From an uncultured bacterium (GTDB taxonomy: Bacteria; Armatimonadota; SYMT01), in NCBI GenBank assembly GCA_964609085.1, contig CAZSRZ010000006.1, positions 12,668-76,667 on the forward strand: 64,000 nt of DNA. The letters run 5' to 3'. Within the stretch, counting starts at the first letter, position 1. Each line of letters begins with the position of its first letter. The notes beneath the pieces were generated by a model that was not told the DNA's origin, searched no databases, and worked only from the letters and a program-made list of their open reading frames with translations. This document shows, one piece after another, positions 1 to 64,000 of this stretch. The translations under genes and the position numbers were made by a program.

Positions 1-734
1 AGGTCGCCACAGCTATAGTAGCTATCCCATTTGGGGTTGATGATGGCGCGGTTGAATCGGACCTTTGAAGCGACCGTGCGCAGGATGTGGTCGGCCCGCT
101 GGGAGAGCTGGTACTCCACGGTGCGGTCGATCTCAACGGCGTAGATGTTGTGCACCCAGATGGTGTCCGCTTCGTGATGGCCGAGTTGCATCACGTTGTT
201 CCGGAAGTCGCTCCGGTTGAGCCGATGGCCACCGACGCGGCCGACTCCGGCGAAGATCTGGCGGGTGACCAGAAACGGGAGCAAGAAGGCGATGGCGTCG
301 TGGAAGAACTCCTCGGTGAGCCGCGCGAGGTAGTTCTCATGGCAGCCGAAGGTGTGGCCGCCGAAGTGATCCACGCTGTTGTTGTGGAAGGAGACGGCCT
401 CGGTCAGCCCGAGATCATCCAGGGCACCCTGCAGGATCCGCTGGCCCGCTTTATCCTGGGCGACCAGGTCCAGCACGTCGCTGCATTCGGCCGTCGCGTA
501 CTCCTCATGGTCGCCCACGGCGTCGATGTAAAGGCGACCACCATTGACCAGGAATCCGCCCGCGCGGGCCGGCTCAAACGTGTGGTCCCGGGCGTGGAGA
601 TCGATCAATCCTAGCCGCCGCTCGTTGAACACGTAGTCGCGGACGCGGCCGACGACCTGTTCCGGTTTCCCCACGGCCGGGTCGTGCACCAGGCAGCCAT
701 ACTCGGTCTCGATACCAAAAATCCGACGGTCCAT
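1..734 (-). CDS. pafA: Pup/UBact--protein ligase PafA (partial, runs off the left edge)
   Basis: Absent from the ORF track because there is no stop in the window. Manual translation from ATG 734 (GGAGG upstream) gives MDRRIFGIETEYGCLVHD...GGRLYIDAVGDHEEYATAEC...GCHENY...LPFLVTRQIFAG...YQLSQRAD. It follows prcA. Confidence 0.92.
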   Translation of the reverse strand, partial: MDRRIFGIETEYGCLVHDPAVGKPEQVVGRVRDYVFNERRLGLIDLHARDHTFEPARAGGFLVNGGRLYIDAVGDHEEYATAECSDVLDLVAQDKAGQRILQGALDDLGLTEAVSFHNNSVDHFGGHTFGCHENYLARLTEEFFHDAIAFLLPFLVTRQIFAGVGRVGGHRLNRSDFRNNVMQLGHHEADTIWVHNIYAVEIDRTVEYQLSQRADHILRTVASKVRFNRAIINPKWDSYYSCGD

Positions 735-785
735 GCGGCCGACCTCACTCTCCTCCGCGTCACACGGCTAGCGGAGCACCGCGAG

Positions 786-1562
786 CTACTCGGCGTAGGC
801 GGCGCGCGCCGGCGCGAGTTCCGCGTCGCCCAAGAGGCGGAAATGCCGGTCTCGCGGGGTCCGGCGCTCGAGGAAGGCAATCTCGAGCCGCGCCCCATCC
901 CGAGCGTCGGGCGCGAGTTCCGCAGCCAGCAGAGTTTCGGGCGACTTCGGCTCTTCGGCGTCTTTCGAACCCGGGCGAGCGCCGCTGCGCCCAACCGCCC
1001 ACGTTTCCAGGCACAGGCGGAGCAGGGACGCGCGGTCCTCGAGGAGCGGGATCCCGGCGTGCAGCCGGTCGATCATCGCGTTCTCGGCTTCGAGCGATCC
1101 GGCAATGACGCTGTAGCCGCGCTCTTCTCGATACTCTCCATCGAACCCTAGTACGAAGAACGCATCCTGCTCCGGCGTCTCGCCCAGCTCGGCGAACACC
1201 CCGCGGAAGACGAACGGCGCGGCGAAGGGATCCCCAAATGCCCGCTTCAGCGCGGGAGAAAGCACGGAGCCGACCAGGCGTTGTCCGGTGACGTCGTCGG
1301 GCGAACGCTGGAACCCTTCCCGGTGACAGAAGTCGATCGCGGCGGACCGCAGCGTCTCGATATCGCTCTGATTGCCGATCCCCGACATCGCCAGCCGGTC
1401 GTAGACCTCGAAGATCTTGCGCTGAGAGTGATGCAGACTGGCGAGGTAGAGCCCCTCGGGCCGGCTCACACAGACCACGGGGCTTCCTTCGCGGAGTCGT
1501 TCTTCGACGTACTCGGTCCGCGTCTGGATCGACTGGTTCCAGTCGTAGGGGGTGAAGCTCAT
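786..1562 (-). CDS. prcA: 20S proteasome subunit alpha
   Basis: MSFTPYDW...GSPVV...KIFEVYDRLAMSGIG..SDIETLR matches bacterial PrcA; it overlaps the prcB stop. Confidence 0.93.
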   Translation of the reverse strand: MSFTPYDWNQSIQTRTEYVEERLREGSPVVCVSRPEGLYLASLHHSQRKIFEVYDRLAMSGIGNQSDIETLRSAAIDFCHREGFQRSPDDVTGQRLVGSVLSPALKRAFGDPFAAPFVFRGVFAELGETPEQDAFFVLGFDGEYREERGYSVIAGSLEAENAMIDRLHAGIPLLEDRASLLRLCLETWAVGRSGARPGSKDAEEPKSPETLLAAELAPDARDGARLEIAFLERRTPRDRHFRLLGDAELAPARAAYAE

Positions 1563-2338
1563 CGCGGTCCCTGCCCCGCGAGGGACCCGATGGCCGCTCT
1601 AAGTTCGGTCTCGGGCACGTCGAAGACGCCCTCCGCCTCGATGCCTCGGGCGATTGGCAGGATCTTCTGCAGGCCGCCCGTGGCGCTGTCGAGGTCGGCG
1701 GCGATGTCCAGCAAGACTACGGCTTCCGAGAGCGCCTCGCTCCGTGTCATCTCGGTGAACGGCCGCTTGCGGCGACAGATGTACTCGAAGGCACCGCGGA
1801 TCCGCTCAGATCCCGAGCCGGCGGCACCAAACTCGGCGTTTTCGAAGCGGGCGCCCATCCCGTCATACATGAAGATCCGGCCCTCCCCGGTGCGGGCATC
1901 GAAGGCGCTGACCACGGGGATGAAGGCGCCGATCCCCTGCAGCGCCATGGCGAGGTTCCCGGCGATGGCTCGTGAGACTTCGCTGATCTTGCCGTCCAGG
2001 CTCATTTCTTGCAGTTCGCGGCGAGCGTAATAGCGGAAAGCGTGCCGCAGGTACCGCGTGATCTCCATGGCGCGGGCGAAAGAGCCGGAGATGGCCATCA
2101 GGGTGTGATCATCCAGCGGCAGGATCTTGTCCGCGCGATCGAACATCACCCCCGTGCCGGCCGTGGCCCGCCGGTCCCCCAGATTCAACACACCGTCCCG
2201 ATACTTCACCGCGATCACCGTGGTGCCGTGCGTGTCGAACTCCGCGGGCGGCGTCGCTGGCCGGTGCGCTCCCGCGTGGGGAGCCTCCTGGATGCCCCCA
2301 ATCAATTCGAGAAAGCTACCGTTGTGGATGTCGATCAT
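1559..2338 (-). CDS. prcB: 20S proteasome subunit beta
   Basis: A propeptide ending ..HG|TTVIAVKY exposes Thr1, followed by GDRRAT, ADKI and GAAGSGS. I chose ATG 2338 as the start because the ORF-track start (2530) overlaps ubact. Confidence 0.93.
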   Translation of the reverse strand: MIDIHNGSFLELIGGIQEAPHAGAHRPATPPAEFDTHGTTVIAVKYRDGVLNLGDRRATAGTGVMFDRADKILPLDDHTLMAISGSFARAMEITRYLRHAFRYYARRELQEMSLDGKISEVSRAIAGNLAMALQGIGAFIPVVSAFDARTGEGRIFMYDGMGARFENAEFGAAGSGSERIRGAFEYICRRKRPFTEMTRSEALSEAVVLLDIAADLDSATGGLQKILPIARGIEAEGVFDVPETELRAAIGSLAGQGPR

Positions 2339-2381
2339 TACGTGCGCAAGGCTCTGTGCTGCTTCGGGCGAACGACGGTGT

Positions 2382-2570
2382 CTACTGGCCGCTGCGCTGC
2401 CGGTATCGCCGCGCCTGTTCGGGGTCGACGCGGCGCATGCGCTTGAGGAGATCACTCGGGTCCGGCCGGCGCACGTCGGGGGTTTTGGGCCCGCTGTCGT
2501 CCCCCTGCCGTCGGAGCGGATCCGGTGCACTCGGCCGTTGGATGCGTTCTTCGCCCTTAAACATCTGCAT
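2382..2570 (-). CDS. ubact: Ubiquitin-like protein UBact (62 aa)
   Basis: MQMFKGEERIQRP...DLLKRMRRVDPEQARRYRQRSGQ. GGAGG lies 5 nt before ATG 2570. The gene sits between dop and prcB and ends in the C-terminal GQ conjugation motif. Confidence 0.9.
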   Translation of the reverse strand: MQMFKGEERIQRPSAPDPLRRQGDDSGPKTPDVRRPDPSDLLKRMRRVDPEQARRYRQRSGQ

Positions 2571-4107
2571 GGTTGCCTCCGCCGACCGCCGACAGCACCG
2601 CGAACCCTTCCTCTGGTGTTTTAGCGGCGGCGAGGGCTGCATACAACACCGCCAGCCGTTCCGGCTCAAGAATGACCGGCAGGGCAAGCCGCCGGCCGCC
2701 GCGAACCACGAGACTGCCCCAGGCAATCCTTTCGATCTCGGCGCCGAACCGTTCGATCATCAACCCCCGCAAGCCGGCGCGGGTGTCCATCGGCGGCCGG
2801 CGGAGTGCGGCTTCGACCTTGCTGTCGTCCACGACCGCCCGCATTGCGCCGGACGCTTCCAGGTAGCGATGCAGGCCTTCTTCCGGGTCGAGGTTGTGGT
2901 ACTCGAGATCCAGACTCTGCATCTGCGCGCGGTCCCAGCCGCCCTCCTCCGCCTCTGCGTAGGTGCGCAGGAGTTGCCACTTGGCGGTCCAGTCCAGCCG
3001 ATCCACCGTGAGGAAGGGGTCGCGGTCGAGATCTTCCAGCAGCTCTTCCCAGGCTGCAAGCAGGGCGTCCGTCTCGGCGTCGCGCCCGGCGAGTAGCGCC
3101 GCAGCGTCCCTTAGGTATAGCCGCTGGATGTCCGTGGCGCGCAACCGGCGACCGTCCTCGAGATCGATCAGCCACTCCCCGCCGGGATCGCGTGACAGCG
3201 ACCGCACGGCGCGGACGGGCTCGCGCACCCGGAAGAGGGGTTCCCAACCGGACTCGACCAGGTCCAGTACGGCCGCTGTAGCGCCGACCTTCAGCCATGT
3301 AGCAAATCCACTCATCAGAGCGTCGCCGCAAATCACGTGCAGGCGTCGCCAACGGGCCGCGGTCGCATGCGGCTCGTCGCGGGTGTTGAAGAGAGGCCTC
3401 CGGGCCAGGGTGTCCACGCTGGCCTCTGTCTCCACGAAGTCGGCCCGCTGCGACATCTGGTAGCGACACGCCGCAGCACCAGGTCCGCCGTTTTCGGCGC
3501 CAACCTTCCCGCTGCCGGCGTAGAGTTGCCGGGTCACGAGAAAGGGCACCAGCCCCTGGTAGAGCCGCTCGAACGGCACCTCTCGTCGGGTGAGGTAGCT
3601 TTCGTGGCAGCCGTAGCTGATGCCGTGGAAGTCGGTGTTGTTCTTGTAAACGCGGATGGGACGGCCGCTCGCATCCCCGCGGGAGCGGGCGCATTCGAGA
3701 ACAGTCCTCTCCCCGGCCCGATCGTGAGCCGCGAGGTCTGCCAGCGTGCGACACTCCGGCGTGGCGTATTCGGGGTGTCCGTGATCGTTGTAGAGACGGC
3801 CGCCGTTGGGGAGGGCGTGGTCGCTGCGTTGCTCGTCGCGACTCAACCGGTCAAATCCGCTCTCCCGGTCGTAGCGCAGGTCGGCTTCGTTGGCGCTCAG
3901 CCGACCGACCTCGAAGCCGCGCATGTCCGCGCGGGGGGACTCCGCGGCATGGTCCCAGGGTCCGACCCAGGTGCCCTGATGGCTGCGGACGACCTGCCTG
4001 GCTTCCTCCGCCAGGTCCCGGGCGTCACCACCCTCCACCCAAAACCCGTACTCCGTCTCGATTCCGGCCCAGCGCTCCACGCATCGCTCCTTCCGTCCTT
4101 CGTCCAC
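2557..4107 (-). CDS. dop: Dop/PafA2 deamidase-depupylase
   Basis: Motifs GIETEYG, NGGRLYNDHGHPEYATPEC, KNNTD, YGCHESY, RDEPHA and RRLHVICGD. UBact here ends in Gln, which requires a deamidase. Confidence 0.9.
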   Translation of the reverse strand: MDEGRKERCVERWAGIETEYGFWVEGGDARDLAEEARQVVRSHQGTWVGPWDHAAESPRADMRGFEVGRLSANEADLRYDRESGFDRLSRDEQRSDHALPNGGRLYNDHGHPEYATPECRTLADLAAHDRAGERTVLECARSRGDASGRPIRVYKNNTDFHGISYGCHESYLTRREVPFERLYQGLVPFLVTRQLYAGSGKVGAENGGPGAAACRYQMSQRADFVETEASVDTLARRPLFNTRDEPHATAARWRRLHVICGDALMSGFATWLKVGATAAVLDLVESGWEPLFRVREPVRAVRSLSRDPGGEWLIDLEDGRRLRATDIQRLYLRDAAALLAGRDAETDALLAAWEELLEDLDRDPFLTVDRLDWTAKWQLLRTYAEAEEGGWDRAQMQSLDLEYHNLDPEEGLHRYLEASGAMRAVVDDSKVEAALRRPPMDTRAGLRGLMIERFGAEIERIAWGSLVVRGGRRLALPVILEPERLAVLYAALAAAKTPEEGFAVLSAVGGGNHADV

Positions 4108-4291
4108 CCTTACCCGCTAAGCTTGAGTCATAGCTGGAGAAGCGTTTCCGCGGGGATTATCCCGTCAGAGAGCGCCGCTGGGATCGCCGAGTTCCAGATC
4201 GGCATGGCCGCGCCGTCGACCCCGCCCTGGGATCGCCGAACGCGACCCTCGATGAGAAGGGCAGGGCGGGGTCGTAGCCGGAAGGGGGGAC

Positions 4292-4333
4292 GAGCTCCGC
4301 GGGCTTACGCCCTGCGGTTCTGTAGCGGAGCCC
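4292..4333. repeat. REP-like hairpin at the left breakpoint of the duplication
   Basis: GCTCCGC (4294-4300) pairs with GCGGAGC (4325-4331), with an inner GGGC-TTAC-GCCC stem. Confidence 0.55.
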
Positions 4334-4374
4334 ACCGTCACGCGAGCGCGGAACCCCCGATCCCCAGAAAAGGT

Positions 4375-5712
4375 TCAGCGAGGCCCGCGCCGCAGACCAC
4401 CTGGCATCGGCGGACTCAGAATGACACTCTCGAGCGGACGCCCGTGCATCCGCCACTCCTCCGGTAAATACCAGCGAGAGTGGCGCAGGCAGACAACGCC
4501 TCTCCGGAAACTCCACTCGTACTCGAAGTCAGCGCACAATAGGTCGAGTGCCCGGGCCAGGGGCACCTCCCGGATCGCCTCCCCCAGCCACCATTGGTCT
4601 CGCAGCCATCCCCGGTCTAGCCGCGGGTTTGACTTGCCGCCCTTCACTTCCTCCGGGCGTGGTCGATAGTCACACTGAACCACCACCGGAACGTCGAGTT
4701 GCTTCGCAAGCTGTTCCACCAGTGGGAGCAGGGGAAGTGCGTCGGGGGGCCGCTCCCCGGATTGAGCCGACGCAGCGCCCTGCGGGTCTCGGAGGGAAAC
4801 TCGAGCCTTGAACAGGGGGTCGTTGGGGACGGCGCTGGGGTTCGCCAACGCTGCTGCTCGGCGAGATGCGGGAGATTGCCGGACCCATCCTTCCGCATAG
4901 CAGAGATTTGTGTCGCTTCCCCCGTTACCGAACTCGATCGACTGCCATACCGTCGGCCGCGACGGAGGTCCAGCAATCTGCAGCTTCATCGCGCCGGAGA
5001 GCGACTGCTCCCTCACTCCCGCTGCCTGGTAAGGTGCGGCCCAGGTCTGGACCTCCCCGTGCAGAGATTCGGGCAGCGCTCGCACAGTGAACCGGACCAC
5101 CCCCGATGCCCACAGTTTCTGCCAGACGCCCGCGGGCAGCCCCACCGCGAGCCGGAGCGCGGCCGCGCTCTTGGGATGGCGCAAACAAGAGGCCATCCCG
5201 GGCTCGACCTTCGCAAGCTGGTCCAGCCCGCGCTCATCAAGGTTCGCCCACTGGCGAACCTGATCCCAGCGGGCTCTGAGCCTGGCCAGACCCCGGGACT
5301 CGCTCCGCCTTCGGGCGTTGGCGGCTGCAGTTCGGTCTCGCTCGGTCAGCTCCAGTCGATAGTCCGAGGCGGAGCCGCGAGTTGTCCAGGTCGCCGCCGT
5401 CGACCACTGGAGTCCCCCCAGGACCGCCCGCAGTGTGGACGACTTGCCCAACACGGAGAGACGCACGTTCTGAAGCGAGGTGGACAGCGCAAGCGGAACA
5501 CCAGCTTCCTGCGCGAGGGACGGGGCGAGTGCGCTGCACGGACCGCTCCGGAACGTGAACGAAAGCGGCTCATCCAGACGAGGATCCGGGAGACTCACGA
5601 CGGCCTGTCCCGGGCCAGATCTGGCGACAGTGGGCTCGATCGCTTGCGCGCGCGGCCCCCCGCCTGTGCTCGCAATCACGGCTAACAGGACAAGCGACAG
5701 TAGCCGGATCAT
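4375..5712 (-). CDS. Secreted hypothetical protein with two STN/secretin-N-like segments (copy 1)
   Basis: Signal peptide MIRLLSLVLLAVIAS..AQA from ATG 5712. The N- and C-terminal segments have the L..LA.....P...LD.L.....W pattern of STN-like domains. Confidence 0.6.
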   Translation of the reverse strand: MIRLLSLVLLAVIASTGGGPRAQAIEPTVARSGPGQAVVSLPDPRLDEPLSFTFRSGPCSALAPSLAQEAGVPLALSTSLQNVRLSVLGKSSTLRAVLGGLQWSTAATWTTRGSASDYRLELTERDRTAAANARRRSESRGLARLRARWDQVRQWANLDERGLDQLAKVEPGMASCLRHPKSAAALRLAVGLPAGVWQKLWASGVVRFTVRALPESLHGEVQTWAAPYQAAGVREQSLSGAMKLQIAGPPSRPTVWQSIEFGNGGSDTNLCYAEGWVRQSPASRRAAALANPSAVPNDPLFKARVSLRDPQGAASAQSGERPPDALPLLPLVEQLAKQLDVPVVVQCDYRPRPEEVKGGKSNPRLDRGWLRDQWWLGEAIREVPLARALDLLCADFEYEWSFRRGVVCLRHSRWYLPEEWRMHGRPLESVILSPPMPGGLRRGPR

Positions 5713-5851
5713 ATGCTGGTCCCTTCTCTCGCTGGAGCTTCCCCCACAATCCTCGGCGATCACGTCGGCACGCCACCGAAGCCGCGTCCGGTCCGGGGAG
5801 CAACCGGGACCCCTGGGACTCCCTGGGGGACCCGGCCGACTCATCCGGCAC

Positions 5852-6340
5852 TCAGGCCGACTTGGCCAGAGTGAACTGCTTCGCCTCGATCTGGGTGTTC
5901 TGGGCGGGTGCCGTCTGCACCTTGTAGATCACATCAAGGCTGTCGCTTCCCTGCCAGTAGCCCGGAGTCGGTGTGCGGATCTCCTCCGAGTAAGGCGAGC
6001 CCAACTGGGCGAGTCTCTCCATGTTGTCCTGGGGGCTGCTCTGCCAAACCACCGTCGTTACATCGTAGACGATCGCCATCCGGTAGTAGACGTCGGCATC
6101 TTCATAGTGAACGTCAGGTGCCATAACCAGATGCGCTGCGTTCTGACCCCAAGCGTACTCGATGACCCCACCGCTCACATAGCCGGCCGAGTAGGTAAGT
6201 TCTCCCTGAAATGTCCACGTCTGCGCGTCACTGAAGTTGTCGCCCGTCCCGGTGTAAGTCGTTACTGACGCCATCACCGCCGCTGCCGCCAGGACGCTGA
6301 GTACGCCACCGGCCGCCACAAATCGTCCATATCTTGCCAT
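5852..6340 (-). CDS. Secreted beta-rich hypothetical protein, 162 aa (copy 1)
   Basis: GGAGG ribosome-binding site, a Sec-type signal peptide and a Thr/Tyr/Gly-rich mature region. Confidence 0.75.
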   Translation of the reverse strand: MARYGRFVAAGGVLSVLAAAAVMASVTTYTGTGDNFSDAQTWTFQGELTYSAGYVSGGVIEYAWGQNAAHLVMAPDVHYEDADVYYRMAIVYDVTTVVWQSSPQDNMERLAQLGSPYSEEIRTPTPGYWQGSDSLDVIYKVQTAPAQNTQIEAKQFTLAKSA

Positions 6341-6537
6341 TTACGCTTCCTCCAAACACTACTGCCCTTGCTCTAGATAGCTGATGCCATCAGCATACTA
6401 CGTCGAAATCTAGATTCTTACATACCTAGATTCAGGTATTTTCACCCGCCAGGACGTGATGCCCGTCGGCGGGGCTCGGAGACGGATCAGGACCCCACCG
6501 TCACGGGAGCGCGGAACCCCCGATCCCCAGAGAAGGT

Positions 6538-7875
6538 TCAGCGAGGCCCGCGCCGCAGACCACCTGGCATCGGCGGACTCAGAATGACACTCTCGAGCGG
6601 ACGCCCGTGCATCCGCCACTCCTCCGGTAAATACCAGCGAGAGTGGCGCAGGCAGACAACGCCTCTCCGGAAACTCCACTCGTACTCGAAGTCAGCGCAC
6701 AATAGGTCGAGTGCCCGGGCCAGGGGCACCTCCCGGATCGCCTCCCCCAGCCACCATTGGTCTCGCAGCCATCCCCGGTCTAGCCGCGGGTTTGACTTGC
6801 CGCCCTTCACTTCCTCCGGGCGTGGTCGATAGTCACACTGAACCACCACCGGAACGTCGAGTTGCTTCGCAAGCTGTTCCACCAGTGGGAGCAGGGGAAG
6901 TGCGTCGGGGGGCCGCTCCCCGGATTGAGCCGACGCAGCGCCCTGCGGGTCTCGGAGGGAAACTCGAGCCTTGAACAGGGGGTCGTTGGGGACGGCGCTG
7001 GGGTTCGCCAACGCTGCTGCTCGGCGAGATGCGGGAGATTGCCGGACCCATCCTTCCGCATAGCAGAGATTTGTGTCGCTTCCCCCGTTACCGAACTCGA
7101 TCGACTGCCATACCGTCGGCCGCGACGGAGGTCCAGCAATCTGCAGCTTCATCGCGCCGGAGAGCGACTGCTCCCTCACTCCCGCTGCCTGGTAAGGTGC
7201 GGCCCAGGTCTGGACCTCCCCGTGCAGAGATTCGGGCAGCGCTCGCACAGTGAACCGGACCACCCCCGATGCCCACAGTTTCTGCCAGACGCCCGCGGGC
7301 AGCCCCACCGCGAGCCGGAGCGCGGCCGCGCTCTTGGGATGGCGCAAACAAGAGGCCATCCCGGGCTCGACCTTCGCAAGCTGGTCCAGCCCGCGCTCAT
7401 CAAGGTTCGCCCACTGGCGAACCTGATCCCAGCGGGCTCTGAGCCTGGCCAGACCCCGGGACTCGCTCCGCCTTCGGGCGTTGGCGGCTGCAGTTCGGTC
7501 TCGCTCGGTCAGCTCCAGTCGATAGTCCGAGGCGGAGCCGCGAGTTGTCCAGGTCGCCGCCGTCGACCACTGGAGTCCCCCCAGGACCGCCCGCAGTGTG
7601 GACGACTTGCCCAACACGGAGAGACGCACGTTCTGAAGCGAGGTGGACAGCGCAAGCGGAACACCAGCTTCCTGCGCGAGGGACGGGGCGAGTGCGCTGC
7701 ACGGACCGCTCCGGAACGTGAACGAAAGCGGCTCATCCAGACGAGGATCCGGGAGACTCACGACGGCCTGTCCCGGGCCAGATCTGGCGACAGTGGGCTC
7801 GATCGCTTGCGCGCGCGGCCCCCCGCCTGTGCTCGCAATCACGGCTAACAGGACAAGCGACAGTAGCCGGATCAT
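6538..7875 (-). CDS. Secreted STN-like hypothetical protein (copy 2)
   Basis: Translation identical to 4375..5712. Confidence 0.6.
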   Translation of the reverse strand: MIRLLSLVLLAVIASTGGGPRAQAIEPTVARSGPGQAVVSLPDPRLDEPLSFTFRSGPCSALAPSLAQEAGVPLALSTSLQNVRLSVLGKSSTLRAVLGGLQWSTAATWTTRGSASDYRLELTERDRTAAANARRRSESRGLARLRARWDQVRQWANLDERGLDQLAKVEPGMASCLRHPKSAAALRLAVGLPAGVWQKLWASGVVRFTVRALPESLHGEVQTWAAPYQAAGVREQSLSGAMKLQIAGPPSRPTVWQSIEFGNGGSDTNLCYAEGWVRQSPASRRAAALANPSAVPNDPLFKARVSLRDPQGAASAQSGERPPDALPLLPLVEQLAKQLDVPVVVQCDYRPRPEEVKGGKSNPRLDRGWLRDQWWLGEAIREVPLARALDLLCADFEYEWSFRRGVVCLRHSRWYLPEEWRMHGRPLESVILSPPMPGGLRRGPR

Positions 7876-8014
7876 ATGCTGGTCCCTTCTCTCGCTGGAG
7901 CTTCCCCCACAATCCTCGGCGATCACGTCGGCACGCCACCGAAGCCGCGTCCGGTCCGGGGAGCAACCGGGACCCCTGGGACTCCCTGGGGGACCCGGCC
8001 GACTCATCCGGCAC

Positions 8015-8503
8015 TCAGGCCGACTTGGCCAGAGTGAACTGCTTCGCCTCGATCTGGGTGTTCTGGGCGGGTGCCGTCTGCACCTTGTAGATCACATCAA
8101 GGCTGTCGCTTCCCTGCCAGTAGCCCGGAGTCGGTGTGCGGATCTCCTCCGAGTAAGGCGAGCCCAACTGGGCGAGTCTCTCCATGTTGTCCTGGGGGCT
8201 GCTCTGCCAAACCACCGTCGTTACATCGTAGACGATCGCCATCCGGTAGTAGACGTCGGCATCTTCATAGTGAACGTCAGGTGCCATAACCAGATGCGCT
8301 GCGTTCTGACCCCAAGCGTACTCGATGACCCCACCGCTCACATAGCCGGCCGAGTAGGTAAGTTCTCCCTGAAATGTCCACGTCTGCGCGTCACTGAAGT
8401 TGTCGCCCGTCCCGGTGTAAGTCGTTACTGACGCCATCACCGCCGCTGCCGCCAGGACGCTGAGTACGCCACCGGCCGCCACAAATCGTCCATATCTTGC
8501 CAT
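8015..8503 (-). CDS. Secreted beta-rich hypothetical protein (copy 2)
   Basis: Translation identical to 5852..6340. Confidence 0.75.
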   Translation of the reverse strand: MARYGRFVAAGGVLSVLAAAAVMASVTTYTGTGDNFSDAQTWTFQGELTYSAGYVSGGVIEYAWGQNAAHLVMAPDVHYEDADVYYRMAIVYDVTTVVWQSSPQDNMERLAQLGSPYSEEIRTPTPGYWQGSDSLDVIYKVQTAPAQNTQIEAKQFTLAKSA

Positions 8504-8594
8504 TTACGCTTCCTCCAAACACTACTGCCCTTGCTCTAGATAGCTGATGCCATCAGCATACTACGTCGAAATCTAGATTCTTACATACCTAGAT

Positions 8595-9179
8595 TCAGGT
8601 ATTTTCACCTGCCAGGACGTGATGCCCGTCGGCGGGGCTCGGAGACAGATCAGAACACTGGTCGTCCACCCCAGCACTGCAGGGAGAAGCCGGGCTCTCA
8701 CTGAGCCGGAGACCTCCTGTGCCGACGCCCCAAGCGATGAGCTGAGGCAGGTGCCGGAATCCGGTCCTACACCGCAAGTTCCTTATCTCGGTTGCAACCG
8801 TCCAGCGGGATACCCCGAGAAGCTCGGCAGCCGCTTGAAGGGTACCGGCATCAAACAACGCCTGTAGCGCCCGCAGCTCCGCGGGAGTACAGTCGCCGGG
8901 TCCCGGCGCACCCGTGCGCCCGAGCCACAGAACGGACACCAGACCTCTTGTCAGCGTCCAGCGGAGCAACAGCGGGAGTGGATGGATACCGGTCTTTCGA
9001 CGAATCGAACGTAGATGCGCTCGCACGGTATGTATGGATATATAAAGCGCGTCAGCGACATCGGAAATGCTCCCGTGGTCGATGAAGCACTGCAAGACCC
9101 CAATCTCGCAGGGCGAGCATTTCGGTTCCGCCGCCTCCCGGCAAGCTGACCGAGTCGGGTCGCTGATGCTCATGACCAC
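8595..9179 (-). CDS. Transcriptional regulator with two tandem LuxR-type HTH domains
   Basis: CSPCEIGVL..GSISDVADALYISIHTVRAHLRSIRRKTG and CTPAELRAL..GTLQAAAELLGVSRWTVATEIRNLRCRTG. Confidence 0.75.
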   Translation of the reverse strand: MVMSISDPTRSACREAAEPKCSPCEIGVLQCFIDHGSISDVADALYISIHTVRAHLRSIRRKTGIHPLPLLLRWTLTRGLVSVLWLGRTGAPGPGDCTPAELRALQALFDAGTLQAAAELLGVSRWTVATEIRNLRCRTGFRHLPQLIAWGVGTGGLRLSESPASPCSAGVDDQCSDLSPSPADGHHVLAGENT

Positions 9180-9218
9180 GAGCTCTCAGCCAACCGCCGG
9201 GCAATCTCCGGCGGCGAC

Positions 9219-9230
9219 GGGGGGGGGGGG
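9219..9230. repeat. G12 homopolymer in the leader of the LuxR-type gene
   Basis: Twelve consecutive G (C12 on the coding strand). Confidence 0.9.
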
Positions 9231-9336
9231 CTTCGCCATGAGGTCCACGTCTCCCGTATTGAAGATCTCACGAGGGCACGCCCCTGGCCCCCGGGCACTG
9301 AAGGCGGTCAGGTCGCCCGTTCGATAACTGCTAGAA

Positions 9337-9368
9337 TTGTATGTACATCTGCGAGATGGAATTGTCAA
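9337..9368 (-). promoter_or_regulatory. Putative sigma70 promoter with an internal palindrome
   Basis: The minus strand has TTGACA (9368-9363), then TACATA after 17 nt or TACAAT after 21 nt. A CATCT-cgc-AGATG inverted repeat lies in the spacer. Confidence 0.5.
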
Positions 9369-9474
9369 CTCCCCTGGTCAGAGCTAAATCAGATCCGTGG
9401 ACCTCAGTTTAGGTCGCTGCCGGGGCCCGGCCGACTTGAGCCAACGCGAAGCGGGATGACCGGGCCGATTGGAG

Positions 9475-10521
9475 CTATGCTGCATCCACCCAGATGCGCT
9501 CCCCTTCCTGACGGAAGCGCTGTCCGTCGGCTGGGATACCGATCAGGGTGTGCCCGTCGAGATCCAGATAGTCGAAGGCACCCGTCCCGCATGCCAGGTG
9601 AACTGAGGCCCCGATGCCAGTGAGGCTCTCGAGCATGCAGCCGAGCATCAGCTTCAACCCGGCCGCCCGCGCGATGGCGATGATATCCAGCGCCCCGAAG
9701 AGCCCGGCCTTGGCGACCTTGATGTTGACCCCGTGCGCGGCGCCGAGCTCCGCCACCTTTATCGCGGCGGCGGCATCCACCACGCTTTCGTCGGCGATCA
9801 CGGGCACGGGTGACTCCCGCGTCATCGCGCGGAGTCCGTCCCAGTCGTCGCGCGGCACTGGCTGCTCCACTAGCTCGACCTCCACACCGGCATCGAGGCA
9901 TCGACGCAGGAAGCGGAGCGCCGTATCTGCGGTGAATGCCTGGTTCGCGTCCAGGCGGATCAGCGCCCCCGGGGCCGCCTCGACCACTGCGGCGACTCGA
10001 GCAAAGTCCGCGTCCGTATCCTGGCTGCCGACCTTCAGCTTCAACGAGCGGTACCCCATTTCATGGGCTCGAGTGGCGGTGGCGAGCGCCGTGTTGAGGT
10101 CGCTGATCGGCAGCGTAAGATCGGTCCGGATCGTATTGACGGCCCCCCCGAGATGCACCCACAGCGGCAGGCCCATGCCCCTGCAGTGGGCGTCGAGGAT
10201 CGCCATCTCGACGGCGCTCCTCGCCGTCGGGCCACGGGGGATGAGCGCCCGCAGCCGTGCGCTCCAGAGGCCTGATCGCGCCGGTTCCGTTCCGCGGAGG
10301 TCGGGGGCGGCGGCCTCGATCGCCGCCTTGACGCCGGCGGCTGTCTCACCCGTGACATAATCTGCCGGAGAGGCTTCGCCCTCGCCGACCGTGCCGTCCG
10401 CCAACGTCACCAGGACGCGCACATTTTCGGCGACCGTCGAGCGGCGCGCCGCCGTCTCGAAGGGGCTGAGCATGGCCAGGGGGGTCAGTTCCGCCGTGAC
10501 GCTCGCGATCAGGCTACGCAT
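9475..10521 (-). CDS. L-Ala-D/L-Glu dipeptide epimerase (enolase superfamily)
   Basis: GEGEA, KLKVG, RLDANQ, LVEQP, ADES, VNIKVAK, GCMLES and LDLD. Confidence 0.9.
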   Translation of the reverse strand: MRSLIASVTAELTPLAMLSPFETAARRSTVAENVRVLVTLADGTVGEGEASPADYVTGETAAGVKAAIEAAAPDLRGTEPARSGLWSARLRALIPRGPTARSAVEMAILDAHCRGMGLPLWVHLGGAVNTIRTDLTLPISDLNTALATATRAHEMGYRSLKLKVGSQDTDADFARVAAVVEAAPGALIRLDANQAFTADTALRFLRRCLDAGVEVELVEQPVPRDDWDGLRAMTRESPVPVIADESVVDAAAAIKVAELGAAHGVNIKVAKAGLFGALDIIAIARAAGLKLMLGCMLESLTGIGASVHLACGTGAFDYLDLDGHTLIGIPADGQRFRQEGERIWVDAA

Positions 10522-10537
10522 CGGTAACTCCGTGTCT

Positions 10538-11992
10538 GTGGATCGACTCCGCCGGTCCCACGCCCTCCGGCGGTGGGCGTCGTCCGCACTGTGCCTTCTG
10601 CTCGCCGCCGCGGCACCGGCCCAGGAATTCAGCCTGGGGGACCGAATTCGGGCAGAGTTGCTGCGCCTGGGTCCCTACGCATCCGCGGGGATTCGCCTCG
10701 TCGCTCTAAGCGATTCGGGTGATCCGAACGACGCTGTCCTCTTCGAGCACAACCCCGACTCATCCCTGAACCCCGCCTCCAACATGAAGCTTCTCACCTC
10801 CATCGCCGCGCTGGGCAAGTTGGGGCCGGAATATCGGTTTCGCACCCGCGTGCTGGCCCGCGGCGACATCCGGCACGGCACCCTGCGGGGAGATCTGGTG
10901 CTGCAGGGCGGAGGGGATCCCATCCTGGAAACACCGGGATTGGAGCGACTGGCGGAGACGCTGCTGGCGCACGGGCTGAAGCGCGTCGACGGCAACTTGA
11001 TCGCCGACGACTCGCGCTTTGATCAGGAACGACTGGGCAGCGGGTGGAACGCCGGCGATGAGCCGTTCTATTACAGCGCCCAGGTGAGCGCACTTTCCGT
11101 CAATCGAAACGTGCTGACGCTTGGAATATCGCCCGGCTCCGCTGTCGGGGCCTCGGCGCGAGTGACCGTCCTGCCCGTCGAGGGATATGTCCGGCTTCTC
11201 GAGGTGCCTCGCACCGGTCCCCCCGCCGTCCCAGGGCAAGAGCTCGACCTCCGGGTACGGCGAGATCGGGGACGCAATGACGTCCGGCTGGACGGTACCA
11301 TCCCCCAGGACGCCGCGCCAACGACGCGTGAGGTGACGGTCGAGGAACCGCAGCTCTACGCAGCGACGTTGTTCAAGCAACTGCTGGCGAGCAAGGGTAT
11401 TCGCGTCCGCGGCGCAGTGAGCGCCGGAACGGCGACCCCGGATGCTCGGGAATTGGCGGCCGAGGCATCCCCACCGCTGGCCGCAATTCTACCGCTGCTC
11501 AATAAGCCGAGCGACAACCTGGTTGCGGAGATTCTGCTCAAAGAGATTGGTCGCGCGTCGACGGGAGTCGGCAGCAGCGCTGCCGGCGCCACCGCTGCCC
11601 GCGCCTGGCTCCGTGAGCGGAACATCGACACAGGCGGAGTGCGGCAGGTGGACGGCAGCGGGCTCTCGCGCATGGATCTTCTCACGCCCCGGGCAGTCAC
11701 GGGCATGCTGGTCGCCGCATGGCGCCAGCCGTGGCGAGATGCCTTCCTGGCGTCTCTGCCGGTGATGGGCGTGGACGGAACGCTTCGCAATCGACTCCGC
11801 GGCAGTGCGGCGGAGCGCGTGGTGCAGGCGAAGACGGGGACGCTCAACGCCGTCAGCGCGCTCGGGGGTTACGCGCACACTCGCTCCGGCAAGACGCTCG
11901 TTTTCAGCATCTTGATCAACAACTATCTGGCGCAACCCAGCGCCAAGCGCATTGAGGACGCGATCGCCCTGGCGATCGTCGAGGCGGGCTGA
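10538..11992 (+). CDS. dacB: D-Ala-D-Ala carboxypeptidase/endopeptidase (PBP4, peptidase S13)
   Basis: PASNMK (SxxK), SDN (SxN), KTGTL, GGGDP and DGSGLSR. The start codon is approximate. Confidence 0.9.
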   Translation: MDRLRRSHALRRWASSALCLLLAAAAPAQEFSLGDRIRAELLRLGPYASAGIRLVALSDSGDPNDAVLFEHNPDSSLNPASNMKLLTSIAALGKLGPEYRFRTRVLARGDIRHGTLRGDLVLQGGGDPILETPGLERLAETLLAHGLKRVDGNLIADDSRFDQERLGSGWNAGDEPFYYSAQVSALSVNRNVLTLGISPGSAVGASARVTVLPVEGYVRLLEVPRTGPPAVPGQELDLRVRRDRGRNDVRLDGTIPQDAAPTTREVTVEEPQLYAATLFKQLLASKGIRVRGAVSAGTATPDARELAAEASPPLAAILPLLNKPSDNLVAEILLKEIGRASTGVGSSAAGATAARAWLRERNIDTGGVRQVDGSGLSRMDLLTPRAVTGMLVAAWRQPWRDAFLASLPVMGVDGTLRNRLRGSAAERVVQAKTGTLNAVSALGGYAHTRSGKTLVFSILINNYLAQPSAKRIEDAIALAIVEAG

Positions 11993-12014
11993 TGCGCCCT
12001 GCTCCGAGGAGACG

Positions 12015-12860
12015 ATGACGCTCCCCCGCACCCCGGACCTGGACGCCCTGCTGGATCTCGCCCTGGCCGAGGACATCGGCTACGGTGATGTAACCACACA
12101 GGCCACCGTGCCCCCAGATGCCTGGGGGAAAGCTCGCCTGGTGGCCCGCGCGCCCGGAGTACTTGCCGGCGGCGAGTTAGTGGCCCTCGTCTACGCTCGG
12201 GTCGACCCCCGCATCCATGTTCGTCAGCGATTGGGCGACGGGTCTGCGGTTGCGGCGGGCGAGTGCGTGGCCGAATTGGAAGGACCCGCCCGGGGTCTCT
12301 TGACGGGGGAGCGGACTGCTCTCAACTTTCTGCAGCACCTCTCCGGGATCGCCACGCGGACCGCGCGGATGGTCGAATTGGTGGCGGGCACAGGCGCCCG
12401 CGTGATCGACACCCGCAAGACCATCCCGGGGCTGCGGGCGCTCGCCAAGTATGCCGTCCGCGCGGGCGGCGGCACGAACCACCGGCACGGGCTGTCGGAT
12501 GGAGTGCTGATCAAGGACAATCACCTGATCGCCGCGGGCGGGGTGGGACCTGCCGTCGCGGCAGCGCGAGCGGCGTGCCACCACTTGCTGCGTATTGAGG
12601 TCGAGGTCGACACCCTGGAGCATCTCGAGGAAGCCCTCGCCGCCGGTGCCGATGTCGTGCTGCTGGACAACATGTCGCTCGCCCAACTCCGTGTGGCCGT
12701 CGCCCGGTGCCGCGGCCGGGCTGTTACCGAGGCCTCGGGCGGGGTGAATGAGGCAACCGTTCGCGACATTGCCGAGACTGGTGTGGACTACATCAGCGTC
12801 GGTGCCCTCACGCATAGCGTGACTGCCCTCGACCTCGGTCTCGATTGGGGGGAGGAGTGA
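12015..12860 (+). CDS. nadC: Nicotinate-nucleotide diphosphorylase (carboxylating)
   Basis: EDIGYGDVTT, ERTALNFLQHLSGIAT, DTRKTIPGLR, LIKDNH, LLDNM and EASGG. Confidence 0.95.
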   Translation: MTLPRTPDLDALLDLALAEDIGYGDVTTQATVPPDAWGKARLVARAPGVLAGGELVALVYARVDPRIHVRQRLGDGSAVAAGECVAELEGPARGLLTGERTALNFLQHLSGIATRTARMVELVAGTGARVIDTRKTIPGLRALAKYAVRAGGGTNHRHGLSDGVLIKDNHLIAAGGVGPAVAAARAACHHLLRIEVEVDTLEHLEEALAAGADVVLLDNMSLAQLRVAVARCRGRAVTEASGGVNEATVRDIAETGVDYISVGALTHSVTALDLGLDWGEE

Positions 12861-12994
12861 ACCCCGCCCCGGCAAGCAACGTCCCGGGCAAGGCGCGGTC
12901 GGCGGAGGTAGACTTGATGCTGACGCCGCGCAGTACGGCGACCCACGCTGCCCCCACCTGTCGGGGCCAACGAGCTTTCTAGGGACGGACTTCG

Positions 12995-14161
12995 ATGTCG
13001 CAGACTGGCCGATTTCGTGTAGGGATGGTGGGGGGCGGCGGCCCCGCGAACTTCTTCGGCGGCCCCCACCGCACCGCCATCCTCATGGACAACACCGCCG
13101 AACTTACGGCGGGGGCCCTGCGGTCCAACCCCAAGGCTTCCATCGAGTCCGCCCGGGCGCTTCACTTCACCCGGGGTTACCCTGACTACCAGACGATGAT
13201 CCAGGAGGAGGCCCGGCTCCCGATCGGGGAGCGGATCGACTACGTCACCATCGTCACGCCCAACCACGAGCACTACGGCCCGGCCCGCGCCGCCCTCGAA
13301 GCCGGGTTCGCCGTGCTGTGCGAGAAACCCCTCACCATCACCCTGGAGGAGTCGCTGGAGTTGGTCCGCATCCAGCGGGAGAAGGGCGTCCCCTTCATCG
13401 TCGCCTACACCTACACCGGCCTCCCCATGGTCATGCTCGCGCGGGAGATGGTGCAGAACGGGGAGATCGGCGAAGTGCGGAAGGTCGAGGCGTGGTACCC
13501 GCAGGGTTGGCTCGCCGGCCGCACAGAGGATGAGGGCGTGCAGCAGGCTCAGTGGCGCGTCGACCCGACCCGCAGCGGCGCTTCGGGCTGCGGCGGCGAC
13601 ATCGGGACTCACGCCTACGAGTTCGTGAGATTCGTCGCCGGCCTCTCTGCGGTGCAGGTGCAAGCCCGCCTGAAGACCTTTGTTGAGGGTCGGGCACTGG
13701 ACGATGACTTCACCGTGCTGGCGCGGTTGGATAACGGCGGCGTGGCTACCATCACCGCGAGTCAGGTGACCATCGGCAGTCAGAACGACAACGGCTTCCG
13801 AGTCATCGGCACCAAGGGAACGGTCGAGTGGAGCATGCTCGACCACACGGTTCTGAAGGTACTGAAGGGCGGCCAGCCGGTTTCCGTCTTCCGCCTGGGA
13901 GCCGAGTACGGTTACTTCCCCGAGTCCATCAAGCCGTACCTCCGCCTGCCCAGCGGCCATCCGGAAGGCTTCCACGAAGCGCTGGCCAACCTGCACAAGA
14001 CGCTGCAGTTCCAGATCAGCCGCTGCCGGGGCGCTGAAGTGCCTCGAGGGATCCGGCACCCGGATGCCGTCGACGGCGCTGCCGGGATGGCCTTCATCGA
14101 GGCGTCCGTGGCCAGCAGCGCCGCCGGTGGGGCCTGGACCGCCGTGCACCAGGTCGACTAG
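12995..14161 (+). CDS. Gfo/Idh/MocA family oxidoreductase
   Basis: RVGMVGGG, VTPNHEH, CEKPL and GDIGTH. Confidence 0.9.
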   Translation: MSQTGRFRVGMVGGGGPANFFGGPHRTAILMDNTAELTAGALRSNPKASIESARALHFTRGYPDYQTMIQEEARLPIGERIDYVTIVTPNHEHYGPARAALEAGFAVLCEKPLTITLEESLELVRIQREKGVPFIVAYTYTGLPMVMLAREMVQNGEIGEVRKVEAWYPQGWLAGRTEDEGVQQAQWRVDPTRSGASGCGGDIGTHAYEFVRFVAGLSAVQVQARLKTFVEGRALDDDFTVLARLDNGGVATITASQVTIGSQNDNGFRVIGTKGTVEWSMLDHTVLKVLKGGQPVSVFRLGAEYGYFPESIKPYLRLPSGHPEGFHEALANLHKTLQFQISRCRGAEVPRGIRHPDAVDGAAGMAFIEASVASSAAGGAWTAVHQVD

Positions 14162-14219
14162 CGACGATTGCGCGGGGATTCGCGGGCCGCGCCAGCAGCG
14201 GCCACTCCCCAACTCCTGC

Positions 14220-15071
14220 ATGGCACAGCTCCTTATCACCAACTCCAGCCGCAGCGCGGCGGGCGGCGTCTACCGGCTGGACACGGAAACCTCCGCCGTG
14301 CGTCGTATCTCGGACCTGGCACCGCGGGGGATCACCCGGGGTCCCGACGGCTGGTACGTGGTGGAGAACGGGGGAAATGTCCATCGCCTGGATCCGGAGA
14401 GCGGGGCAACCACCCTGGCCGCCGAGACCGGGTTAAAGGCCGCGCACGACATCCGCTTTCACAGGGGCAGCTTTTACATCGTGTCCAGCAAGCGGAACCG
14501 GGTGGTCCGCCTTAGTCCGAGCTTCCAAAAGGAAGCGCAGGTCGTCATAGCCCGAGCGGCGATCGACACCTGCCACGCGAACTGCCTGCTGCCGATGGCC
14601 ACGCAGATGCTGCTGAGCGTCTTCACCCTCTCCGAGGCGGGCCGGCTCGAGAAACGGCTCACCAGAGACTGGCGACACAGCGGCAAGATCCTCGCCCTGG
14701 ATTGGGACCGAGGCAGCTTCGACGTCGTTTACGAACCGCTGTCACAACCCCACAGTCTCGTGCAGCATCACGGCCAGATCTACGTCTGCCAGTCCTACAC
14801 GGGCGCGATCTGCCGGGTGGATCTGGAACGAGGCACCATCAAGACGGTGAAGAAGCCCCGGGGCTTTGTGCGTGGGATCGCCTTCTCAGGCGACCGCGCG
14901 TTCGTGGGCATCAGCGTGCTGCGGGCGCAAGGGAACCTCTTCCAGCAACTCTACCGCCGGATGTTCCGCTGGTGCGGTGTCCACGAATACCGCCTCCCCG
15001 ACTGGAAACTGATTCGACGCCACCCGGTCCCCGGCGCTCAGATCTACGAATTGGCATTGCTGGAGGAGTAG
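14220..15071 (+). CDS. Beta-propeller protein, DUF4915-like
   Basis: Repeated blades; DTCHANCL, LSQPHSL and RGFVRGI resemble DUF4915/TIGR03032 motifs. Confidence 0.55.
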   Translation: MAQLLITNSSRSAAGGVYRLDTETSAVRRISDLAPRGITRGPDGWYVVENGGNVHRLDPESGATTLAAETGLKAAHDIRFHRGSFYIVSSKRNRVVRLSPSFQKEAQVVIARAAIDTCHANCLLPMATQMLLSVFTLSEAGRLEKRLTRDWRHSGKILALDWDRGSFDVVYEPLSQPHSLVQHHGQIYVCQSYTGAICRVDLERGTIKTVKKPRGFVRGIAFSGDRAFVGISVLRAQGNLFQQLYRRMFRWCGVHEYRLPDWKLIRRHPVPGAQIYELALLEE

Positions 15072-15170
15072 CCCAGCCCGCCGGACACAGCGGACACGGG
15101 TGCCGTGCGCTAGAATTGGGGTGGGGATCCGGCCGAGCGATTCCATGCGACTGAGAGAGTGGGACCTCGT

Positions 15171-15869
15171 ATGTCAAACATGCGCAAAGCATTCACCTTG
15201 ATCGAGTTGTTGGTGGTCATTGCGATCATCGCGATCCTCGCGGCCATCTTGTTTCCGGTGCTGGCGCAGGCACGCGAGTCAGCTCGTGCGGCAAAGTGCG
15301 TGAGCAACCAGCGACAGATCGGGCTGGCGCTGATGCAGTACTGCCAGGATTTCGACGGATATCTACCCGATCCCGCCTGGGCGGACATGCAGTTCACGCC
15401 GTCTCCGCCCGCGCCGCCGACGCCCGGGCCATCCACGCTGCGCCCCTACTCGCGCATGGGGTGGCTGATGGCGGTCCTGGAGCCCTACACGAAGAACAAC
15501 GGCATCTGGGAGTGCCCGAGCATGCCGGCGTTTGCCGGGGACACCTTCTGGTCGGACGGCCTGCACTCCCCCTACCGTCTACCGGGACTCGACGTTCCGT
15601 CGAAGGGCTACACCAGCTACATCTCGGCCAAATTCGGCGAGCCGAACCCAGCCGCGGCTCGATGTGCCCGAGGAAAGCTGCCGGAGGATGTGGGCACCCT
15701 CGGCGTGAGTGGCGAGCACGTGCTCTACTGCGGATTCTTCTCGCGATCCTGGAATCCGGCACCCTGGGTACGCGGTTCGAGCCGGCCACCCCTCGGTGAC
15801 TGGCGGCCCCACCGCGATCGCCGGATCGAGCTGTTCCTGGACGGACACGTCAAGGCGCTGATGCCGTAG
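15171..15869 (+). CDS. Prepilin-type N-terminal cleavage/methylation protein (DUF1559/H-X9-DG type)
   Basis: [36 protein letters not shown] and a C-terminal LFLDGHVK. Confidence 0.9.
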
Positions 15870-16037
15870 CCCAGGCTCCGTCTCCCCGAGCCGCCGGGAC
15901 TCAGGGATGCAAAGAGACGCTGGGCAGTAATTCTGGCGTCTCTGGGTCTTCGCGTCATTGCGCCGTTGCGTTGAGTGCTCCATGGCGTGGGAGACGCGCA
16001 GCTCCCGCACGTTCTCCCTCATGTCGGTCTGACAGAC

Positions 16038-16103
16038 TCACCGCCAGGACGCAGAGGCGCAAAGGGACTCTGTCTTCCTTGCGCCTTCGCGTCCTGGCGG
16101 TGA
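16038..16103. repeat. Long imperfect hairpin (REP-like or bidirectional terminator) between convergent prepilin genes
   Basis: TCACCGCCAGGACGC pairs perfectly (15 bp) with GCGTCCTGGCGGTGA, plus an 8-bp inner stem. A related degenerate element lies at ~15905-15975. Confidence 0.75.
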
Positions 16104-16155
16104 ATGCCCCGGGGTCTGGGTGAGGGGTAGCCCCGGGGGCGACCGAGGATCGGGC

Positions 16156-17067
16156 CTACGGGCAGACTACCTGACCACCCGGACACCACATGTCCGTCTG
16201 TCCTGCTCCGGCTCGTGGATTTCGCGGTCGGGCGTTGACGTACAGCGGGTTGAATCGCACCACGGCGGCCTGGTGCGCCGCGTTCCAGGTCTGTGTCGGG
16301 TTCATGGTCTTTACGTGCCCGTCGCAGAAGAGGAAGGTCGACTTCTCTGCGTGGTACTCCTCCGGAGCACCGATCGGCAGCCCGGTCGAGCCGTAGCGGC
16401 TCGGCTGACCACCCAGGGTAGCGCTGCTGAAGAAGATCGAGCCGTTCCGGTTGTTGCCGCCGGTCGCGGATTGCACGCACTCATAGAGCAGAATCACCTG
16501 TGCCGGTCCGGGCTCGACGAGGTCCGGGTTGGCGCCTAGGTACCAGAACGGGAAGTAGCTGGCAGGCACATTTCCCGCCGCGGTGACCGCCTGGCCCGGA
16601 TGGACGGCGCGGAGGTAGTCGTTCATCACGAAGTTCTGACCGACGTCGAACTGACCGCTGCCTGCCCCGCCGATGGAATTGGGGCACGACCACACGTTGT
16701 TCTTCGAGTTGCCGCGCTGCTTGAGGTAGGGGAACACGCCCTGTCCGCTGTCCGTAACTGCGCCGGTGGTGGTGTCGCGTGTCGCGCTGTACCACGCGGC
16801 TCCGTTGAAGGTGTTGCCGACCACCCCACGGCCGCCCGGATTCGGGAAGAACCCGTCGAAGTCGGACGCGTACATGGCGAAGGCGATGCCGAACTGCTTC
16901 AGGTTGGACTGGCATGTCGCCTTTCGCGCCGCGTCGCGGGCTTGAGCGAAGACGGGGAAGAGGATCGCGGCGAGGATGGCGATGATGGCGATGACGACGA
17001 GCAACTCGATGAGGGTGAAGGCACGTCGCTGGAGGGATCCGGTTGGACGAGGGGAGGGGGCAATCAT
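16156..17067 (-). CDS. Prepilin-type N-terminal cleavage/methylation protein (DUF1559/H-X9-DG type)
   Basis: [30 protein letters not shown] and [17 protein letters not shown]. Confidence 0.9.
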
Positions 17068-17263
17068 GGGTGCACTCCGTGGGAAAGAGGGTACTCAGCC
17101 GGATCATTTTCCGCCGCGAACCCTAAATTGCGGTCAAGATTGGGCTAACTGTCGTCGGGGACTCGTTCATGTCCACTTGCTGTATTGCCGGGAGGGCGCT
17201 GAACCCGAGGAATCCGTGAAGATTCCTGCCCCGGAATCCGGTGGTGACCGGCAGAGCGACGTG

Positions 17264-18505
17264 TCATTGGGCGTCCGTCACCGTGATCGCGATCGTTTCG
17301 ATCGCCGCGTGGCCGGACTTGCGGAAGGGGCGCGGCATGGGCTGTGCCTGTCCCCGCTCGTCCACGGTCCGGCAGCGAAGCAGATACTCGCCGGGCGCCA
17401 ACCCCGGGATCAGGGCTGCCCAGTGAGCTTTTGCCAGTCGCAGCGGCCAACGGTCGGGTTCACCGCCGGGCCGAAAGCCCATCGTGACAGCCGGAATGAC
17501 TCCGCCCGGCAGGTTGCCGCCCCAGACGGCCGGCGGCGGGAGGATGCGGGCATCCGTCCAGGGGGCGGTGGAGAAGTTGGGATCAGCTTCGGAGACGCGG
17601 GCATCCGCCCGGGAGACCCATACCTGCACTCGCGCCAACCCCGAGATCCCCACCTGCGCATACCCCGTCACCGGGAAGGGAGTGTTGGGCTTTACTCGCC
17701 GGGGGAAGGGGAGCGTGGCGGCGAACGACTTGAGCGGACTGTCGATGTCATTGTTCTCGGCGGCGTAGGTGTCGTTCGCCCCATGAAGGTTGGAAAGGAA
17801 AAGGTGCGTGAGCCACTTCACGTTCTTGAAGCCGTAGGCCTCGGGCACCACGATCCGGACGGGGCCACCGCGCTGCGGGCTCAACCACTCGCCGTTCAGC
17901 TTGTAGCAGAGGATGACGGGCGGCAGGCCCATCGGATCCTCGAGCACCCTGCCGATGGGGAGTGAGCTCCGGAACAACTGCCGGGGGTCATCGTTGTGGT
18001 AGCCGTGGTAGAAGACGCGCCGCAAGTTCTCACGCGGCTGCGTCATCCACACGACCTCCCGAAGCGGGACACCCTCCCAGATGCCCATCCCCAACGGGCA
18101 ACCGATGTTGAGGCAGGTCATGACCTTCGGGAAGCGGACGGCATGTTTCTCCGCCAGCTTCATCAGCCCGGCGAAATCGAGGGCGGCCCCCATTGCGGCA
18201 GAGAGGGAGCGTCCGAGCGACGCGGGGCGTTCCGGGTCTGCGACAACGTCCAACCTCCAGGTTTCCCTGGTCAGCCCCACCTCCCGCCGCCGCGCCTCCG
18301 GGAGGGAGTGAGGCACGGGATTGCCCCGCGACACATCACCGAAGCGCTCCTGGGGGAAGAAATAGGGCTCGATCGCCCGCACGGCCGCCGCCAGTTCGGC
18401 AGGGAGGGGAGCGTCCGCGGAGACGGTGCGCCGAGAGTCCACGCTCGCGGCCAGGGCGGCGGCGGGCAGCAGGTGTCGTCGCGAGATCCGGATCTGGTCT
18501 GGCAT
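17264..18505 (-). CDS. Molybdopterin-dependent oxidoreductase (sulfite oxidase family), Tat-like signal
   Basis: SRRHLL twin-arginine motif; MTCL..WEGVPLREV; NGEWL...GGPVRIVVP..YGFKNVKWL. Confidence 0.85.
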   Translation of the reverse strand: MPDQIRISRRHLLPAAALAASVDSRRTVSADAPLPAELAAAVRAIEPYFFPQERFGDVSRGNPVPHSLPEARRREVGLTRETWRLDVVADPERPASLGRSLSAAMGAALDFAGLMKLAEKHAVRFPKVMTCLNIGCPLGMGIWEGVPLREVVWMTQPRENLRRVFYHGYHNDDPRQLFRSSLPIGRVLEDPMGLPPVILCYKLNGEWLSPQRGGPVRIVVPEAYGFKNVKWLTHLFLSNLHGANDTYAAENNDIDSPLKSFAATLPFPRRVKPNTPFPVTGYAQVGISGLARVQVWVSRADARVSEADPNFSTAPWTDARILPPPAVWGGNLPGGVIPAVTMGFRPGGEPDRWPLRLAKAHWAALIPGLAPGEYLLRCRTVDERGQAQPMPRPFRKSGHAAIETIAITVTDAQ

Positions 18506-18594
18506 ACCTGTTCCTTCCGGCGGTAGGAGCCCGATGATGCCCTATTGAGCCACCGCCGGGAGGTACTCCTGCGGGCAGCCCGATCGACCGCCTC

Positions 18595-20385
18595 TCACCG
18601 GCTTCGCCTCGCATCGTCCCGGACTCCCTTGATCGGCGGCGCCGCGTGGACGCGATGGCCGCCAACCCAGGTTTCCATCACCCGCGTCGCCCTGACCTGA
18701 TCCACCGGGCACCGCAGCAAATCGCGATCGAGCACCACCATATCCGCCCACTTGCCCGGTTCCAGGCTCCCCACGTCATCGCGGCACAGGATGCGAGCGC
18801 TATTTTGCGTGTAGAAGCGGATGGCCTGTTCCCGCGTGAGCGCCTCTTCCGGATGAAGTCGCCCGGCATACTCGCGGGCCCCGCGTGTGAGCGTGACCCA
18901 CATGCCGAGGAAGGGATCGTAGGGGTTGACGGCCCGCCGGGCACCGATCTTCTGCATGTGGTCCGACCCGCCACCCGCGACCACTCCGGCGGCGAACAGG
19001 CTGCGCAGCGGCTGGAACCAGCGGAGTCGCTCATAGCCGAACTGTCGGACCAGCGTCCGGGTGTCGAGGTAGAGCCATGCCGGCTGGATATCCACCCCCA
19101 CGCCGAGGCGGGACATCCGTGCGACGGACTCCGCGCTCTGGAAGTTCGCGTGCGTGATGGTGGGCCGCGTCGCTCGGATGGGCAACTCTCGATCCACTGC
19201 CTCGTAGGCATCAAGGAGCGCGGAGACGGCGCCATCGCCGACGGAGTGGGCTGTAAACTGCATTCCGTGGCTTGCTGTCCGCCGGACGAGCGCCTCCAGC
19301 CGGTCCTGCGGGATGAAGCGAATGCCTCGGTACTCCGGATCGGTGATCGCGTAGATCGAACTCAACCCCCAGGGCTTCATCATGTAAGCGCTGCCCGTCA
19401 GCATTCCTCCATCGAGATAGGTCTTCACGCCGATGATGCGCAGGAACGGGTCAGGCCGTCGGAGCGGATCGGAGGCGATGCCGTCAATGGCGGCCGCGAT
19501 CGGTTCCCACGGCCCCGTCGTGTCAACGTGCTGTGAGATCGCAACCCGCATCGGCAACCGACGCCCCGCATTCAGGCCGCGATACCGGTCGATCTCTGTG
19601 GCGTCCGCATCTCGGTCGCCGATGGTGGTGATGCCATTGGCCAGGTAGTCCCGGAGAAGCGCAAGCAGGCGTCGGACGCGGTCGGCCTCTGAAGGTGGCG
19701 CAGCGGACGTCTTCGGCTTGACGAACCGCGTCAGGTTGCGAAGGATCCCCGTCGGCATCCCCGAGGAGGGATCCAGCTCCACCTTTCCTGAACCGCCATC
19801 GGGGGGCCGGAACTCCGCGCCGATCCCGCTGTCGGCCAGCGCTCGGCTGTTCAGCGAAGCGTCCGGACCGGTAGCAAACAGCACCGGGTGATCCGGCGCC
19901 GCCTCGTCCAGCTCAGCTCTGGTCGGATAGCGCTGCTCCCGCAGCCGGGTGATGAACACCTGTCGAAGCTGGATCCACTCGCCTTTGGGGGTGACGGCAG
20001 TTCGACGGCGCAGGTAGGCGAGCACGTCCGCGATCCCGTGCATCTCCGGAATCACGTGGTCAAACTCCGTCATTGATGCATCCGAGGGGTGCGTGTGCGA
20101 GTCGATCAACCCCGGCAGCACCATCTTTCCGTGCAGGTCCCGCACAATGGTGGAGCGGCCGCGGGAAGCCAGAATCTCCCGATCAGACCCCGTGCGGAGC
20201 ACCCTCCCGTCGCGGACCGCAATCGCCGACGCACAGGTGAAGTGGCTGTCCACGGTGACCACTTTCCCGTTGTGCAGGATCAGGCTGGGGGCGTGCTCCG
20301 AGCCGGCAGCCAGCCCAACGGCGACCGGCAGCAGGCAGACAAGGGCGACGCAGCGATTCCAGCGGGCAGGGTGTAGGGCGGGCAT
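18595..20385 (-). CDS. Secreted amidohydrolase (Amidohydro_3, YtcJ-like)
   Basis: LPGLIDSHTH, KTYLDG, AHSVGD, HANF, GSDH and GSLEPGKWADMVVL. Confidence 0.88.
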   Translation of the reverse strand: MPALHPARWNRCVALVCLLPVAVGLAAGSEHAPSLILHNGKVVTVDSHFTCASAIAVRDGRVLRTGSDREILASRGRSTIVRDLHGKMVLPGLIDSHTHPSDASMTEFDHVIPEMHGIADVLAYLRRRTAVTPKGEWIQLRQVFITRLREQRYPTRAELDEAAPDHPVLFATGPDASLNSRALADSGIGAEFRPPDGGSGKVELDPSSGMPTGILRNLTRFVKPKTSAAPPSEADRVRRLLALLRDYLANGITTIGDRDADATEIDRYRGLNAGRRLPMRVAISQHVDTTGPWEPIAAAIDGIASDPLRRPDPFLRIIGVKTYLDGGMLTGSAYMMKPWGLSSIYAITDPEYRGIRFIPQDRLEALVRRTASHGMQFTAHSVGDGAVSALLDAYEAVDRELPIRATRPTITHANFQSAESVARMSRLGVGVDIQPAWLYLDTRTLVRQFGYERLRWFQPLRSLFAAGVVAGGGSDHMQKIGARRAVNPYDPFLGMWVTLTRGAREYAGRLHPEEALTREQAIRFYTQNSARILCRDDVGSLEPGKWADMVVLDRDLLRCPVDQVRATRVMETWVGGHRVHAAPPIKGVRDDARRSR

Positions 20386-20464
20386 GTCGAGGATTTCGTC
20401 ACACCCCGGGCGTTCCCTCCCTCCCCGGCAGTATTGTCATCAGCACGACCGACGGGCGGCCCCT

Positions 20465-20899
20465 GGGAACGCTGGCGTCCCGCCGTCATCAGCATCCCGC
20501 ATCGAAAGCACCCCCGGGAACGCTGGCGTCCCGCCGGCCTCAGCGGCCCCCGGGAACGCTGGCGTCCCGCCGGTATCAGCAAGCACTGCCCCTCAGCCAC
20601 CGCCCCCGTACAGAACCGAGCGCGTCAGCGCCGGGATGCAGCCTGTGCCGAGGCGCCCCGTCCCGCGAATACCGTCGCGGGTCGGTGACCCAGGGGTCCG
20701 CGCTACCAGCCACGTGTAATCGGACTCCGGGACGGCACCCGGCCCACGGAGGCGGGGATCCCGGCACTGACGTGCACGGTTCTGAGCCAGAGCGGGTCTG
20801 TCACCGGAGGCGGCGCCGGATGCCGGCGAGACGCCAGCGGTCCCGGAAACCCTTCCCCCGACTGTATCTGGATGGCGAAGGCGGGGATCCCGGCACTGA
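20465..20899. repeat. Cluster of REP-like elements
   Basis: GGGAACGCTGGCGTCCCGCCG occurs at 20465, 20516 and 20552, with an inverted copy (2 mismatches) at 20824-20844. The inverted copy is flanked by 21-bp direct repeats AGGCGGGGATCCCGGCACTGA at 20750 and 20879. Confidence 0.85.
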
Positions 20900-21198
20900 G
20901 GGCGTCCCGCCCGACTGGCTCTGCCCTTGCATCCGATCGGCGGCGACAGGGGCAGGTGCCGGATTGGCGAGCCTTCGACCCCTTGCCGGCGCTGTAAGCC
21001 TCAGGGCCGTGTGATAGACTGCAGGGGTTTCTGGGGAGCATCGGGCAAACCGCTCTCCATGACCGGTCCGCGCCCGCTGTTGGGGAACTAGCCCCGGCGA
21101 CGGCCACCGCGCACTGACGGACGGGATGGGCAGCTACATGCCCCGTCCGGACGCGCTCGCAACTCCCGCCCATCGATTTCCCCCACGGAGATACCTGA

Positions 21199-23868
21199 AT
21201 GAGTGATCAGAAGAAACGGGTCTACCTTTTCCGCGACGGCAATGCCGGGATGCGCGACCTGCTCGGCGGCAAGGGGGCCAACCTGGCGGAGATGACCAAC
21301 ATCGGCCTGCCCGTTCCACCTGGGTTCACCATCACCACGGAAACCTGCAACGAATACACCGCGCTGGGTGAGTTGCCCGCCGGCCTGATGGATGACGTGG
21401 CGGCGGCGCTTGCTGACGTCGAGCATGCGATGGGGCGGAAGTTCGGCAGCGCCACGGATCCGTTGCTCTTCTCCGTCCGCTCCGGTGCCCGCTTCTCCAT
21501 GCCGGGAATGATGGACACGATCCTCAACCTGGGCCTCAACACGCAGACGATGGCCGCCTTGATCGCCGCGACTGGCAACCCCCGATTCGCCTACGATTCC
21601 TACCGGCGCTTCATCATGATGTTCAGCGACGTGGTGCTCGCCGATGGCCGCGCGGAGTTGGAGAAAGAGGCCTACGAGCACATCCTGGAGGAAGTGAAGA
21701 CTCGGCATGGCGTCCACGTAGACAGCGATTTGAGTGCCGAGGGAATGCAGGATGTGAGCGACCGGTTCCTCGCCCACTTCAAAACCCACTACGGCACGCC
21801 GTTCCCCGAAGACCCGATGGAGCAGCTCCGCCTGGCGATCATCGCCGTCTTCCGCAGTTGGAACAACCCGCGCGCCACCATCTACCGCAACAAGGAAAAG
21901 ATCGCTCACGACCTCGGGACCGCCGTCAACGTACAGGCCATGGTCTTCGGCAACATGGGCGATGACTGCGGCACCGGGGTTGCCTTCACTCGCAACCCCG
22001 CCACGGGCGAAAACGTGGTCTTCGGCGAGTACCTCCGCAATGCCCAGGGCGAGGACGTGGTCGCCGGTGTGCGCACCCCCCAGAGCATCGATCAGCTTGC
22101 GAACGAGTTTCCGCTCATCTACCAGGAGTTCGAAAAGGTCTGCGCTACGCTGGAGTTGCACTACCGCGAGATGCAGGACATCGAGTTCACCATTCAGAAC
22201 GAGCGCCTCTTCATCCTGCAGTGCCGGTCCGGCAAACGCACGGGAGCGGCGGGAGTGAAGATCGCAGTGGACATGGCCAACGAGGGGCTGATTACGCGGG
22301 CCGAGGCGCTGGGCCGCGTGACCCCCGCCGCACTGGAGCAGCTTCTCCACCCGCGGTTGGTGAAGCCGGCCGGCCTGACCCCGATCGCCACCGGCCTGAA
22401 CGCCGGCCCCGGCGGCGCCGTCGGACATGTGGCGATGGATAGCCACTCGGCGATCCACATGGAGAGCCTGGGACGCGCGGTCATTCTCGTGCGCAAGATC
22501 ACCAACCCGGACGACCTCGGCGGGATGCTGGCGGCGAAGGGTGTGCTCACCTCCGAGGGCGGGCGAACCTCGCACGCCGCGCTCGTCGCCCGCCAGTACG
22601 GGATCCCGACCATCTGCGGCTGCAAGGACATGGTGGTCGACGAAGTGCACCGCTGCTTCCGCGTCGGTGATCTCACCGTGAAGGAGGGCGATGTCATCTC
22701 CATTGACGGCACCACCGGTGAGGTGTACCTGGAGAAGCTGACGACCGAGCCCGTTTCCGTAACCGGCGACTTCGCCACCTTCCTGTCCTGGGCGGACGAG
22801 GTCCGGAAGCTCGGCGTGCGCGCCAATGCCGACACCCCCGAGCAGGCGGCGGAGGCGGTGGCCCTGGGTGCGGAAGGGATCGGACTCTGCCGAACGGAGC
22901 ACATGTTCCTTGGCGAGGAGCGCGTCATCCCCGTTCGGCGCATGATCCTGGCGGACACCGAGGCGGAGACGGACGCCGCGCTGGCGGAGCTACTGCCCAT
23001 GCAGCGCGCCGACTTCGTGGGGATCTTCCGTGCCATGGGCGGGCGCCCGGTCACGGTTCGGCTGATCGACCCGCCGCTCCACGAGTTCCTCCCACCCCAC
23101 GACGAGGTGCGCGACGAGCTGGCGCGCCTCACCCGCGAGGGGAGCGAGGAAGCAATCTCCGCGCAGAAGCGCCTCGTCGAAAAAGTGGAAGAGCTGCACG
23201 AGTCCAACCCAATGCTTGGACTGCGTGGGTGCCGCCTCTCCATCGTAATGCCGGGGATCGTCAACATGCAGGTCGCCGCCATCATCGGCGCGGCGTGTGA
23301 TCTCGTGAAGGCGGGCGAATCCGTTCACCCGGAGATCATGATCCCGCTGGTCGGGCACGTGAACGAGTTGACCGCGCTCAAGACTCAACTGGAGCAGGTC
23401 GCCCGGGAGACGATGCGGGTAGAGGGCGCACAGGTGAACTACCAGTTCGGCACGATGATCGAGATCCCGCGCGCAGCCCTCACGGCGGCGGAGATCGCGG
23501 TGCACGCGTCGTTCTTCTCCTTCGGCACCAATGATCTGACGCAAATGACCTACGGCATCTCCCGTGACGACGCCGGGAAGTTCCTCCCGGAATATGTTGC
23601 CAAGGGGATCTTCAAGCAGGACCCCACCGAGAGTCTGGACACCATCGGGGTAGGGAGGCTGATGCGGATCTGCGTTGACGACGCGAAGGCGGTGAACCCG
23701 TCTCTCAAGGTCGGTATCTGCGGCGAGCACGGCGGCGACCCGCCCAGCATCCACTTCTGCCACGAGATCGGCCTCAATTACGTGAGCTGCAGCCCGCTCC
23801 GCGTGCCGGTCGCCCGGCTCGCCGCGGCCCACGCCGCTCTCGGGAGCGCAGGCCCGGCCGATCGCTAG
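21199..23868 (+). CDS. ppdK: Pyruvate, phosphate dikinase
   Basis: [52 protein letters not shown] and CGEHGG. Confidence 0.98.
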
Positions 23869-23942
23869 GACCGCACGGGGCCCCGGCGTGGCGGACGCCG
23901 GCCGGGGCCTGTGGTCACGGCGATCGGGGCTGGAGACCCAAT

Positions 23943-24608
23943 TTGCAGAAGCTCATCCAGGGCATACACCAGTTTCAGCGTGAGAGTTTTCGACCGCTCC
24001 AGAATCTCTTCGAGCAGCTTGCTCGCGGTCAGAATCCCGAGACGCTCTTCATCACCTGCTCCGATTCGAGAGTCGATCCGTGCCTGCTTACCCACTCTGA
24101 TCCGGGTGACCTGTTCATCTTGAGGAATGCCGGCAACATCATCCCTCCGCACGGTGCCGGTGGTGGAGAGGCAGCGACCATCGAATTCGCCGTGGCCGGA
24201 TTGGGCGTGCGTGACATCATCCTCTGCGGCCATTCGCACTGCGGGGCGATGGAAGCGCTCTTGGACCCGGATCTGGTGGGCGGGCTGCCCGCGATGTCGA
24301 GCTGGCTCAGCCACGCCGAACCCACGCGCCGGATCATCCAGGAGAACTATGCGCACCTCGCAGGGCCCGCGAGACTGACGGCGACCATCGAGGAGAATGT
24401 GCTGGTGCAGTTGGAACATCTCCGTACACTTTCGGCGGTGGGTCCCCGGCTTGCCAGCGGCGACCTTCACCTCCACGGCTGGGTATACAAGCTGGAGACC
24501 GGGGAGGTGTTCGCCTTCGACCCAAGTGTTGGTCAGTTTGTGCCCCTGGGCGAAGAGACGACCAGTCGTCGAGCAACGTCACTGCCGGGGGTCCGGCAGT
24601 CCATCTGA
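23943..24608 (+). CDS. Beta-class carbonic anhydrase
   Basis: TCSDSRV, RNAGN, CGHSHCG and LHGWVY; TTG start. Confidence 0.95.
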
Positions 24609-24700
24609 TCGTTGCTCCGAGGCGAGCGAGCAAGGACCCTCTGTCGGCGGCCAACCGGGCGGACCGACCATCTAAACGTGCAGCGAGAAGCGAGACGGAA

Positions 24701-26197
24701 TTGAACAGCGAGACACAAGCCCTCGAAGAACTGACCCGGGATCCGGTCCCGGAAACCACCCTGGAGGGGCTGCCCGAACTGCTCCGCGAGGCTGTCGGTC
24801 GCGCCGGGTGGAACACGCTGATGCCGGTTCAGGCTCAGGCGATCCCCTACCTCCTGGCGGGGCGGGACATGATCGTCCAGGCGCGGACCGGCAGCGGCAA
24901 GACGGGCGCATTCTTGCTCCCGATGCTGACCCGGCTGACCAAAGGTGCAGGGCACTGTCAGGCGCTGGTGTTGGTCCCCACCCGGGAGCTGGCGCGCCAG
25001 GTGGCCGAAGATGCTCAAACCCTTTGCGTCCCGGCGGGCATGCGGTGCGTGGTGGTCTACGGAGGCGTCGGCTATCGCGAACAGGTGGATGCCCTCCGCG
25101 CCGGGGCCGAGATTGTGGTCGGCACTCCCGGACGGGTTCTGGATCACCTGATCAAGCGGAATCTCTCCCTGGAAGATCTCCGACTGCTGATCTTCGACGA
25201 GGCAGACCGAATGCTCTCGATGGGTTTCTACCCGGACATGAAGCAGCTTCAGCGCCACCTTCCCGCCAAACCGCGGCAGGCCTGCATGTTCTCCGCGACC
25301 TTCCCCGGGCACGTGCTGCGGACGGCGCGCGAGTTCATCCCGCGCCCCAGCTTCCTGTCGCTCAGCCGCGGCCAGGTGCACGTCACCGACATCCAGCACC
25401 TCTATTACGAAGTGCCCGGGATGGAGAAAGACCGCGCTCTCGTGCGGCTGATCGAGACAGAGAATCCCGCCTCCGCGCTGATCTTCTGCAACACGAAGGC
25501 GCGCGTCCACTACATCACCGTGGTGCTGCAGCGTTTCGGCTACGACGCCGACGAGCTGAGCGCGGACCTCACCCAGGCCGACCGTGAACGCGTGCTGGGG
25601 CGGATCCGCAAGGGGACCCTCCGATTCCTGGTCGCTACGGATGTAGCGGCACGCGGACTGGACCTCCCCGAGCTTTCCCATGTCTTCCAGTACGAGCCCC
25701 CGGAAGACCCGGAAGCCTACATCCACCGCGCCGGACGCACGGGTCGAGCCGGTGCGACGGGCATCGCTATCACCCTGGTGGCTGGAATCGAAGGGCTGGC
25801 CGTCAAGCGGATCGCATCGCGCTACGGCGTCGATATGCAGGAGCGGACGCTGCCGACGGACGCCGACGTGGAAGAAGTGGTTACGCAGCGCCTGACTGCG
25901 CTGCTCGAAGCCCGGCTGCGGGACCGAGATCGGCTCCGCACGGAGCGGAGCCAACGCTTCGTCGCGCTGGCGAGAAGCCTGGCGGAGAGTGAGGATGAGG
26001 TCGCCGTCATCGCGATGCTCCTCGACGAGTACTACCAGGAGTCGCTCCACTCGCCGCCGGTCAGTCCGGACGAGACATCCGCAAAGGTGCGACCGCCGTC
26101 CGGAGCTACGCCATCAGGCGGTCAGGCCACCCCGACGGGTGGGGGCTCGGGTCGCCCGCGGCGACGACGTCCCGGTCGCTCCAAGGAAGGCGCGTAA
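24701..26197 (+). CDS. DEAD-box RNA helicase
   Basis: ARTGSGKT, PTRELA, TPGR, DEAD, SAT, ARGLD and HRAGRTGR. Confidence 0.96.
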   Translation: MNSETQALEELTRDPVPETTLEGLPELLREAVGRAGWNTLMPVQAQAIPYLLAGRDMIVQARTGSGKTGAFLLPMLTRLTKGAGHCQALVLVPTRELARQVAEDAQTLCVPAGMRCVVVYGGVGYREQVDALRAGAEIVVGTPGRVLDHLIKRNLSLEDLRLLIFDEADRMLSMGFYPDMKQLQRHLPAKPRQACMFSATFPGHVLRTAREFIPRPSFLSLSRGQVHVTDIQHLYYEVPGMEKDRALVRLIETENPASALIFCNTKARVHYITVVLQRFGYDADELSADLTQADRERVLGRIRKGTLRFLVATDVAARGLDLPELSHVFQYEPPEDPEAYIHRAGRTGRAGATGIAITLVAGIEGLAVKRIASRYGVDMQERTLPTDADVEEVVTQRLTALLEARLRDRDRLRTERSQRFVALARSLAESEDEVAVIAMLLDEYYQESLHSPPVSPDETSAKVRPPSGATPSGGQATPTGGGSGRPRRRRPGRSKEGA

Positions 26198-26269
26198 CCG
26201 GATCGGAGCCGGCGTGTCTCACTCGGCACTCGTCCTGGGCCATCTCTCATCCCACGGAGGCACGACGGC

Positions 26270-27649
26270 GTGCTCAAACTGACGCTCGGCAACTACGGTC
26301 GACTCTGCTCGGGCTACTCCCGCCGGGACATCCTGCGAGTCGGTGGCCTCGGGTCACTCGGCCTGACGCTTGCGGACGCCTACCAGCCGCAGGCCGCGCA
26401 GGCGGGACGGGAGAAGAACTGCATCCTCCTGATGCTCATCGGTGCCCCGTCCCAGTTGGACACATGGGATCCCAAGCCGGACCAGCCCGAGAACATCCGC
26501 GGACCCTACCGGCCGATTGAGACGAATGTCTCCGGAATCCGCATCGCTGAAACCCTGCCGCTAACGGCGCGCCACGCCGACAAGTACGCCATCCTCCGCA
26601 GCCTTGGTCACTCGCAGGCCGCCGATCACGAGACCGGCCATCAGGTCATGCATACGGGTCACTTTTTCCCTGCCGGCCTCGATCACCCCCATCTCGGTAC
26701 CGTCGTGAGCCACTTCCGCGGCGATCGGAATGGTCTGCCGGCCAACGTGACCCTCCCCAACCTGATCAACAACACCGGCACGAGCAAGCCTAAGGGGCAG
26801 GACAGCGGGTACCTGGGGCGGCAGTTCAACCCGTTTGTCCTGAACGCCGACCCGAACAAGCCGGGGTTCCGGCCTCCCGATCTCGAGCCCGACGCTGCCA
26901 CCCGCCTCACCACGGTTCGGGTTGACCGGCGGCGCACGCTGCGCTCCGCGGTTGATCGCCAGATCGGGCTGATCGAGTCGAGTCGCGAGATCGCCGCGAT
27001 GGACGCCGCCTATCAAAAGGCGTTCGGCCTCATCGGGTCGACGAAGCTCCGCGAGGCCTTTGACATCGATTCGGAGCCGGCGAAGCTGCGCGATCGGTAT
27101 GGGCGGACGACCTTCGGCCAGAGTTGCCTGCTTGCTCGGCGCCTCATCGAGCGAGGCGTGCGGTTCGTTGATGTGAACATGTACGATACCGTCTTCGGCA
27201 TCCTGTGTTGGGACTGCCACGCCGACGGAGGCAGCCTGTTCACCAAGGTTTCCGAACTGAAGGACAAGGTGGCCCCCATCTTTGACCAGGCGTACACGGC
27301 GCTGTTGGAGGACCTGGTCCAGCGGGGGCTCTATGACGACACTGTCGTCTGCGCCTTTGGCGAGTTCGGTCGCACGCCGCAGATGAATGCCAACGGCGGC
27401 CGCGACCACTGGCCCCAGTGCTGGAGTGTGGCTCTGGGCGGGGGCGGCATCCGCGGTGGGCAGGTCGTCGGTTCCTCGGACGCGATGGGGGCTTACCCGA
27501 ACGAGCGGCCGATCGATCCACCCATGGTCGCCGCCACGGTCTACAAGGCGTTGGGTATTGATCCCCACGTACGGGTGCTGCCCGGTCCGAATGACCGCCC
27601 GATGCCCGTTGCCGAGCGAACCACGCCCATTCTGGACGAGCTGTTCTGA
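26270..27649 (+). CDS. DUF1501 domain-containing protein
   Basis: SRRDILRVG, PSQLDTWDPKP, FGQSCLLARRL, WDCH, GEFGRTP and GGRDHWP. Confidence 0.9.
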   Translation: MLKLTLGNYGRLCSGYSRRDILRVGGLGSLGLTLADAYQPQAAQAGREKNCILLMLIGAPSQLDTWDPKPDQPENIRGPYRPIETNVSGIRIAETLPLTARHADKYAILRSLGHSQAADHETGHQVMHTGHFFPAGLDHPHLGTVVSHFRGDRNGLPANVTLPNLINNTGTSKPKGQDSGYLGRQFNPFVLNADPNKPGFRPPDLEPDAATRLTTVRVDRRRTLRSAVDRQIGLIESSREIAAMDAAYQKAFGLIGSTKLREAFDIDSEPAKLRDRYGRTTFGQSCLLARRLIERGVRFVDVNMYDTVFGILCWDCHADGGSLFTKVSELKDKVAPIFDQAYTALLEDLVQRGLYDDTVVCAFGEFGRTPQMNANGGRDHWPQCWSVALGGGGIRGGQVVGSSDAMGAYPNERPIDPPMVAATVYKALGIDPHVRVLPGPNDRPMPVAERTTPILDELF

Positions 27650-27655
27650 GGGAAT

Positions 27656-29212
27656 CTATCTCGCGCTGGGGGCCGGGGAAGGAACTGCTGCTCGCGTCCC
27701 TGGGACCGCGCCCACGGCTCGCGCCAACTGATCCCTCGCAACGTTGTATTCGAAGAGCGCCCGGACCTCGTTGCTCTGCGCGCGGACCTGGGCAGAGAGG
27801 GCGTCCAACGCTTCAACGATGATGCTCAAGCCGGAGGTGTAACGCAGGAGGGCGATCCGGTAGTCCTCCTCGGCCGCGGTGACGGCCGCGCGTGCCGTCC
27901 CCACGTTGCGTTCGGCGGCGCGTAGGGTCGTCAACGCAATGGCCGTCTCCTGCTGCACCTGAAGCGCGGCCAACTGGCGTTCCTCATCCAATCTTCGTGT
28001 CTCTGCTCGGGCCGTACCCAACCGGGCTCGGCGCAGCCCACCATCCAGGATTGGCAGGGAAGCAGTGAAGCCGAAGGTGGCACCACCGAAGAGTGGCTCA
28101 CCCTTCATCTTCATCAAGTCGCCCATCACACCGATGCCGACCTGGGGTCGATAGGCGCTGCGAGCCGCCTCCACATCCGCCTGGCCCGCCTCGCGGCGGA
28201 AACCGGCCGCGGTGAGTTCTGATCGGTTCTTCTGGGCTGTCTCCAGCAGCCGACGCAGTTGCGGGTCGGGAGCACCGCCGCCGGCGCTGCCCGCCGGCCT
28301 CCCCGGCTCGCCGGCTCCCAATGCCGCCAACAACGCTGCACTCGACTCGAAGCCGAGGGAATCGATCAGCTCCAGTTCCGACTCCAGGTGTACACCCATG
28401 AGGGTCTTTAGCTGGATCAGGCCGATCTCCACATCCCGATCCGCGTTCGTCAGCATCTGCTCGGCATTGGCGACCTCGGCGGCATCGCGCAACACGTAGA
28501 ACCGGGGAATGCGCTGCTGCTCGAACGCGATCTGGTCAATCCGTTGTCTCTCGCGATTCTGATCAAGCGCCGCGCGGGCCACCGTCACGAGGCTTCGCCG
28601 CGCCTGAACCTCCCGGTATGCGATGCGAACCATGAGGGCCACATCCTGCCGCGTCGTCTCCAGTTCCGCCTGCGACGCTCCCCTCAGTGCGCGGGCCTGA
28701 ACCACCATCGCGCGGAGACGGCCCCCCGTGAAGAGCGGGAACATCAGGCTGATGTTCTGGTCGAAAAACGCCTGGCCGGGCACCCCCATGGAGATCTTGG
28801 GCTGGACAGCCGCCGGGCTGTCGAGGATGTTGGGCGCGCTCCCTCCCGAGACAAATGTATTCAACGAGGCCCAGGGTCGGCGCTCTGCCCTCGCCGCCTC
28901 TACTCGACCCACGGCAGCTTCCACTTCGAGCACCGCACCCCGCACCGCCGGACTCTCCCTGAGCGCGATCTCGACTGCCTTGTTCAAGCTCAATCCGCCG
29001 CCGATGCGGGGACGGACGGAGAGTACGGGCGGAAGCTCGCGGCTACCCCCGGCGGTGCGCGTGCTGGTCGGTTTCGTCGGCAGGGCTGCTGGCGGCGTTC
29101 CAGCGGGCCCGGCCGGAACGCCGCTTGGTTCAGCTCCGGCGATGCCGCAGACGGTGGCGGCGGTGAGCATCGCCAGGAGGGCGGGTAGGGCGTAGCGGGA
29201 AGGCGACCTCAT
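27656..29212 (-). CDS. TolC-family outer membrane efflux protein
   Basis: LSLNKAVEIAL..SP, two Pfam OEP-like repeats and PILDGG; the ATGA overlaps the upstream stop. Confidence 0.9.
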   Translation of the reverse strand: MRSPSRYALPALLAMLTAATVCGIAGAEPSGVPAGPAGTPPAALPTKPTSTRTAGGSRELPPVLSVRPRIGGGLSLNKAVEIALRESPAVRGAVLEVEAAVGRVEAARAERRPWASLNTFVSGGSAPNILDSPAAVQPKISMGVPGQAFFDQNISLMFPLFTGGRLRAMVVQARALRGASQAELETTRQDVALMVRIAYREVQARRSLVTVARAALDQNRERQRIDQIAFEQQRIPRFYVLRDAAEVANAEQMLTNADRDVEIGLIQLKTLMGVHLESELELIDSLGFESSAALLAALGAGEPGRPAGSAGGGAPDPQLRRLLETAQKNRSELTAAGFRREAGQADVEAARSAYRPQVGIGVMGDLMKMKGEPLFGGATFGFTASLPILDGGLRRARLGTARAETRRLDEERQLAALQVQQETAIALTTLRAAERNVGTARAAVTAAEEDYRIALLRYTSGLSIIVEALDALSAQVRAQSNEVRALFEYNVARDQLARAVGAVPGTRAAVPSPAPSAR

Positions 29213-29748
29213 CGGGGTTTCTCCTGCACTGCGTGGCTGAACCGGGCTCTCCACCTCCGCTCAACTTCCTGCGCCTGCCCGTCGTTCAGCGTCTTCGCGG
29301 CTTCGCGCCACCAGGTGCGGCGGACGGCCAGTAGCTGTCCGGTGAGCTGACTTACTGGTGCCGCGCGCTGGCGGAGCACCAACGGTGAGGCTGCCCGATC
29401 CGCCTCGCGCCGCATGGAGGACTCGAAGTTGGTGGTGGCCTGCTGCAGTGCCTCGCGGATGGGAGCGGTGTCTCGATCCCAACGGGTCTTGAGCGCGGTC
29501 AGCCGGGTGACCTGATGGGGACTCATCTTTAGCGCCTGATGCTGTGAGAGTAGCCAGGCGGGATCGGGTGGCGTCAGCTCGGTCGCGACGGGGATCTCGA
29601 CGTGGGTTCGGGAACTGGGCGGGCCTGCAGGCGTTGGAGTGGGGAGCATCCCTCTCCTCGCGAGCACGACCCCGGCAACAACGGCAAGCGCCATTCCCGG
29701 TCCGATGATGACCCGTGGGCGGCCGAGTGGGAACAGAGAGGGCCTCAA
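29209..29748 (-). CDS. Membrane-anchored helical protein, Spy/CpxP/ZraP-like
   Basis: An N-terminal transmembrane segment, then LKMSPHQVTRL and TLNDGQ (LTxxQ-like) helices; translationally coupled to both neighbours. Confidence 0.5.
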   Translation of the reverse strand: MRPSLFPLGRPRVIIGPGMALAVVAGVVLARRGMLPTPTPAGPPSSRTHVEIPVATELTPPDPAWLLSQHQALKMSPHQVTRLTALKTRWDRDTAPIREALQQATTNFESSMRREADRAASPLVLRQRAAPVSQLTGQLLAVRRTWWREAAKTLNDGQAQEVERRWRARFSHAVQEKPR

Positions 29749-32700
29749 TGCGAGCCCCCGCCAGCCGGCGCGTCGACGGGTGGTGCCGGCGAGGCGGCCC
29801 CGACCGCCCCCTCAGCGGCCTGGACCGGCCACTTCCAGTCACGGTTCAGAAAGATCTTGTTGAGCCACCGAACCAGATCGTCCGTGAACGTGTGCATGAT
29901 CGGCACATCGAACAGCGACAGGAAGGTGCCCGTCAGCAACCCGCCGATGGTGACCACCGCCAGCGAGCGGTAGGCATCCTGGCCCGTGGATGGAAAAAAG
30001 GCCGCTGGGACGATGGCGATAGCTGTGATGGTGGCACTCATCACGATGGGCCGCAGCCTCGCCGGGCAAGCGAGAGCCACGGCTTCGTCGCGAGGAACCC
30101 CTTCATCCCGGTACTGGACGATGAGGTCCAGCATCAGAATCGCGGTAGTGATGTCCATTCCGGCCACGACGATGAGCGCCATGATCGAAACGGACGAGAA
30201 TGCCTGCCCGGTGATGAACAACAGGAAGAAGATCCCGGCTAGCTGGTCGGGCAGTGAGGCAATCATCTGCAGAGGCTGGATGAACCCTCTGAACTGCGCC
30301 ACCAGGATCAGGTACATCATCACCAGCGACAGACCCAGCCCGATGAAGAGTCGTCTGAAGCTGTCCATCATCTGCGTCATGTCGCCGCGCATCTCAAGCC
30401 CATACCCGGGCGGGAAATTGATCGGCAGGATCCCGGCCTGCCGATTGCCCGCGTAGGCATTGCTGACCAGGTTCATCGCCAGGTCCATCGATGGCAGGTC
30501 GCCGATGCGGTAGTAGGCGGTCAACCCCATCACCCGTCGGAGGCCGTCGTGCTCGATGACGGTCGGCGCCTCCCGCCGCTCCACGGTGGCCACAGATTTC
30601 AGGGGGAGTTGCCGGCCGCTCGGGGTGGTCACGTAGAGGTTCTGTAGGTCGCCCTCGTTCCGGCGATCCTTGTCCTCATACCGAACGAGGATCGTGTTCT
30701 GGCGAAGATTCGGGAGGCGGTAAAACTCGTTGGTGAGGCCCCCGCGAAGGCTGTAGTACGCCTGCTGACTGATGCTCTCCGGCGAGAGCCCTGCCTCCTG
30801 GGCACGGACCGGATCCACCTGGATTTCGAAGTCCGGCACCCCCAGAGTCCAGGTCGTGGCCGGTTGGTACACGCCGGTCGTTTTCTTCGCCACACCCTCG
30901 AGCTGACGCCCGATGAGATCGAGCACCTTCAGATCGGTACCGTAGGCGATGAGGTGCACCGGAGCGGCGGCAGTCGCCATCACGTCGGAGCCCATCTCCT
31001 TGATTTGGAGGCGCCGGATGCCGGGGATGGTGGCAAACGCCTCCTTGTGGATGGTGTCCATCACCTGCCATATGGTCCGTTTTCGGTCGTCCTTGTCGCT
31101 GAAGGTGAGCATGAAAGCCGCGCCGTTCGCCTGTGGCATGGCATAGCCGGTGAAGAACGGACTCCAGCTCTCGAACATCGTCTCGGCACCGATCTCGATG
31201 CTGCCCTTCTCCAACTCCGGGTGCTTGAGCATGAGCAGCTCGATCTGCTTGACGGCCTTCTCCGTTTCCTCGAAAGAGGTTCCCGGCGCCATCTCCAGGA
31301 TGCCGTTTGCCTGACCGACGTCGGCAAGCGGCATCATTTCACTGCCGATCAGTGGATAGAAGGTGAAACCGCCGATGATCACGGCCAGGATGGCGCTGCC
31401 GACGAGCAGCCGATGGCGGAGGGTCCAGCGCACCGCCCTCTCATACGCCCGCTCTGTCCGCTCAAGGAATCGCTGGAAGGGGTCGATCACGGCGTACAGC
31501 AACCGCCCCACCGGGTGACGGCGATCCCCGGCGCGGTCCTCTTCCTTGCGGAGCAGGTGGGCACAGAGCAGGGTGGTAAGGGTGAAGCCCACGATCATGG
31601 AGCTGAGCTGGCAGAAGATCACCGGCCACACGAGTTCGCGGAACATGATCTCGACGATGCCGCCGCAGAAGAGCAGCGGAGAGAGCCCGACGAAGGTGGT
31701 GAAGGTCCCGGCGAGCACAGCGAGGCGAATCTCGCCGATTCCGTCGGCCGTGGCCGTACGCACATCCTTGCCCATCCGCAGGTGTCGCTCCACCGCGTGG
31801 ACATCCACGATCGAGTCGTCGACGAGGCGCCCGATTGAGATGAGGAGCCCTATGAGGGTGCCCGAGTTGAAGCTCATCCCCATGGGCACCATGAAGAGGA
31901 TGGCGAGCAACAGCGAGGCCGGCAGCGCGATCAGGGCAATCAACGCGCTCCGCCAGTCGCCCAGGAAGAACAGCAGCGCCACGCCCGTCATCACGATGGC
32001 GAGCAGCAGTTCCTCCCAGATGTTCGCGAACAGCACATCTGTAAAGCGGGCGTTGTCGTAGGCGGTCTCGAACCGAATGCCGGGGAAGTCGCGCTCCATC
32101 TGCTGGACCGCCTGCATGACGGTGGGCACCACCTGGGCCGAACTGCTCCCGGGATCCTGGATGACGGAGACCTCGATGGCCGGGTTCACCTCGCCCGCTG
32201 AGCCCGGCTCGTGCTTCAGATAGCGATAGGCGCTCCGGCGTTCCCAATGCGTGTCCACCACGCGGGCGACGTCTCGCACGAAAACCGTGCGTGGCGAGCG
32301 GCCTGCTCCCGACGTCCCGCCGCCCGAGCCGCCGATCGTGGATGGGAGAGGATCTTCGGCTCCCGAGCCCATCGCACCCATGCCGCCGCCGCCGAGCCCC
32401 GATCCAGCTTGACCCGACGGTCCGGCCCCAGCATTCGTCGCGGATGAGATGCTGGTGATCGGATACGCCAGCACGTCATCCGCCCCGGTTGCTCGGGTGT
32501 CCACGCGGACAATCCCCTCATCTGTCCCGTGAGTCAGGGTCCCGGCCGGGCGGCTGACGTTGAACCGATCAATCGCGTTCCGCACGTCGAGGATCGAGAG
32601 ACGGTATGCGGCCAGGCGCTCCCTGTCTACCACCACCTGGAGTTGACGCCGGTACCCGCCGAAGGGGACGACTGAATAAACTCGCTGCAGCCGCTTGAGG

Positions 32701-33392
32701 CGGTTGATCACCTCGTTGTCGGCGAATTCACGCAGTCGGGAGGGGGTCCAGCCCTTCTCTTCGTCGCCGGTCAAGGCGAGGGACAGGATCGGCAGGTTCA
32801 GGGGATCGATGGGGACGACCCACGAAGGCTTCAGGTTGGCACCCGTGCCTGGTAGGTTGGCCTGGATCACGTTCATCAGGGCCTGGGCATCGAAGAGAGC
32901 CTTCTTCATGTCCACCCCGTAATTGAACTCCAGGGTGACAAGGGAGAAGCCTTCTTGGGAGCTGGACCGCACGTAGTGGAGGTCCCTGACGTTGACCATC
33001 TGTTCTTCGATTGGCTTGCTGACGTACAGCTCCATCTCTTCGGCAGAGAGTCCGGGCATCATGGTGACGACACCGACCATCGGACTCTGCACGTACGGAG
33101 CGAAGCGGCGGGGCAGGGCGAAGCCGACCGCCATCGCGCCGAGCAAGAAGACCGCGAAGAAGAAGGCGATGATGAGGTAGGGATGCTCGATCGTCCAGCG
33201 TGGGAGGGCCCCGGCCGCGGTCGCCGCCCGGGACAGCAGCGCGGAGGTCGAACCAGGTCTTCGGCTGCCGTCGCCTTCCGCACTCACTTTAGTTGGTCGC
33301 TTTCCCGTGCCCGGAGTGCTCGTGACGCCCATCCGTCCCCGAGGGTTGAGCTCCGGTCGCCCGTCGCGCTCCCGGCAGCACTCCCGGCCCAC
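29745..33392 (-). CDS. RND efflux permease (AcrB/CusA superfamily)
   Basis: PGLSAEEME..VSKPIE, GRLVDDSIV, FRELVW, YLILVAQF and RLRPIVMS. The true start is probably ATG 33332. Confidence 0.93.
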   Translation of the reverse strand: MGRECCRERDGRPELNPRGRMGVTSTPGTGKRPTKVSAEGDGSRRPGSTSALLSRAATAAGALPRWTIEHPYLIIAFFFAVFLLGAMAVGFALPRRFAPYVQSPMVGVVTMMPGLSAEEMELYVSKPIEEQMVNVRDLHYVRSSSQEGFSLVTLEFNYGVDMKKALFDAQALMNVIQANLPGTGANLKPSWVVPIDPLNLPILSLALTGDEEKGWTPSRLREFADNEVINRLKRLQRVYSVVPFGGYRRQLQVVVDRERLAAYRLSILDVRNAIDRFNVSRPAGTLTHGTDEGIVRVDTRATGADDVLAYPITSISSATNAGAGPSGQAGSGLGGGGMGAMGSGAEDPLPSTIGGSGGGTSGAGRSPRTVFVRDVARVVDTHWERRSAYRYLKHEPGSAGEVNPAIEVSVIQDPGSSSAQVVPTVMQAVQQMERDFPGIRFETAYDNARFTDVLFANIWEELLLAIVMTGVALLFFLGDWRSALIALIALPASLLLAILFMVPMGMSFNSGTLIGLLISIGRLVDDSIVDVHAVERHLRMGKDVRTATADGIGEIRLAVLAGTFTTFVGLSPLLFCGGIVEIMFRELVWPVIFCQLSSMIVGFTLTTLLCAHLLRKEEDRAGDRRHPVGRLLYAVIDPFQRFLERTERAYERAVRWTLRHRLLVGSAILAVIIGGFTFYPLIGSEMMPLADVGQANGILEMAPGTSFEETEKAVKQIELLMLKHPELEKGSIEIGAETMFESWSPFFTGYAMPQANGAAFMLTFSDKDDRKRTIWQVMDTIHKEAFATIPGIRRLQIKEMGSDVMATAAAPVHLIAYGTDLKVLDLIGRQLEGVAKKTTGVYQPATTWTLGVPDFEIQVDPVRAQEAGLSPESISQQAYYSLRGGLTNEFYRLPNLRQNTILVRYEDKDRRNEGDLQNLYVTTPSGRQLPLKSVATVERREAPTVIEHDGLRRVMGLTAYYRIGDLPSMDLAMNLVSNAYAGNRQAGILPINFPPGYGLEMRGDMTQMMDSFRRLFIGLGLSLVMMYLILVAQFRGFIQPLQMIASLPDQLAGIFFLLFITGQAFSSVSIMALIVVAGMDITTAILMLDLIVQYRDEGVPRDEAVALACPARLRPIVMSATITAIAIVPAAFFPSTGQDAYRSLAVVTIGGLLTGTFLSLFDVPIMHTFTDDLVRWLNKIFLNRDWKWPVQAAEGAVGAASPAPPVDAPAGGGSH

Positions 33393-35712
33393 CCTGGCCC
33401 CAGGGCACAGCGGTCACGGAATCGCCTGGCCGGAGGGAGTCATGGCCGCGGATAACCACCCGCTGCCCTGCCTTCAGGCCGGCGAGAACCTCGGTGTGAT
33501 CGCCGTCGCTGGTGCCCACGCGCACGTCGACTCGCTGCACGGTATACCGACCGGTGCTGCCGTCCGGTTCGGCCAGCCACACGAATGCGGTCTGGTTTCC
33601 AGAGAGGATGCTGCTGGACGGCGCGCTTTGCCAGCGAATGGCGGCTGCCGGAACCCGCAACGCGCCGCCGCGCGTCCCCGCCCCGGAGGGGATTCGGATC
33701 TCCATGCGGAGGTACTGCCCCGGCAGAAAGCGCCGCGGCAGGTTGGGGAACAGGGCTTCCACAGTTCCGGTGCGAGTTGCGGGATCCATGGCGGGAGCGA
33801 TCGAGCTGATCCGTGCTTCGAGCGGGCCCCCCACCCCGTCCTGGGTTCGGATGAGGACGCGTGCCCCGAGCCGGATCCGGGCCAGATCGCTTTCCGCCAC
33901 GTTGGCCTGGAGGCGGATGGGCTGAATCTGGGCGACCCTTAGGATGGCTTGTCCCGGACTGACGAGCACGCCGGGGCTGATCAGCCGTTGAGTGACGACC
34001 CCATCGACGAGGGAGCGGATCTCGGAATAGCCGCGAACGATCCCCGCGGTGGTCAACGCTGCCTGCGCACTGCGAACCCCCGCCTGCGACTGCCGAATCT
34101 TTCCCGCGCCCGCCTCTGCCATCGCCTGCATCGCCCGGGCGTTTTCTTGTGCGGCCTCCAACTCGCCTTCGACCATTCGGATCCGTCCCGCGGCGGCGGC
34201 GATCTCTGATCTCGCCTGCTCCACTTTCGCTTCCATCCCCTCGACCCGAGCCTGCGTCTGGCTGATCTTGGCCTGCGCACCGTCCACCATCGCCTCCGCC
34301 CTTGCCAGCCGGGACTCGGCCGCGCGGATGTCGCTGCGGACGGCGCTCAGCCTCGCCTCAGCCTGCCGCACCTTCGCGTCCACTCCCTTCGCAACGGCCT
34401 CTTCACGCTGGAACTCTTCGCCCGAGATCGCTCCCTTCTCGAGTAGCGCCCGTAACCGCGGAAGCTGCAGTCGCCAGTACGCCTGGTCCGCCTTCATGGC
34501 CGAAAGCATGGCCGCTGCCTCCGGCAGCCCTTCGCGGGCCGACTGCAGCATCGAGTCCATTGCGGCCCGCTCATGCCGGGCGGCCGTCAGATCCGCCCGC
34601 ATGCCGAGCAACTCGCCCCGCGCCTCCGAGACCCCGGCCAGGGTCTCCTGCAGCATCGCCCGGGTGCGGGCTTCCATCCGGCGGGACTCTTCGACGGCAC
34701 CCTCACGGCCGCGCACCTCGGCCTTCGCCTGCGCTGCCGCTGCCAGGGCCTGCCGGTACTCAAACCCGGCGATGCTGGCCATCTGTTCCGCCATGGTGCG
34801 GTTCGCGGCTCTCTCCTGAACTCGTGACTGTGCCTCACGAGTATCCAGCTTCGCCAGCAACTGATCTTTGCGGACCGTGTCCCCTGCGTAAAGCGGCATC
34901 CAGGTGATCCAGCCGGTGACGCGGGGATAAACGTCCTGCTCGACGTAACCCACCGCTGATCCGGTGTAGCGGACAGAGGCCTCCACGGGAGCCTCGTCCA
35001 CTGTCGCTAGCGCTACCGGCGCCTCCCCCGGCGGCGCGGGCATCTTGGACATGTCCGAGGCCAGAGCGTCAACCAGGCTCATGGACCCGGGTCGTTTCCA
35101 GGCACGGACCGCCCAGCCGGAAATCGCGAACGCCGCCACGATCAGGATCATCGCCACCAGTAGCGACGGGTGAAAGAGGTCCTTCCACGAGATCCGGGCT
35201 CCGATCCGCCGCAGCCGGAACAACACGAACGCCACGCCGGCGACCAGGATGATCCAGGGGAGGGCAGTCCATAGCGTGTCGAACCCGCCGGCTTGCCGCC
35301 CGGTAGTCGCCCCGCCGGTGTCCTGACCGGTTCGGACCGTCAGGCGTGCGGTGGCCTCGCCAGCCGCGGCCGAGATGCTCACCGTGACCTCGTAACCGCC
35401 CTCCATTGCGAAGCGCGCCGGCGCACTATACACGCCGGGCCTGCCGGCCTCAGGACTCGCCGCCTCCTCCTGCTCCCCCATGTCCATGTCCGGCATCTTG
35501 GCGAGAACGCGGACTTTTGCTCCGGCGACCGGTCCGGATTCCTCGTCTCGGAGAGCGATGAAGATCCGGGCATTGCCTGTGGGGATGACGGCGGGATCCG
35601 TCCACACATCCGCCCGGTACGCGCCGGCAGAGAGCGGTAGTGCGGCGGCTGCCGGCGATGCGACAACCCCCACGCCCAGGACGGCCAGGGAAATGCCGAT
35701 GACCCATCGCAT
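33289..35712 (-). CDS. RND periplasmic adaptor with an N-terminal YtkA/FixH-like domain and a very long coiled coil
   Basis: Signal peptide, AKMPDMDMG..GVY..F.MEGGY, two transmembrane segments, VYPRVTGWI..GDTV, a ~270-aa heptad region, IRSLVDGVV, and a His-rich tail. Confidence 0.88.
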   Translation of the reverse strand: MRWVIGISLAVLGVGVVASPAAAALPLSAGAYRADVWTDPAVIPTGNARIFIALRDEESGPVAGAKVRVLAKMPDMDMGEQEEAASPEAGRPGVYSAPARFAMEGGYEVTVSISAAAGEATARLTVRTGQDTGGATTGRQAGGFDTLWTALPWIILVAGVAFVLFRLRRIGARISWKDLFHPSLLVAMILIVAAFAISGWAVRAWKRPGSMSLVDALASDMSKMPAPPGEAPVALATVDEAPVEASVRYTGSAVGYVEQDVYPRVTGWITWMPLYAGDTVRKDQLLAKLDTREAQSRVQERAANRTMAEQMASIAGFEYRQALAAAAQAKAEVRGREGAVEESRRMEARTRAMLQETLAGVSEARGELLGMRADLTAARHERAAMDSMLQSAREGLPEAAAMLSAMKADQAYWRLQLPRLRALLEKGAISGEEFQREEAVAKGVDAKVRQAEARLSAVRSDIRAAESRLARAEAMVDGAQAKISQTQARVEGMEAKVEQARSEIAAAAGRIRMVEGELEAAQENARAMQAMAEAGAGKIRQSQAGVRSAQAALTTAGIVRGYSEIRSLVDGVVTQRLISPGVLVSPGQAILRVAQIQPIRLQANVAESDLARIRLGARVLIRTQDGVGGPLEARISSIAPAMDPATRTGTVEALFPNLPRRFLPGQYLRMEIRIPSGAGTRGGALRVPAAAIRWQSAPSSSILSGNQTAFVWLAEPDGSTGRYTVQRVDVRVGTSDGDHTEVLAGLKAGQRVVIRGHDSLRPGDSVTAVPWGQGGPGVLPGARRATGAQPSGTDGRHEHSGHGKATN

Positions 35713-35794
35713 TGATCCGCCCCGCGTTGCTCCTGGTCTCACGTCGTCCTCCGGTTACTCCGCCGGTCATGCTCGACTTCGCCCCGGAATTGAG

Positions 35795-36994
35795 CTAATG
35801 CAGCACGACGAACCCGCCATCCGGACGGGGGAAAGCCGTTGCCAGTCCCCAGGTCGGGATGCCGCCCTCGATCCGTCCCCGCTCCGTCAACGGGCTGCCG
35901 GTTCGATCGTAGAGCTGCCAGGCCAGCGAGCCGCCGCGCTGCCAGCCGGTCCCCTCGTCCCAGATCAGCAGCAGTTCTCCCGCCCGGTTCACCGTGACGA
36001 ACGGGTGCTTGCGCCCCGCCGGCGGACCCGGTGCTGTGATCTGTCGAGCCAGCCTCCGCGTGCCGGGGTCAACCCGGGCAAACCGGATCTGCCCCGCCGT
36101 TTCCCACGTCCCCCATACACCATCAGGGCCCTCCGCGAGCGACTCGCTGCTCATGGGACAGGCATTGATCACCCACGGGTCGATCCGCCCTCCCTGGAAG
36201 GCCGCTCGCGGGCCGGCGGCAACCAGGAACACCATGTCCCGGTTCACCTTTTCCGTGGCCGCCCGATAGAGGAGATAGATTGCCCCCTTCTGATCCGCAA
36301 AGATCTTGAGGCTGCAACAGGCGCAAGCGCCGGTCGGGTCCTGGTAGATACTCGCCTCCGGACCAAACGTGCGACCGTCGTCGGAGGAGCGGGCCAGCCA
36401 GACGCGCCGGGCACCTTCCCCGGCGCCTCGCGAAGGGGATGCATGCCACGCCACGTAGACGTTGCCCTGGGGATCGGCGGCGACCGACGCGCCCCCGTCC
36501 AGGTCTGCCGTGTTGCCCAGCAGGTCTCGCTGCGGCGCAAACTTACCCCCGCTCTCCAGGCGGGTGTAGTAGAGGGGCGCCCCCTTGGGCGAGCCATGCC
36601 CTCCCGCGCCATTCCAGACGACGTGGACGGTATTGGCCCTGCCCAGCGCCAGTTGTCCCCCGCGGATCGTGCCCGCCGCTACGGCAGTCCCGGCATCGCT
36701 ATTCACTCGCAGCGGTTCCGACCAAGCGCTGCCGCCAGGCGATCGACGCTGGTAGTAGAGATCCCCCCCGCGCGGATCGCCCTTGAAGTAGACGAGATGG
36801 GCGGCTCCGGCGGCGTCGACCACCGCCTGGGGCTGGATCCCGCTATTGGGGGTCTTGATCACTTCCACCCGGGCCGCCGCGCCCGCGGGCGCGGCGGCTG
36901 GGCCGGTGGGGAGTAGCCCGCTTGAAGTCAGCAAGCCGAAGAGCGCCGCACGATGGAACCATCGGCGACCCGGTCGAGAGGATTTCAGGTGCAT
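35795..36994 (-). CDS. Exported BNR/sialidase-like beta-propeller protein
   Basis: Asp-box SSDDGRTF, repeated VHVVW/VYVAW blades, and ACACCSL. Confidence 0.65.
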   Translation of the reverse strand: MHLKSSRPGRRWFHRAALFGLLTSSGLLPTGPAAAPAGAAARVEVIKTPNSGIQPQAVVDAAGAAHLVYFKGDPRGGDLYYQRRSPGGSAWSEPLRVNSDAGTAVAAGTIRGGQLALGRANTVHVVWNGAGGHGSPKGAPLYYTRLESGGKFAPQRDLLGNTADLDGGASVAADPQGNVYVAWHASPSRGAGEGARRVWLARSSDDGRTFGPEASIYQDPTGACACCSLKIFADQKGAIYLLYRAATEKVNRDMVFLVAAGPRAAFQGGRIDPWVINACPMSSESLAEGPDGVWGTWETAGQIRFARVDPGTRRLARQITAPGPPAGRKHPFVTVNRAGELLLIWDEGTGWQRGGSLAWQLYDRTGSPLTERGRIEGGIPTWGLATAFPRPDGGFVVLH

Positions 36995-37020
36995 GGGCTT
37001 ACTCCTGGAGAGCGCGTCTC

Positions 37021-37434
37021 CTAGTGGTGGTGACCGTGGTCAGGGGCCTTCAGCGGCTTCGCATACTTGCCGGGGTGGGAGTGGAAGGTCTGATGTGACT
37101 TCGCATCGGCGAACAGGAAGATGCCACCGCCATGCGCCATCTTCATGGTTTTGGAGGTGACGGCGAAGGACTTGCCGGTCACCGGGTCCTTCGTCTGTTT
37201 CACGTATTTGGCCGGGTCCTTCTTGATCTCCCCGATGCAACTGGGGCAGCAGACGGACACGAACTCGTTGTTCACCCGAACGTAGGGTGCGTGCGCCCGA
37301 TCCTTGATGGGACCCTTCATCACCGGACAGGTGAGGGGCTTGGCAGCAGTGGGAGCCTTCTCGGCCCTGCCGACGCCGCCGATCGCCGTCACCAGCACCG
37401 CGGCGGCGAGGAGCCAGGTCGATCTCTTGAGCAT
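37021..37434 (-). CDS. Exported YHS/TRASH-domain protein
   Basis: CPVM..CCPSC..DP.KY, a second DPVTG unit, and a C-terminal DHGHHH. Confidence 0.8.
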   Translation of the reverse strand: MLKRSTWLLAAAVLVTAIGGVGRAEKAPTAAKPLTCPVMKGPIKDRAHAPYVRVNNEFVSVCCPSCIGEIKKDPAKYVKQTKDPVTGKSFAVTSKTMKMAHGGGIFLFADAKSHQTFHSHPGKYAKPLKAPDHGHHH

Positions 37435-37506
37435 TACCGGTTCATCCTTTCGGTTGTGGGCTTCCGCCGGAGGACCCGGCAGAAGCTTCTGCGTGCGGAG
37501 GACGCA

Positions 37507-38310
37507 CTATTGCGCCTTCTTTACAAACTCTTCCGGGGGCTTGATGGCTCTAGGATCCTTCTTGACTAGCGCCAGGTATTCCTCAAGGCAGGGCGGGCAA
37601 CAGAAGACGTACTCCTTGCCGGCGATGACCCAGCTCAGTCCAGGGTTTGCCTTGGTCAGGGTGATGGGGCAGATCCTGTCTCCAACAGCGGGACGAAGGT
37701 CGTGGCTGACCTTCACCGATCGGAATTTGACGGCCGGCAGCTGGTTGCCGTTGGCGGCAATGTCCGCCTCCGTGTAGGCGCCGCCGGGTGTGAGATAGAG
37801 GAGCCGATCCTTGGACGTGGCCGGCGCCGCCGCGATGCTGAGCGCTCCGGTGGGGAAGAGGGCCTTGATCGTGCCCAGCGCGGAGAGCATTGCTTTGTGC
37901 TGACGAACCGTCTCCGGGTACTTGCCCGCATCGGCATACCGGTCTAGCTGCTCTGCCAGCCGATCAATGATCCGGATATGCGACTCCAGTTTCTTACGTG
38001 CCACGGCGGAGAGCGACCTGCTCTTGTCCGGCAGGGTGCGGACGAGGTCGCGAATCTCGAAGGCCACGGGGTGAACCTCATCCAGGCGTCTTTCCCGGAC
38101 GAGTACGGCCAGGTCCTTCACCTGAAGCTCAACATCGGCCCACACCGAGGCCGCCTCTCCGTACGCCACGCGGAGGGCGTGGGTGGCCGTTGGGCTCGCC
38201 GGCGGCTTGACCGGAGTCCGAGTGGCACCACGGGCGAATGCCGGCATGGCAGTCAACAACAGGCCGAGCAACGTGAGGCTGAAGATGGGTTGCATGCGGG
38301 TTCCTTTCAT
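37507..38310 (-). CDS. Exported protein with a helical bundle and a C-terminal YHS-like domain
   Basis: Signal peptide, an all-alpha His-containing region, and CPIT..EYVFCCPPC. Confidence 0.7.
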   Translation of the reverse strand: MKGTRMQPIFSLTLLGLLLTAMPAFARGATRTPVKPPASPTATHALRVAYGEAASVWADVELQVKDLAVLVRERRLDEVHPVAFEIRDLVRTLPDKSRSLSAVARKKLESHIRIIDRLAEQLDRYADAGKYPETVRQHKAMLSALGTIKALFPTGALSIAAAPATSKDRLLYLTPGGAYTEADIAANGNQLPAVKFRSVKVSHDLRPAVGDRICPITLTKANPGLSWVIAGKEYVFCCPPCLEEYLALVKKDPRAIKPPEEFVKKAQ

Positions 38311-38313
38311 CGG

Positions 38314-39111
38314 TTAGAAGCTGTAGGAGTAGCCGGCGACGAGGCGGACTCGATCTCTCGCCGCGCCCTTCCAGCCTGCAAGGTCGGATTGGATCCCCAG
38401 ATCCATCACCGATCGGACGCCGACCTGTCGGCGGAGTCCGATGCCGACGCCGAGTACGCCGCCGCTGTCGAATCTCTCGCCGGCACGGATCGAGATCTCC
38501 GCCAACCCGGTCGTGCTGAAGGACGTGGGGTATCCCAGCGGCCGGCTGTAGCCGAGGACGACACCCGGCCGGAACTCGCGATCTCCGGGCGGGGCACCCG
38601 GGTTGCCCTCCAGGTCGAGGTTCAGGTGAACGCGGCCGTACTGGTCCGCCTGCCGACTGGCAATACCGCGAAGCCGGAACGCCACCCCACGCGAGCCGTC
38701 ACCGGTGGGCGCGGCGAGGTCGGCTCGCAGCGCCAGGGCAGGAGTTCGTCCGTGCTCACGGTTGAAGTTGTGGAACAACCCGACCGACACGTCGCCCGGA
38801 TCGACGCCAGACCAGCTGCCGCGCTCCTGACCGCCGATCGCGGGCGCGAAGCCGATGCTGAGGTGGCTATTCAGGCTGAATCCGTAGAGGTATTCGGCGG
38901 ACAGTCCAAGCTTTGTGGAGCGCCCCCTCGCCCAGCCGAGGGCGAGTCCAATTTCAAGGGCCTGTTCCCGAAAAGCTATGGCTCCCGCATCGTCAAAGGT
39001 CAACGGACGGTTGGCGTCCAGGTTATTGTGGTCCACAGCCTGCGCGGGTCCGGCGGTCAGCAGGGCGATGGTGACGAGGGCAAGGAGGGTGTTGTTTCGT
39101 CTCAAGGGCAT
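38314..39111 (-). CDS. Outer-membrane beta-barrel (putative transporter)
   Basis: Signal peptide, alternating amphipathic strands, and a C-terminal GYSYSF. Confidence 0.75.
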   Translation of the reverse strand: MPLRRNNTLLALVTIALLTAGPAQAVDHNNLDANRPLTFDDAGAIAFREQALEIGLALGWARGRSTKLGLSAEYLYGFSLNSHLSIGFAPAIGGQERGSWSGVDPGDVSVGLFHNFNREHGRTPALALRADLAAPTGDGSRGVAFRLRGIASRQADQYGRVHLNLDLEGNPGAPPGDREFRPGVVLGYSRPLGYPTSFSTTGLAEISIRAGERFDSGGVLGVGIGLRRQVGVRSVMDLGIQSDLAGWKGAARDRVRLVAGYSYSF

Positions 39112-40715
39112 CGTGCCGCCCCCTTCCCATCAGCGGCATGGGGCTGGTAGGGATTCTCGACCGGGCCACGCGGCTTGACGTAGGTGTCCGGCTTCTGGCC
39201 CTCGCGTTCGGCCCACGCGACGAACGTGAGCGCCTTGGCGCCGGACAGGTCCGGGTTTGCCCTCACGTAGGCATCGAAGGCGGCGCGGGTGGTGAACGCC
39301 CGTGACCACATATCGCAGCCCGCGTGGCTGGCCTCGCTTTCCAGGAAGACCACGCCGGGTGTTGTGGTCTTCAGGTTCCCCTGCTCATCTGAGGTCACCA
39401 CCACGGTGCGGTACGGGTCCTCGGTGGGGATCCGCAGGAGGGCGCGGCCCTTCGTTTCGGCGGCCATGTCGCGCGCGCAGAGCGGGCACCGCACTCGCAT
39501 CGACCAACCATCGGCGGTCACGGTGGGGTTGCGCCACCAGTCGCCCCCGTCCCAGAGGGGCATCGAGCAGTGGTGGCAGTCCGCCATGCTCATCCAACCC
39601 ATGGACGGCATCCACATCAGATCCGGGGTCATCCCTTTCATCATCCCCATCCCCGGCATGCCGACGAAGTGCCGATGGTCGTGAACTCCGGGGGCGCCCG
39701 CGGGTTGTGCGGACTCGCCCGGTTTCTCACCGCGGTGGGCTGCGGCGGAAACCTCCCAGATTGCCAGCCGGATCTGCTCTTCCTTCCGGGGATCGGACAG
39801 CTCCGGGGAAGCCAGGATGTCGTTCACCATGTCGTGCAGCATGTGCAGGTTGTCGAAGGCGTTGGCGATGTGCGGGAAGCGTGCCGCGAAGATAGGGCTG
39901 ACCTCGGCGAACATCGGCATGAAGGGTCGATCGGTCCGGTACAGCTCCACCCGCCGGTACTGGTCGCCGACCAGGGCATAGGCAGCCTTCTGGTCCTCGG
40001 AGGAGGTCCGGAAGAGCACGTCGTACATCGCGCCCTGCAGCCAGTGGTAGCCCCAGAACAGCCCGTTGACCTTCGGATAGGTTCGTCGAAACTTCCCGCT
40101 GTACGGCCGGCTGTCCAGGTGTTCCATGTTCATGGGAAGCGGCGTGATGGCGTACGGCACGCTTTCAAAGTAGTACTTCCAGAGCCGCTCGATCTCCCGG
40201 TCCTTCTCGGCGTGGGTGAGCCGGCGCGACGCCAGCACGTCCACGGTCTGCGCGTGCAGAACATGGGTCCAGTCGAATACCTGCTCCAGCACGCCGTACT
40301 TGCGGCCGAATGTGGGGGCGATGGCCGCCTCGTCCGGCATGAATCGGGGCGGATTCTTCAGCACGCGGTCAATTCGGCCGAAGGTCGTCGTTTCCAGCCG
40401 AGCGGCTTTCCCGGTCACAAGGTCCTCGTAGGCCATAGCGTGCCCCACCGCCACGGCGTTCAAGTCCCGCGCCAGGGGCTCGTTGTTGTAGACGGCGAAG
40501 TTGTAGGCACCCCGCCGGTAGAAGAGATGATTCTGCTGGGTATTGGTCAGCCAGCCCGGGAGCCCACCGGGGTCGCGAGGTAGTTCCCCAGAAGGCATGC
40601 GGGGCGCGTCGCCATGACCAGAATGGCCGTCCGGCCGGGGCTGGGCCCCGGTCGGACGGGCTGCTGGTGGCAGGCTGATCAACAGCAGCGCGGACACGAT
40701 CCAGGCCTTGTTCAT
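39102..40715 (-). CDS. Exported His-repeat helical protein with a Met-rich linker and a C-terminal NosL-like domain
   Basis: FDWTHVLH / FDNLHMLH repeats, GMPGMGMMKGM, then CHHC..RCPLCA..HAGC..TTRAAF. Start taken at ATG 40715 (signal peptide MNKAWIV). Confidence 0.7.
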   Translation of the reverse strand: MNKAWIVSALLLISLPPAARPTGAQPRPDGHSGHGDAPRMPSGELPRDPGGLPGWLTNTQQNHLFYRRGAYNFAVYNNEPLARDLNAVAVGHAMAYEDLVTGKAARLETTTFGRIDRVLKNPPRFMPDEAAIAPTFGRKYGVLEQVFDWTHVLHAQTVDVLASRRLTHAEKDREIERLWKYYFESVPYAITPLPMNMEHLDSRPYSGKFRRTYPKVNGLFWGYHWLQGAMYDVLFRTSSEDQKAAYALVGDQYRRVELYRTDRPFMPMFAEVSPIFAARFPHIANAFDNLHMLHDMVNDILASPELSDPRKEEQIRLAIWEVSAAAHRGEKPGESAQPAGAPGVHDHRHFVGMPGMGMMKGMTPDLMWMPSMGWMSMADCHHCSMPLWDGGDWWRNPTVTADGWSMRVRCPLCARDMAAETKGRALLRIPTEDPYRTVVVTSDEQGNLKTTTPGVVFLESEASHAGCDMWSRAFTTRAAFDAYVRANPDLSGAKALTFVAWAEREGQKPDTYVKPRGPVENPYQPHAADGKGAARCP

Positions 40716-40729
40716 GGGTGCCACGTCGA

Positions 40730-41227
40730 TCAGCGAGCGGGAGTGGCCAGAGCCACCATCTCGGCCAGAGTGAGCGGCTTCGCGTCGGCAAGCAACTCGT
40801 GATTCGCGTGGATCCACTTCTCGAAAGCAGACCGGGTGGTCAACGCTCGGTAGCCGAGCTGGCAGCTTCGGTGGTTCACTTTTTGCCCCACGAAGACGGC
40901 GCCCTCGGGTGAGGCGGTCCACTTGCCGTCCTTGCGCGCAAGGGTCACGGGCTTTCCCTTCAGCTCGGAGGGCGCGAGGATCGTGATGTCGCCCGTGTAG
41001 CTCTTCGAGTCCTGGAGCGCACAGAAAACACAGCGGTACTCGATCCGCTTCCGGCCACTCTTGAGGGCGACCTCATTGTCGAGCCGATCCGTGTCCTGCA
41101 CCACATCCAACTTGCAGACAGGGCACTTCGCCTCGTGAGCCCTGGCCGTATCGAGCCTCGGTCCGGCGACCGCGATCGCCGCCAGTATGCCGGCGATGAT
41201 CCATCGCCGCGAGATTATGGCATGCAT
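40730..41227 (-). CDS. Exported Cys/His metal-binding protein, NosL-like
   Basis: Signal peptide, CPVC..RCVFCA..HRSC..TTRSAF; AGAGGAG ribosome-binding site. Confidence 0.7.
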   Translation of the reverse strand: MHAIISRRWIIAGILAAIAVAGPRLDTARAHEAKCPVCKLDVVQDTDRLDNEVALKSGRKRIEYRCVFCALQDSKSYTGDITILAPSELKGKPVTLARKDGKWTASPEGAVFVGQKVNHRSCQLGYRALTTRSAFEKWIHANHELLADAKPLTLAEMVALATPAR

Positions 41228-41395
41228 TGCAAACTCCTCTGGGCGCCCTTGCGGGGGCGGGGATTGAGTGTCGCCGTCGGCGTCCCGGTTGGGGGACGCA
41301 CGGCATTCATCCGGGTGCCGTTGGGGGACGGGCGGCCGACCGTCACGGACGGATCGACCAGGGCGATCCGCCGGAGGCGGGGTAACTCCGTCCCG

Positions 41396-41872
41396 TTAGT
41401 GGGTGACGGCGGTCGGAGGGGCGCGCGACCGATCAGCGCCGCGCTGGGGCGGTCGCAGAGGCCCGGAAGCCGGCTGAGGCAACCGCAAGCCGCCCGTAGG
41501 CAGGATCAGGAGACGATCCGCGGTAGGCAGCAGGGCCGGGCTTGCCGCGAGGGGCCTCGCCGCCGGTTTGGGCTCCGTGGCCACCGGGGCAGAAGGCGTC
41601 TCGACCGTGCACGTGCACGAGGCCGAGGCCAGTGACCGGCCGGTGTGATGGGTCGGCGAGACGGCCTCGGAGCCGGATCGGCAACAACAGGTCGCTTCGC
41701 CGGACATCCCGCAGGCCCTGGGCGCCTGAGGCTGGGCAGAACTCGCCGCCGTTGCCGTCGGTGCAGTGGAGCTCCCGCAGGCGACCGCCATCCCGGGAAG
41801 GCCAGTGGCGAACGCCACCGCCAGGGCCGTGGGAAGGGCCATCCAGATTCTGTTGCGCCGCAGGAGTTTCAT
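41396..41872 (-). CDS. Cys-rich leader ORF with a C-terminal RAPP motif (DUF2946/CruR-like)
   Basis: An N-terminal hydrophobic helix, ACG..CCC..CTC, and a Pro-rich tail ending SRAPPTAVTH. It is the first gene after the CsoR-boxed promoter. Confidence 0.75.
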   Translation of the reverse strand: MKLLRRNRIWMALPTALAVAFATGLPGMAVACGSSTAPTATAASSAQPQAPRACGMSGEATCCCRSGSEAVSPTHHTGRSLASASCTCTVETPSAPVATEPKPAARPLAASPALLPTADRLLILPTGGLRLPQPASGPLRPPQRGADRSRAPPTAVTH

Positions 41873-41910
41873 GAAGGTTGCGCCTGTCCGTGAACAGGTC
41901 GTTGTCGAGG

Positions 41911-41939
41911 AGTATATACCCCTAGGGGGTAGAGATCAA
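41911..41939 (-). promoter_or_regulatory. Sigma70 promoter with a CsoR-type operator in the spacer
   Basis: Minus strand TTGATC-N17-TATACT; TACCCC-TAG-GGGGTA palindrome at 41917-41931. Confidence 0.8.
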
Positions 41940-41958
41940 CCACCGGCTGATCCCGATT

Positions 41959-44577
41959 TCACATGGACAAGGACCCGGTGGATGCACTGACGTTCCGGTT
42001 GTCGGCGTGGGTTTGTTGGGCAGGGACGTCGCCCGTTCGCGCGGACTGGGACCGAAACCCTCGCAGTCGCAGGCTGTTGGTCACCACCGAGATGCTGGAG
42101 AGAGCCATGGCCGCACTGGCGATGATCGGGGACAGAGTGATGCCGAAGACCGGGTAAAGCGCCCCTGCCGCTATCGGGATGCCCAGGACGTTGTAGAGGA
42201 AGGCGAAGAAGAGATTCTGGCGGATCGTGCGCATCGTGGCCCGTGAGAGCCGGATCGCCGCGACCACGCCCGTCAGTTCGCCGCTCACCAGGGTGATATC
42301 CGACGCTTCCATGGCGACATCGGTGCCTGTTCCGATGGCGATCCCGACATCAGCCTGCGCCAGGGCCGGGGCGTCGTTGATGCCGTCGCCGACCATGCCC
42401 ACCACGTGGCCTGCCTCCTGGAGCATCCGAACCTGTGCCACCTTCTGCTCCGGCAGCACCTCGGCGACGACGCGGTCGACGCCTACCTGCCGGCCGACCG
42501 CCTCAGCGGTGCGCAGATTGTCTCCGGTGACCATAACCACCAGCAGTCCGGCTTCGCGGAGAGCGGCCACCGCCGCGGCTGACCGGGCCTTCACCCGATC
42601 CGCAACGGCGATCACCCCGGCCGCCCGACCGTCCACGGCAGCCAGCATCGGTGTCTTCCCATCTTCGGAGAGCCGGTCCATGCTCTCCAGCAGCGGCGTC
42701 GGGTCGATGCCGCGCTCATCCAACAATCGCCGATTGCCGACGAGCACGGTGCGGCCGTCGACGGTCGCTTCCAGCCCGCGCCCGGTCAGCGAGTTGAAGG
42801 AGGATGCCTGGCTGGGGCTGAGGCCCCGAACCTCGGCGGCCCTGACGATCGCCTCCCCGAGCGGATGCTCCGAGGACTTCTCGGCACCAGCAATCAACCC
42901 CAGGAGTTCCGCCTCGTCCCATCCGTCAGTAGGTATGACATCGGTCAGTTCCGGTCGCCCTTCGGTGATCGTGCCGGTCTTGTCCAGGATCAGGGCGGTG
43001 ATCTTGTGCGCTGTCTCCAGGCTTTCACCCCCACGGATCAAGATGCCGTTTTCGGCACCGCGGCCGGTGCCGACCATCACCGCGGTCGGCGTCGCCAGGC
43101 CCAGAGCGCAGGGGCACGCGATGATGAGCACCGAGACGAAGGCGATCAGAGCCTGCTGAAGCCGCGTTTCCACCGGGGCCAGCGTCATCCAGAGGAAGAA
43201 CGCGACGACGGCGATCCCCAGCACCCCCGGCACAAAGACACCGCTGATGACGTCCGCCAATCTCTGGATCGGAGCCTTGCTGCCCTGAGCCTCCTGCACC
43301 AGCTTGATGATCTGCTGCAGAGCAGTCTCCTTGCCCACCTTCGTCGCTTCGAGCCGGAAGGCGCCGGTTCGGTTAATGGTGGCACCGAAGACCTCATCCC
43401 CCGGGGCCTTCTCCACCGGTAGGCTCTCGCCGGTCAACATCGACTCATCCACCGCGCTCCCGCCGAACCGGACGACCCCGTCCACGGGGATCTTCTCGCC
43501 TGGTCGGACCAGCACCAGATCTCCGGCGGCCACATCCTCGACGGGGATCTCGAGCTCCGCCCCATCACGCAGCACATGGGCGGTCCGCGGTTGGAGCCCG
43601 ATCAGGCGACGAATCGCGTCGCCCGCTCGAGCCTTTGCACCGGCCTCCAGCATCCTGCCGACCAGGATCAAGGCGATGATCACGGCTGCTGCCTCAAAGT
43701 AGACGGGTGCCATTACCGGGCCGTGGCCGCCGCCGTGAGCGTGGGTGGGAACGACGAGCCCGGGAAAGAGGGTCGCGATGACGCTGAAAACGAATGCGGC
43801 CCCGGTGCCCATGGCGATCAGGGTGTTCATGTCCGCCGAGCGGTGCCAGAGGGCACTCCAGGCACCACGGAAAAACGGTGCTCCTGCATAGGCGAGGACG
43901 GGCGTCGTGAGCAACATCTGGACCCAGTGGTTGCCGGGGAAATCCAGGTGCAGCATGGCGAGGACCGTCACAGGCAACCCGAAGACCAGAGCGACCCAGA
44001 AGCGGCGGCGGAGGTCCGCGTACTCTCGCTCACGGGCAACCCGTTCCCAATCCTCATCGCCAACGCCCGCCGCCTCCGCCTCGATGGGCGTGGGCGGTTC
44101 CAGCGCGTGTCCCTCGCTGACGAGGGCCTGCCGTACCGCGTCCGGCTCCGTGAGGCCGGGGAAATACTCGACCACCAGAACCTGGTTGGCCTCGTCAAGG
44201 GCGGCACTCACCACGCCGCGCAGTCGAGCAGCCGTCTCGACAACCCCCGTAGCCTGCTCCGCGCCTGCCGGGGTCAACCGAATCCGAGCCTCAGCCGTAC
44301 CGGCCGTACCATAGCCCGCCCGCCGGATGGCACCGACCAGCAGCCCGGTGTTCGTCTCCGTCGGCTGATAGGCGATCGTCGCCTGGTGGGCAGCGAAGTT
44401 CACCCCGGCCTCGGTCACGCCGGGAGTGCGGCGGAGCACCTTCTCGATACGGGCAGCGCACGCCGCACAACTCATCCCCGTCACTGGAACCGTGATCTGC
44501 TCGTCCGCCGTCCCCTCGGGGCCAGCCGTCGGACCGGATTGGCCCTCGCGGACCACTGACCCCATTGAGCCTGCCAT
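41959..44577 (-). CDS. copA: Cu(I)-translocating P1B-1 ATPase
   Basis: [38 protein letters not shown] and AMALSS; GAGGTG ribosome-binding site before ATG 44577. Confidence 0.95.
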
Positions 44578-44624
44578 CGCACTCACCTCGTCTCCCCTCC
44601 GAGCGCCTGTCGGCCGGATGTCCA

Positions 44625-44686
44625 ATACCCTATGGGGGTATACCAGCGCCAACACTTTTATACCCCCTACGGGTATGACCTGTCAA
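44625..44686 (-). promoter_or_regulatory. copA promoter with two CsoR-type operators
   Basis: Minus strand TTGACA (44686-44681)-N18-TATAAA (44662-44657); ATACCC-N5-GGGTAT at 44625-44641 and 44660-44676. Confidence 0.85.
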
Positions 44687-44720
44687 CCTGGACGGTCCAC
44701 GGTTCCGCTGCCCAGCCGCC

Positions 44721-44960
44721 GCGCCCAACCCCCGACAAACGGGAGCCTCCCCGGGAGCCATCCTGGGTGCGAGGGCGACCCGCCCGCATGGGCCGCGGTG
44801 ACCGCGCCCAACCCCCGACAAACGGGAGCCTCCCCGGGAGCCATCCTGGGTGCGCGGGCGTCCCGCCCGCATGGGCCGCCGTGGCCGAACCCGACCACCG
44901 ACAAACGGGCACATCCCTGGGAGCCATCCTGGGTGCGCGATCATCCCGCCCACATGGGCC
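44721..44960. repeat. Three tandem 83-bp repeats containing a REP-like palindrome
   Basis: CGACAAACGGG at 44733, 44816 and 44899. Each unit contains GGGAGCCATCCTGGGTGCG..CCCGCCC.CATGGGCC. Confidence 0.9.
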
Positions 44961-45005
44961 CGCCCCGTCCGCTGCCGCAACTGCCGTCGCGTACCGGCTG
45001 TGGCT

Positions 45006-47486
45006 CTAGCCCAGGTTCCGCTTCGGGGAGTCGTCCGGCCCGTAGCCGGGAATCGGCACCGGAGGATGTTCGAGATCGAACACCCGTGGCGTGCCCATCT
45101 CAACCATCCGCCTGGCGGCGGCCTCGAGGAGCGACTTGCCGTTGGCGCCGTCCGCAGGGTAGGCAGCCAGGCCGTAAACCACCTGCGACTGCGTCCCCGC
45201 GTGGGAGCGCGTGCGACAGTGGGCCACGATACGATCCGAGATCACCGCCGCGTCGATCTGGTTGCAGCGAGGGAGGACCACCGCAAAGTCGCCGTCAGCG
45301 GTGTGCGCCACAAAATCTCCCTCGCGGAGGGCGTCCCGTAGGTGGGCGGCGAGGCCCGTGCGGCTTCGCCGGAGCGACTCCTCCGTGTGCCGCGAGGTCG
45401 CCGATTCCCCGATCACCAACACGGCGAACTCTTCTTCCCGCGTCTGGGCGATGGTGACCTGCGAGTGAAGGAACTGGAGCAGGTTCACGCAGCTCGGGAG
45501 GCCCGTGACCGGATCGTTGACGAAGGCCCGAGACTGCGCCTCCAGGACGAGGGCATACGGGTCGGACTGCGATAGGAACTGGGCCAGGAGCTGCAATCGG
45601 TCACCGTGTAGCTCCCGGTAGACACTGTAGCTGCTGTGGTAGGCCGCAAGCACGCCGAGGGTCTTGCCCCCGACAACAATGGGCGCGGCGAGCGCGCTGC
45701 TGAGCTCCAGGTTCTCGCCCGGCCGGACGCGGCGGGAGAGGTCCATCCCCGCAGCGACATTGATGACGGACCTGCCGGTGGTCGCTACATACCCGCTCAT
45801 GCCTTCCCCGAGGTGAATCTCCAGCCCGTCGAAGAGCTCACGCCAGTCGCCTTCCACGCTGATCGGGGTGAGCGTCCGCCGCTCCTGGTTCACAACATAG
45901 AGCACGAGCGTCGAGAAGGGAATGTGCGGCTTGATGGCGTCCACCAGATCAGCGGACAGCATCGGGGCGCCTCGGGATGCGATGGGGAGGGCATTCAATT
46001 CCTGAAGGAATTCCTCCTCGGACAGGGGTTGGTCCAGTTGGGCCACTTGCAGACTCGCAACCCGCTGGGCGAGGATTTCCACCACCGAGGGCTTCTCCGC
46101 CGGCGCATCCTGGGCGAGTTGCTCGATGGCGGCATCCATCTCCGGCAGGGACTTGATGAAGATCTTGGTCAGCTCCGGGTCGAATTGTGTGCCGGCGTTG
46201 GCGCGGATCATGTCTAGCGCTTGTTCCTGCCTGACGGCCCGTCGGTACGGCCGGTCCGAGGTAAGGGCGTCGTACATGTCGACCAGCGACAGGATGCGGG
46301 CCCCGAGCGGAATCTGCTCCCCGCACAGGCCGTCCGGATACCCGAGCCCGTCCCAGCGCTCGTGATGTCCCCGGACGATTGGCACCACGGGCCAGGGGAA
46401 GTCGACCTGCTCGAGGATCGCCACCCCCATGGCCACGTGTGACTTGATGATCTCGAACTCCGACGCCGACAGCTTGCCGCGCTTCAATAGGATCTGCTCG
46501 GGGATGCCGATCTTCCCGATGTCGTGTAGGAGCGCCGCCGCCCGGATCGCTTCCAGGTCTCCACCGGTGATGCCCAGGCGCGTGGCAACTCCCACCGCGT
46601 ACTCGCGCACGCGGTTCACGTGCTTGTGCGTGTGGGGGTCCTTCGTCTCGATGGCCATCGCCAGGCTGGCGATCATCGCCTCGTTGAGGCGATTGACCGT
46701 GCCCATGTGCTCCATGTCGGCCTTCAGCTTCTGGCTGCGGACGTTGAATGAGTAGTAGATGATGTAGCTGAGCGGCGCCAGGATTAGGATGGCGATGCCG
46801 GGTAGTTGAAAGGGGAGCCAGCTCGTCACACAGACGACCACGGCACCGATAGAGGCGCTGGCGGCAAACCCCGGCCAGGCCCAGGCGAAGTATTCGCGGA
46901 AGGTGGCCCAGGCCTGGCGCTCTTGCGACCACGCCATGGCCACGGACATGCCGATGGCGTTCACCACGTAGAATGCCATCGGCGGTGCCGCCAGGGCTCC
47001 CCAGTTCAGGTTCTGCACCTGCAGCGGAAACTCGCCACGGAGGAGGTGGTGCACCGCGGCCATCGCCCCGATGCCCAGGATCAGGTTGGAGAGGTTGTAG
47101 AGTGCCTGGTAAGTGAGAGACTTACGAATCTGGATGTGCCAGCCTTGCTCCCCATGTCGGAGCGAAACGCCGCCGATCACACCGAAGAGGCTCACCAGCA
47201 CCGCAGCCGAAGGGCCGAGGATGAGGAACGTGTAGTAGGTGACCGTGAAGGTGAGGGTGATACAAGCCTTGCCGGCGCTCGGGTCGACGCGTGCGGCACC
47301 AGCCACCAGCCCGGCGAAGCAGAGCAACCCCAGCATTCCCCAGTCGGCAACGGGGAACGTGCTCTCCAGCCAGAAGGTCACCCCGATGGCACAGCATGCC
47401 TGGATAAGGATCCAGGCGCGAAGCTTCCTCGCCAGACGGTCAAACCGCATGGCGCCTGGGTTCCGTATGCTGCCGAGAAACTTCAT
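45006..47486 (-). CDS. Membrane-bound HD-GYP phosphodiesterase with GAF and degenerate GGDEF domains
   Basis: About 6-7 N-terminal transmembrane helices; KDPHT, LLHDIGK, HHERWDGLGYP and DMYDAL..RPY; a GAF domain (GEGMSGYVA); GGDEF replaced by ADGDF. Confidence 0.9.
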   Translation of the reverse strand: MKFLGSIRNPGAMRFDRLARKLRAWILIQACCAIGVTFWLESTFPVADWGMLGLLCFAGLVAGAARVDPSAGKACITLTFTVTYYTFLILGPSAAVLVSLFGVIGGVSLRHGEQGWHIQIRKSLTYQALYNLSNLILGIGAMAAVHHLLRGEFPLQVQNLNWGALAAPPMAFYVVNAIGMSVAMAWSQERQAWATFREYFAWAWPGFAASASIGAVVVCVTSWLPFQLPGIAILILAPLSYIIYYSFNVRSQKLKADMEHMGTVNRLNEAMIASLAMAIETKDPHTHKHVNRVREYAVGVATRLGITGGDLEAIRAAALLHDIGKIGIPEQILLKRGKLSASEFEIIKSHVAMGVAILEQVDFPWPVVPIVRGHHERWDGLGYPDGLCGEQIPLGARILSLVDMYDALTSDRPYRRAVRQEQALDMIRANAGTQFDPELTKIFIKSLPEMDAAIEQLAQDAPAEKPSVVEILAQRVASLQVAQLDQPLSEEEFLQELNALPIASRGAPMLSADLVDAIKPHIPFSTLVLYVVNQERRTLTPISVEGDWRELFDGLEIHLGEGMSGYVATTGRSVINVAAGMDLSRRVRPGENLELSSALAAPIVVGGKTLGVLAAYHSSYSVYRELHGDRLQLLAQFLSQSDPYALVLEAQSRAFVNDPVTGLPSCVNLLQFLHSQVTIAQTREEEFAVLVIGESATSRHTEESLRRSRTGLAAHLRDALREGDFVAHTADGDFAVVLPRCNQIDAAVISDRIVAHCRTRSHAGTQSQVVYGLAAYPADGANGKSLLEAAARRMVEMGTPRVFDLEHPPVPIPGYGPDDSPKRNLG

Positions 47487-47814
47487 GGGGCGATCGGCTC
47501 CCCGGACTAACGGGAGCCGTGAGAGAGAGCGTAGGACGCTTGCCTGTGCGTCCGTTGTTCCCCTGCTTTAGCCCGCGATTCCTGCGTCCGGGTCCCATCG
47601 CATCCCCCACACACCTGGCCAGCAAGGCATCGGATGGAAGTGTCGCAAGAAAAACCCAACATCCAAGGGGCTGCGCGGGGAGGAGCGCCACGGTATTTGG
47701 GAGTAGTCTCACTTACTGCTTCACGTGGCCCGTTTGCAGACGGCTCCACGTGGGAACAGAGAGTCAGGGCTGGAGAGGTCGGGGCGCCCCAACTCCCGTA
47801 CAGGAGGGCACCCC

Positions 47815-47910
47815 ATGGAATACGATCTGGTCCTCGAGATCGAAGAGCTCGAGGAGCGAACTGCCCCCGCCTTCATCTGGCTTCCCCCGGATGAGGGTGT
47901 CGGCCCCTAA
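47815..47910 (+). CDS. 31-aa putative precursor peptide MEYDLVLEIEELEERTAPAFIWLPPDEGVGP
   Basis: AGGAGG 7 nt before ATG 47815 and a TAA ending at 47910. The acidic leader ends EELEERTAP. It lies directly upstream of an RRE-peptidase fusion. Confidence 0.8.
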   Translation: MEYDLVLEIEELEERTAPAFIWLPPDEGVGP

Positions 47911-48162
47911 GTCAACCAAGTCAGCGATCAACACCCATCTCGCGAGATAGCTCCTGTTGCAGCAGTTGCTCCCCCGCGGACGACAACGGGAAGGCCGTGA
48001 GGTAGAGGCCGGCACATGCCGGCCGCAAGCCCCACGGTTAACCCCCGAAACCAACAGACATTCTGGCGCCCAAAGTCGACCTCTCCAGTCCCTTTTTTCC
48101 CTGCACCGTTGATGATCCGTTGTCTCCCGATTGGCTGAACCAGCCGCTTTCGGCAGACATGA

Positions 48163-50961
48163 TTGGGGTCTGCAAGAACCGTGCCAATCGCCACGCTGCG
48201 GGCGGCCGGCCAGGACCGCGTGCCCACGATGCCGTTCACGGAAGCTGACGCTCCCCAGCGACGCGCCCAGGTCGTGTTGCGTCCCTTTCTGGAGCCCGGA
48301 CGGGTGCAGGTGCTGGATCATGCCTCGGGTCGCCGATTCGGCGTGGGCGAAATCGAGGCCCACATCCTGAAGTCCCTGGACGGCATGACGACGCTCGGCC
48401 AGATCGCGGCCTCGATTCCGCGTGAGTTCCCCGGCGTGCGCGGATCGGTGGAAACCGTCGTGCGGTTTGCCGACCGACTTGAGGCTCTCGGTCTTCTCGA
48501 AGGATCCACCGCGCAGCGGGGATCCCGACGGCGGATCCCGCTGTTCCGACGCCTCGCAAAAGTGATGTCGCCTCCCATTCCCGCGGAGGGGCTCTACCGG
48601 TTGCTTCTGCCGCTCGTGCGTCTGGCTTATCGGCCCTGGGTGCTGGTGGTCTTGCTGATCGCGGTCGTGTGGGCCGGCTACGAATCGTTCTTCGACCGCG
48701 TCGCCTTGCTGGACTACGCTCACCTGTTCCAGCGAGGGACCGGCCTCCTCGCCGTCGTCGCCGGGATTGCCCTCATCGGCCTGATTCACGAACTCGGCCA
48801 CGGGCTGACGTGCCGTTACTTCGGGGCACCCAGCCGCGGGATCGGCTGCTTTTTCATCTACGGCATTCCGCTGTTTTACTGCGACGTGAGTGGCGCCTAC
48901 GATCTGAGCTCGCGCAGCCAGCGCATCGCCATCGACGCGGCGGGGCTCGGCTGGCAGCTCACCGCCGGCGCCGTTGCCTATCTCGGCTGGCGGGCCCTGG
49001 AGCCCGGTTCGTTCCCTGCGCTCATCTGCCAGGTGATGCTAGGGACCTGCGGCGCGATGTCGCTGATGAACCTGAACCCATTCATCCGGATGGACGGCTA
49101 CTATCTGTTGAGTGACTTCTGGAGCATCGCGAACCTGCGGGAGAAGTCGATCGGCTTTTTCCAATGGAAGATGGCTGCGATCCTCTGCGGGTCGCCCTCG
49201 CCGCGGGCTCGGTCGAGCCGCGAAGCGCGCATCTTCTTCTGGTTTGGGCTCCTGTCATCCCTCTACACCACTCTGCTGGTGTCGCTCTTGCTCTACTTCG
49301 TTTCTCGGTGGATGCTGTCACACTGGCACGGCACCGGGGCGGTTGTGTTGGGGTTCATGCTGATGAGCATCGCTGTCTCCTGGGCCAGGTCCACCGTGGC
49401 GCGCAGCCTCGCGCAGAGCAGCTCCGCGGGAGCGTCACCCACACCGCCGACTCCGCCCGAGGCCGGGACGGCGCCGCGGTCCTCTGCCGGGCCACGGCCG
49501 CAGGCGGCCGTGTCACCCGAGGGGCCGCCGCCATGGAAGCTGCCGCGCGCCCGCTTCACGCTGCTCTTCGTGATCCTCGCCATAGTCTGGTTCTGGAATG
49601 CGAAGTGGCACTTTTTCATCGCCAGCCCCTGCACGCTGGAGGCCTGGGAGCGAGTACCGGTCCGCCCGGCCGTGGAAGGCGTGCTGCGGAGCGTTCCCTT
49701 CAGCGAGGGGGACGTGGTGCGCCGGGGGGAGCTTCTCGGCGTCCTGGAATCGGCGGATCTCTCCAGCGCGCGGACCCAGGCCCGACAGAAGGCGCAAGCC
49801 GTCCAGGCCGTGGGGGACGCGATGGAGTTGGAAGCCCCCGTCACCCGATTGGAGAAGGAGCAGGCGATCATGTCCGCTCGGCAAGAGGTGCGGGCAGCGA
49901 GGGCGGATCTCGACAACATGCTGAGCGAGTTCCCGGCTCGTCTCGCCGAGGCCGATCGGCAGTTGAGCGAGGCCGGCAAGGCGGTCGATGCCGCGGAGTT
50001 GGTCGCGAAACGTCTCCGGGTGGATGAACGCGCCATGGCCGACGGCAACCTGCCACCGAACATGCAGGCCATCGCCGAGCGCATCCAACGTGTGGACGCT
50101 CAGCGGCGGCTGGCCGCGACGGATCTCCGGCGTACCGAAATCCTCGTGGGCGAGGGTGCGCTGCAGCGCCAGAAGTTGGACTCCGCGCAGGCGGATCTAG
50201 AGCAGTTGAGCCGTGATCGCGCCGCGCTGGAGAGTGAGCTGCGACAGGAGATGAAGGCCCTCCGAGAACGGCGGGAGGATGCGGAGGCCGAGGTGGAAGC
50301 GCGGCTGGCGGCCCGGCGAACCGCGGAAGAGACGCTGGAGCGGGTGCGACGGGAGACGCGCAACCAGAAGCTGGACGCCCAACGCGACGAAGTGCGAGCC
50401 CGCGAAGACCTTCTCGCCGCATCCATCAGCCTCCGGGCCGCGGCGGACATCAAGCGGGCCCAGGCACAGGCGAAGCGGCTGGAAGCTCGCCCTCTCGTGA
50501 CGGAGATCGGTCGGTTGGATCGGAAAATCCGAGAGACTCGGGTGTTGGCGCCCGCGTCCGGGATCATCAGCACACCCCGCCTCCGGGAGCGCGAAGGCAA
50601 GAAGTTCAACACCGGCGAGACGATTGCCTGGATTGACGAGGTGGATCGCCTGCGGGCTCGCGTCTTCGTGGACGAGAAGGAGATCGGCTTCGTGCACCTG
50701 GGGCAGGTGGTCCAGGTGAAGGTCGGGGCCTTCCCGGACCGGCTGTTTGAGGGCACGGTGCTGGAACAGGCCACGCGCGCTTCGGACAGGGGCGGGAAAC
50801 CCAGCTACGAGGTGATTCTGCGGATCCAGAACTCCGACCGCACGCTCCGCCCGGGGATCACCGGCTACGCCAAGGTGATCGTCGGCGATCGCCCGCTGCG
50901 CGAGGTCGTCTTCCGCAAGCTCATTCGCTACTTCCGGACCGAGGTCTGGACTTGGTTCTGA
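48163..50961 (+). CDS. Fusion of a PqqD/RRE-like domain, a site-2 (M50) intramembrane metalloprotease and a HlyD-family adaptor
   Basis: ILKSLDGMTTLGQIA...RLEALGLLEG (winged-helix RRE-like); IHELGHG (HExxH) and NLNPFIRMDGYY; VRPAVEGVL..EGDVV, a coiled coil, VLAPASGII and VDEKEI. Confidence 0.88.
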   Translation: MGSARTVPIATLRAAGQDRVPTMPFTEADAPQRRAQVVLRPFLEPGRVQVLDHASGRRFGVGEIEAHILKSLDGMTTLGQIAASIPREFPGVRGSVETVVRFADRLEALGLLEGSTAQRGSRRRIPLFRRLAKVMSPPIPAEGLYRLLLPLVRLAYRPWVLVVLLIAVVWAGYESFFDRVALLDYAHLFQRGTGLLAVVAGIALIGLIHELGHGLTCRYFGAPSRGIGCFFIYGIPLFYCDVSGAYDLSSRSQRIAIDAAGLGWQLTAGAVAYLGWRALEPGSFPALICQVMLGTCGAMSLMNLNPFIRMDGYYLLSDFWSIANLREKSIGFFQWKMAAILCGSPSPRARSSREARIFFWFGLLSSLYTTLLVSLLLYFVSRWMLSHWHGTGAVVLGFMLMSIAVSWARSTVARSLAQSSSAGASPTPPTPPEAGTAPRSSAGPRPQAAVSPEGPPPWKLPRARFTLLFVILAIVWFWNAKWHFFIASPCTLEAWERVPVRPAVEGVLRSVPFSEGDVVRRGELLGVLESADLSSARTQARQKAQAVQAVGDAMELEAPVTRLEKEQAIMSARQEVRAARADLDNMLSEFPARLAEADRQLSEAGKAVDAAELVAKRLRVDERAMADGNLPPNMQAIAERIQRVDAQRRLAATDLRRTEILVGEGALQRQKLDSAQADLEQLSRDRAALESELRQEMKALRERREDAEAEVEARLAARRTAEETLERVRRETRNQKLDAQRDEVRAREDLLAASISLRAAADIKRAQAQAKRLEARPLVTEIGRLDRKIRETRVLAPASGIISTPRLREREGKKFNTGETIAWIDEVDRLRARVFVDEKEIGFVHLGQVVQVKVGAFPDRLFEGTVLEQATRASDRGGKPSYEVILRIQNSDRTLRPGITGYAKVIVGDRPLREVVFRKLIRYFRTEVWTWF

Positions 50962-51587
50962 ATCGGGCCCCATTCGTCATCGGCATCGCGGGCGGTACCG
51001 GATCGGGAAAGACGACCGTCGTTACGGCTCTCATCGAGGCTGTCGGGGAGCAGCGGGTCGTCCGGCTGGAGCAGGACTCTTACTACCGCCATCGTGCCGA
51101 GCTGACCCCGGCCGCTCGCGCGGCCCTGAACTACGATCACCCGGATGCCCTGGATCTCGACCTCCTCGCCCACCATCTCCGCGAGTTGCGATCGGGACGC
51201 CCGGTGGAGACCCCCACTTACGACTTCCGCACACACCTGCGGAAAGCAACGGGCCGGAGGCTGGAGCCGCGGGCCTGCGTCGTGGTCGAGGGGATCCTGG
51301 TGCTCGGCAGCGCGGAACTCCGTGCGCAGATGGACCTGCGGCTCTACGTCGAGACCGACGCCGACATCCGCTTCATCCGGCGCCTTCGCCGAGACACCAT
51401 CGAGCGCGGCCGGACCGTAGAGAGCGTGATTGAGCAGTGGGAGCGGGCTGTCCGCCCCATGCACCTCGAATACGTCGAACCGAGCCGGCGGCACGCCCAC
51501 CTTATTGTCCCGGAAAGCGGAGGCCCAGAGGCGTTGGAGGTTCTGCTTAGTCGCGTCCGCGCCGTGCTGGGGTTGAAAGCCGGCTAG
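50952..51587 (+). CDS. udk: Uridine kinase
   Basis: GIAGGTGSGKTT, QDSYY, NYDHPDA, EGIL and RRLRRD..ERGR. Confidence 0.95.
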   Translation: MVLNRAPFVIGIAGGTGSGKTTVVTALIEAVGEQRVVRLEQDSYYRHRAELTPAARAALNYDHPDALDLDLLAHHLRELRSGRPVETPTYDFRTHLRKATGRRLEPRACVVVEGILVLGSAELRAQMDLRLYVETDADIRFIRRLRRDTIERGRTVESVIEQWERAVRPMHLEYVEPSRRHAHLIVPESGGPEALEVLLSRVRAVLGLKAG

Positions 51588-53707
51588 CCTAGACCTACCG
51601 ACCGGGCTACCCAGAAGGCCAGGGTGGCGCCGCCCCACGCCAGCCCGGTCATGTAAACCCACGCGAAGGCCGGCCATTTCCAGCTACCCGTCTCACGTCG
51701 CATGACGGCCAGGGTCGAGACGCACTGCATGGCGAGGACGTAGAACACCATCAAGCCGATCGCCGAGGCGGTTGAGAAGAGCGGCTGGCCCGTCCGCGGA
51801 TCGACCTCCGCCCGCATCCGTTGTCGCACGCTGACAGCCTGCCGGTCGTCGTCGTCCTCCACGCTATAGACGATGGCCATGGTGCCGACGAAAACCTCGC
51901 GTGCCGCGAACGACCCAAGGATGCCGATTCCCACCTTCCAGTCCATGCCGAAGGTGCTGAGCGCCGGCTCGAGGGCCTTCCCCGCGATTCCGGCGATGCT
52001 CTGCTCCAGTCGCTCGTGTGAGGGCATGGAGGGAGATCCGGGGTAGCGCATCGCCGCCCATAGCAGCACACTGATGCACAGAATCACGGTGCCCGCGCGG
52101 CTCACGAACTCGGACGCTCGCTCATAGGTCTGGGTCAGGACGGTGCGGATACCCGGCACCTTGTATGGCGGCAGCTCCATCAGGAAGAGCTGGGCGTCCC
52201 CCTTGAAAAGGGTGCGCTTCAGCACCGACGCCACGAGCAGGGCCGTGGTCAGCCCGAGCAGGTAGAGCCCCACCAGAACCAGCGCCGGCAGCGAGACCAC
52301 CATCCACAGGCGTCTGTCCGGGATGAATCCCGCGATGAGCAAGGTGTAGACTGGCAAGCGAGCGCTGCAGCTCATCAGCGGCGCCACCAGGATTGTCACC
52401 ATCCGGTCGCGCCGGTCTTCGATGGTGCGGGTAGAGAGGATGCCCGGGATGGCGCAGGCGAAGGAGCTGAGCAGTGGGATGAAGCTCTTGCCGTGCAGAC
52501 CCACTCTCGACATTACCCGGTCCATCACGAAGGCGGCGCGAGCCATGTAGCCCGAGTCCTCGAGCAGTCCGATGAAGAGGAAGAGAAAGGTGATTTGCGG
52601 CAGGAAGATGATCACACCGCCGACGCCGCCGATGACGCCATCGACAATCAGGCTCCGAAGGTCCCCCGGCGGCAGGAGGCCGCCCACCCACCCGCCGAGG
52701 GCACCCTGGGCGGACTCAATCCAGCTCATCGGCGTGCTGGACCAGGTGAACACGCCCTGCAGCATCAGGAGCATGAGGGCCAGGAAGAGGATGATGCCGC
52801 CGACTCGGTGAGTCGCGATGCGGTCGATGCGTTCCGACCAGGTGACTCTTGGCGGAGCATGCTCCACCACCTCCATCAGCATCTGGCGTATCCAGTCGTA
52901 GCGGGCTTCCACCGGCGCAGCCAATGGATCGAGACCCTCTGATCGCAGTCGCGCCTCCGCTGATTCCACGAGGAACAGCACGCTCGGCTGGTCCGCCAGG
53001 AGGGCGAGGCGAGCTTCCGGGGAGAGCGTGATGAGCTGGAGCGCGTGAAACAGCGCCAGAGGCGCCGAGGCGTAGCCGACGTTCCGCAAGCCTTCGGCCA
53101 GCTCCGTCAGTGTCGACCGGAGTGGTCCTTCCGCGAGCCAATCCGGCGGCTGGACGGGCAGCGGTGGCTTCGCGAGCAACTCGCGTAACGCGGGGATCCC
53201 CTCGCCACGAGTGGCGACCATTGGCACAACCGGAATTCCGAGTCGCTGCGAAAGCCGATCGGCGTCGACGCGAATCCCCATCCGGGCTGCCACGTCAACC
53301 ATGTTCAGGCAGAGGATCACCGGCAGTCCCAGATCAAGGATCTGGCCGGCCAAATAGAGGTTTCGGTCCAGGTTGCTGGCGTCGACGACGACCAGCACCA
53401 CCTCCGGCCGCGGTGGGAAACCACCCAGCAGCACGTCCCGCGCAATCCGCTCATCGGGAGAGCGCACAGAGAGCGAGTAGCATCCCGGCAGGTCGATGAC
53501 CATCGCGCCGGTTTCGGCGAGTCGGCCCTCACGACGCTCGACGGTGACGCCGGCGTAGTTGCCCACCCGGTGACGCAATCCCGTGAGCGCGTTGAACAGC
53601 GTTGTTTTGCCGCAGTTTGGGTTGCCCCCGAGGGCAATCACCCCTGGCGCTGCGGCCGCCGGCCGCGTCGCCTCGGAGGTGGCTCCGACTTCCTGAGGCG
53701 CGGACAC
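51584..53707 (-). CDS. feoB: Ferrous iron transporter B
   Basis: GNPNCGKTT, GNYAGVT, DLPG, LNMVD, EDSGYMAR, FACAIPG and MSCSARLP. Confidence 0.97.
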   Translation of the reverse strand: MSAPQEVGATSEATRPAAAAPGVIALGGNPNCGKTTLFNALTGLRHRVGNYAGVTVERREGRLAETGAMVIDLPGCYSLSVRSPDERIARDVLLGGFPPRPEVVLVVVDASNLDRNLYLAGQILDLGLPVILCLNMVDVAARMGIRVDADRLSQRLGIPVVPMVATRGEGIPALRELLAKPPLPVQPPDWLAEGPLRSTLTELAEGLRNVGYASAPLALFHALQLITLSPEARLALLADQPSVLFLVESAEARLRSEGLDPLAAPVEARYDWIRQMLMEVVEHAPPRVTWSERIDRIATHRVGGIILFLALMLLMLQGVFTWSSTPMSWIESAQGALGGWVGGLLPPGDLRSLIVDGVIGGVGGVIIFLPQITFLFLFIGLLEDSGYMARAAFVMDRVMSRVGLHGKSFIPLLSSFACAIPGILSTRTIEDRRDRMVTILVAPLMSCSARLPVYTLLIAGFIPDRRLWMVVSLPALVLVGLYLLGLTTALLVASVLKRTLFKGDAQLFLMELPPYKVPGIRTVLTQTYERASEFVSRAGTVILCISVLLWAAMRYPGSPSMPSHERLEQSIAGIAGKALEPALSTFGMDWKVGIGILGSFAAREVFVGTMAIVYSVEDDDDRQAVSVRQRMRAEVDPRTGQPLFSTASAIGLMVFYVLAMQCVSTLAVMRRETGSWKWPAFAWVYMTGLAWGGATLAFWVARSVGLG

Positions 53708-53709
53708 CG

Positions 53710-53946
53710 TCAGATCAGCGCGTCGAGGATCACCCCGGCGGCATCCCCGCGGCGCAAGGTCAGGCTGTGTCCGCGCACGCGAATCTCAATCGGGTCACCC
53801 AGCGGGGCGGCACGGATGAACCGGACGGGCGCGCCGCGGATTAGACCCATCTCCTGGAGCCGCACACGGATGTCCACGGCTCCGTCCACGCGCAGGATTC
53901 GGCCCTCTTCACCGGGGGTCAACGAACAGAGGCTTCGTTCGGACAT
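53710..53946 (-). CDS. feoA: FeoA family protein
   Basis: RLQEMGL..G..APLGDPI.I.VRG..L.LRR. Confidence 0.93.
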   Translation of the reverse strand: MSERSLCSLTPGEEGRILRVDGAVDIRVRLQEMGLIRGAPVRFIRAAPLGDPIEIRVRGHSLTLRRGDAAGVILDALI

Positions 53947-53977
53947 GGGGTGTGCGGCGACGGGACAATCGGGCAGG

Positions 53978-54235
53978 CTAGACAGGCTCGACAACGATCT
54001 GTTGTGCCAGGTGGCCGCTCAGGCCGATGCGGCTCTGGTGCACCAGACAGACGCAGGACGGGCCGCCCTGCAGGCAGCGGATGACGGCATTCTCGCAAAA
54101 GCCAAGCTCACGTAGGCGGTGGCACACGTCTGGCTGGCCTTCCAGCCGCCTCACGCGCACCGCGCTTCCGGGTCGCACCGCATTCAACGTCGTCATTCGC
54201 TTGCTCTGCCCTCGCCGATCCGATGGGTCGGCCAT
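53978..54235 (-). CDS. feoA: Second FeoA family protein
   Basis: LNAVRPG..RLRELGFCENA..SRIGLS..LA; the start is ATG 54235 or 54196. Confidence 0.85.
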   Translation of the reverse strand: MADPSDRRGQSKRMTTLNAVRPGSAVRVRRLEGQPDVCHRLRELGFCENAVIRCLQGGPSCVCLVHQSRIGLSGHLAQQIVVEPV

Positions 54236-54242
54236 CTGCCTA

Positions 54243-54271
54243 ACTATAGCGTGCCCGAAAGAACGGGGCAA
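54243..54271 (-). promoter_or_regulatory. Putative sigma70 promoter for the feo operon, possibly leaderless
   Basis: Minus strand TTGCCC-N17-TATAGT; ATG 54235 begins 7 nt after the -10 hexamer. Confidence 0.55.
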
Positions 54272-54289
54272 CCACAGCGGGCATTGAGA

Positions 54290-54305
54290 TTTAGTCGAGG
54301 CTAAA
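54290..54305. promoter_or_regulatory. DtxR/MntR-family operator-like palindrome
   Basis: TTTAG-TCGAGG-CTAAA between the divergent feoA and ppk1 genes. Confidence 0.6.
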
Positions 54306-54465
54306 CGCCCGGCGCGGACGCCGCTTCCCGCGTTGGAAGTGTTGGCGTCGGACGGAGACCGGCTTTCGGGGCGGCAGACCTCCGGGCCCGTCGTCCGGAC
54401 GCTCCCCCGGGGACGGGCCCCATCCGCCTCAATCGAAGCTGACACGAAACAGTGCCGTCCCTATC

Positions 54466-56883
54466 ATGATCCTCAAGCCCCTCCCGCGCGAGACATCAGT
54501 TATGCTCCTCGGCACCCCCGACGCCCCGGCCGACCCGCCCGGTAGTTCCAGTTCCGAACTGGCCGACCCGGCTCTCTACATCAACCGTGAACTCTCCTGG
54601 TTGGAGTTCAATCAGCGTGTGCTGGAGGAGGCCCTGGAAAAGGGTGCGCCTCCGCTCGAGCGACTGAAGTTCCTCGCCATCGTCTCGTCGAACCTGGACG
54701 AGTTCTTCATGGTGCGAGTCGCGGGGCTTCGGCGACAGATCCGCCTGGACGCAGTGACGCTTGCCGCCGACCTGATGGCCCCCGCCGACCAGTTGAAGGC
54801 CATCATGACCCGCTGCCACCAGATGGTGCAGGACCTGTACCGGTGTCTCCGGCGATCGGTCCTGCCGGCCCTGGCGGAACACGGCATCCGCATCCTTCCC
54901 GTGGAGGAGCTGAATAAGGAAGATGCCCGCTGGGCAAACGACTACTTCCACCGCCAGGTGTTCCCGGTCTTGACCCCACTGGCGCTCGACCCTGCACACC
55001 CCTTCCCGCACCTCCGCAATCGGAGCATCAATCTGATGGTGACACTCCGAAAGGGGAGGGGGCACCGCACCCCGCTCTATTTCGCGGTGGTGCAAGTGCC
55101 GGGAGTGTTGCCGAGGATCCTCCGGTTGCCGGGTGAGGGCGCCCGCTTCGTCTTGCTGGAAGATCTGATCAACCACCACATCTCGGAGCTGTTCCAGGGC
55201 CTGTCGGTGGTCGACTGCTACGCGTTCCGCATCACCCGGGATAGCGATCTCGACTTCGATGAGGATGAGGCGGAGGACCTGCTCGAGGCTATCCAGGAGG
55301 AGGTTCGTCGCCGTGACTGGGGGGTCACCGTCCGCCTGGAGGTATCGGGAACCGTGGGCGAACGTGCACAGCAGGAGTTGCTGGGAGCGCTGGGGATCAC
55401 CGCGGCGGAAGTCTACTGCGTCGACGGGCCGCTGAACTTGCCGGACTTCTTTGCCATCCAGCGCCTGCCGGAGTATCCGCACCTGCGCGACGAGCCCTAC
55501 GTCCCGCCTGTCCCCCGCCGACTTCAGGGCAAGAAGGACCTCTTCGCTGAGATTCGCGCCGGGGACATACTCCTGCATCACCCCTACGAGTCCTTTTCGC
55601 CCGTGGTTGAGTTCTTGCGGCAGGCGGCGGAAGACCCGGATGTGTTGGCGATTAAGATGACGCTCTACCGCACGAGCGGCAACTCTCCGCTGGTGGCAGC
55701 GTTGGCGCGGGCTGCCCAGAACCGGAAGCAGGTGACCGCAGTCATCGAGCTCAAGGCCCGCTTCGACGAGGAGAACAACATCGTGTGGGCGCGCTCTCTG
55801 GAGCGGGCCGGTGTGCACGTGGTCTACGGGCTGGTCGGCCTGAAGACCCATTGCAAGCTACTCATGGTCGTCCGGCGGGAGCATGGCGAAGACCGGCTGC
55901 GTCGCTATGTCCACCTGGGCACCGGGAACTACAACGCCGACACCGCCCGGCTTTACACGGATCTCGGCATCCTCACCTCTTCCCTTAAAGTGGGGCAGGA
56001 TGTTTCCCGGCTGTTCAATGTCCTGACGGGATTCTCGGAGTTTCCAGTCTGGCGGCGGCTGGCAGTGGCGCCGGTGGGCTTGCGGGCGCGCTTCCTCGAG
56101 TTAATCAAGCGGGAAGCCGACCATGCGCGGGCGGGGCGGCCGGCGCAGATCATTGCGCAGATGAACAGCCTGACGGACCCTGAGATTCTCCGCGCACTGT
56201 ATCAGGCCTCGCAGGCAGGAGTGAACATCCTGCTGATCATCCGCGGCATCTGCTGCCTGCGGCCGGGGATCCCCGGCGTCAGTGAGCGGATAGAGGTGCT
56301 GAGCATCGTCGGGCGATTCCTTGAGCACTGCCGCATTTTCTATTTCCGCAACGGGGACAAGGAGCTCTGCGGACCCGAGGCAGAGGTCTACCTTGCCAGT
56401 GCGGACTGGATGAATCGAAATCTCTCGCGCCGGGTGGAGATTGTGTTTCCCGTCGAGGATCCCGAGCTGCGCCGCCGCGTGGTGGAGGAGATACTGCTGG
56501 TCCGGGCGAGGGACACCAGCGCTGCGCGGCGGCTGAACCGGGACGGCAGCTACACCCGCGTCCGCGCCAAGCGCGGAGAGCGGCAGGACAGCCAGGCATG
56601 GTTTATGGCACGGGCCCTGGGCGAAAACGCTCCGGACGCGGAGAGGCCCTACGGTGCCGACCTGCTGCTGCACGACCCCGGCAACGCTCGACCGCCGCGC
56701 CCCCTCGAGGAGGACATGCTCGACGAGCAGTTCAGTTCGAAATCTGGCCTGGCCGGCGACGGCGAGCCAGGGCAGTACACTCCGCCCTACGCTGACGAGA
56801 CCGTGAGTCTTGCCGACGACTCCTGGGACGATGTGGGTTTCGCGTCGCCCCCGGCCGAACTGCCGTCCCGAACCAAGCCGTAA
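54466..56883 (+). CDS. ppk1: Polyphosphate kinase 1
   Basis: NRELSWLEFNQRVL, LDEFFMVRVAGL, LLHHPYESF, LKARFDE, KTHCK and GRFLEH. Confidence 0.97.
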   Translation: MILKPLPRETSVMLLGTPDAPADPPGSSSSELADPALYINRELSWLEFNQRVLEEALEKGAPPLERLKFLAIVSSNLDEFFMVRVAGLRRQIRLDAVTLAADLMAPADQLKAIMTRCHQMVQDLYRCLRRSVLPALAEHGIRILPVEELNKEDARWANDYFHRQVFPVLTPLALDPAHPFPHLRNRSINLMVTLRKGRGHRTPLYFAVVQVPGVLPRILRLPGEGARFVLLEDLINHHISELFQGLSVVDCYAFRITRDSDLDFDEDEAEDLLEAIQEEVRRRDWGVTVRLEVSGTVGERAQQELLGALGITAAEVYCVDGPLNLPDFFAIQRLPEYPHLRDEPYVPPVPRRLQGKKDLFAEIRAGDILLHHPYESFSPVVEFLRQAAEDPDVLAIKMTLYRTSGNSPLVAALARAAQNRKQVTAVIELKARFDEENNIVWARSLERAGVHVVYGLVGLKTHCKLLMVVRREHGEDRLRRYVHLGTGNYNADTARLYTDLGILTSSLKVGQDVSRLFNVLTGFSEFPVWRRLAVAPVGLRARFLELIKREADHARAGRPAQIIAQMNSLTDPEILRALYQASQAGVNILLIIRGICCLRPGIPGVSERIEVLSIVGRFLEHCRIFYFRNGDKELCGPEAEVYLASADWMNRNLSRRVEIVFPVEDPELRRRVVEEILLVRARDTSAARRLNRDGSYTRVRAKRGERQDSQAWFMARALGENAPDAERPYGADLLLHDPGNARPPRPLEEDMLDEQFSSKSGLAGDGEPGQYTPPYADETVSLADDSWDDVGFASPPAELPSRTKP

Positions 56884-56915
56884 CCGGCGAAGCCGACCGG
56901 GGAAAGGAGCGGGAG

Positions 56916-57536
56916 TTACCCCGGCTGGCCCCCGCGTCCGACGAGCCGGACGGCCTGCTCATATTTGCTGAGAGCCACGGGCTCCATCTCCGCCATACTG
57001 CGCAGCTCCGCGACAGCTCGGTCGAGTAACTCCTCTGCCCCGCGGATGAGTTCGAGTTCAAGTTCGCCCCCGGTGGCGGTCCCGGCAGGCCCGGAGAAGG
57101 TCACCTGATCCAGAGCGAGTTCCAGCTCCCCCTCCTCACCTGCAAAGTGGAGCAACCTCCTCCGGTTGTGAATCTGCAGCGCCTGTTCCAGCAGGCGGGG
57201 TTCGAAGGCGAGCGCGAGGGTTCTTTCCGCGGCAATCTTGATCAGCCACGCTCGGGGATCCGACCCATCCGCCGGTTCCTCGATCTCCACCCGGCGGGAG
57301 ACGCCGGCCGAGACGCCCCCCAGCTTGAGGGTGAAGAGGCTGCGCGCCCGTAGGGTGCGCACCCGGACGGACCCACGCGACTCTGCCACCTCGCTGTCGG
57401 GTGTGTCCCAGTAGACGTCCGTCTGATCCCGCTCCTCTGTCGCGACCAGTGGCAGGGTGCCGAGGCGGGTGAGGCCGGAGATCGGCTCCGCGTCCGCGGC
57501 ATTCGCCAGCCGAAACTTTGCTTCGGTTTCGATCAC
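56916..57536 (-). CDS. CYTH domain protein (triphosphate tunnel metalloenzyme)
   Basis: ETEAKF (ExExK), DVYWDT, VRVR, TLK, ELELE and SKY. Confidence 0.88.
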   Translation of the reverse strand: MIETEAKFRLANAADAEPISGLTRLGTLPLVATEERDQTDVYWDTPDSEVAESRGSVRVRTLRARSLFTLKLGGVSAGVSRRVEIEEPADGSDPRAWLIKIAAERTLALAFEPRLLEQALQIHNRRRLLHFAGEEGELELALDQVTFSGPAGTATGGELELELIRGAEELLDRAVAELRSMAEMEPVALSKYEQAVRLVGRGGQPG

Positions 57537-58846
57537 GGTGCCGCTCCAGATGCGCTGAGGGCAGCCGTATTGGCCGCCTGTCGGCCGCGGATGTCGAAGC
57601 AGTCGTACTGGTTGTCGCGCATCACCCGCCGGGCGATGGCGATCGCGTCCCCTTCACGCAGATCCCCGTCGGCGACCTCGGCAGCGAGGGCCCGCTCCAG
57701 CCGTCGGCGTGACTGTCGAGCATAGGCAAGGGCGCTCGTCGGCCAGCGGGTGTCCCCACCGAAAGCGAACAGCTTATTGATGGGGGCGGTGTGAATGAAG
57801 CTCCGGACAAACTGGGTCATCGTGTGTGGGTCCACCGACCACGCCCAGCAAAGATCCGCCCAGGCGTTGGGGTAGTGTTTTACGACCGCGATCAGTTCCG
57901 CGGAGTAGGGGTAGGCGGCATGCATCAGCACGAAGCGGCACTCGGGGTATCGCCGCAGGAGCGGCGTGAGGTGGCCCGCCCGAATGCGCTCGACCGGCAT
58001 CGTGCCGGTGCCGGCGTAGTAGCCCGTGTGGATCTTGAACGGCAGGTTGTGCTCAATGGCGTGCTCGACACCGCGGGCCCAGCACCAGTCACCCAGGCAC
58101 AGGCGGGAGGCTTCATCGCGGCCCGTTGGGTCGCGCAGGGCTGCGTCCAGCGCCCGGGCGGCATCGGCGTCCGAGCGCTCCTCCCATATCAGCGTGCGCT
58201 GGTAGGCGTGCTGCGCCTTCACGGCGATGGCGAGTGGGCCGTGACGGGCGAAGAGGGTATGCATCGCCAACCGCAGGCTCTCCAGAGAGTTGACGGACAC
58301 GCTCGTCTCAGCATGGATCGAGGCGGCGTCGATCTCGCCCCGGCAAAACGACGCCCAGGACAGGTCGTAGAGAAAGAAGGCCGGATCCGACGCGTCAGGA
58401 TCGCACATCCAGCGGAAGTCGTCGGTCTGGGTGTGGTCGAGCCCGGCAACTTCGCCCAGCAGGCGGCGCCGTTCGCCTGGCTGGCGCAGCCGCGCCAGGA
58501 TGGGGGAGGCGGCCACCGCGCTCTCCGCGCCGATCTCCTCGATCCCGTACACCTCTCTTGCCAGCAACTGCACCGCCTCGCCGTACCCCGTGTGACGGAT
58601 CGCCGACCAGGCGCGACTCACCCCTCGCCATCGGACCTCCTCCGCGCCCTCGCCTTCGACGAGGGCGCGAACGGCGGCGGGCGACGCTCCGGCCGAGATC
58701 AGATCCGCCGGCACGTAGTTGGTGAACAGATCCTGCAGCACGTCGCGCGGGCCGTCATGAACCCAGGCCTCTTCCCGCTGCAGGTGCTCATGGGTGTCAA
58801 CGAGACGCATTTCGGCTATGGCCAGGGAAAGATCGCTGGTGCTCAT
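57533..58846 (-). CDS. Amidohydrolase family protein (Amidohydro_2/uronate isomerase-like)
   Basis: VDTHEH, KIHTG, VLMH, ADLCW and FGGD. Confidence 0.85.
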   Translation of the reverse strand: MSTSDLSLAIAEMRLVDTHEHLQREEAWVHDGPRDVLQDLFTNYVPADLISAGASPAAVRALVEGEGAEEVRWRGVSRAWSAIRHTGYGEAVQLLAREVYGIEEIGAESAVAASPILARLRQPGERRRLLGEVAGLDHTQTDDFRWMCDPDASDPAFFLYDLSWASFCRGEIDAASIHAETSVSVNSLESLRLAMHTLFARHGPLAIAVKAQHAYQRTLIWEERSDADAARALDAALRDPTGRDEASRLCLGDWCWARGVEHAIEHNLPFKIHTGYYAGTGTMPVERIRAGHLTPLLRRYPECRFVLMHAAYPYSAELIAVVKHYPNAWADLCWAWSVDPHTMTQFVRSFIHTAPINKLFAFGGDTRWPTSALAYARQSRRRLERALAAEVADGDLREGDAIAIARRVMRDNQYDCFDIRGRQAANTAALSASGAAP

Positions 58847-58997
58847 CTGCCCTCCGTACCGGTGCAGCCGTGTTCCGCGAGTGGAGCATCGGCGCTGCTG
58901 CTCCCAAGTCCGGCCTGTCCACGGCCAATCCCTTCGCCAAGATCCTGCCGAGGCGGGAGGACGGCGCTAAAACAGCGTGAGACCCTGGGAGGCGCCG

Positions 58998-60755
58998 GTG
59001 TTTGGTAACGGAATGAAGTGGCTGGTATGGGGGTGGGCGGTTGCTGTCTCGGCTGCAGCGGCGCACGCGGCGCTGGCGCCTGGGCACCAGGAGCTGGAGC
59101 ACCGGCTAGCCGAAGTGGCGGCCATCCCCGGAGAGCCGGGCCGGCTGGACACCGTCGGGATCACCCGGGGCGATGTCCCGATCCGGAGTCTCGAAGCCGC
59201 ATCGGAAGTTGGGCCGGGGCAGCGCCGACTGATCGTGCTGGCGGGTCTGGATGGGGATGACCGCGGCGTCGATGCCGCGCTTGCCGCACTCCGCTGGTTC
59301 AAAATGCAGGCTCCTGCCGAGCTCCGGCGGACGTGGTCGATCACCGCCATCCCGTGCGGCAATCCCGAGGGCTGGGTGCGCCTCAAGCCTACCAACGACT
59401 ACTTCGGGAAGCCGACCGTCAACTACCCTCCCGCGGACGGCTACTACAACGATGTTCGGTCTGTCGAGAATCGCTATCTCTGGCGGTGGATCACGTTCCA
59501 GGGTCCGGATCTCGTCCTCGACTTCCGCGGCGGCAACCGCACCGCCTGGACGGCCCCCGCGACGGCATCGGCGTTGCTTCCGACCCTGGTTGCCCGGCCG
59601 CTCCTCGCCGTCGACTCCCTGGCGATGGCGCTTGGAAAGCCAGGGCCCGCCGGATTCGGGACGGTGCCAGCGGTTGTCGTCGAGACGCGCGCGGCGGAGG
59701 GACCACGTGCCCTCGAGCAATGCCTGGTAGCGGCCCGCGGGCTGCCGAGATCGCCGCTCCGGCTGGCGTTGGAGTCGCGCCTCGCTCGCAAGCCAATGGA
59801 CGTCGCGGTGGTGTTGGCGAAGCGCTACCCCCAAAAGCCGGCGATCACCTACATCTCCGCCACGGCGCTGCGGGGAGCGCTCCGTCTCGGTCAGCTCACT
59901 CGCGATCCGTCGTGGCGAGAGCGGGTGGTGAAGTCCCTGGACCCATGGTTGTCCGGCGCGCAGGAATCGCTGGACGATAAGCCGGATGGAGTGAAGCTGG
60001 CCGGGCACGCGGCGTTCGCCGCACTGGCCCTGGACGACGTCGGCAGTGAGCGGGGGAGGGCGCTCGCGCTGACGGCAGCGGACCGGTTCAGGCCGGAAGC
60101 CGCCGCCGGCACGGCCCGGTTTTCCGGAAGTGCGGTGGAAGACATCTTTATGCTGGGCAGCCTCTTGCCGCTGACGGATCGGCTCGACCCAGCCCGGGAA
60201 GATCGTGTCCTGTTGCATCGGACGCTCTCCGAGTTGACCATCGCGCTGCAGACCGAGGACGGCCTGTTCCGTCACTCCCGCCAGACCGAAGTACGCTGGG
60301 GGCGGGGGAACGGCTTCGCGGCGCTGGGGATGGCGGAGGCCCTGGCGGGGCTGCCGGATGGAGCCGCCCGCACCTCGTTGCTTCGCAACTTCCGTCGGCA
60401 GATGGCCGCGTTGAAGCTGGCACAGGCCCCGGATGGCACCTGGCGCCAGATCATCGACAAACCGGAAAGCTACCGCGAGTACACGGCCACCGCCATGATC
60501 CTGGCGGCGATGGCCAGGGGCGTCCGGCTGAAGTGGCTGCCTGCGGACTACCGCGCGACGGTCAGCCGCGCCTGGAACGCCGTGTCCGCCCGCACCAACC
60601 TGAGCGGTGAGCTGATCGACGTGTGCGAGGGCACGGGACCCGGTCCGAGCGTCCGCTATTACCTCGACCGGCGTGCCCTCGAAGGCGGCGATGACCGAGG
60701 CGGAGCTATGGGCCTGACTGCGGCGCTCGAGATGGCCGAGTTGACGGCGGGCTGA
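58998..60755 (+). CDS. Secreted fusion of a degenerate M14 carboxypeptidase-like domain and a GH105/GH88-like glycoside hydrolase
   Basis: LAGLDGDD, IPCGNPEG, ENRYL..DLVLDFRG (M14-like); EDIFM, WGRGNGF, G.WRQII and EYTATAM (GH105-like). GGGAGG precedes GTG 58998. Confidence 0.75.
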   Translation: MFGNGMKWLVWGWAVAVSAAAAHAALAPGHQELEHRLAEVAAIPGEPGRLDTVGITRGDVPIRSLEAASEVGPGQRRLIVLAGLDGDDRGVDAALAALRWFKMQAPAELRRTWSITAIPCGNPEGWVRLKPTNDYFGKPTVNYPPADGYYNDVRSVENRYLWRWITFQGPDLVLDFRGGNRTAWTAPATASALLPTLVARPLLAVDSLAMALGKPGPAGFGTVPAVVVETRAAEGPRALEQCLVAARGLPRSPLRLALESRLARKPMDVAVVLAKRYPQKPAITYISATALRGALRLGQLTRDPSWRERVVKSLDPWLSGAQESLDDKPDGVKLAGHAAFAALALDDVGSERGRALALTAADRFRPEAAAGTARFSGSAVEDIFMLGSLLPLTDRLDPAREDRVLLHRTLSELTIALQTEDGLFRHSRQTEVRWGRGNGFAALGMAEALAGLPDGAARTSLLRNFRRQMAALKLAQAPDGTWRQIIDKPESYREYTATAMILAAMARGVRLKWLPADYRATVSRAWNAVSARTNLSGELIDVCEGTGPGPSVRYYLDRRALEGGDDRGGAMGLTAALEMAELTAG

Positions 60756-60761
60756 GCGGCG

Positions 60762-61520
60762 GTGCAGGTGATCCGCGAGTTGTGGGCCGGTTGGCGGCAC
60801 CCGGACCGGCGCCGGGAGTGCCCGATCTGCGGCACGGTCTCAGCCCTCTTCGGTCCGGTCGGCCAGTCGAACCCTCTGCTCACCGAGCTGCAGGTGGTCG
60901 GTGGCGGGCGCCGCCTGCATGTGGTCTGCCCGCGCTGCTGCTCCACGGACCGCGAGCGGCTGGTCTACCTCTACCTGCGCGATCAGGGTTGGTTCCAGCC
61001 CCGCCGCGAGCGAATCCTGCACGTCGGTCCGGAGAGATCGCTCGGGGCCGTCCTCACCAGGACGGCGGGGTTGAGGTATGTGTCGGCGGATCTGAAGTTG
61101 CGACGGGCACGGCTGCGGGCGGACCTCACCTCCCTGCCTTTCGCCGACCGCGCCTTCGGCCTGGTGATCTGTAACCACGTGCTCGAGCACATCCCCGACG
61201 AGGGAAAGGCGTTGGCCGAGATCCGCCGCGTCCTGGAACCGGGTGGCCAGGCGGTCCTCCAGGTGCCGATCAGCTCGGCTCTCACCCACACTCGCGAGGA
61301 CCCCTCGATCACCGATGCCGAAGGACGCCATCGCACGTTTGGCCAGGCGGACCATGTACGCCTCCACGCCCGCGACTATCCTGATCGTCTGGCAGCGGCT
61401 GGATTCTCCGTCACCGTTCTGGATCCCGAGGAAACCTGGGGCCGGGAAACGATGCGCCGCTACGGGCTCATTCGGGGTGAGCGCCTCCACACGGTCCGCA
61501 TCCCGCCCGGGCAGGACTGA
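60762..61520 (+). CDS. Class I SAM-dependent methyltransferase with N-terminal Cys pairs
   Basis: CPICG..CPRC, ILHVGPE, ADLTSLPF and CNHVLEH..LEPGG. Confidence 0.85.
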   Translation: MQVIRELWAGWRHPDRRRECPICGTVSALFGPVGQSNPLLTELQVVGGGRRLHVVCPRCCSTDRERLVYLYLRDQGWFQPRRERILHVGPERSLGAVLTRTAGLRYVSADLKLRRARLRADLTSLPFADRAFGLVICNHVLEHIPDEGKALAEIRRVLEPGGQAVLQVPISSALTHTREDPSITDAEGRHRTFGQADHVRLHARDYPDRLAAAGFSVTVLDPEETWGRETMRRYGLIRGERLHTVRIPPGQD

Positions 61521-61573
61521 GGAGCGCCCCGTCCCAATCTTTAAGCATTCGGACCGGGTTGGAGGAGTACGCC

Positions 61574-62062
61574 GTGAAGTGCCCTGCCTGCGAGGCGGAC
61601 CTGAGAGAGTTGTGCACGGGGCCGACAGTTGTCGACCTCTGCCATGCCTGTGGCGGTGCCTGGTTCGACCACAGAGAGTTGGAGCAGTTCGATCAGTCGC
61701 ACGAGCCGGCCGCCGGACTGACCGCCGTATCCCCGCAGCGCGCGGTGGACCCCGCCCCGCGTCGCGGATGCCCACGCTGCGCAGAGAGCGGCGAGCGCGT
61801 GGTGATGATGCGCCACTTCTACAGCACCCAGCGGGTGGTCGAGGTGGACCAATGCCCCGCCTGCGGCGGATTCTGGCTCGATCACGGGGAGTTGGAGAAA
61901 GTGCGGGCCGAATCGACGTCGGCCAAGTCGGGCGACGAGGGCGGGCGCAAGACTCCCATCCCGGAGGAGCTCCTCGTTGAGCACTGCCGCGCCGTCGCCG
62001 GCTCGGGCTTCTTCACGCGCCTCGCGCGTACGCTTTCCGCTTCCTGGCGCACCGGCGGCTGA
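61574..62062 (+). CDS. Protein with two zf-TFIIB zinc ribbons
   Basis: CPAC..DLCHACGGAWFDHREL and CPRC..DQCPACGGFWLDHGEL; GGAGGAG precedes the GTG start. Confidence 0.85.
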   Translation: MKCPACEADLRELCTGPTVVDLCHACGGAWFDHRELEQFDQSHEPAAGLTAVSPQRAVDPAPRRGCPRCAESGERVVMMRHFYSTQRVVEVDQCPACGGFWLDHGELEKVRAESTSAKSGDEGGRKTPIPEELLVEHCRAVAGSGFFTRLARTLSASWRTGG

Positions 62063-62073
62063 GCCGCCGGCAC

Positions 62074-62859
62074 TCACTCCAACTCCAGCCCGGGGAAGGC
62101 TTCGGCGACCGCCTGCCAGGTGGTGTAGCCCAGAAAGTGGGTCCATAGCTCTGCAGCGGATGCGGCGTCCAGATGCGGCCAGGAGCGGCGGGCGTACTGC
62201 AGATCACGGGCCATGGAGTGGGCTTCGACCGCACACGGGCTCTCGGCCTCCACGATCAGGAGCAGATAGTACTGGTCCGTCCGGCCGGGGAGCACGCGGA
62301 GACAGTCCAGGCTCCGGTAGAGCTGGATGCGGCGATCGTACCAGGGCAGCGGTGCCTTCAGGGACTTCTCGTCCTTCCGTGCCTCAATGAAGATAGTGGC
62401 CTGATCGGTGCGCAGAACGGCATCCGGCTTCGCCTGTCCCTCAAGCGCCCACCAGCTTCGAGGTTGGTTCACAATTCCTTCGGCGAGTTGCCGCGCATAG
62501 GCATCCACACCACGCAGGGCCTCGGCGAGCGCATGGGGATTGCCCTGCATAAACGCCCGCCGCGCATTCTGCGTCATGGGGCGGTAGACGCGCTGGACGC
62601 CGTCTGCATCCACCGGCCAGACCAGGCGATGCCGATGGTTGAGCAGGTAGGCCAGGAACTCCGGCGGGGCCGGGGAGCGGAAGTCCAGTGTCGGCGGTTC
62701 GATCAGGGTACCCGGCCATCCTTCGTCATCCGGCAGCTCCAGCTCGGCGGCGCGGCTGCCAAGTCGTAGGAAGGGGGCCAGCCAGGCGGTGCCGCTCTGG
62801 TCGAGGCGGGTCAGGTGTTCGAGGGCGGGTTGGGTACGTGATAGCGTGGTAGGGTTCAC
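62074..62859 (-). CDS. Hypothetical protein, possible PD-(D/E)XK nuclease-fold
   Basis: KPDAVL..TIFIEARKDE resembles the PD..ExK core. Confidence 0.45.
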   Translation of the reverse strand: MNPTTLSRTQPALEHLTRLDQSGTAWLAPFLRLGSRAAELELPDDEGWPGTLIEPPTLDFRSPAPPEFLAYLLNHRHRLVWPVDADGVQRVYRPMTQNARRAFMQGNPHALAEALRGVDAYARQLAEGIVNQPRSWWALEGQAKPDAVLRTDQATIFIEARKDEKSLKAPLPWYDRRIQLYRSLDCLRVLPGRTDQYYLLLIVEAESPCAVEAHSMARDLQYARRSWPHLDAASAAELWTHFLGYTTWQAVAEAFPGLELE

Positions 62860-62965
62860 AAGTCAGTCTCAGTCGTTCGCTCGTAAGCCTACCACGTCCG
62901 ACCTTCGGCGGAGGGAGGGCTTGACTACCCGGGGGGACAAGTGTGAGATGGGGCTTCCGCACAGC

Positions 62966-64000
62966 ATGAAACGGCTCCGTCTACTCTTCTCCCTGTTGTT
63001 GGCCGGGATGCTCCCGGCGGTGCTTTCGCCTGCTCCTGGGCACGCACAGGCGGTCGGGTGGGATGGGGTTGCCGGACGGCTTCAGCCGGAGTTTCAGCCA
63101 GGACATTGGGGGTCAATCTACGCAGCCGCTGGCCTGGCGAGCCTGACGCAAAAGCCGCCGGACCAATCCGAGGCCGCATGGCGAGCGGTGACAGGCGTGC
63201 GCCTGGCGCAGTGGGGCTTTCCGCGTTACGCGTTTCTCCAGGCTGGCACGCGGCTTGACCTGGATCCACAGGGGTTCGTGGCCAGTAATGATCGGCTGGT
63301 GGTGCTCGGTTTCAGAGGGACTGAGCCAACCAAACCGCAGGACCTGGTGACGGATGTGCGGATTGAGCAGCTTCCCGCCCCGGAGTTGGGTCTGCCGGGC
63401 GGGGCGAGGGTGCACGCGGGATTCTTGCGCGCGGCTCGGGCCGTGGCGTCCAGCATGCTCCGTGAGGTGGCGGCTCACTCCGTCGACCCAGACGGCCTGC
63501 GCAAACCGGTCTGGCTTGTCGGGCACAGCATGGGCGGGGCGATCTCAATCTTGAGCGCCTTGCGGCTAAGCCTCCTGACCGACGGATCCGGCCAGCCCCT
63601 CCTGCCCCGGTTGGCGCTCTTCACCTTCGGCATGCCGCGCGTCGGCAACCCTGCTTTCTGCGCTGCCTTCGCCCAACGTGTGCCGGCCAGCACCCGAGTG
63701 GTCTACGGCAAGGACTGGGTCCCCTGTGTCCCGCCCTCGATGATCCCGCTGACGCCGATTCGCTATCAACACGTTGCAAACGGCATCTACTTCGGACCCG
63801 ACAACCGGCTCCGATCTTCCCCTACGGATTGTCCGTTTACCCTGCATGCCGGGTTCTTCGATCGACTCACCCTACCCTCGCTCGGCGGGGTGATGGAGCG
63901 GGGGGTTGACTTTGGTGCGCTGGGTCGTCGCTTCACCAACGGAGTGGGAACGCTCGCCCGATCCGTGACGCGGGAACCGGACGAATTGGCGCACCATCAC
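62966..64000 (+). CDS. Secreted class 3 lipase (partial, runs off the right edge)
   Basis: Absent from the ORF track. Manual translation from ATG 62966 gives a signal peptide, VLGFRGT, VHAGF, GHSMGG, TFGMPRVG and DWVPCVP. Confidence 0.88.
   Translation, partial: MKRLRLLFSLLLAGMLPAVLSPAPGHAQAVGWDGVAGRLQPEFQPGHWGSIYAAAGLASLTQKPPDQSEAAWRAVTGVRLAQWGFPRYAFLQAGTRLDLDPQGFVASNDRLVVLGFRGTEPTKPQDLVTDVRIEQLPAPELGLPGGARVHAGFLRAARAVASSMLREVAAHSVDPDGLRKPVWLVGHSMGGAISILSALRLSLLTDGSGQPLLPRLALFTFGMPRVGNPAFCAAFAQRVPASTRVVYGKDWVPCVPPSMIPLTPIRYQHVANGIYFGPDNRLRSSPTDCPFTLHAGFFDRLTLPSLGGVMERGVDFGALGRRFTNGVGTLARSVTREPDELAHHH

Follow-up and report, generated by a model that had tools for sequence, protein, structure and literature searches.

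The closest described relatives of the peptide system analysed here are the daptides (precursors MpaA/DapA, proteases MpaP/DapP). Daptide leaders carry the motif ELExMEAP and are cleaved directly after it (ELExxxxx); the motif was shown experimentally to be the recognition sequence of both the RRE and the protease, with Met(-4) being essential for the RRE of MpaB. The cores of daptides are aliphatic helices with an invariant C-terminal Thr, which is converted to an amine terminus, and the products are membrane-active or antimicrobial. In pearlin scaffolds (BhaA, AmmA) an acidic leader, the last residues of which are E[IV]E[DS]K[VI]AP, precedes a short hydrophobic tail; the scaffolds end in ...EEIEDKVAPLALA and ...DEVESKIAPLALA, and Trp is appended there. 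The PEARL enzymes that use these scaffolds are LanB-like ligases, dependent on aminoacyl-tRNA, which act on the scaffold C-terminus.

Three more groups of known proteins are relevant. In Firmicutes, intramembrane M50 proteases of the Eep/RseP type liberate short C-terminal peptide pheromones, which are re-imported by Opp and have cytoplasmic receptors. The YydH/LiaK proteases of epipeptide systems are M50 membrane proteases (HExxH) dedicated to RiPPs. Periplasmic adaptors of the HlyD, EmrA (4tko) and MacA type, as well as bacteriocin secretion accessory proteins, are separate proteins that work with an ABC, MFS or RND pump. Searching the literature for the leader string described below, and for an RRE, a site-2 protease and HlyD together, we found the daptide paper only.

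The locus considered here is located in a window (the whole stretch of DNA analysed, 64,000 nt) from an uncultured bacterium of the Armatimonadota. The 31-codon ORF listed in Table 1 is a real, transcribed gene of small size with a conserved amino-acid sequence, and not a chance ORF.

Table 1. Features of the precursor locus, in coordinates of the window
Feature	Position	Strand	Remarks
Divergent neighbour gene, 826 aa	45006..47486	-	Multi-TM N-terminus, then HD-GYP (HD_5), GAF and GGDEF (Pfam)
Metatranscriptome contig, 369 nt	47724..48092		100% identical, depth 16, sludge; contigs carry no strand information
5'-terminal stem-loop	47724..47750	+	Loop UUGCAG, core 47730-47743; from folding; window variant of the UUGCCG-loop hairpin
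Shine-Dalgarno AGGAGG	47802..47807	+	7 nt before ATG 47815; read from the sequence
Precursor peptide gene	47815..47910	+	MEYDLVLEIEELEERTAPAFIWLPPDEGVGP; ATG 47815, stop TAA 47908-47910; 31 codons and stop
Leader, residues 1-18	47815..47868	+	Ends in ELEERTAP; proposed RRE-binding and protease-recognition part; predicted cleavage after Pro18
Core/follower, residues 19-31	47869..47907	+	AFIWLPPDEGVGP; conserved part is xx[IV]W with acidic residues, at the initial 4-6 positions
Second small hairpin	47949..47970	+	Loop UUGCAG, ~40 nt past the stop; from folding and reading against the motif; weaker evidence than for relatives
GC-rich hairpin	47993..48039	+	Strong, within the 3' portion of the short RNA; folds with z about -2.3; not a canonical intrinsic terminator
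Fusion gene, 932 aa (longest frame)	48163..50961	+	Three parts; probable start ATG 48229 from alignment with homologues
RRE/PqqD-like domain	about 48253-48495	+	N-terminal part of the fusion
M50 site-2 protease domain	about 48568-49410	+	HELGH at 48787-48801
TM anchor	about 49540-49599	+	
EmrA/MacA/HlyD-type periplasmic adaptor	about 49603-50958	+	C-terminal part of the fusion, roughly 450 aa

A sequence-only reading of the window had proposed at this place a 31-aa precursor behind AGGAGG, with an acidic leader and a Pro/Gly tail free of Cys, Ser and Thr. The sequence and the program-made ORF list bear this out: the leader has seven acidic residues and one basic, and the tail contains three Pro and two Gly but no Cys, Ser or Thr. 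As was also said in that reading, the precursor has no entry of its own in the ORF list, where it forms the C-terminal part of a 61-aa frame starting with GTG 47725. We rejected this longer frame as the true gene; its N-terminal extension is not conserved, its GTG is at the extreme 5' end of the 369-nt RNA contig, and in one related locus (L001) a stop codon is located just 5' of the homologous Met. Pfam and NCBIfam scans of the 31-aa peptide and seven of its relatives identified no family, nor did an NCBIfam scan of the 31-aa and 61-aa frames with E up to 10; the suggested analogy with the LEPR-XLL motif of giant exported proteins is not upheld by the latter result, the product here being 31 aa long.

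Homologous small ORFs were found in the same place, upstream of an orthologous fusion gene, in eight of nine related loci (L001, L002, L003/4, L005, L008, L009 and L010); in the remaining one, L011, the fusion gene is present, with no recognisable precursor in the 150 bp upstream of it or in the rest of its 7.5 kb. The peptides share the design LxLE[IV]EELE[ED]RxxP followed by xx[IV]W and acidic residues, with L7, E8, E10, E11, L12, E13, R15 and P18 invariant in two alignments (A2 and A3). The relatives end in MAVWDD, FSIWDE, NAIWGD, HIIWEP and NAIWED..., and tails beyond this point are variable. Across 12 leader codons, pairwise comparison gave 219 synonymous versus 89 non-synonymous differences, and among the 18 codon columns those variable at positions 1, 2 and 3 numbered 9, 6 and 17, respectively; the leader is under purifying selection.

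A search of metagenomes with a hand-made degenerate DNA pattern of the leader alone, made with no reference to the protease, yielded at least 120 contigs with at least 154 leader-bearing ORFs. Tandem precursors are common in this family (two to four genes per locus), and one leader type is joined to more than 100 different, hypervariable cores. A profile search with the peptide matched 1789 protein clusters at a lenient threshold (E ≤ 10); the 120 matches listed all had E < 6e-9, none of them had a Pfam domain and, where named, they were called 'hypothetical protein'. Judging from these matches, the precursor belongs to a peptide family of very large size, represented in public databases only by hypothetical proteins. 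As is general for RiPP precursors, the ORF is short, combines a conserved leader with a hypervariable core and is clustered with genes encoding a protease for the leader and a protein with an RRE. Post-translational modification, which the definition of a RiPP also requires, is not indicated.

Precursor genes are genomically coupled to genes of RRE-M50-adaptor fusions. An RRE-M50 homologue was present in 47 of the leader-bearing contigs (at least 120 in number). Its gene is located 115-1316 nt downstream in 44 of them and upstream in three, in all cases on the strand of the leader ORF and never on the opposite one. In 42 of the contigs the sequence continues for 1.5 kb or more downstream of the leader ORF; 23 of these 42 showed no RRE-M50 gene nearby, so processing by a neighbour is not universal in the family.

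In the fusion protein of the window, a disordered linker separates the M50 part from the TM anchor. The best NCBIfam match of the protein is NF041824 (daptide_HExxH; E 1e-47, model positions 4-370 of 379), and the soil fusions match this model with E 2e-66 to 2e-70. As the score of the window protein (163 bits) is below the curated cutoff of the daptide family (300), its protease is a relative of DapP and not an equivalog. The Pfam match to Peptidase_M50 is weak (E 4e-4); the motifs HExxH and NxxPxxxxDG, invariant in an alignment (A1) of 12 homologues (H203, E204, H207; N297...P300...D305, G306), place the protein in peptidase family M50. YydH and LiaK are far more distant than DapP: the match to NF058609 is weak (E 3e-5 for the window protein and 1e-10 for soil relatives), the precursor is of another type and no radical-SAM epimerase partner accompanies it here.

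The N-terminal domain has an RRE fold, with three strands and three helices, in an AF2 model (mean pLDDT 75); the sequence of the window protein gave a weak match to the Pfam family PqqD (E 0.25) and a weak match to a PDB profile of the lasso peptide RRE TbiB1, while homologues of the fusion do match PqqD. The C-terminal half matched HlyD_D23 and HlyD_3 above the Pfam cutoffs and TIGR01730 with 102.8 bits (cutoff 94.9). PDB profiles of EmrA (E 4e-14), MacA and HlyD matched it as well, in agreement with the secondary structure of the AF2 model, and EmrA was matched by fold (Foldseek, E 2e-16); Foldseek results with the full model were dominated by this half and give no independent view of the protease or the RRE. 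The order of elements, a TM anchor and then lipoyl, long alpha-hairpin and beta-barrel domains, is that of known adaptors; unlike these, the adaptor here is fused to a protease and has no pump gene in its locus. Among the 150 best relatives of the protease half, ~107 are at least 680 aa long and match within their first ~400 residues; given their length and match position, we read these as probably the same protease-adaptor fusion.

Genes flanking the precursor and the fusion in the window encode the HD-GYP/GAF/GGDEF protein, a uridine kinase, FeoB and a Cu-ATPase, and a gene of a TolC-type outer membrane protein (OEP) is located within the window. The HD-GYP/GAF/GGDEF neighbour is also present in L001-L005, L008, L009 and L107 and, with another gene order, on the P0012 contig, and absent from the sequence covered in L010 and L011. 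In L046, L081 and L095 a homologue of this enzyme, 29-30% identical, is located directly 3' of peptides of the type ...EELEERSAPGIIISI; in the last two loci the peptide gene is placed between an Opp-like SBP_bac_5 gene and the HD-GYP/GAF/GGDEF enzyme. Other family members adjoin GAF-PAS histidine kinases and Ser/Thr kinases. We see in the enzyme a possible partner of the peptide system, or a possible receiver; signalling genes are common, and adjacency is only suggestive. The arrangement in L081 and L095, where the peptide gene is beside an Opp-type binding protein, a permease and a sensor enzyme, resembles the pheromone systems of Firmicutes. Eep differs from the fusion described here in that it carries neither an RRE nor an adaptor. 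It acts on peptides of the SHP or signal-peptide-like type, which do not have this acidic leader, and the receivers are RRNPP regulators, in contrast to the c-di-GMP enzymes that are the candidates here.

We consider it probable that the precursor is an RRE-guided substrate, most likely unmodified, which is cut after Ala-Pro and exported, with a signal linked to c-di-GMP as its most likely role. Once translated, the peptide would bind through its acidic leader LVLEIEELEERTAP to the PqqD-like RRE, the N-terminal domain of the fusion, which is cytoplasmic. The M50 domain, a sister of DapP, would then cut right after the Ala-Pro of ELExxxAP and free the tail, the business end of which is conserved in relatives (xx[IV]W and acidic residues). 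The fused EmrA/HlyD-type adaptor may link release with export, for which a TolC-like channel in the outer membrane would probably be used and possibly also a transporter whose gene is located elsewhere; against this step, no ATPase or other energised transporter that could drive export by a protease-adaptor fusion was found in the locus. The product would probably be a short peptide either unmodified or only trimmed, since no tailoring enzyme is conserved nearby in the window, the nine related loci or the soil-type loci (the latter also show no conserved ABC exporters or immunity genes, and their neighbours are heterogeneous). The last step is the weakest: the secreted peptide would act in this lineage most likely as a signal tied to c-di-GMP turnover rather than as an antibiotic, because the neighbour that is conserved, in two different gene orders, is an HD-GYP/GAF/GGDEF enzyme of the membrane.

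This interpretation extends that of the sequence-only reading, which saw in the peptide a minimal substrate for the peptidase next to it and left little room for modification of the classic RiPP kind. The former idea fits the comparative evidence (the protease being downstream on the same strand in 44 of 47 contigs), and the latter agrees with the lack of conserved tailoring enzymes. That reading had recognised a single minimal precursor, the peptidase and the M50-HlyD neighbourhood; it had missed the very large family to which the precursor belongs, the N-terminal RRE domain that could explain recognition of the leader and the conserved HD-GYP/GAF/GGDEF gene.

The peptide could also be processed and exported as described and yet have an antimicrobial or competitive (bacteriocin-like) function instead of a signalling one. 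Most characterised systems with a leader peptide, a protease and HlyD-type export make bacteriocins; such a function would also be in line with the activities of daptides, the hypervariable cores and the multiple tandem precursors in the family. We regard it as unlikely, as the conserved core of this clade, which is ~6 residues long and acidic with one Trp, does not resemble bacteriocins, these being cationic and amphipathic. In addition, conserved immunity or ABC genes are lacking nearby, and the neighbour that is conserved is a c-di-GMP enzyme.

The precursor is transcribed as a short abundant RNA, contig depth being a poor measure of expression. The 369-nt contig is the sole piece of positions 38000-57999 (20 kb) seen in the sludge metatranscriptome run; it stops right before a T6 run (48093-48098) that has no adjacent stem. 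In related loci the precursor is flanked by a hairpin motif with a UUGCCG loop (14 observed versus 0.1 expected), which is strand-specific and has covarying stems. A terminator scan and a tRNA scan found none, and there was no Rfam match in the locus or the whole window. The spacer upstream of the fusion gene in relatives also contains extra leaderless ORFs of seven codons (MHVIWDD, MLVVWDD, MFLIWDE); no RNA stretch complementary to the 7-codon mini-ORF was found when we looked for one.

From these data one could argue that the ORF or its RNA is a cis-regulator of the protease-adaptor gene (an upstream or attenuator peptide, or a small RNA) and not a substrate: the ORF precedes the fusion gene by 250-320 nt and has the same orientation, its transcript is short and structured and ends before that gene, conserved hairpins flank it and the same spacer carries the extra 7-codon ORF in relatives. 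This is very unlikely, given that conservation is seen at the level of amino acids with synonymous change left free, that one leader serves more than 100 cores, often in two to four tandem genes (typical of precursors, not of attenuators), that the leader matches the daptide recognition motif known from experiment and that family members exist with no downstream fusion gene.

Returning to the precursor as a substrate, we compared it with those of daptides. Features that appear to be shared are the RRE fused N-terminally to an M50 intramembrane protease, the short precursor with a leader ending in ELExxxAP and the frequent presence of several precursors per locus. The likeness to daptide leaders pointed out in the sequence-only reading is supported: ELEERTAP is in register with ELExMEAP (E, L, E, A and P match, and Met(-4) is Arg here), and the downstream protein is the nearest relative of DapP. 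Unlike daptides, the precursor ends in ...GVGP, with Pro in place of the C-terminal Thr, which was seen in only one of 108 unique cores of the family. Genes for DapB (DUF-RRE), DapC (oxidative decarboxylase), DapD (aminotransferase) and DapM (methyltransferase) neither flank the precursor in the window nor are conserved across the nine loci, and there is no DapT ABC exporter; the protease is instead fused to the adaptor. In contrast to aliphatic helices, the cores here are acidic, Trp-containing and hexapeptide-like, or Gly/Asn/Pro-rich in soil relatives, and the hosts are Armatimonadota-like and uncultured soil lineages rather than cultured Actinomycetota or Bacillota. As the C-terminal Thr is absent and none of the daptide tailoring genes accompanies the precursor, it is not a daptide.

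The resemblance to pearlins, also suggested earlier, holds at the sequence level (AmmA ...EVESKIAPLALA, BhaA ...EIEDKVAPLALA); the counterpart in the window is LEIEELEERTAPAFIW, and the likeness is limited to this short motif. Unlike in pearlins, Trp is genetically encoded in the precursor, and no PEARL ligase, flavoenzyme or other pearlin enzyme is encoded beside the gene; a PEARL (LanB C-terminal-like) ligase is absent from the flanking proteins and from the 23 window ORFs scanned (of roughly 48 large ones).

Given tailoring enzymes encoded elsewhere in the genome, the product could, in principle, be a daptide proper or some other RiPP with heavy modification, a possibility to which the DapP-like protease and the leader in register lend some credit. 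In L005, moreover, genes for an Fe-ADH and a methyltransferase, families used in actinobacterial daptide clusters, are located just past the fusion gene. This pair is confined to L005; together with the Pro end of the peptide, the rarity of Thr ends among the cores, the lack of flanking or conserved DapB, DapC, DapD and DapM homologues and a core free of Cys, Ser and Thr, it leaves this explanation highly improbable. As to a chance ORF with an accidental AGGAGG upstream, spurious ORFs do abound in all frames of a window with 66% GC, but conservation, the pattern of synonymous substitutions, the discrete transcript and hundreds of homologues have already refuted this idea.

If the substrate reading is correct, the family keeps a daptide-type leader and protease, drops all tailoring chemistry and fuses the protease to an export adaptor. 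For the RiPP field, the scope of RRE-guided site-2 proteolysis would then include peptides that are apparently unmodified, and these can be mined with a simple signature at the DNA or protein level. For the signalling field, the peptide genes, repeatedly linked to those of HD-GYP/GAF/GGDEF enzymes, of GAF histidine kinases and of Opp-type binding proteins, are a candidate for signalling from peptides to c-di-GMP in poorly known diderm phyla. The source of energy for export is the mechanistic question raised by a protease-adaptor locus with no pump.

One could speculate further about a new peptide-signalling circuit of a diderm in this Armatimonadota-like lineage, in which RRE-guided intramembrane proteolysis and export via the fused adaptor would be followed by sensing, direct or after Opp-type uptake, by the HD-GYP/GAF/GGDEF enzyme that sets c-di-GMP; in relatives, the 7-codon mini-genes would encode the mature signal directly and the private UUGCCG-loop hairpin would control the precursor mRNA. 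Taken as a whole, this scheme is doubtful.

With regard to distribution, a search of genome contigs with the fusion alignment found the protein in two MAGs only, and relatives are named 'putative peptide zinc metalloprotease' by JGI. Relatives of the precursor were present in a soil metatranscriptome, ending in ...TAPMAVWDD and ...APNLIWGD directly before the stop codon.

The 31-codon ORF at 47815-47910 (+) is very probably a real small gene. Read from the sequence, it runs from an ATG at 47815 to a TAA at 47908-47910, with AGGAGG at 47802-47807, 7 nt 5′ of the ATG; residues 1-18 include seven acidic residues and one basic, and the last 13 residues hold three Pro and two Gly but neither Cys nor Ser nor Thr. 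In the mechanical ORF list this frame shows only as the end of a 61-aa ORF with GTG at 47725. All elements of the description given in the sequence-only reading (ribosome-binding site, acidic leader, Pro/Gly core, tail of a 61-aa call) were found. An overlapping 345-aa antisense ORF (47764-48801) counts among the many spurious frames of the window (66% GC). No Pfam or NCBIfam model matches the window precursor or the seven relatives searched.

We read the DNA 5′ of the fusion gene (the downstream gene for an RRE-M50-HlyD protein) on contigs encoding nine fusion homologues. In eight of the nine loci a similarly built small ORF is located upstream of the fusion gene (see table); locus L011 has no precursor ORF within its 7.5 kb of sequence. 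Residues L7, E8, E10, E11, L12, E13, R15 and P18 are invariant in the alignment. For 12 leader codons in ten loci (eight found via the neighbouring protein and two via a codon-degenerate pattern, hence biased) we counted 219 synonymous versus 89 non-synonymous pairwise differences, with 9, 6 and 17 variable columns at codon positions 1, 2 and 3; thus, the substitution pattern is the signature expected of a translated sequence under selection. Conservation 3′ of the Ala-Pro reaches no further than four to six residues, xx[IV]W and acidic ones. Since several related peptides end right after this part, longer tails, including LPPDEGVGP of the window peptide, look dispensable.

Precursor peptides, 7-codon ORFs and hairpin copies in the window and in related loci (L001-L010, mostly found via fusion homologues; L107, a leader-bearing metagenome contig)
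Feature	Locus	Positions	Peptide
Precursor	window	47815-47910 (+)	MEYDLVLEIEELEERTAPAFIWLPPDEGVGP
Precursor	L001		MYELILEVEELEERAVPAFIWYDEDTENPVPPTPPTNGG
Precursor	L002		MADQPVEELVLEIEELEERTAPMAVWDD
Precursor	L003/4		MAELHLDELTLEIEELEDRTAPNAIWEDAPPATVVPGP
Precursor	L005		MDERYEEVSLEVEELEERTAPFSIWDE
Precursor	L008		MTERNEELVLEVEELEDRIAPQIIIEPED
Precursor	L009		MKNHPEELILEVEELEERTTPHIIWEP
Precursor	L010		MTTPQELEELTLEIEELEERTAPNAIWGD
7-codon ORF	L002	4612-4635	
7-codon ORF	L003 (L004 identical)	4609-4632	
7-codon ORF	L005	4422-4445	
7-codon ORF	L008 (L131 identical)	3609-3632	
7-codon ORF	L009	2045-2068	
Hairpin	window	47724-47750, 47949-47970	
Hairpin	L001	4428-4455, 4714-4735, 4849-4864	
Hairpin	L002	4652-4669	
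Hairpin	L003	4349-4362, 4649-4664, 4719-4740	
Hairpin	L005	4493-4506, 4542-4559	
Hairpin	L008	3650-3665, 3735-3750	
Hairpin	L009	2092-2105, 2167-2182	
Hairpin	L107	863-880	

Five distinct related loci carry a second ORF, of seven codons, between precursor and fusion gene. Its products (MLVVWDD, MHVIWDD twice, MFLIWDE and MHVIWDE) mimic the precursor segment beyond the predicted cleavage site, xx[IV]W[DE][DE]; the ORF starts within the precursor stop (TAATG) or else after GAGGA or AGGAG, and a soil metatranscriptome contig likewise carries ...WDD-TGATG. A 20-nt sequence of this region, ATGCACGTAATCTGGGACGA, is identical in three loci in spite of differing leader codons, so a nucleotide-level constraint may additionally act here. 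The 7-codon ORF is absent from L001, L010 and the window, where 47680-47706 reads in frame ...RHGIWE-stop, with no start codon.

According to an index of public runs, the locus is contained in a sludge metatranscriptome. In comparisons with 2.5 kb and then 20 kb of the window its sole matching contig was 369 nt long, 100% identical to 47724-48092, at a depth of 16 that is only indicative (such contigs are strandless, and RNA is not protein); flanking genes were not assembled within the 20 kb compared. The first base of the contig lies ∼90 nt 5′ of the ATG, where a folded stem-loop (47724-47750) begins, and the last directly precedes a T6 run (48093-48098). This 5′ end coincides with the start codon (GTG) of the 61-aa frame, an argument against that frame being the real gene. 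Four small contigs from a soil metatranscriptome have only 30-40 nt of leader-coding sequence in common with the window; two or more continue into ...TAPMAVWDD-stop and ...APNLIWGD-stop, so relatives of the precursor are transcribed too.

The stem-loop at the 5′ end of the RNA contig is the first window copy of a locus-specific, RNA-like hairpin motif (stem of 4-11 bp, full covariation, conserved hexaloop UUGCCG, replaced by UUGCAG in both window copies). The motif lies on the precursor strand, both 5′ and 3′ of the precursor ORF; 14 copies were observed, versus 0.1 expected from shuffles and one on the reverse strand. There are no further plus-strand copies within the motif-bearing loci; the motif is absent from soil-type loci and from Rfam.

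The fusion protein is, judging from sequence comparison and a structural model, ordered as RRE, M50 site-2 protease and periplasmic adaptor. Pfam places HlyD_D23 and HlyD_3 in the C-terminal third, with a weak Peptidase_M50 match at residues ∼199-274 and a very weak PqqD match at 51-112. The N-terminal 410 residues match almost the whole of NF041824, ‘daptide biosynthesis intramembrane metalloprotease’ (E-value 1e-47; 163 bits versus a cutoff of 300), and the C-terminus is above the cutoff of an NCBIfam RND adaptor model. Twelve full-length homologues (33-53% identity) are alignable throughout, with HExxH and NxxPxxxxDG invariant. In searches with a profile of this alignment the C-terminal half matched EmrA, MacA and HlyD structures, and residues 23-94 weakly matched TbiB1, a lasso-peptide leader-binding protein. 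The AlphaFold2 model (mean pLDDT 75) begins with an RRE/PqqD fold of three strands and three helices. Next come a helical membrane domain, which contains the HExxH helix as well as a beta-hairpin, then a disordered linker, a single TM helix and finally the adaptor, built of very long alpha-hairpins plus a beta-barrel; EmrA was the best Foldseek match. The longest frame (48163-50961, plus strand) begins at TTG 48163 and the database protein six codons further in; starts of 11 aligned homologues suggest ATG 48229 as the true start, which widens the precursor-fusion spacer to 318 nt.

The precursor gene is one of a large family for which the literature searched gave no description. Against a metagenome collection, a degenerate DNA pattern designed for LE[IV]EELE[ED]RxxP detected at least 120 contigs with at least 154 ORFs. 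Among the matches listed, the leaders LEVEELEERIAP and LEIEELEERIAP were commonest (129 of 148 complete ORFs), and at least 111 different sequences followed the Pro; the 108 taken as cores have a median length of 32 residues (24% Gly, 16% Asn, 14% Pro). Family genes often occur in tandem, two to four together. In soil-type precursors (e.g. L057, L067 and L109) cores of ∼30 residues are rich in Gly, Asn and Pro, some have internal repeats such as GYEGQPGNQGNG, and the usual last residue is His, Pro or Asn; two to four tandem genes lie 5′ of ∼760-aa fusions. Short cores (GGYIGGGS, AMGSVGGH, GIIISI, NALWGD, QIIIEPED) also occur.

A tblastn search with three RRE-M50 queries found a homologue on 47 of the 120 listed contigs, always on the precursor strand: in 44 contigs it lies downstream, 115-1316 nt past the last precursor, and in three upstream. 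Most listed contigs lacking one are too short. Where 1.5 kb or more of downstream sequence was available, it was present in 19 contigs and absent in 23. Soil fusions (∼750-770 aa) score 224-238 bits with the daptide protease model, below cutoff, and match HlyD models.

A profile of 26 peptides matched 1789 clusters (E-value ≤10) in a collection of 5.8 billion proteins. The best 120 of these (all E < 6e-9, 46-120 aa) have no Pfam domain and, wherever source-named, are hypothetical proteins, except for one JGI DUF1192 label; one is labelled as an Actinomycetota MAG. The RRE-M50 half has 5773 relatives (50% identity clusters, E-value ≤1e-10). Of the 150 best, about 107 reach 680 aa or more and match within the first 400 residues, which, from length alone, suggests that the fusion is the common architecture.

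Daptides came to light as a class through proteins in which an RRE is joined to an intramembrane site-2 protease; DapB, DapC, DapD and DapM act in converting their C-terminal Thr, and in mature daptides the cut lies directly after an ELExxxxx motif. Since ELEERTAP of the window peptide is in register with this motif, cleavage would by analogy be expected after Pro18. The window peptide has Pro as its last residue where daptides have Thr (among the matches listed, Thr ends one of 108 family cores), and no daptide tailoring or ABC genes are present near the window gene or conserved in related loci; therefore, the window system is a relative of the daptide system rather than a class member. In L005 genes for a Fe-dependent alcohol dehydrogenase along with a SAM methyltransferase, families both used in actinobacterial daptide clusters, lie just past the fusion gene (8072-10116); the other loci do not share the pair, and Glu rather than Thr is the last residue of the L005 precursor. 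The proposed leader resemblance to pearlin scaffolds was borne out (BhaA, ...EEIEDKVAPLALA; AmmA, ...DEVESKIAPLALA); no PEARL enzyme was found among flanking genes or other window ORFs scanned. An analogy with LEPR-XLL proteins received no NCBIfam support.

On comparative evidence the best explanation of the small gene is the central proposal of the sequence-only reading, a predicted substrate of the adjacent peptidase. By the daptide analogy, RRE-guided cleavage after Ala-Pro is likely, and adaptor-mediated export of the product is predicted with about even chances. The system would follow daptide-type leader/RRE/site-2 protease logic, minus the tailoring chemistry and with an export adaptor fused on. 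No energised pump is present in the precursor-fusion locus. The window has a TolC-type OEP inside a Cus-like RND cluster, so the organism has an outer-membrane partner for an adaptor. The copper/silver-type resistance neighbourhood (27656-35742 and 41959-44655) comprises this OEP, an AcrB/CusA-type RND pump, an HlyD_D23 adaptor with YtkA domain and a heavy-metal P-type ATPase, which shows that the organism possesses tripartite efflux machinery.

The product of the divergent upstream gene (45006-47486) is a multi-TM protein in which Pfam finds HD-GYP, GAF and GGDEF domains; it is also the neighbour in L001-L005, L008, L009 and L107, and near the most distant full-length fusion homologue (34%) its gene is found downstream in the same orientation, past two small genes. 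In L046, L081 (5184-12136) and L095 (7639-13740) a 29-30% identical protein of this architecture is encoded directly 3′ of the precursor, which ends in ...EELEERSAPGIIISI or GIIIGL and follows an Opp-type SBP_bac_5 gene; ABC permease genes come next. No RRE-M50 gene is found there within ∼5-11 kb either side (L081, L095) or 1-2 kb (L046). Other short-core members adjoin GAF-PAS histidine kinases and Ser/Thr-kinase-TPR proteins, and two-component genes are frequent at soil loci. These adjacencies favour a signalling role tied to c-di-GMP, itself tentative, over an antibiotic one.

Elsewhere in the window, an 83-bp unit is repeated in tandem at 44719-44960 (2.9 copies, 89% matches), flanked by the Cu-ATPase gene on one side and by the HD-GYP/GGDEF gene, at its 3′ end, on the other. 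Positions 4370-6446 and 6533-8609 form a perfect direct repeat of 2077 bp (copies 86 bp apart), each copy with 489-aa and 162-aa minus-strand ORFs without Pfam match; it reflects a very recent tandem duplication or else an artefact of assembly. The gene at 2557-4107, a Pup-ligase family member (PafA/Dop type), suggests a pupylation system in the organism.
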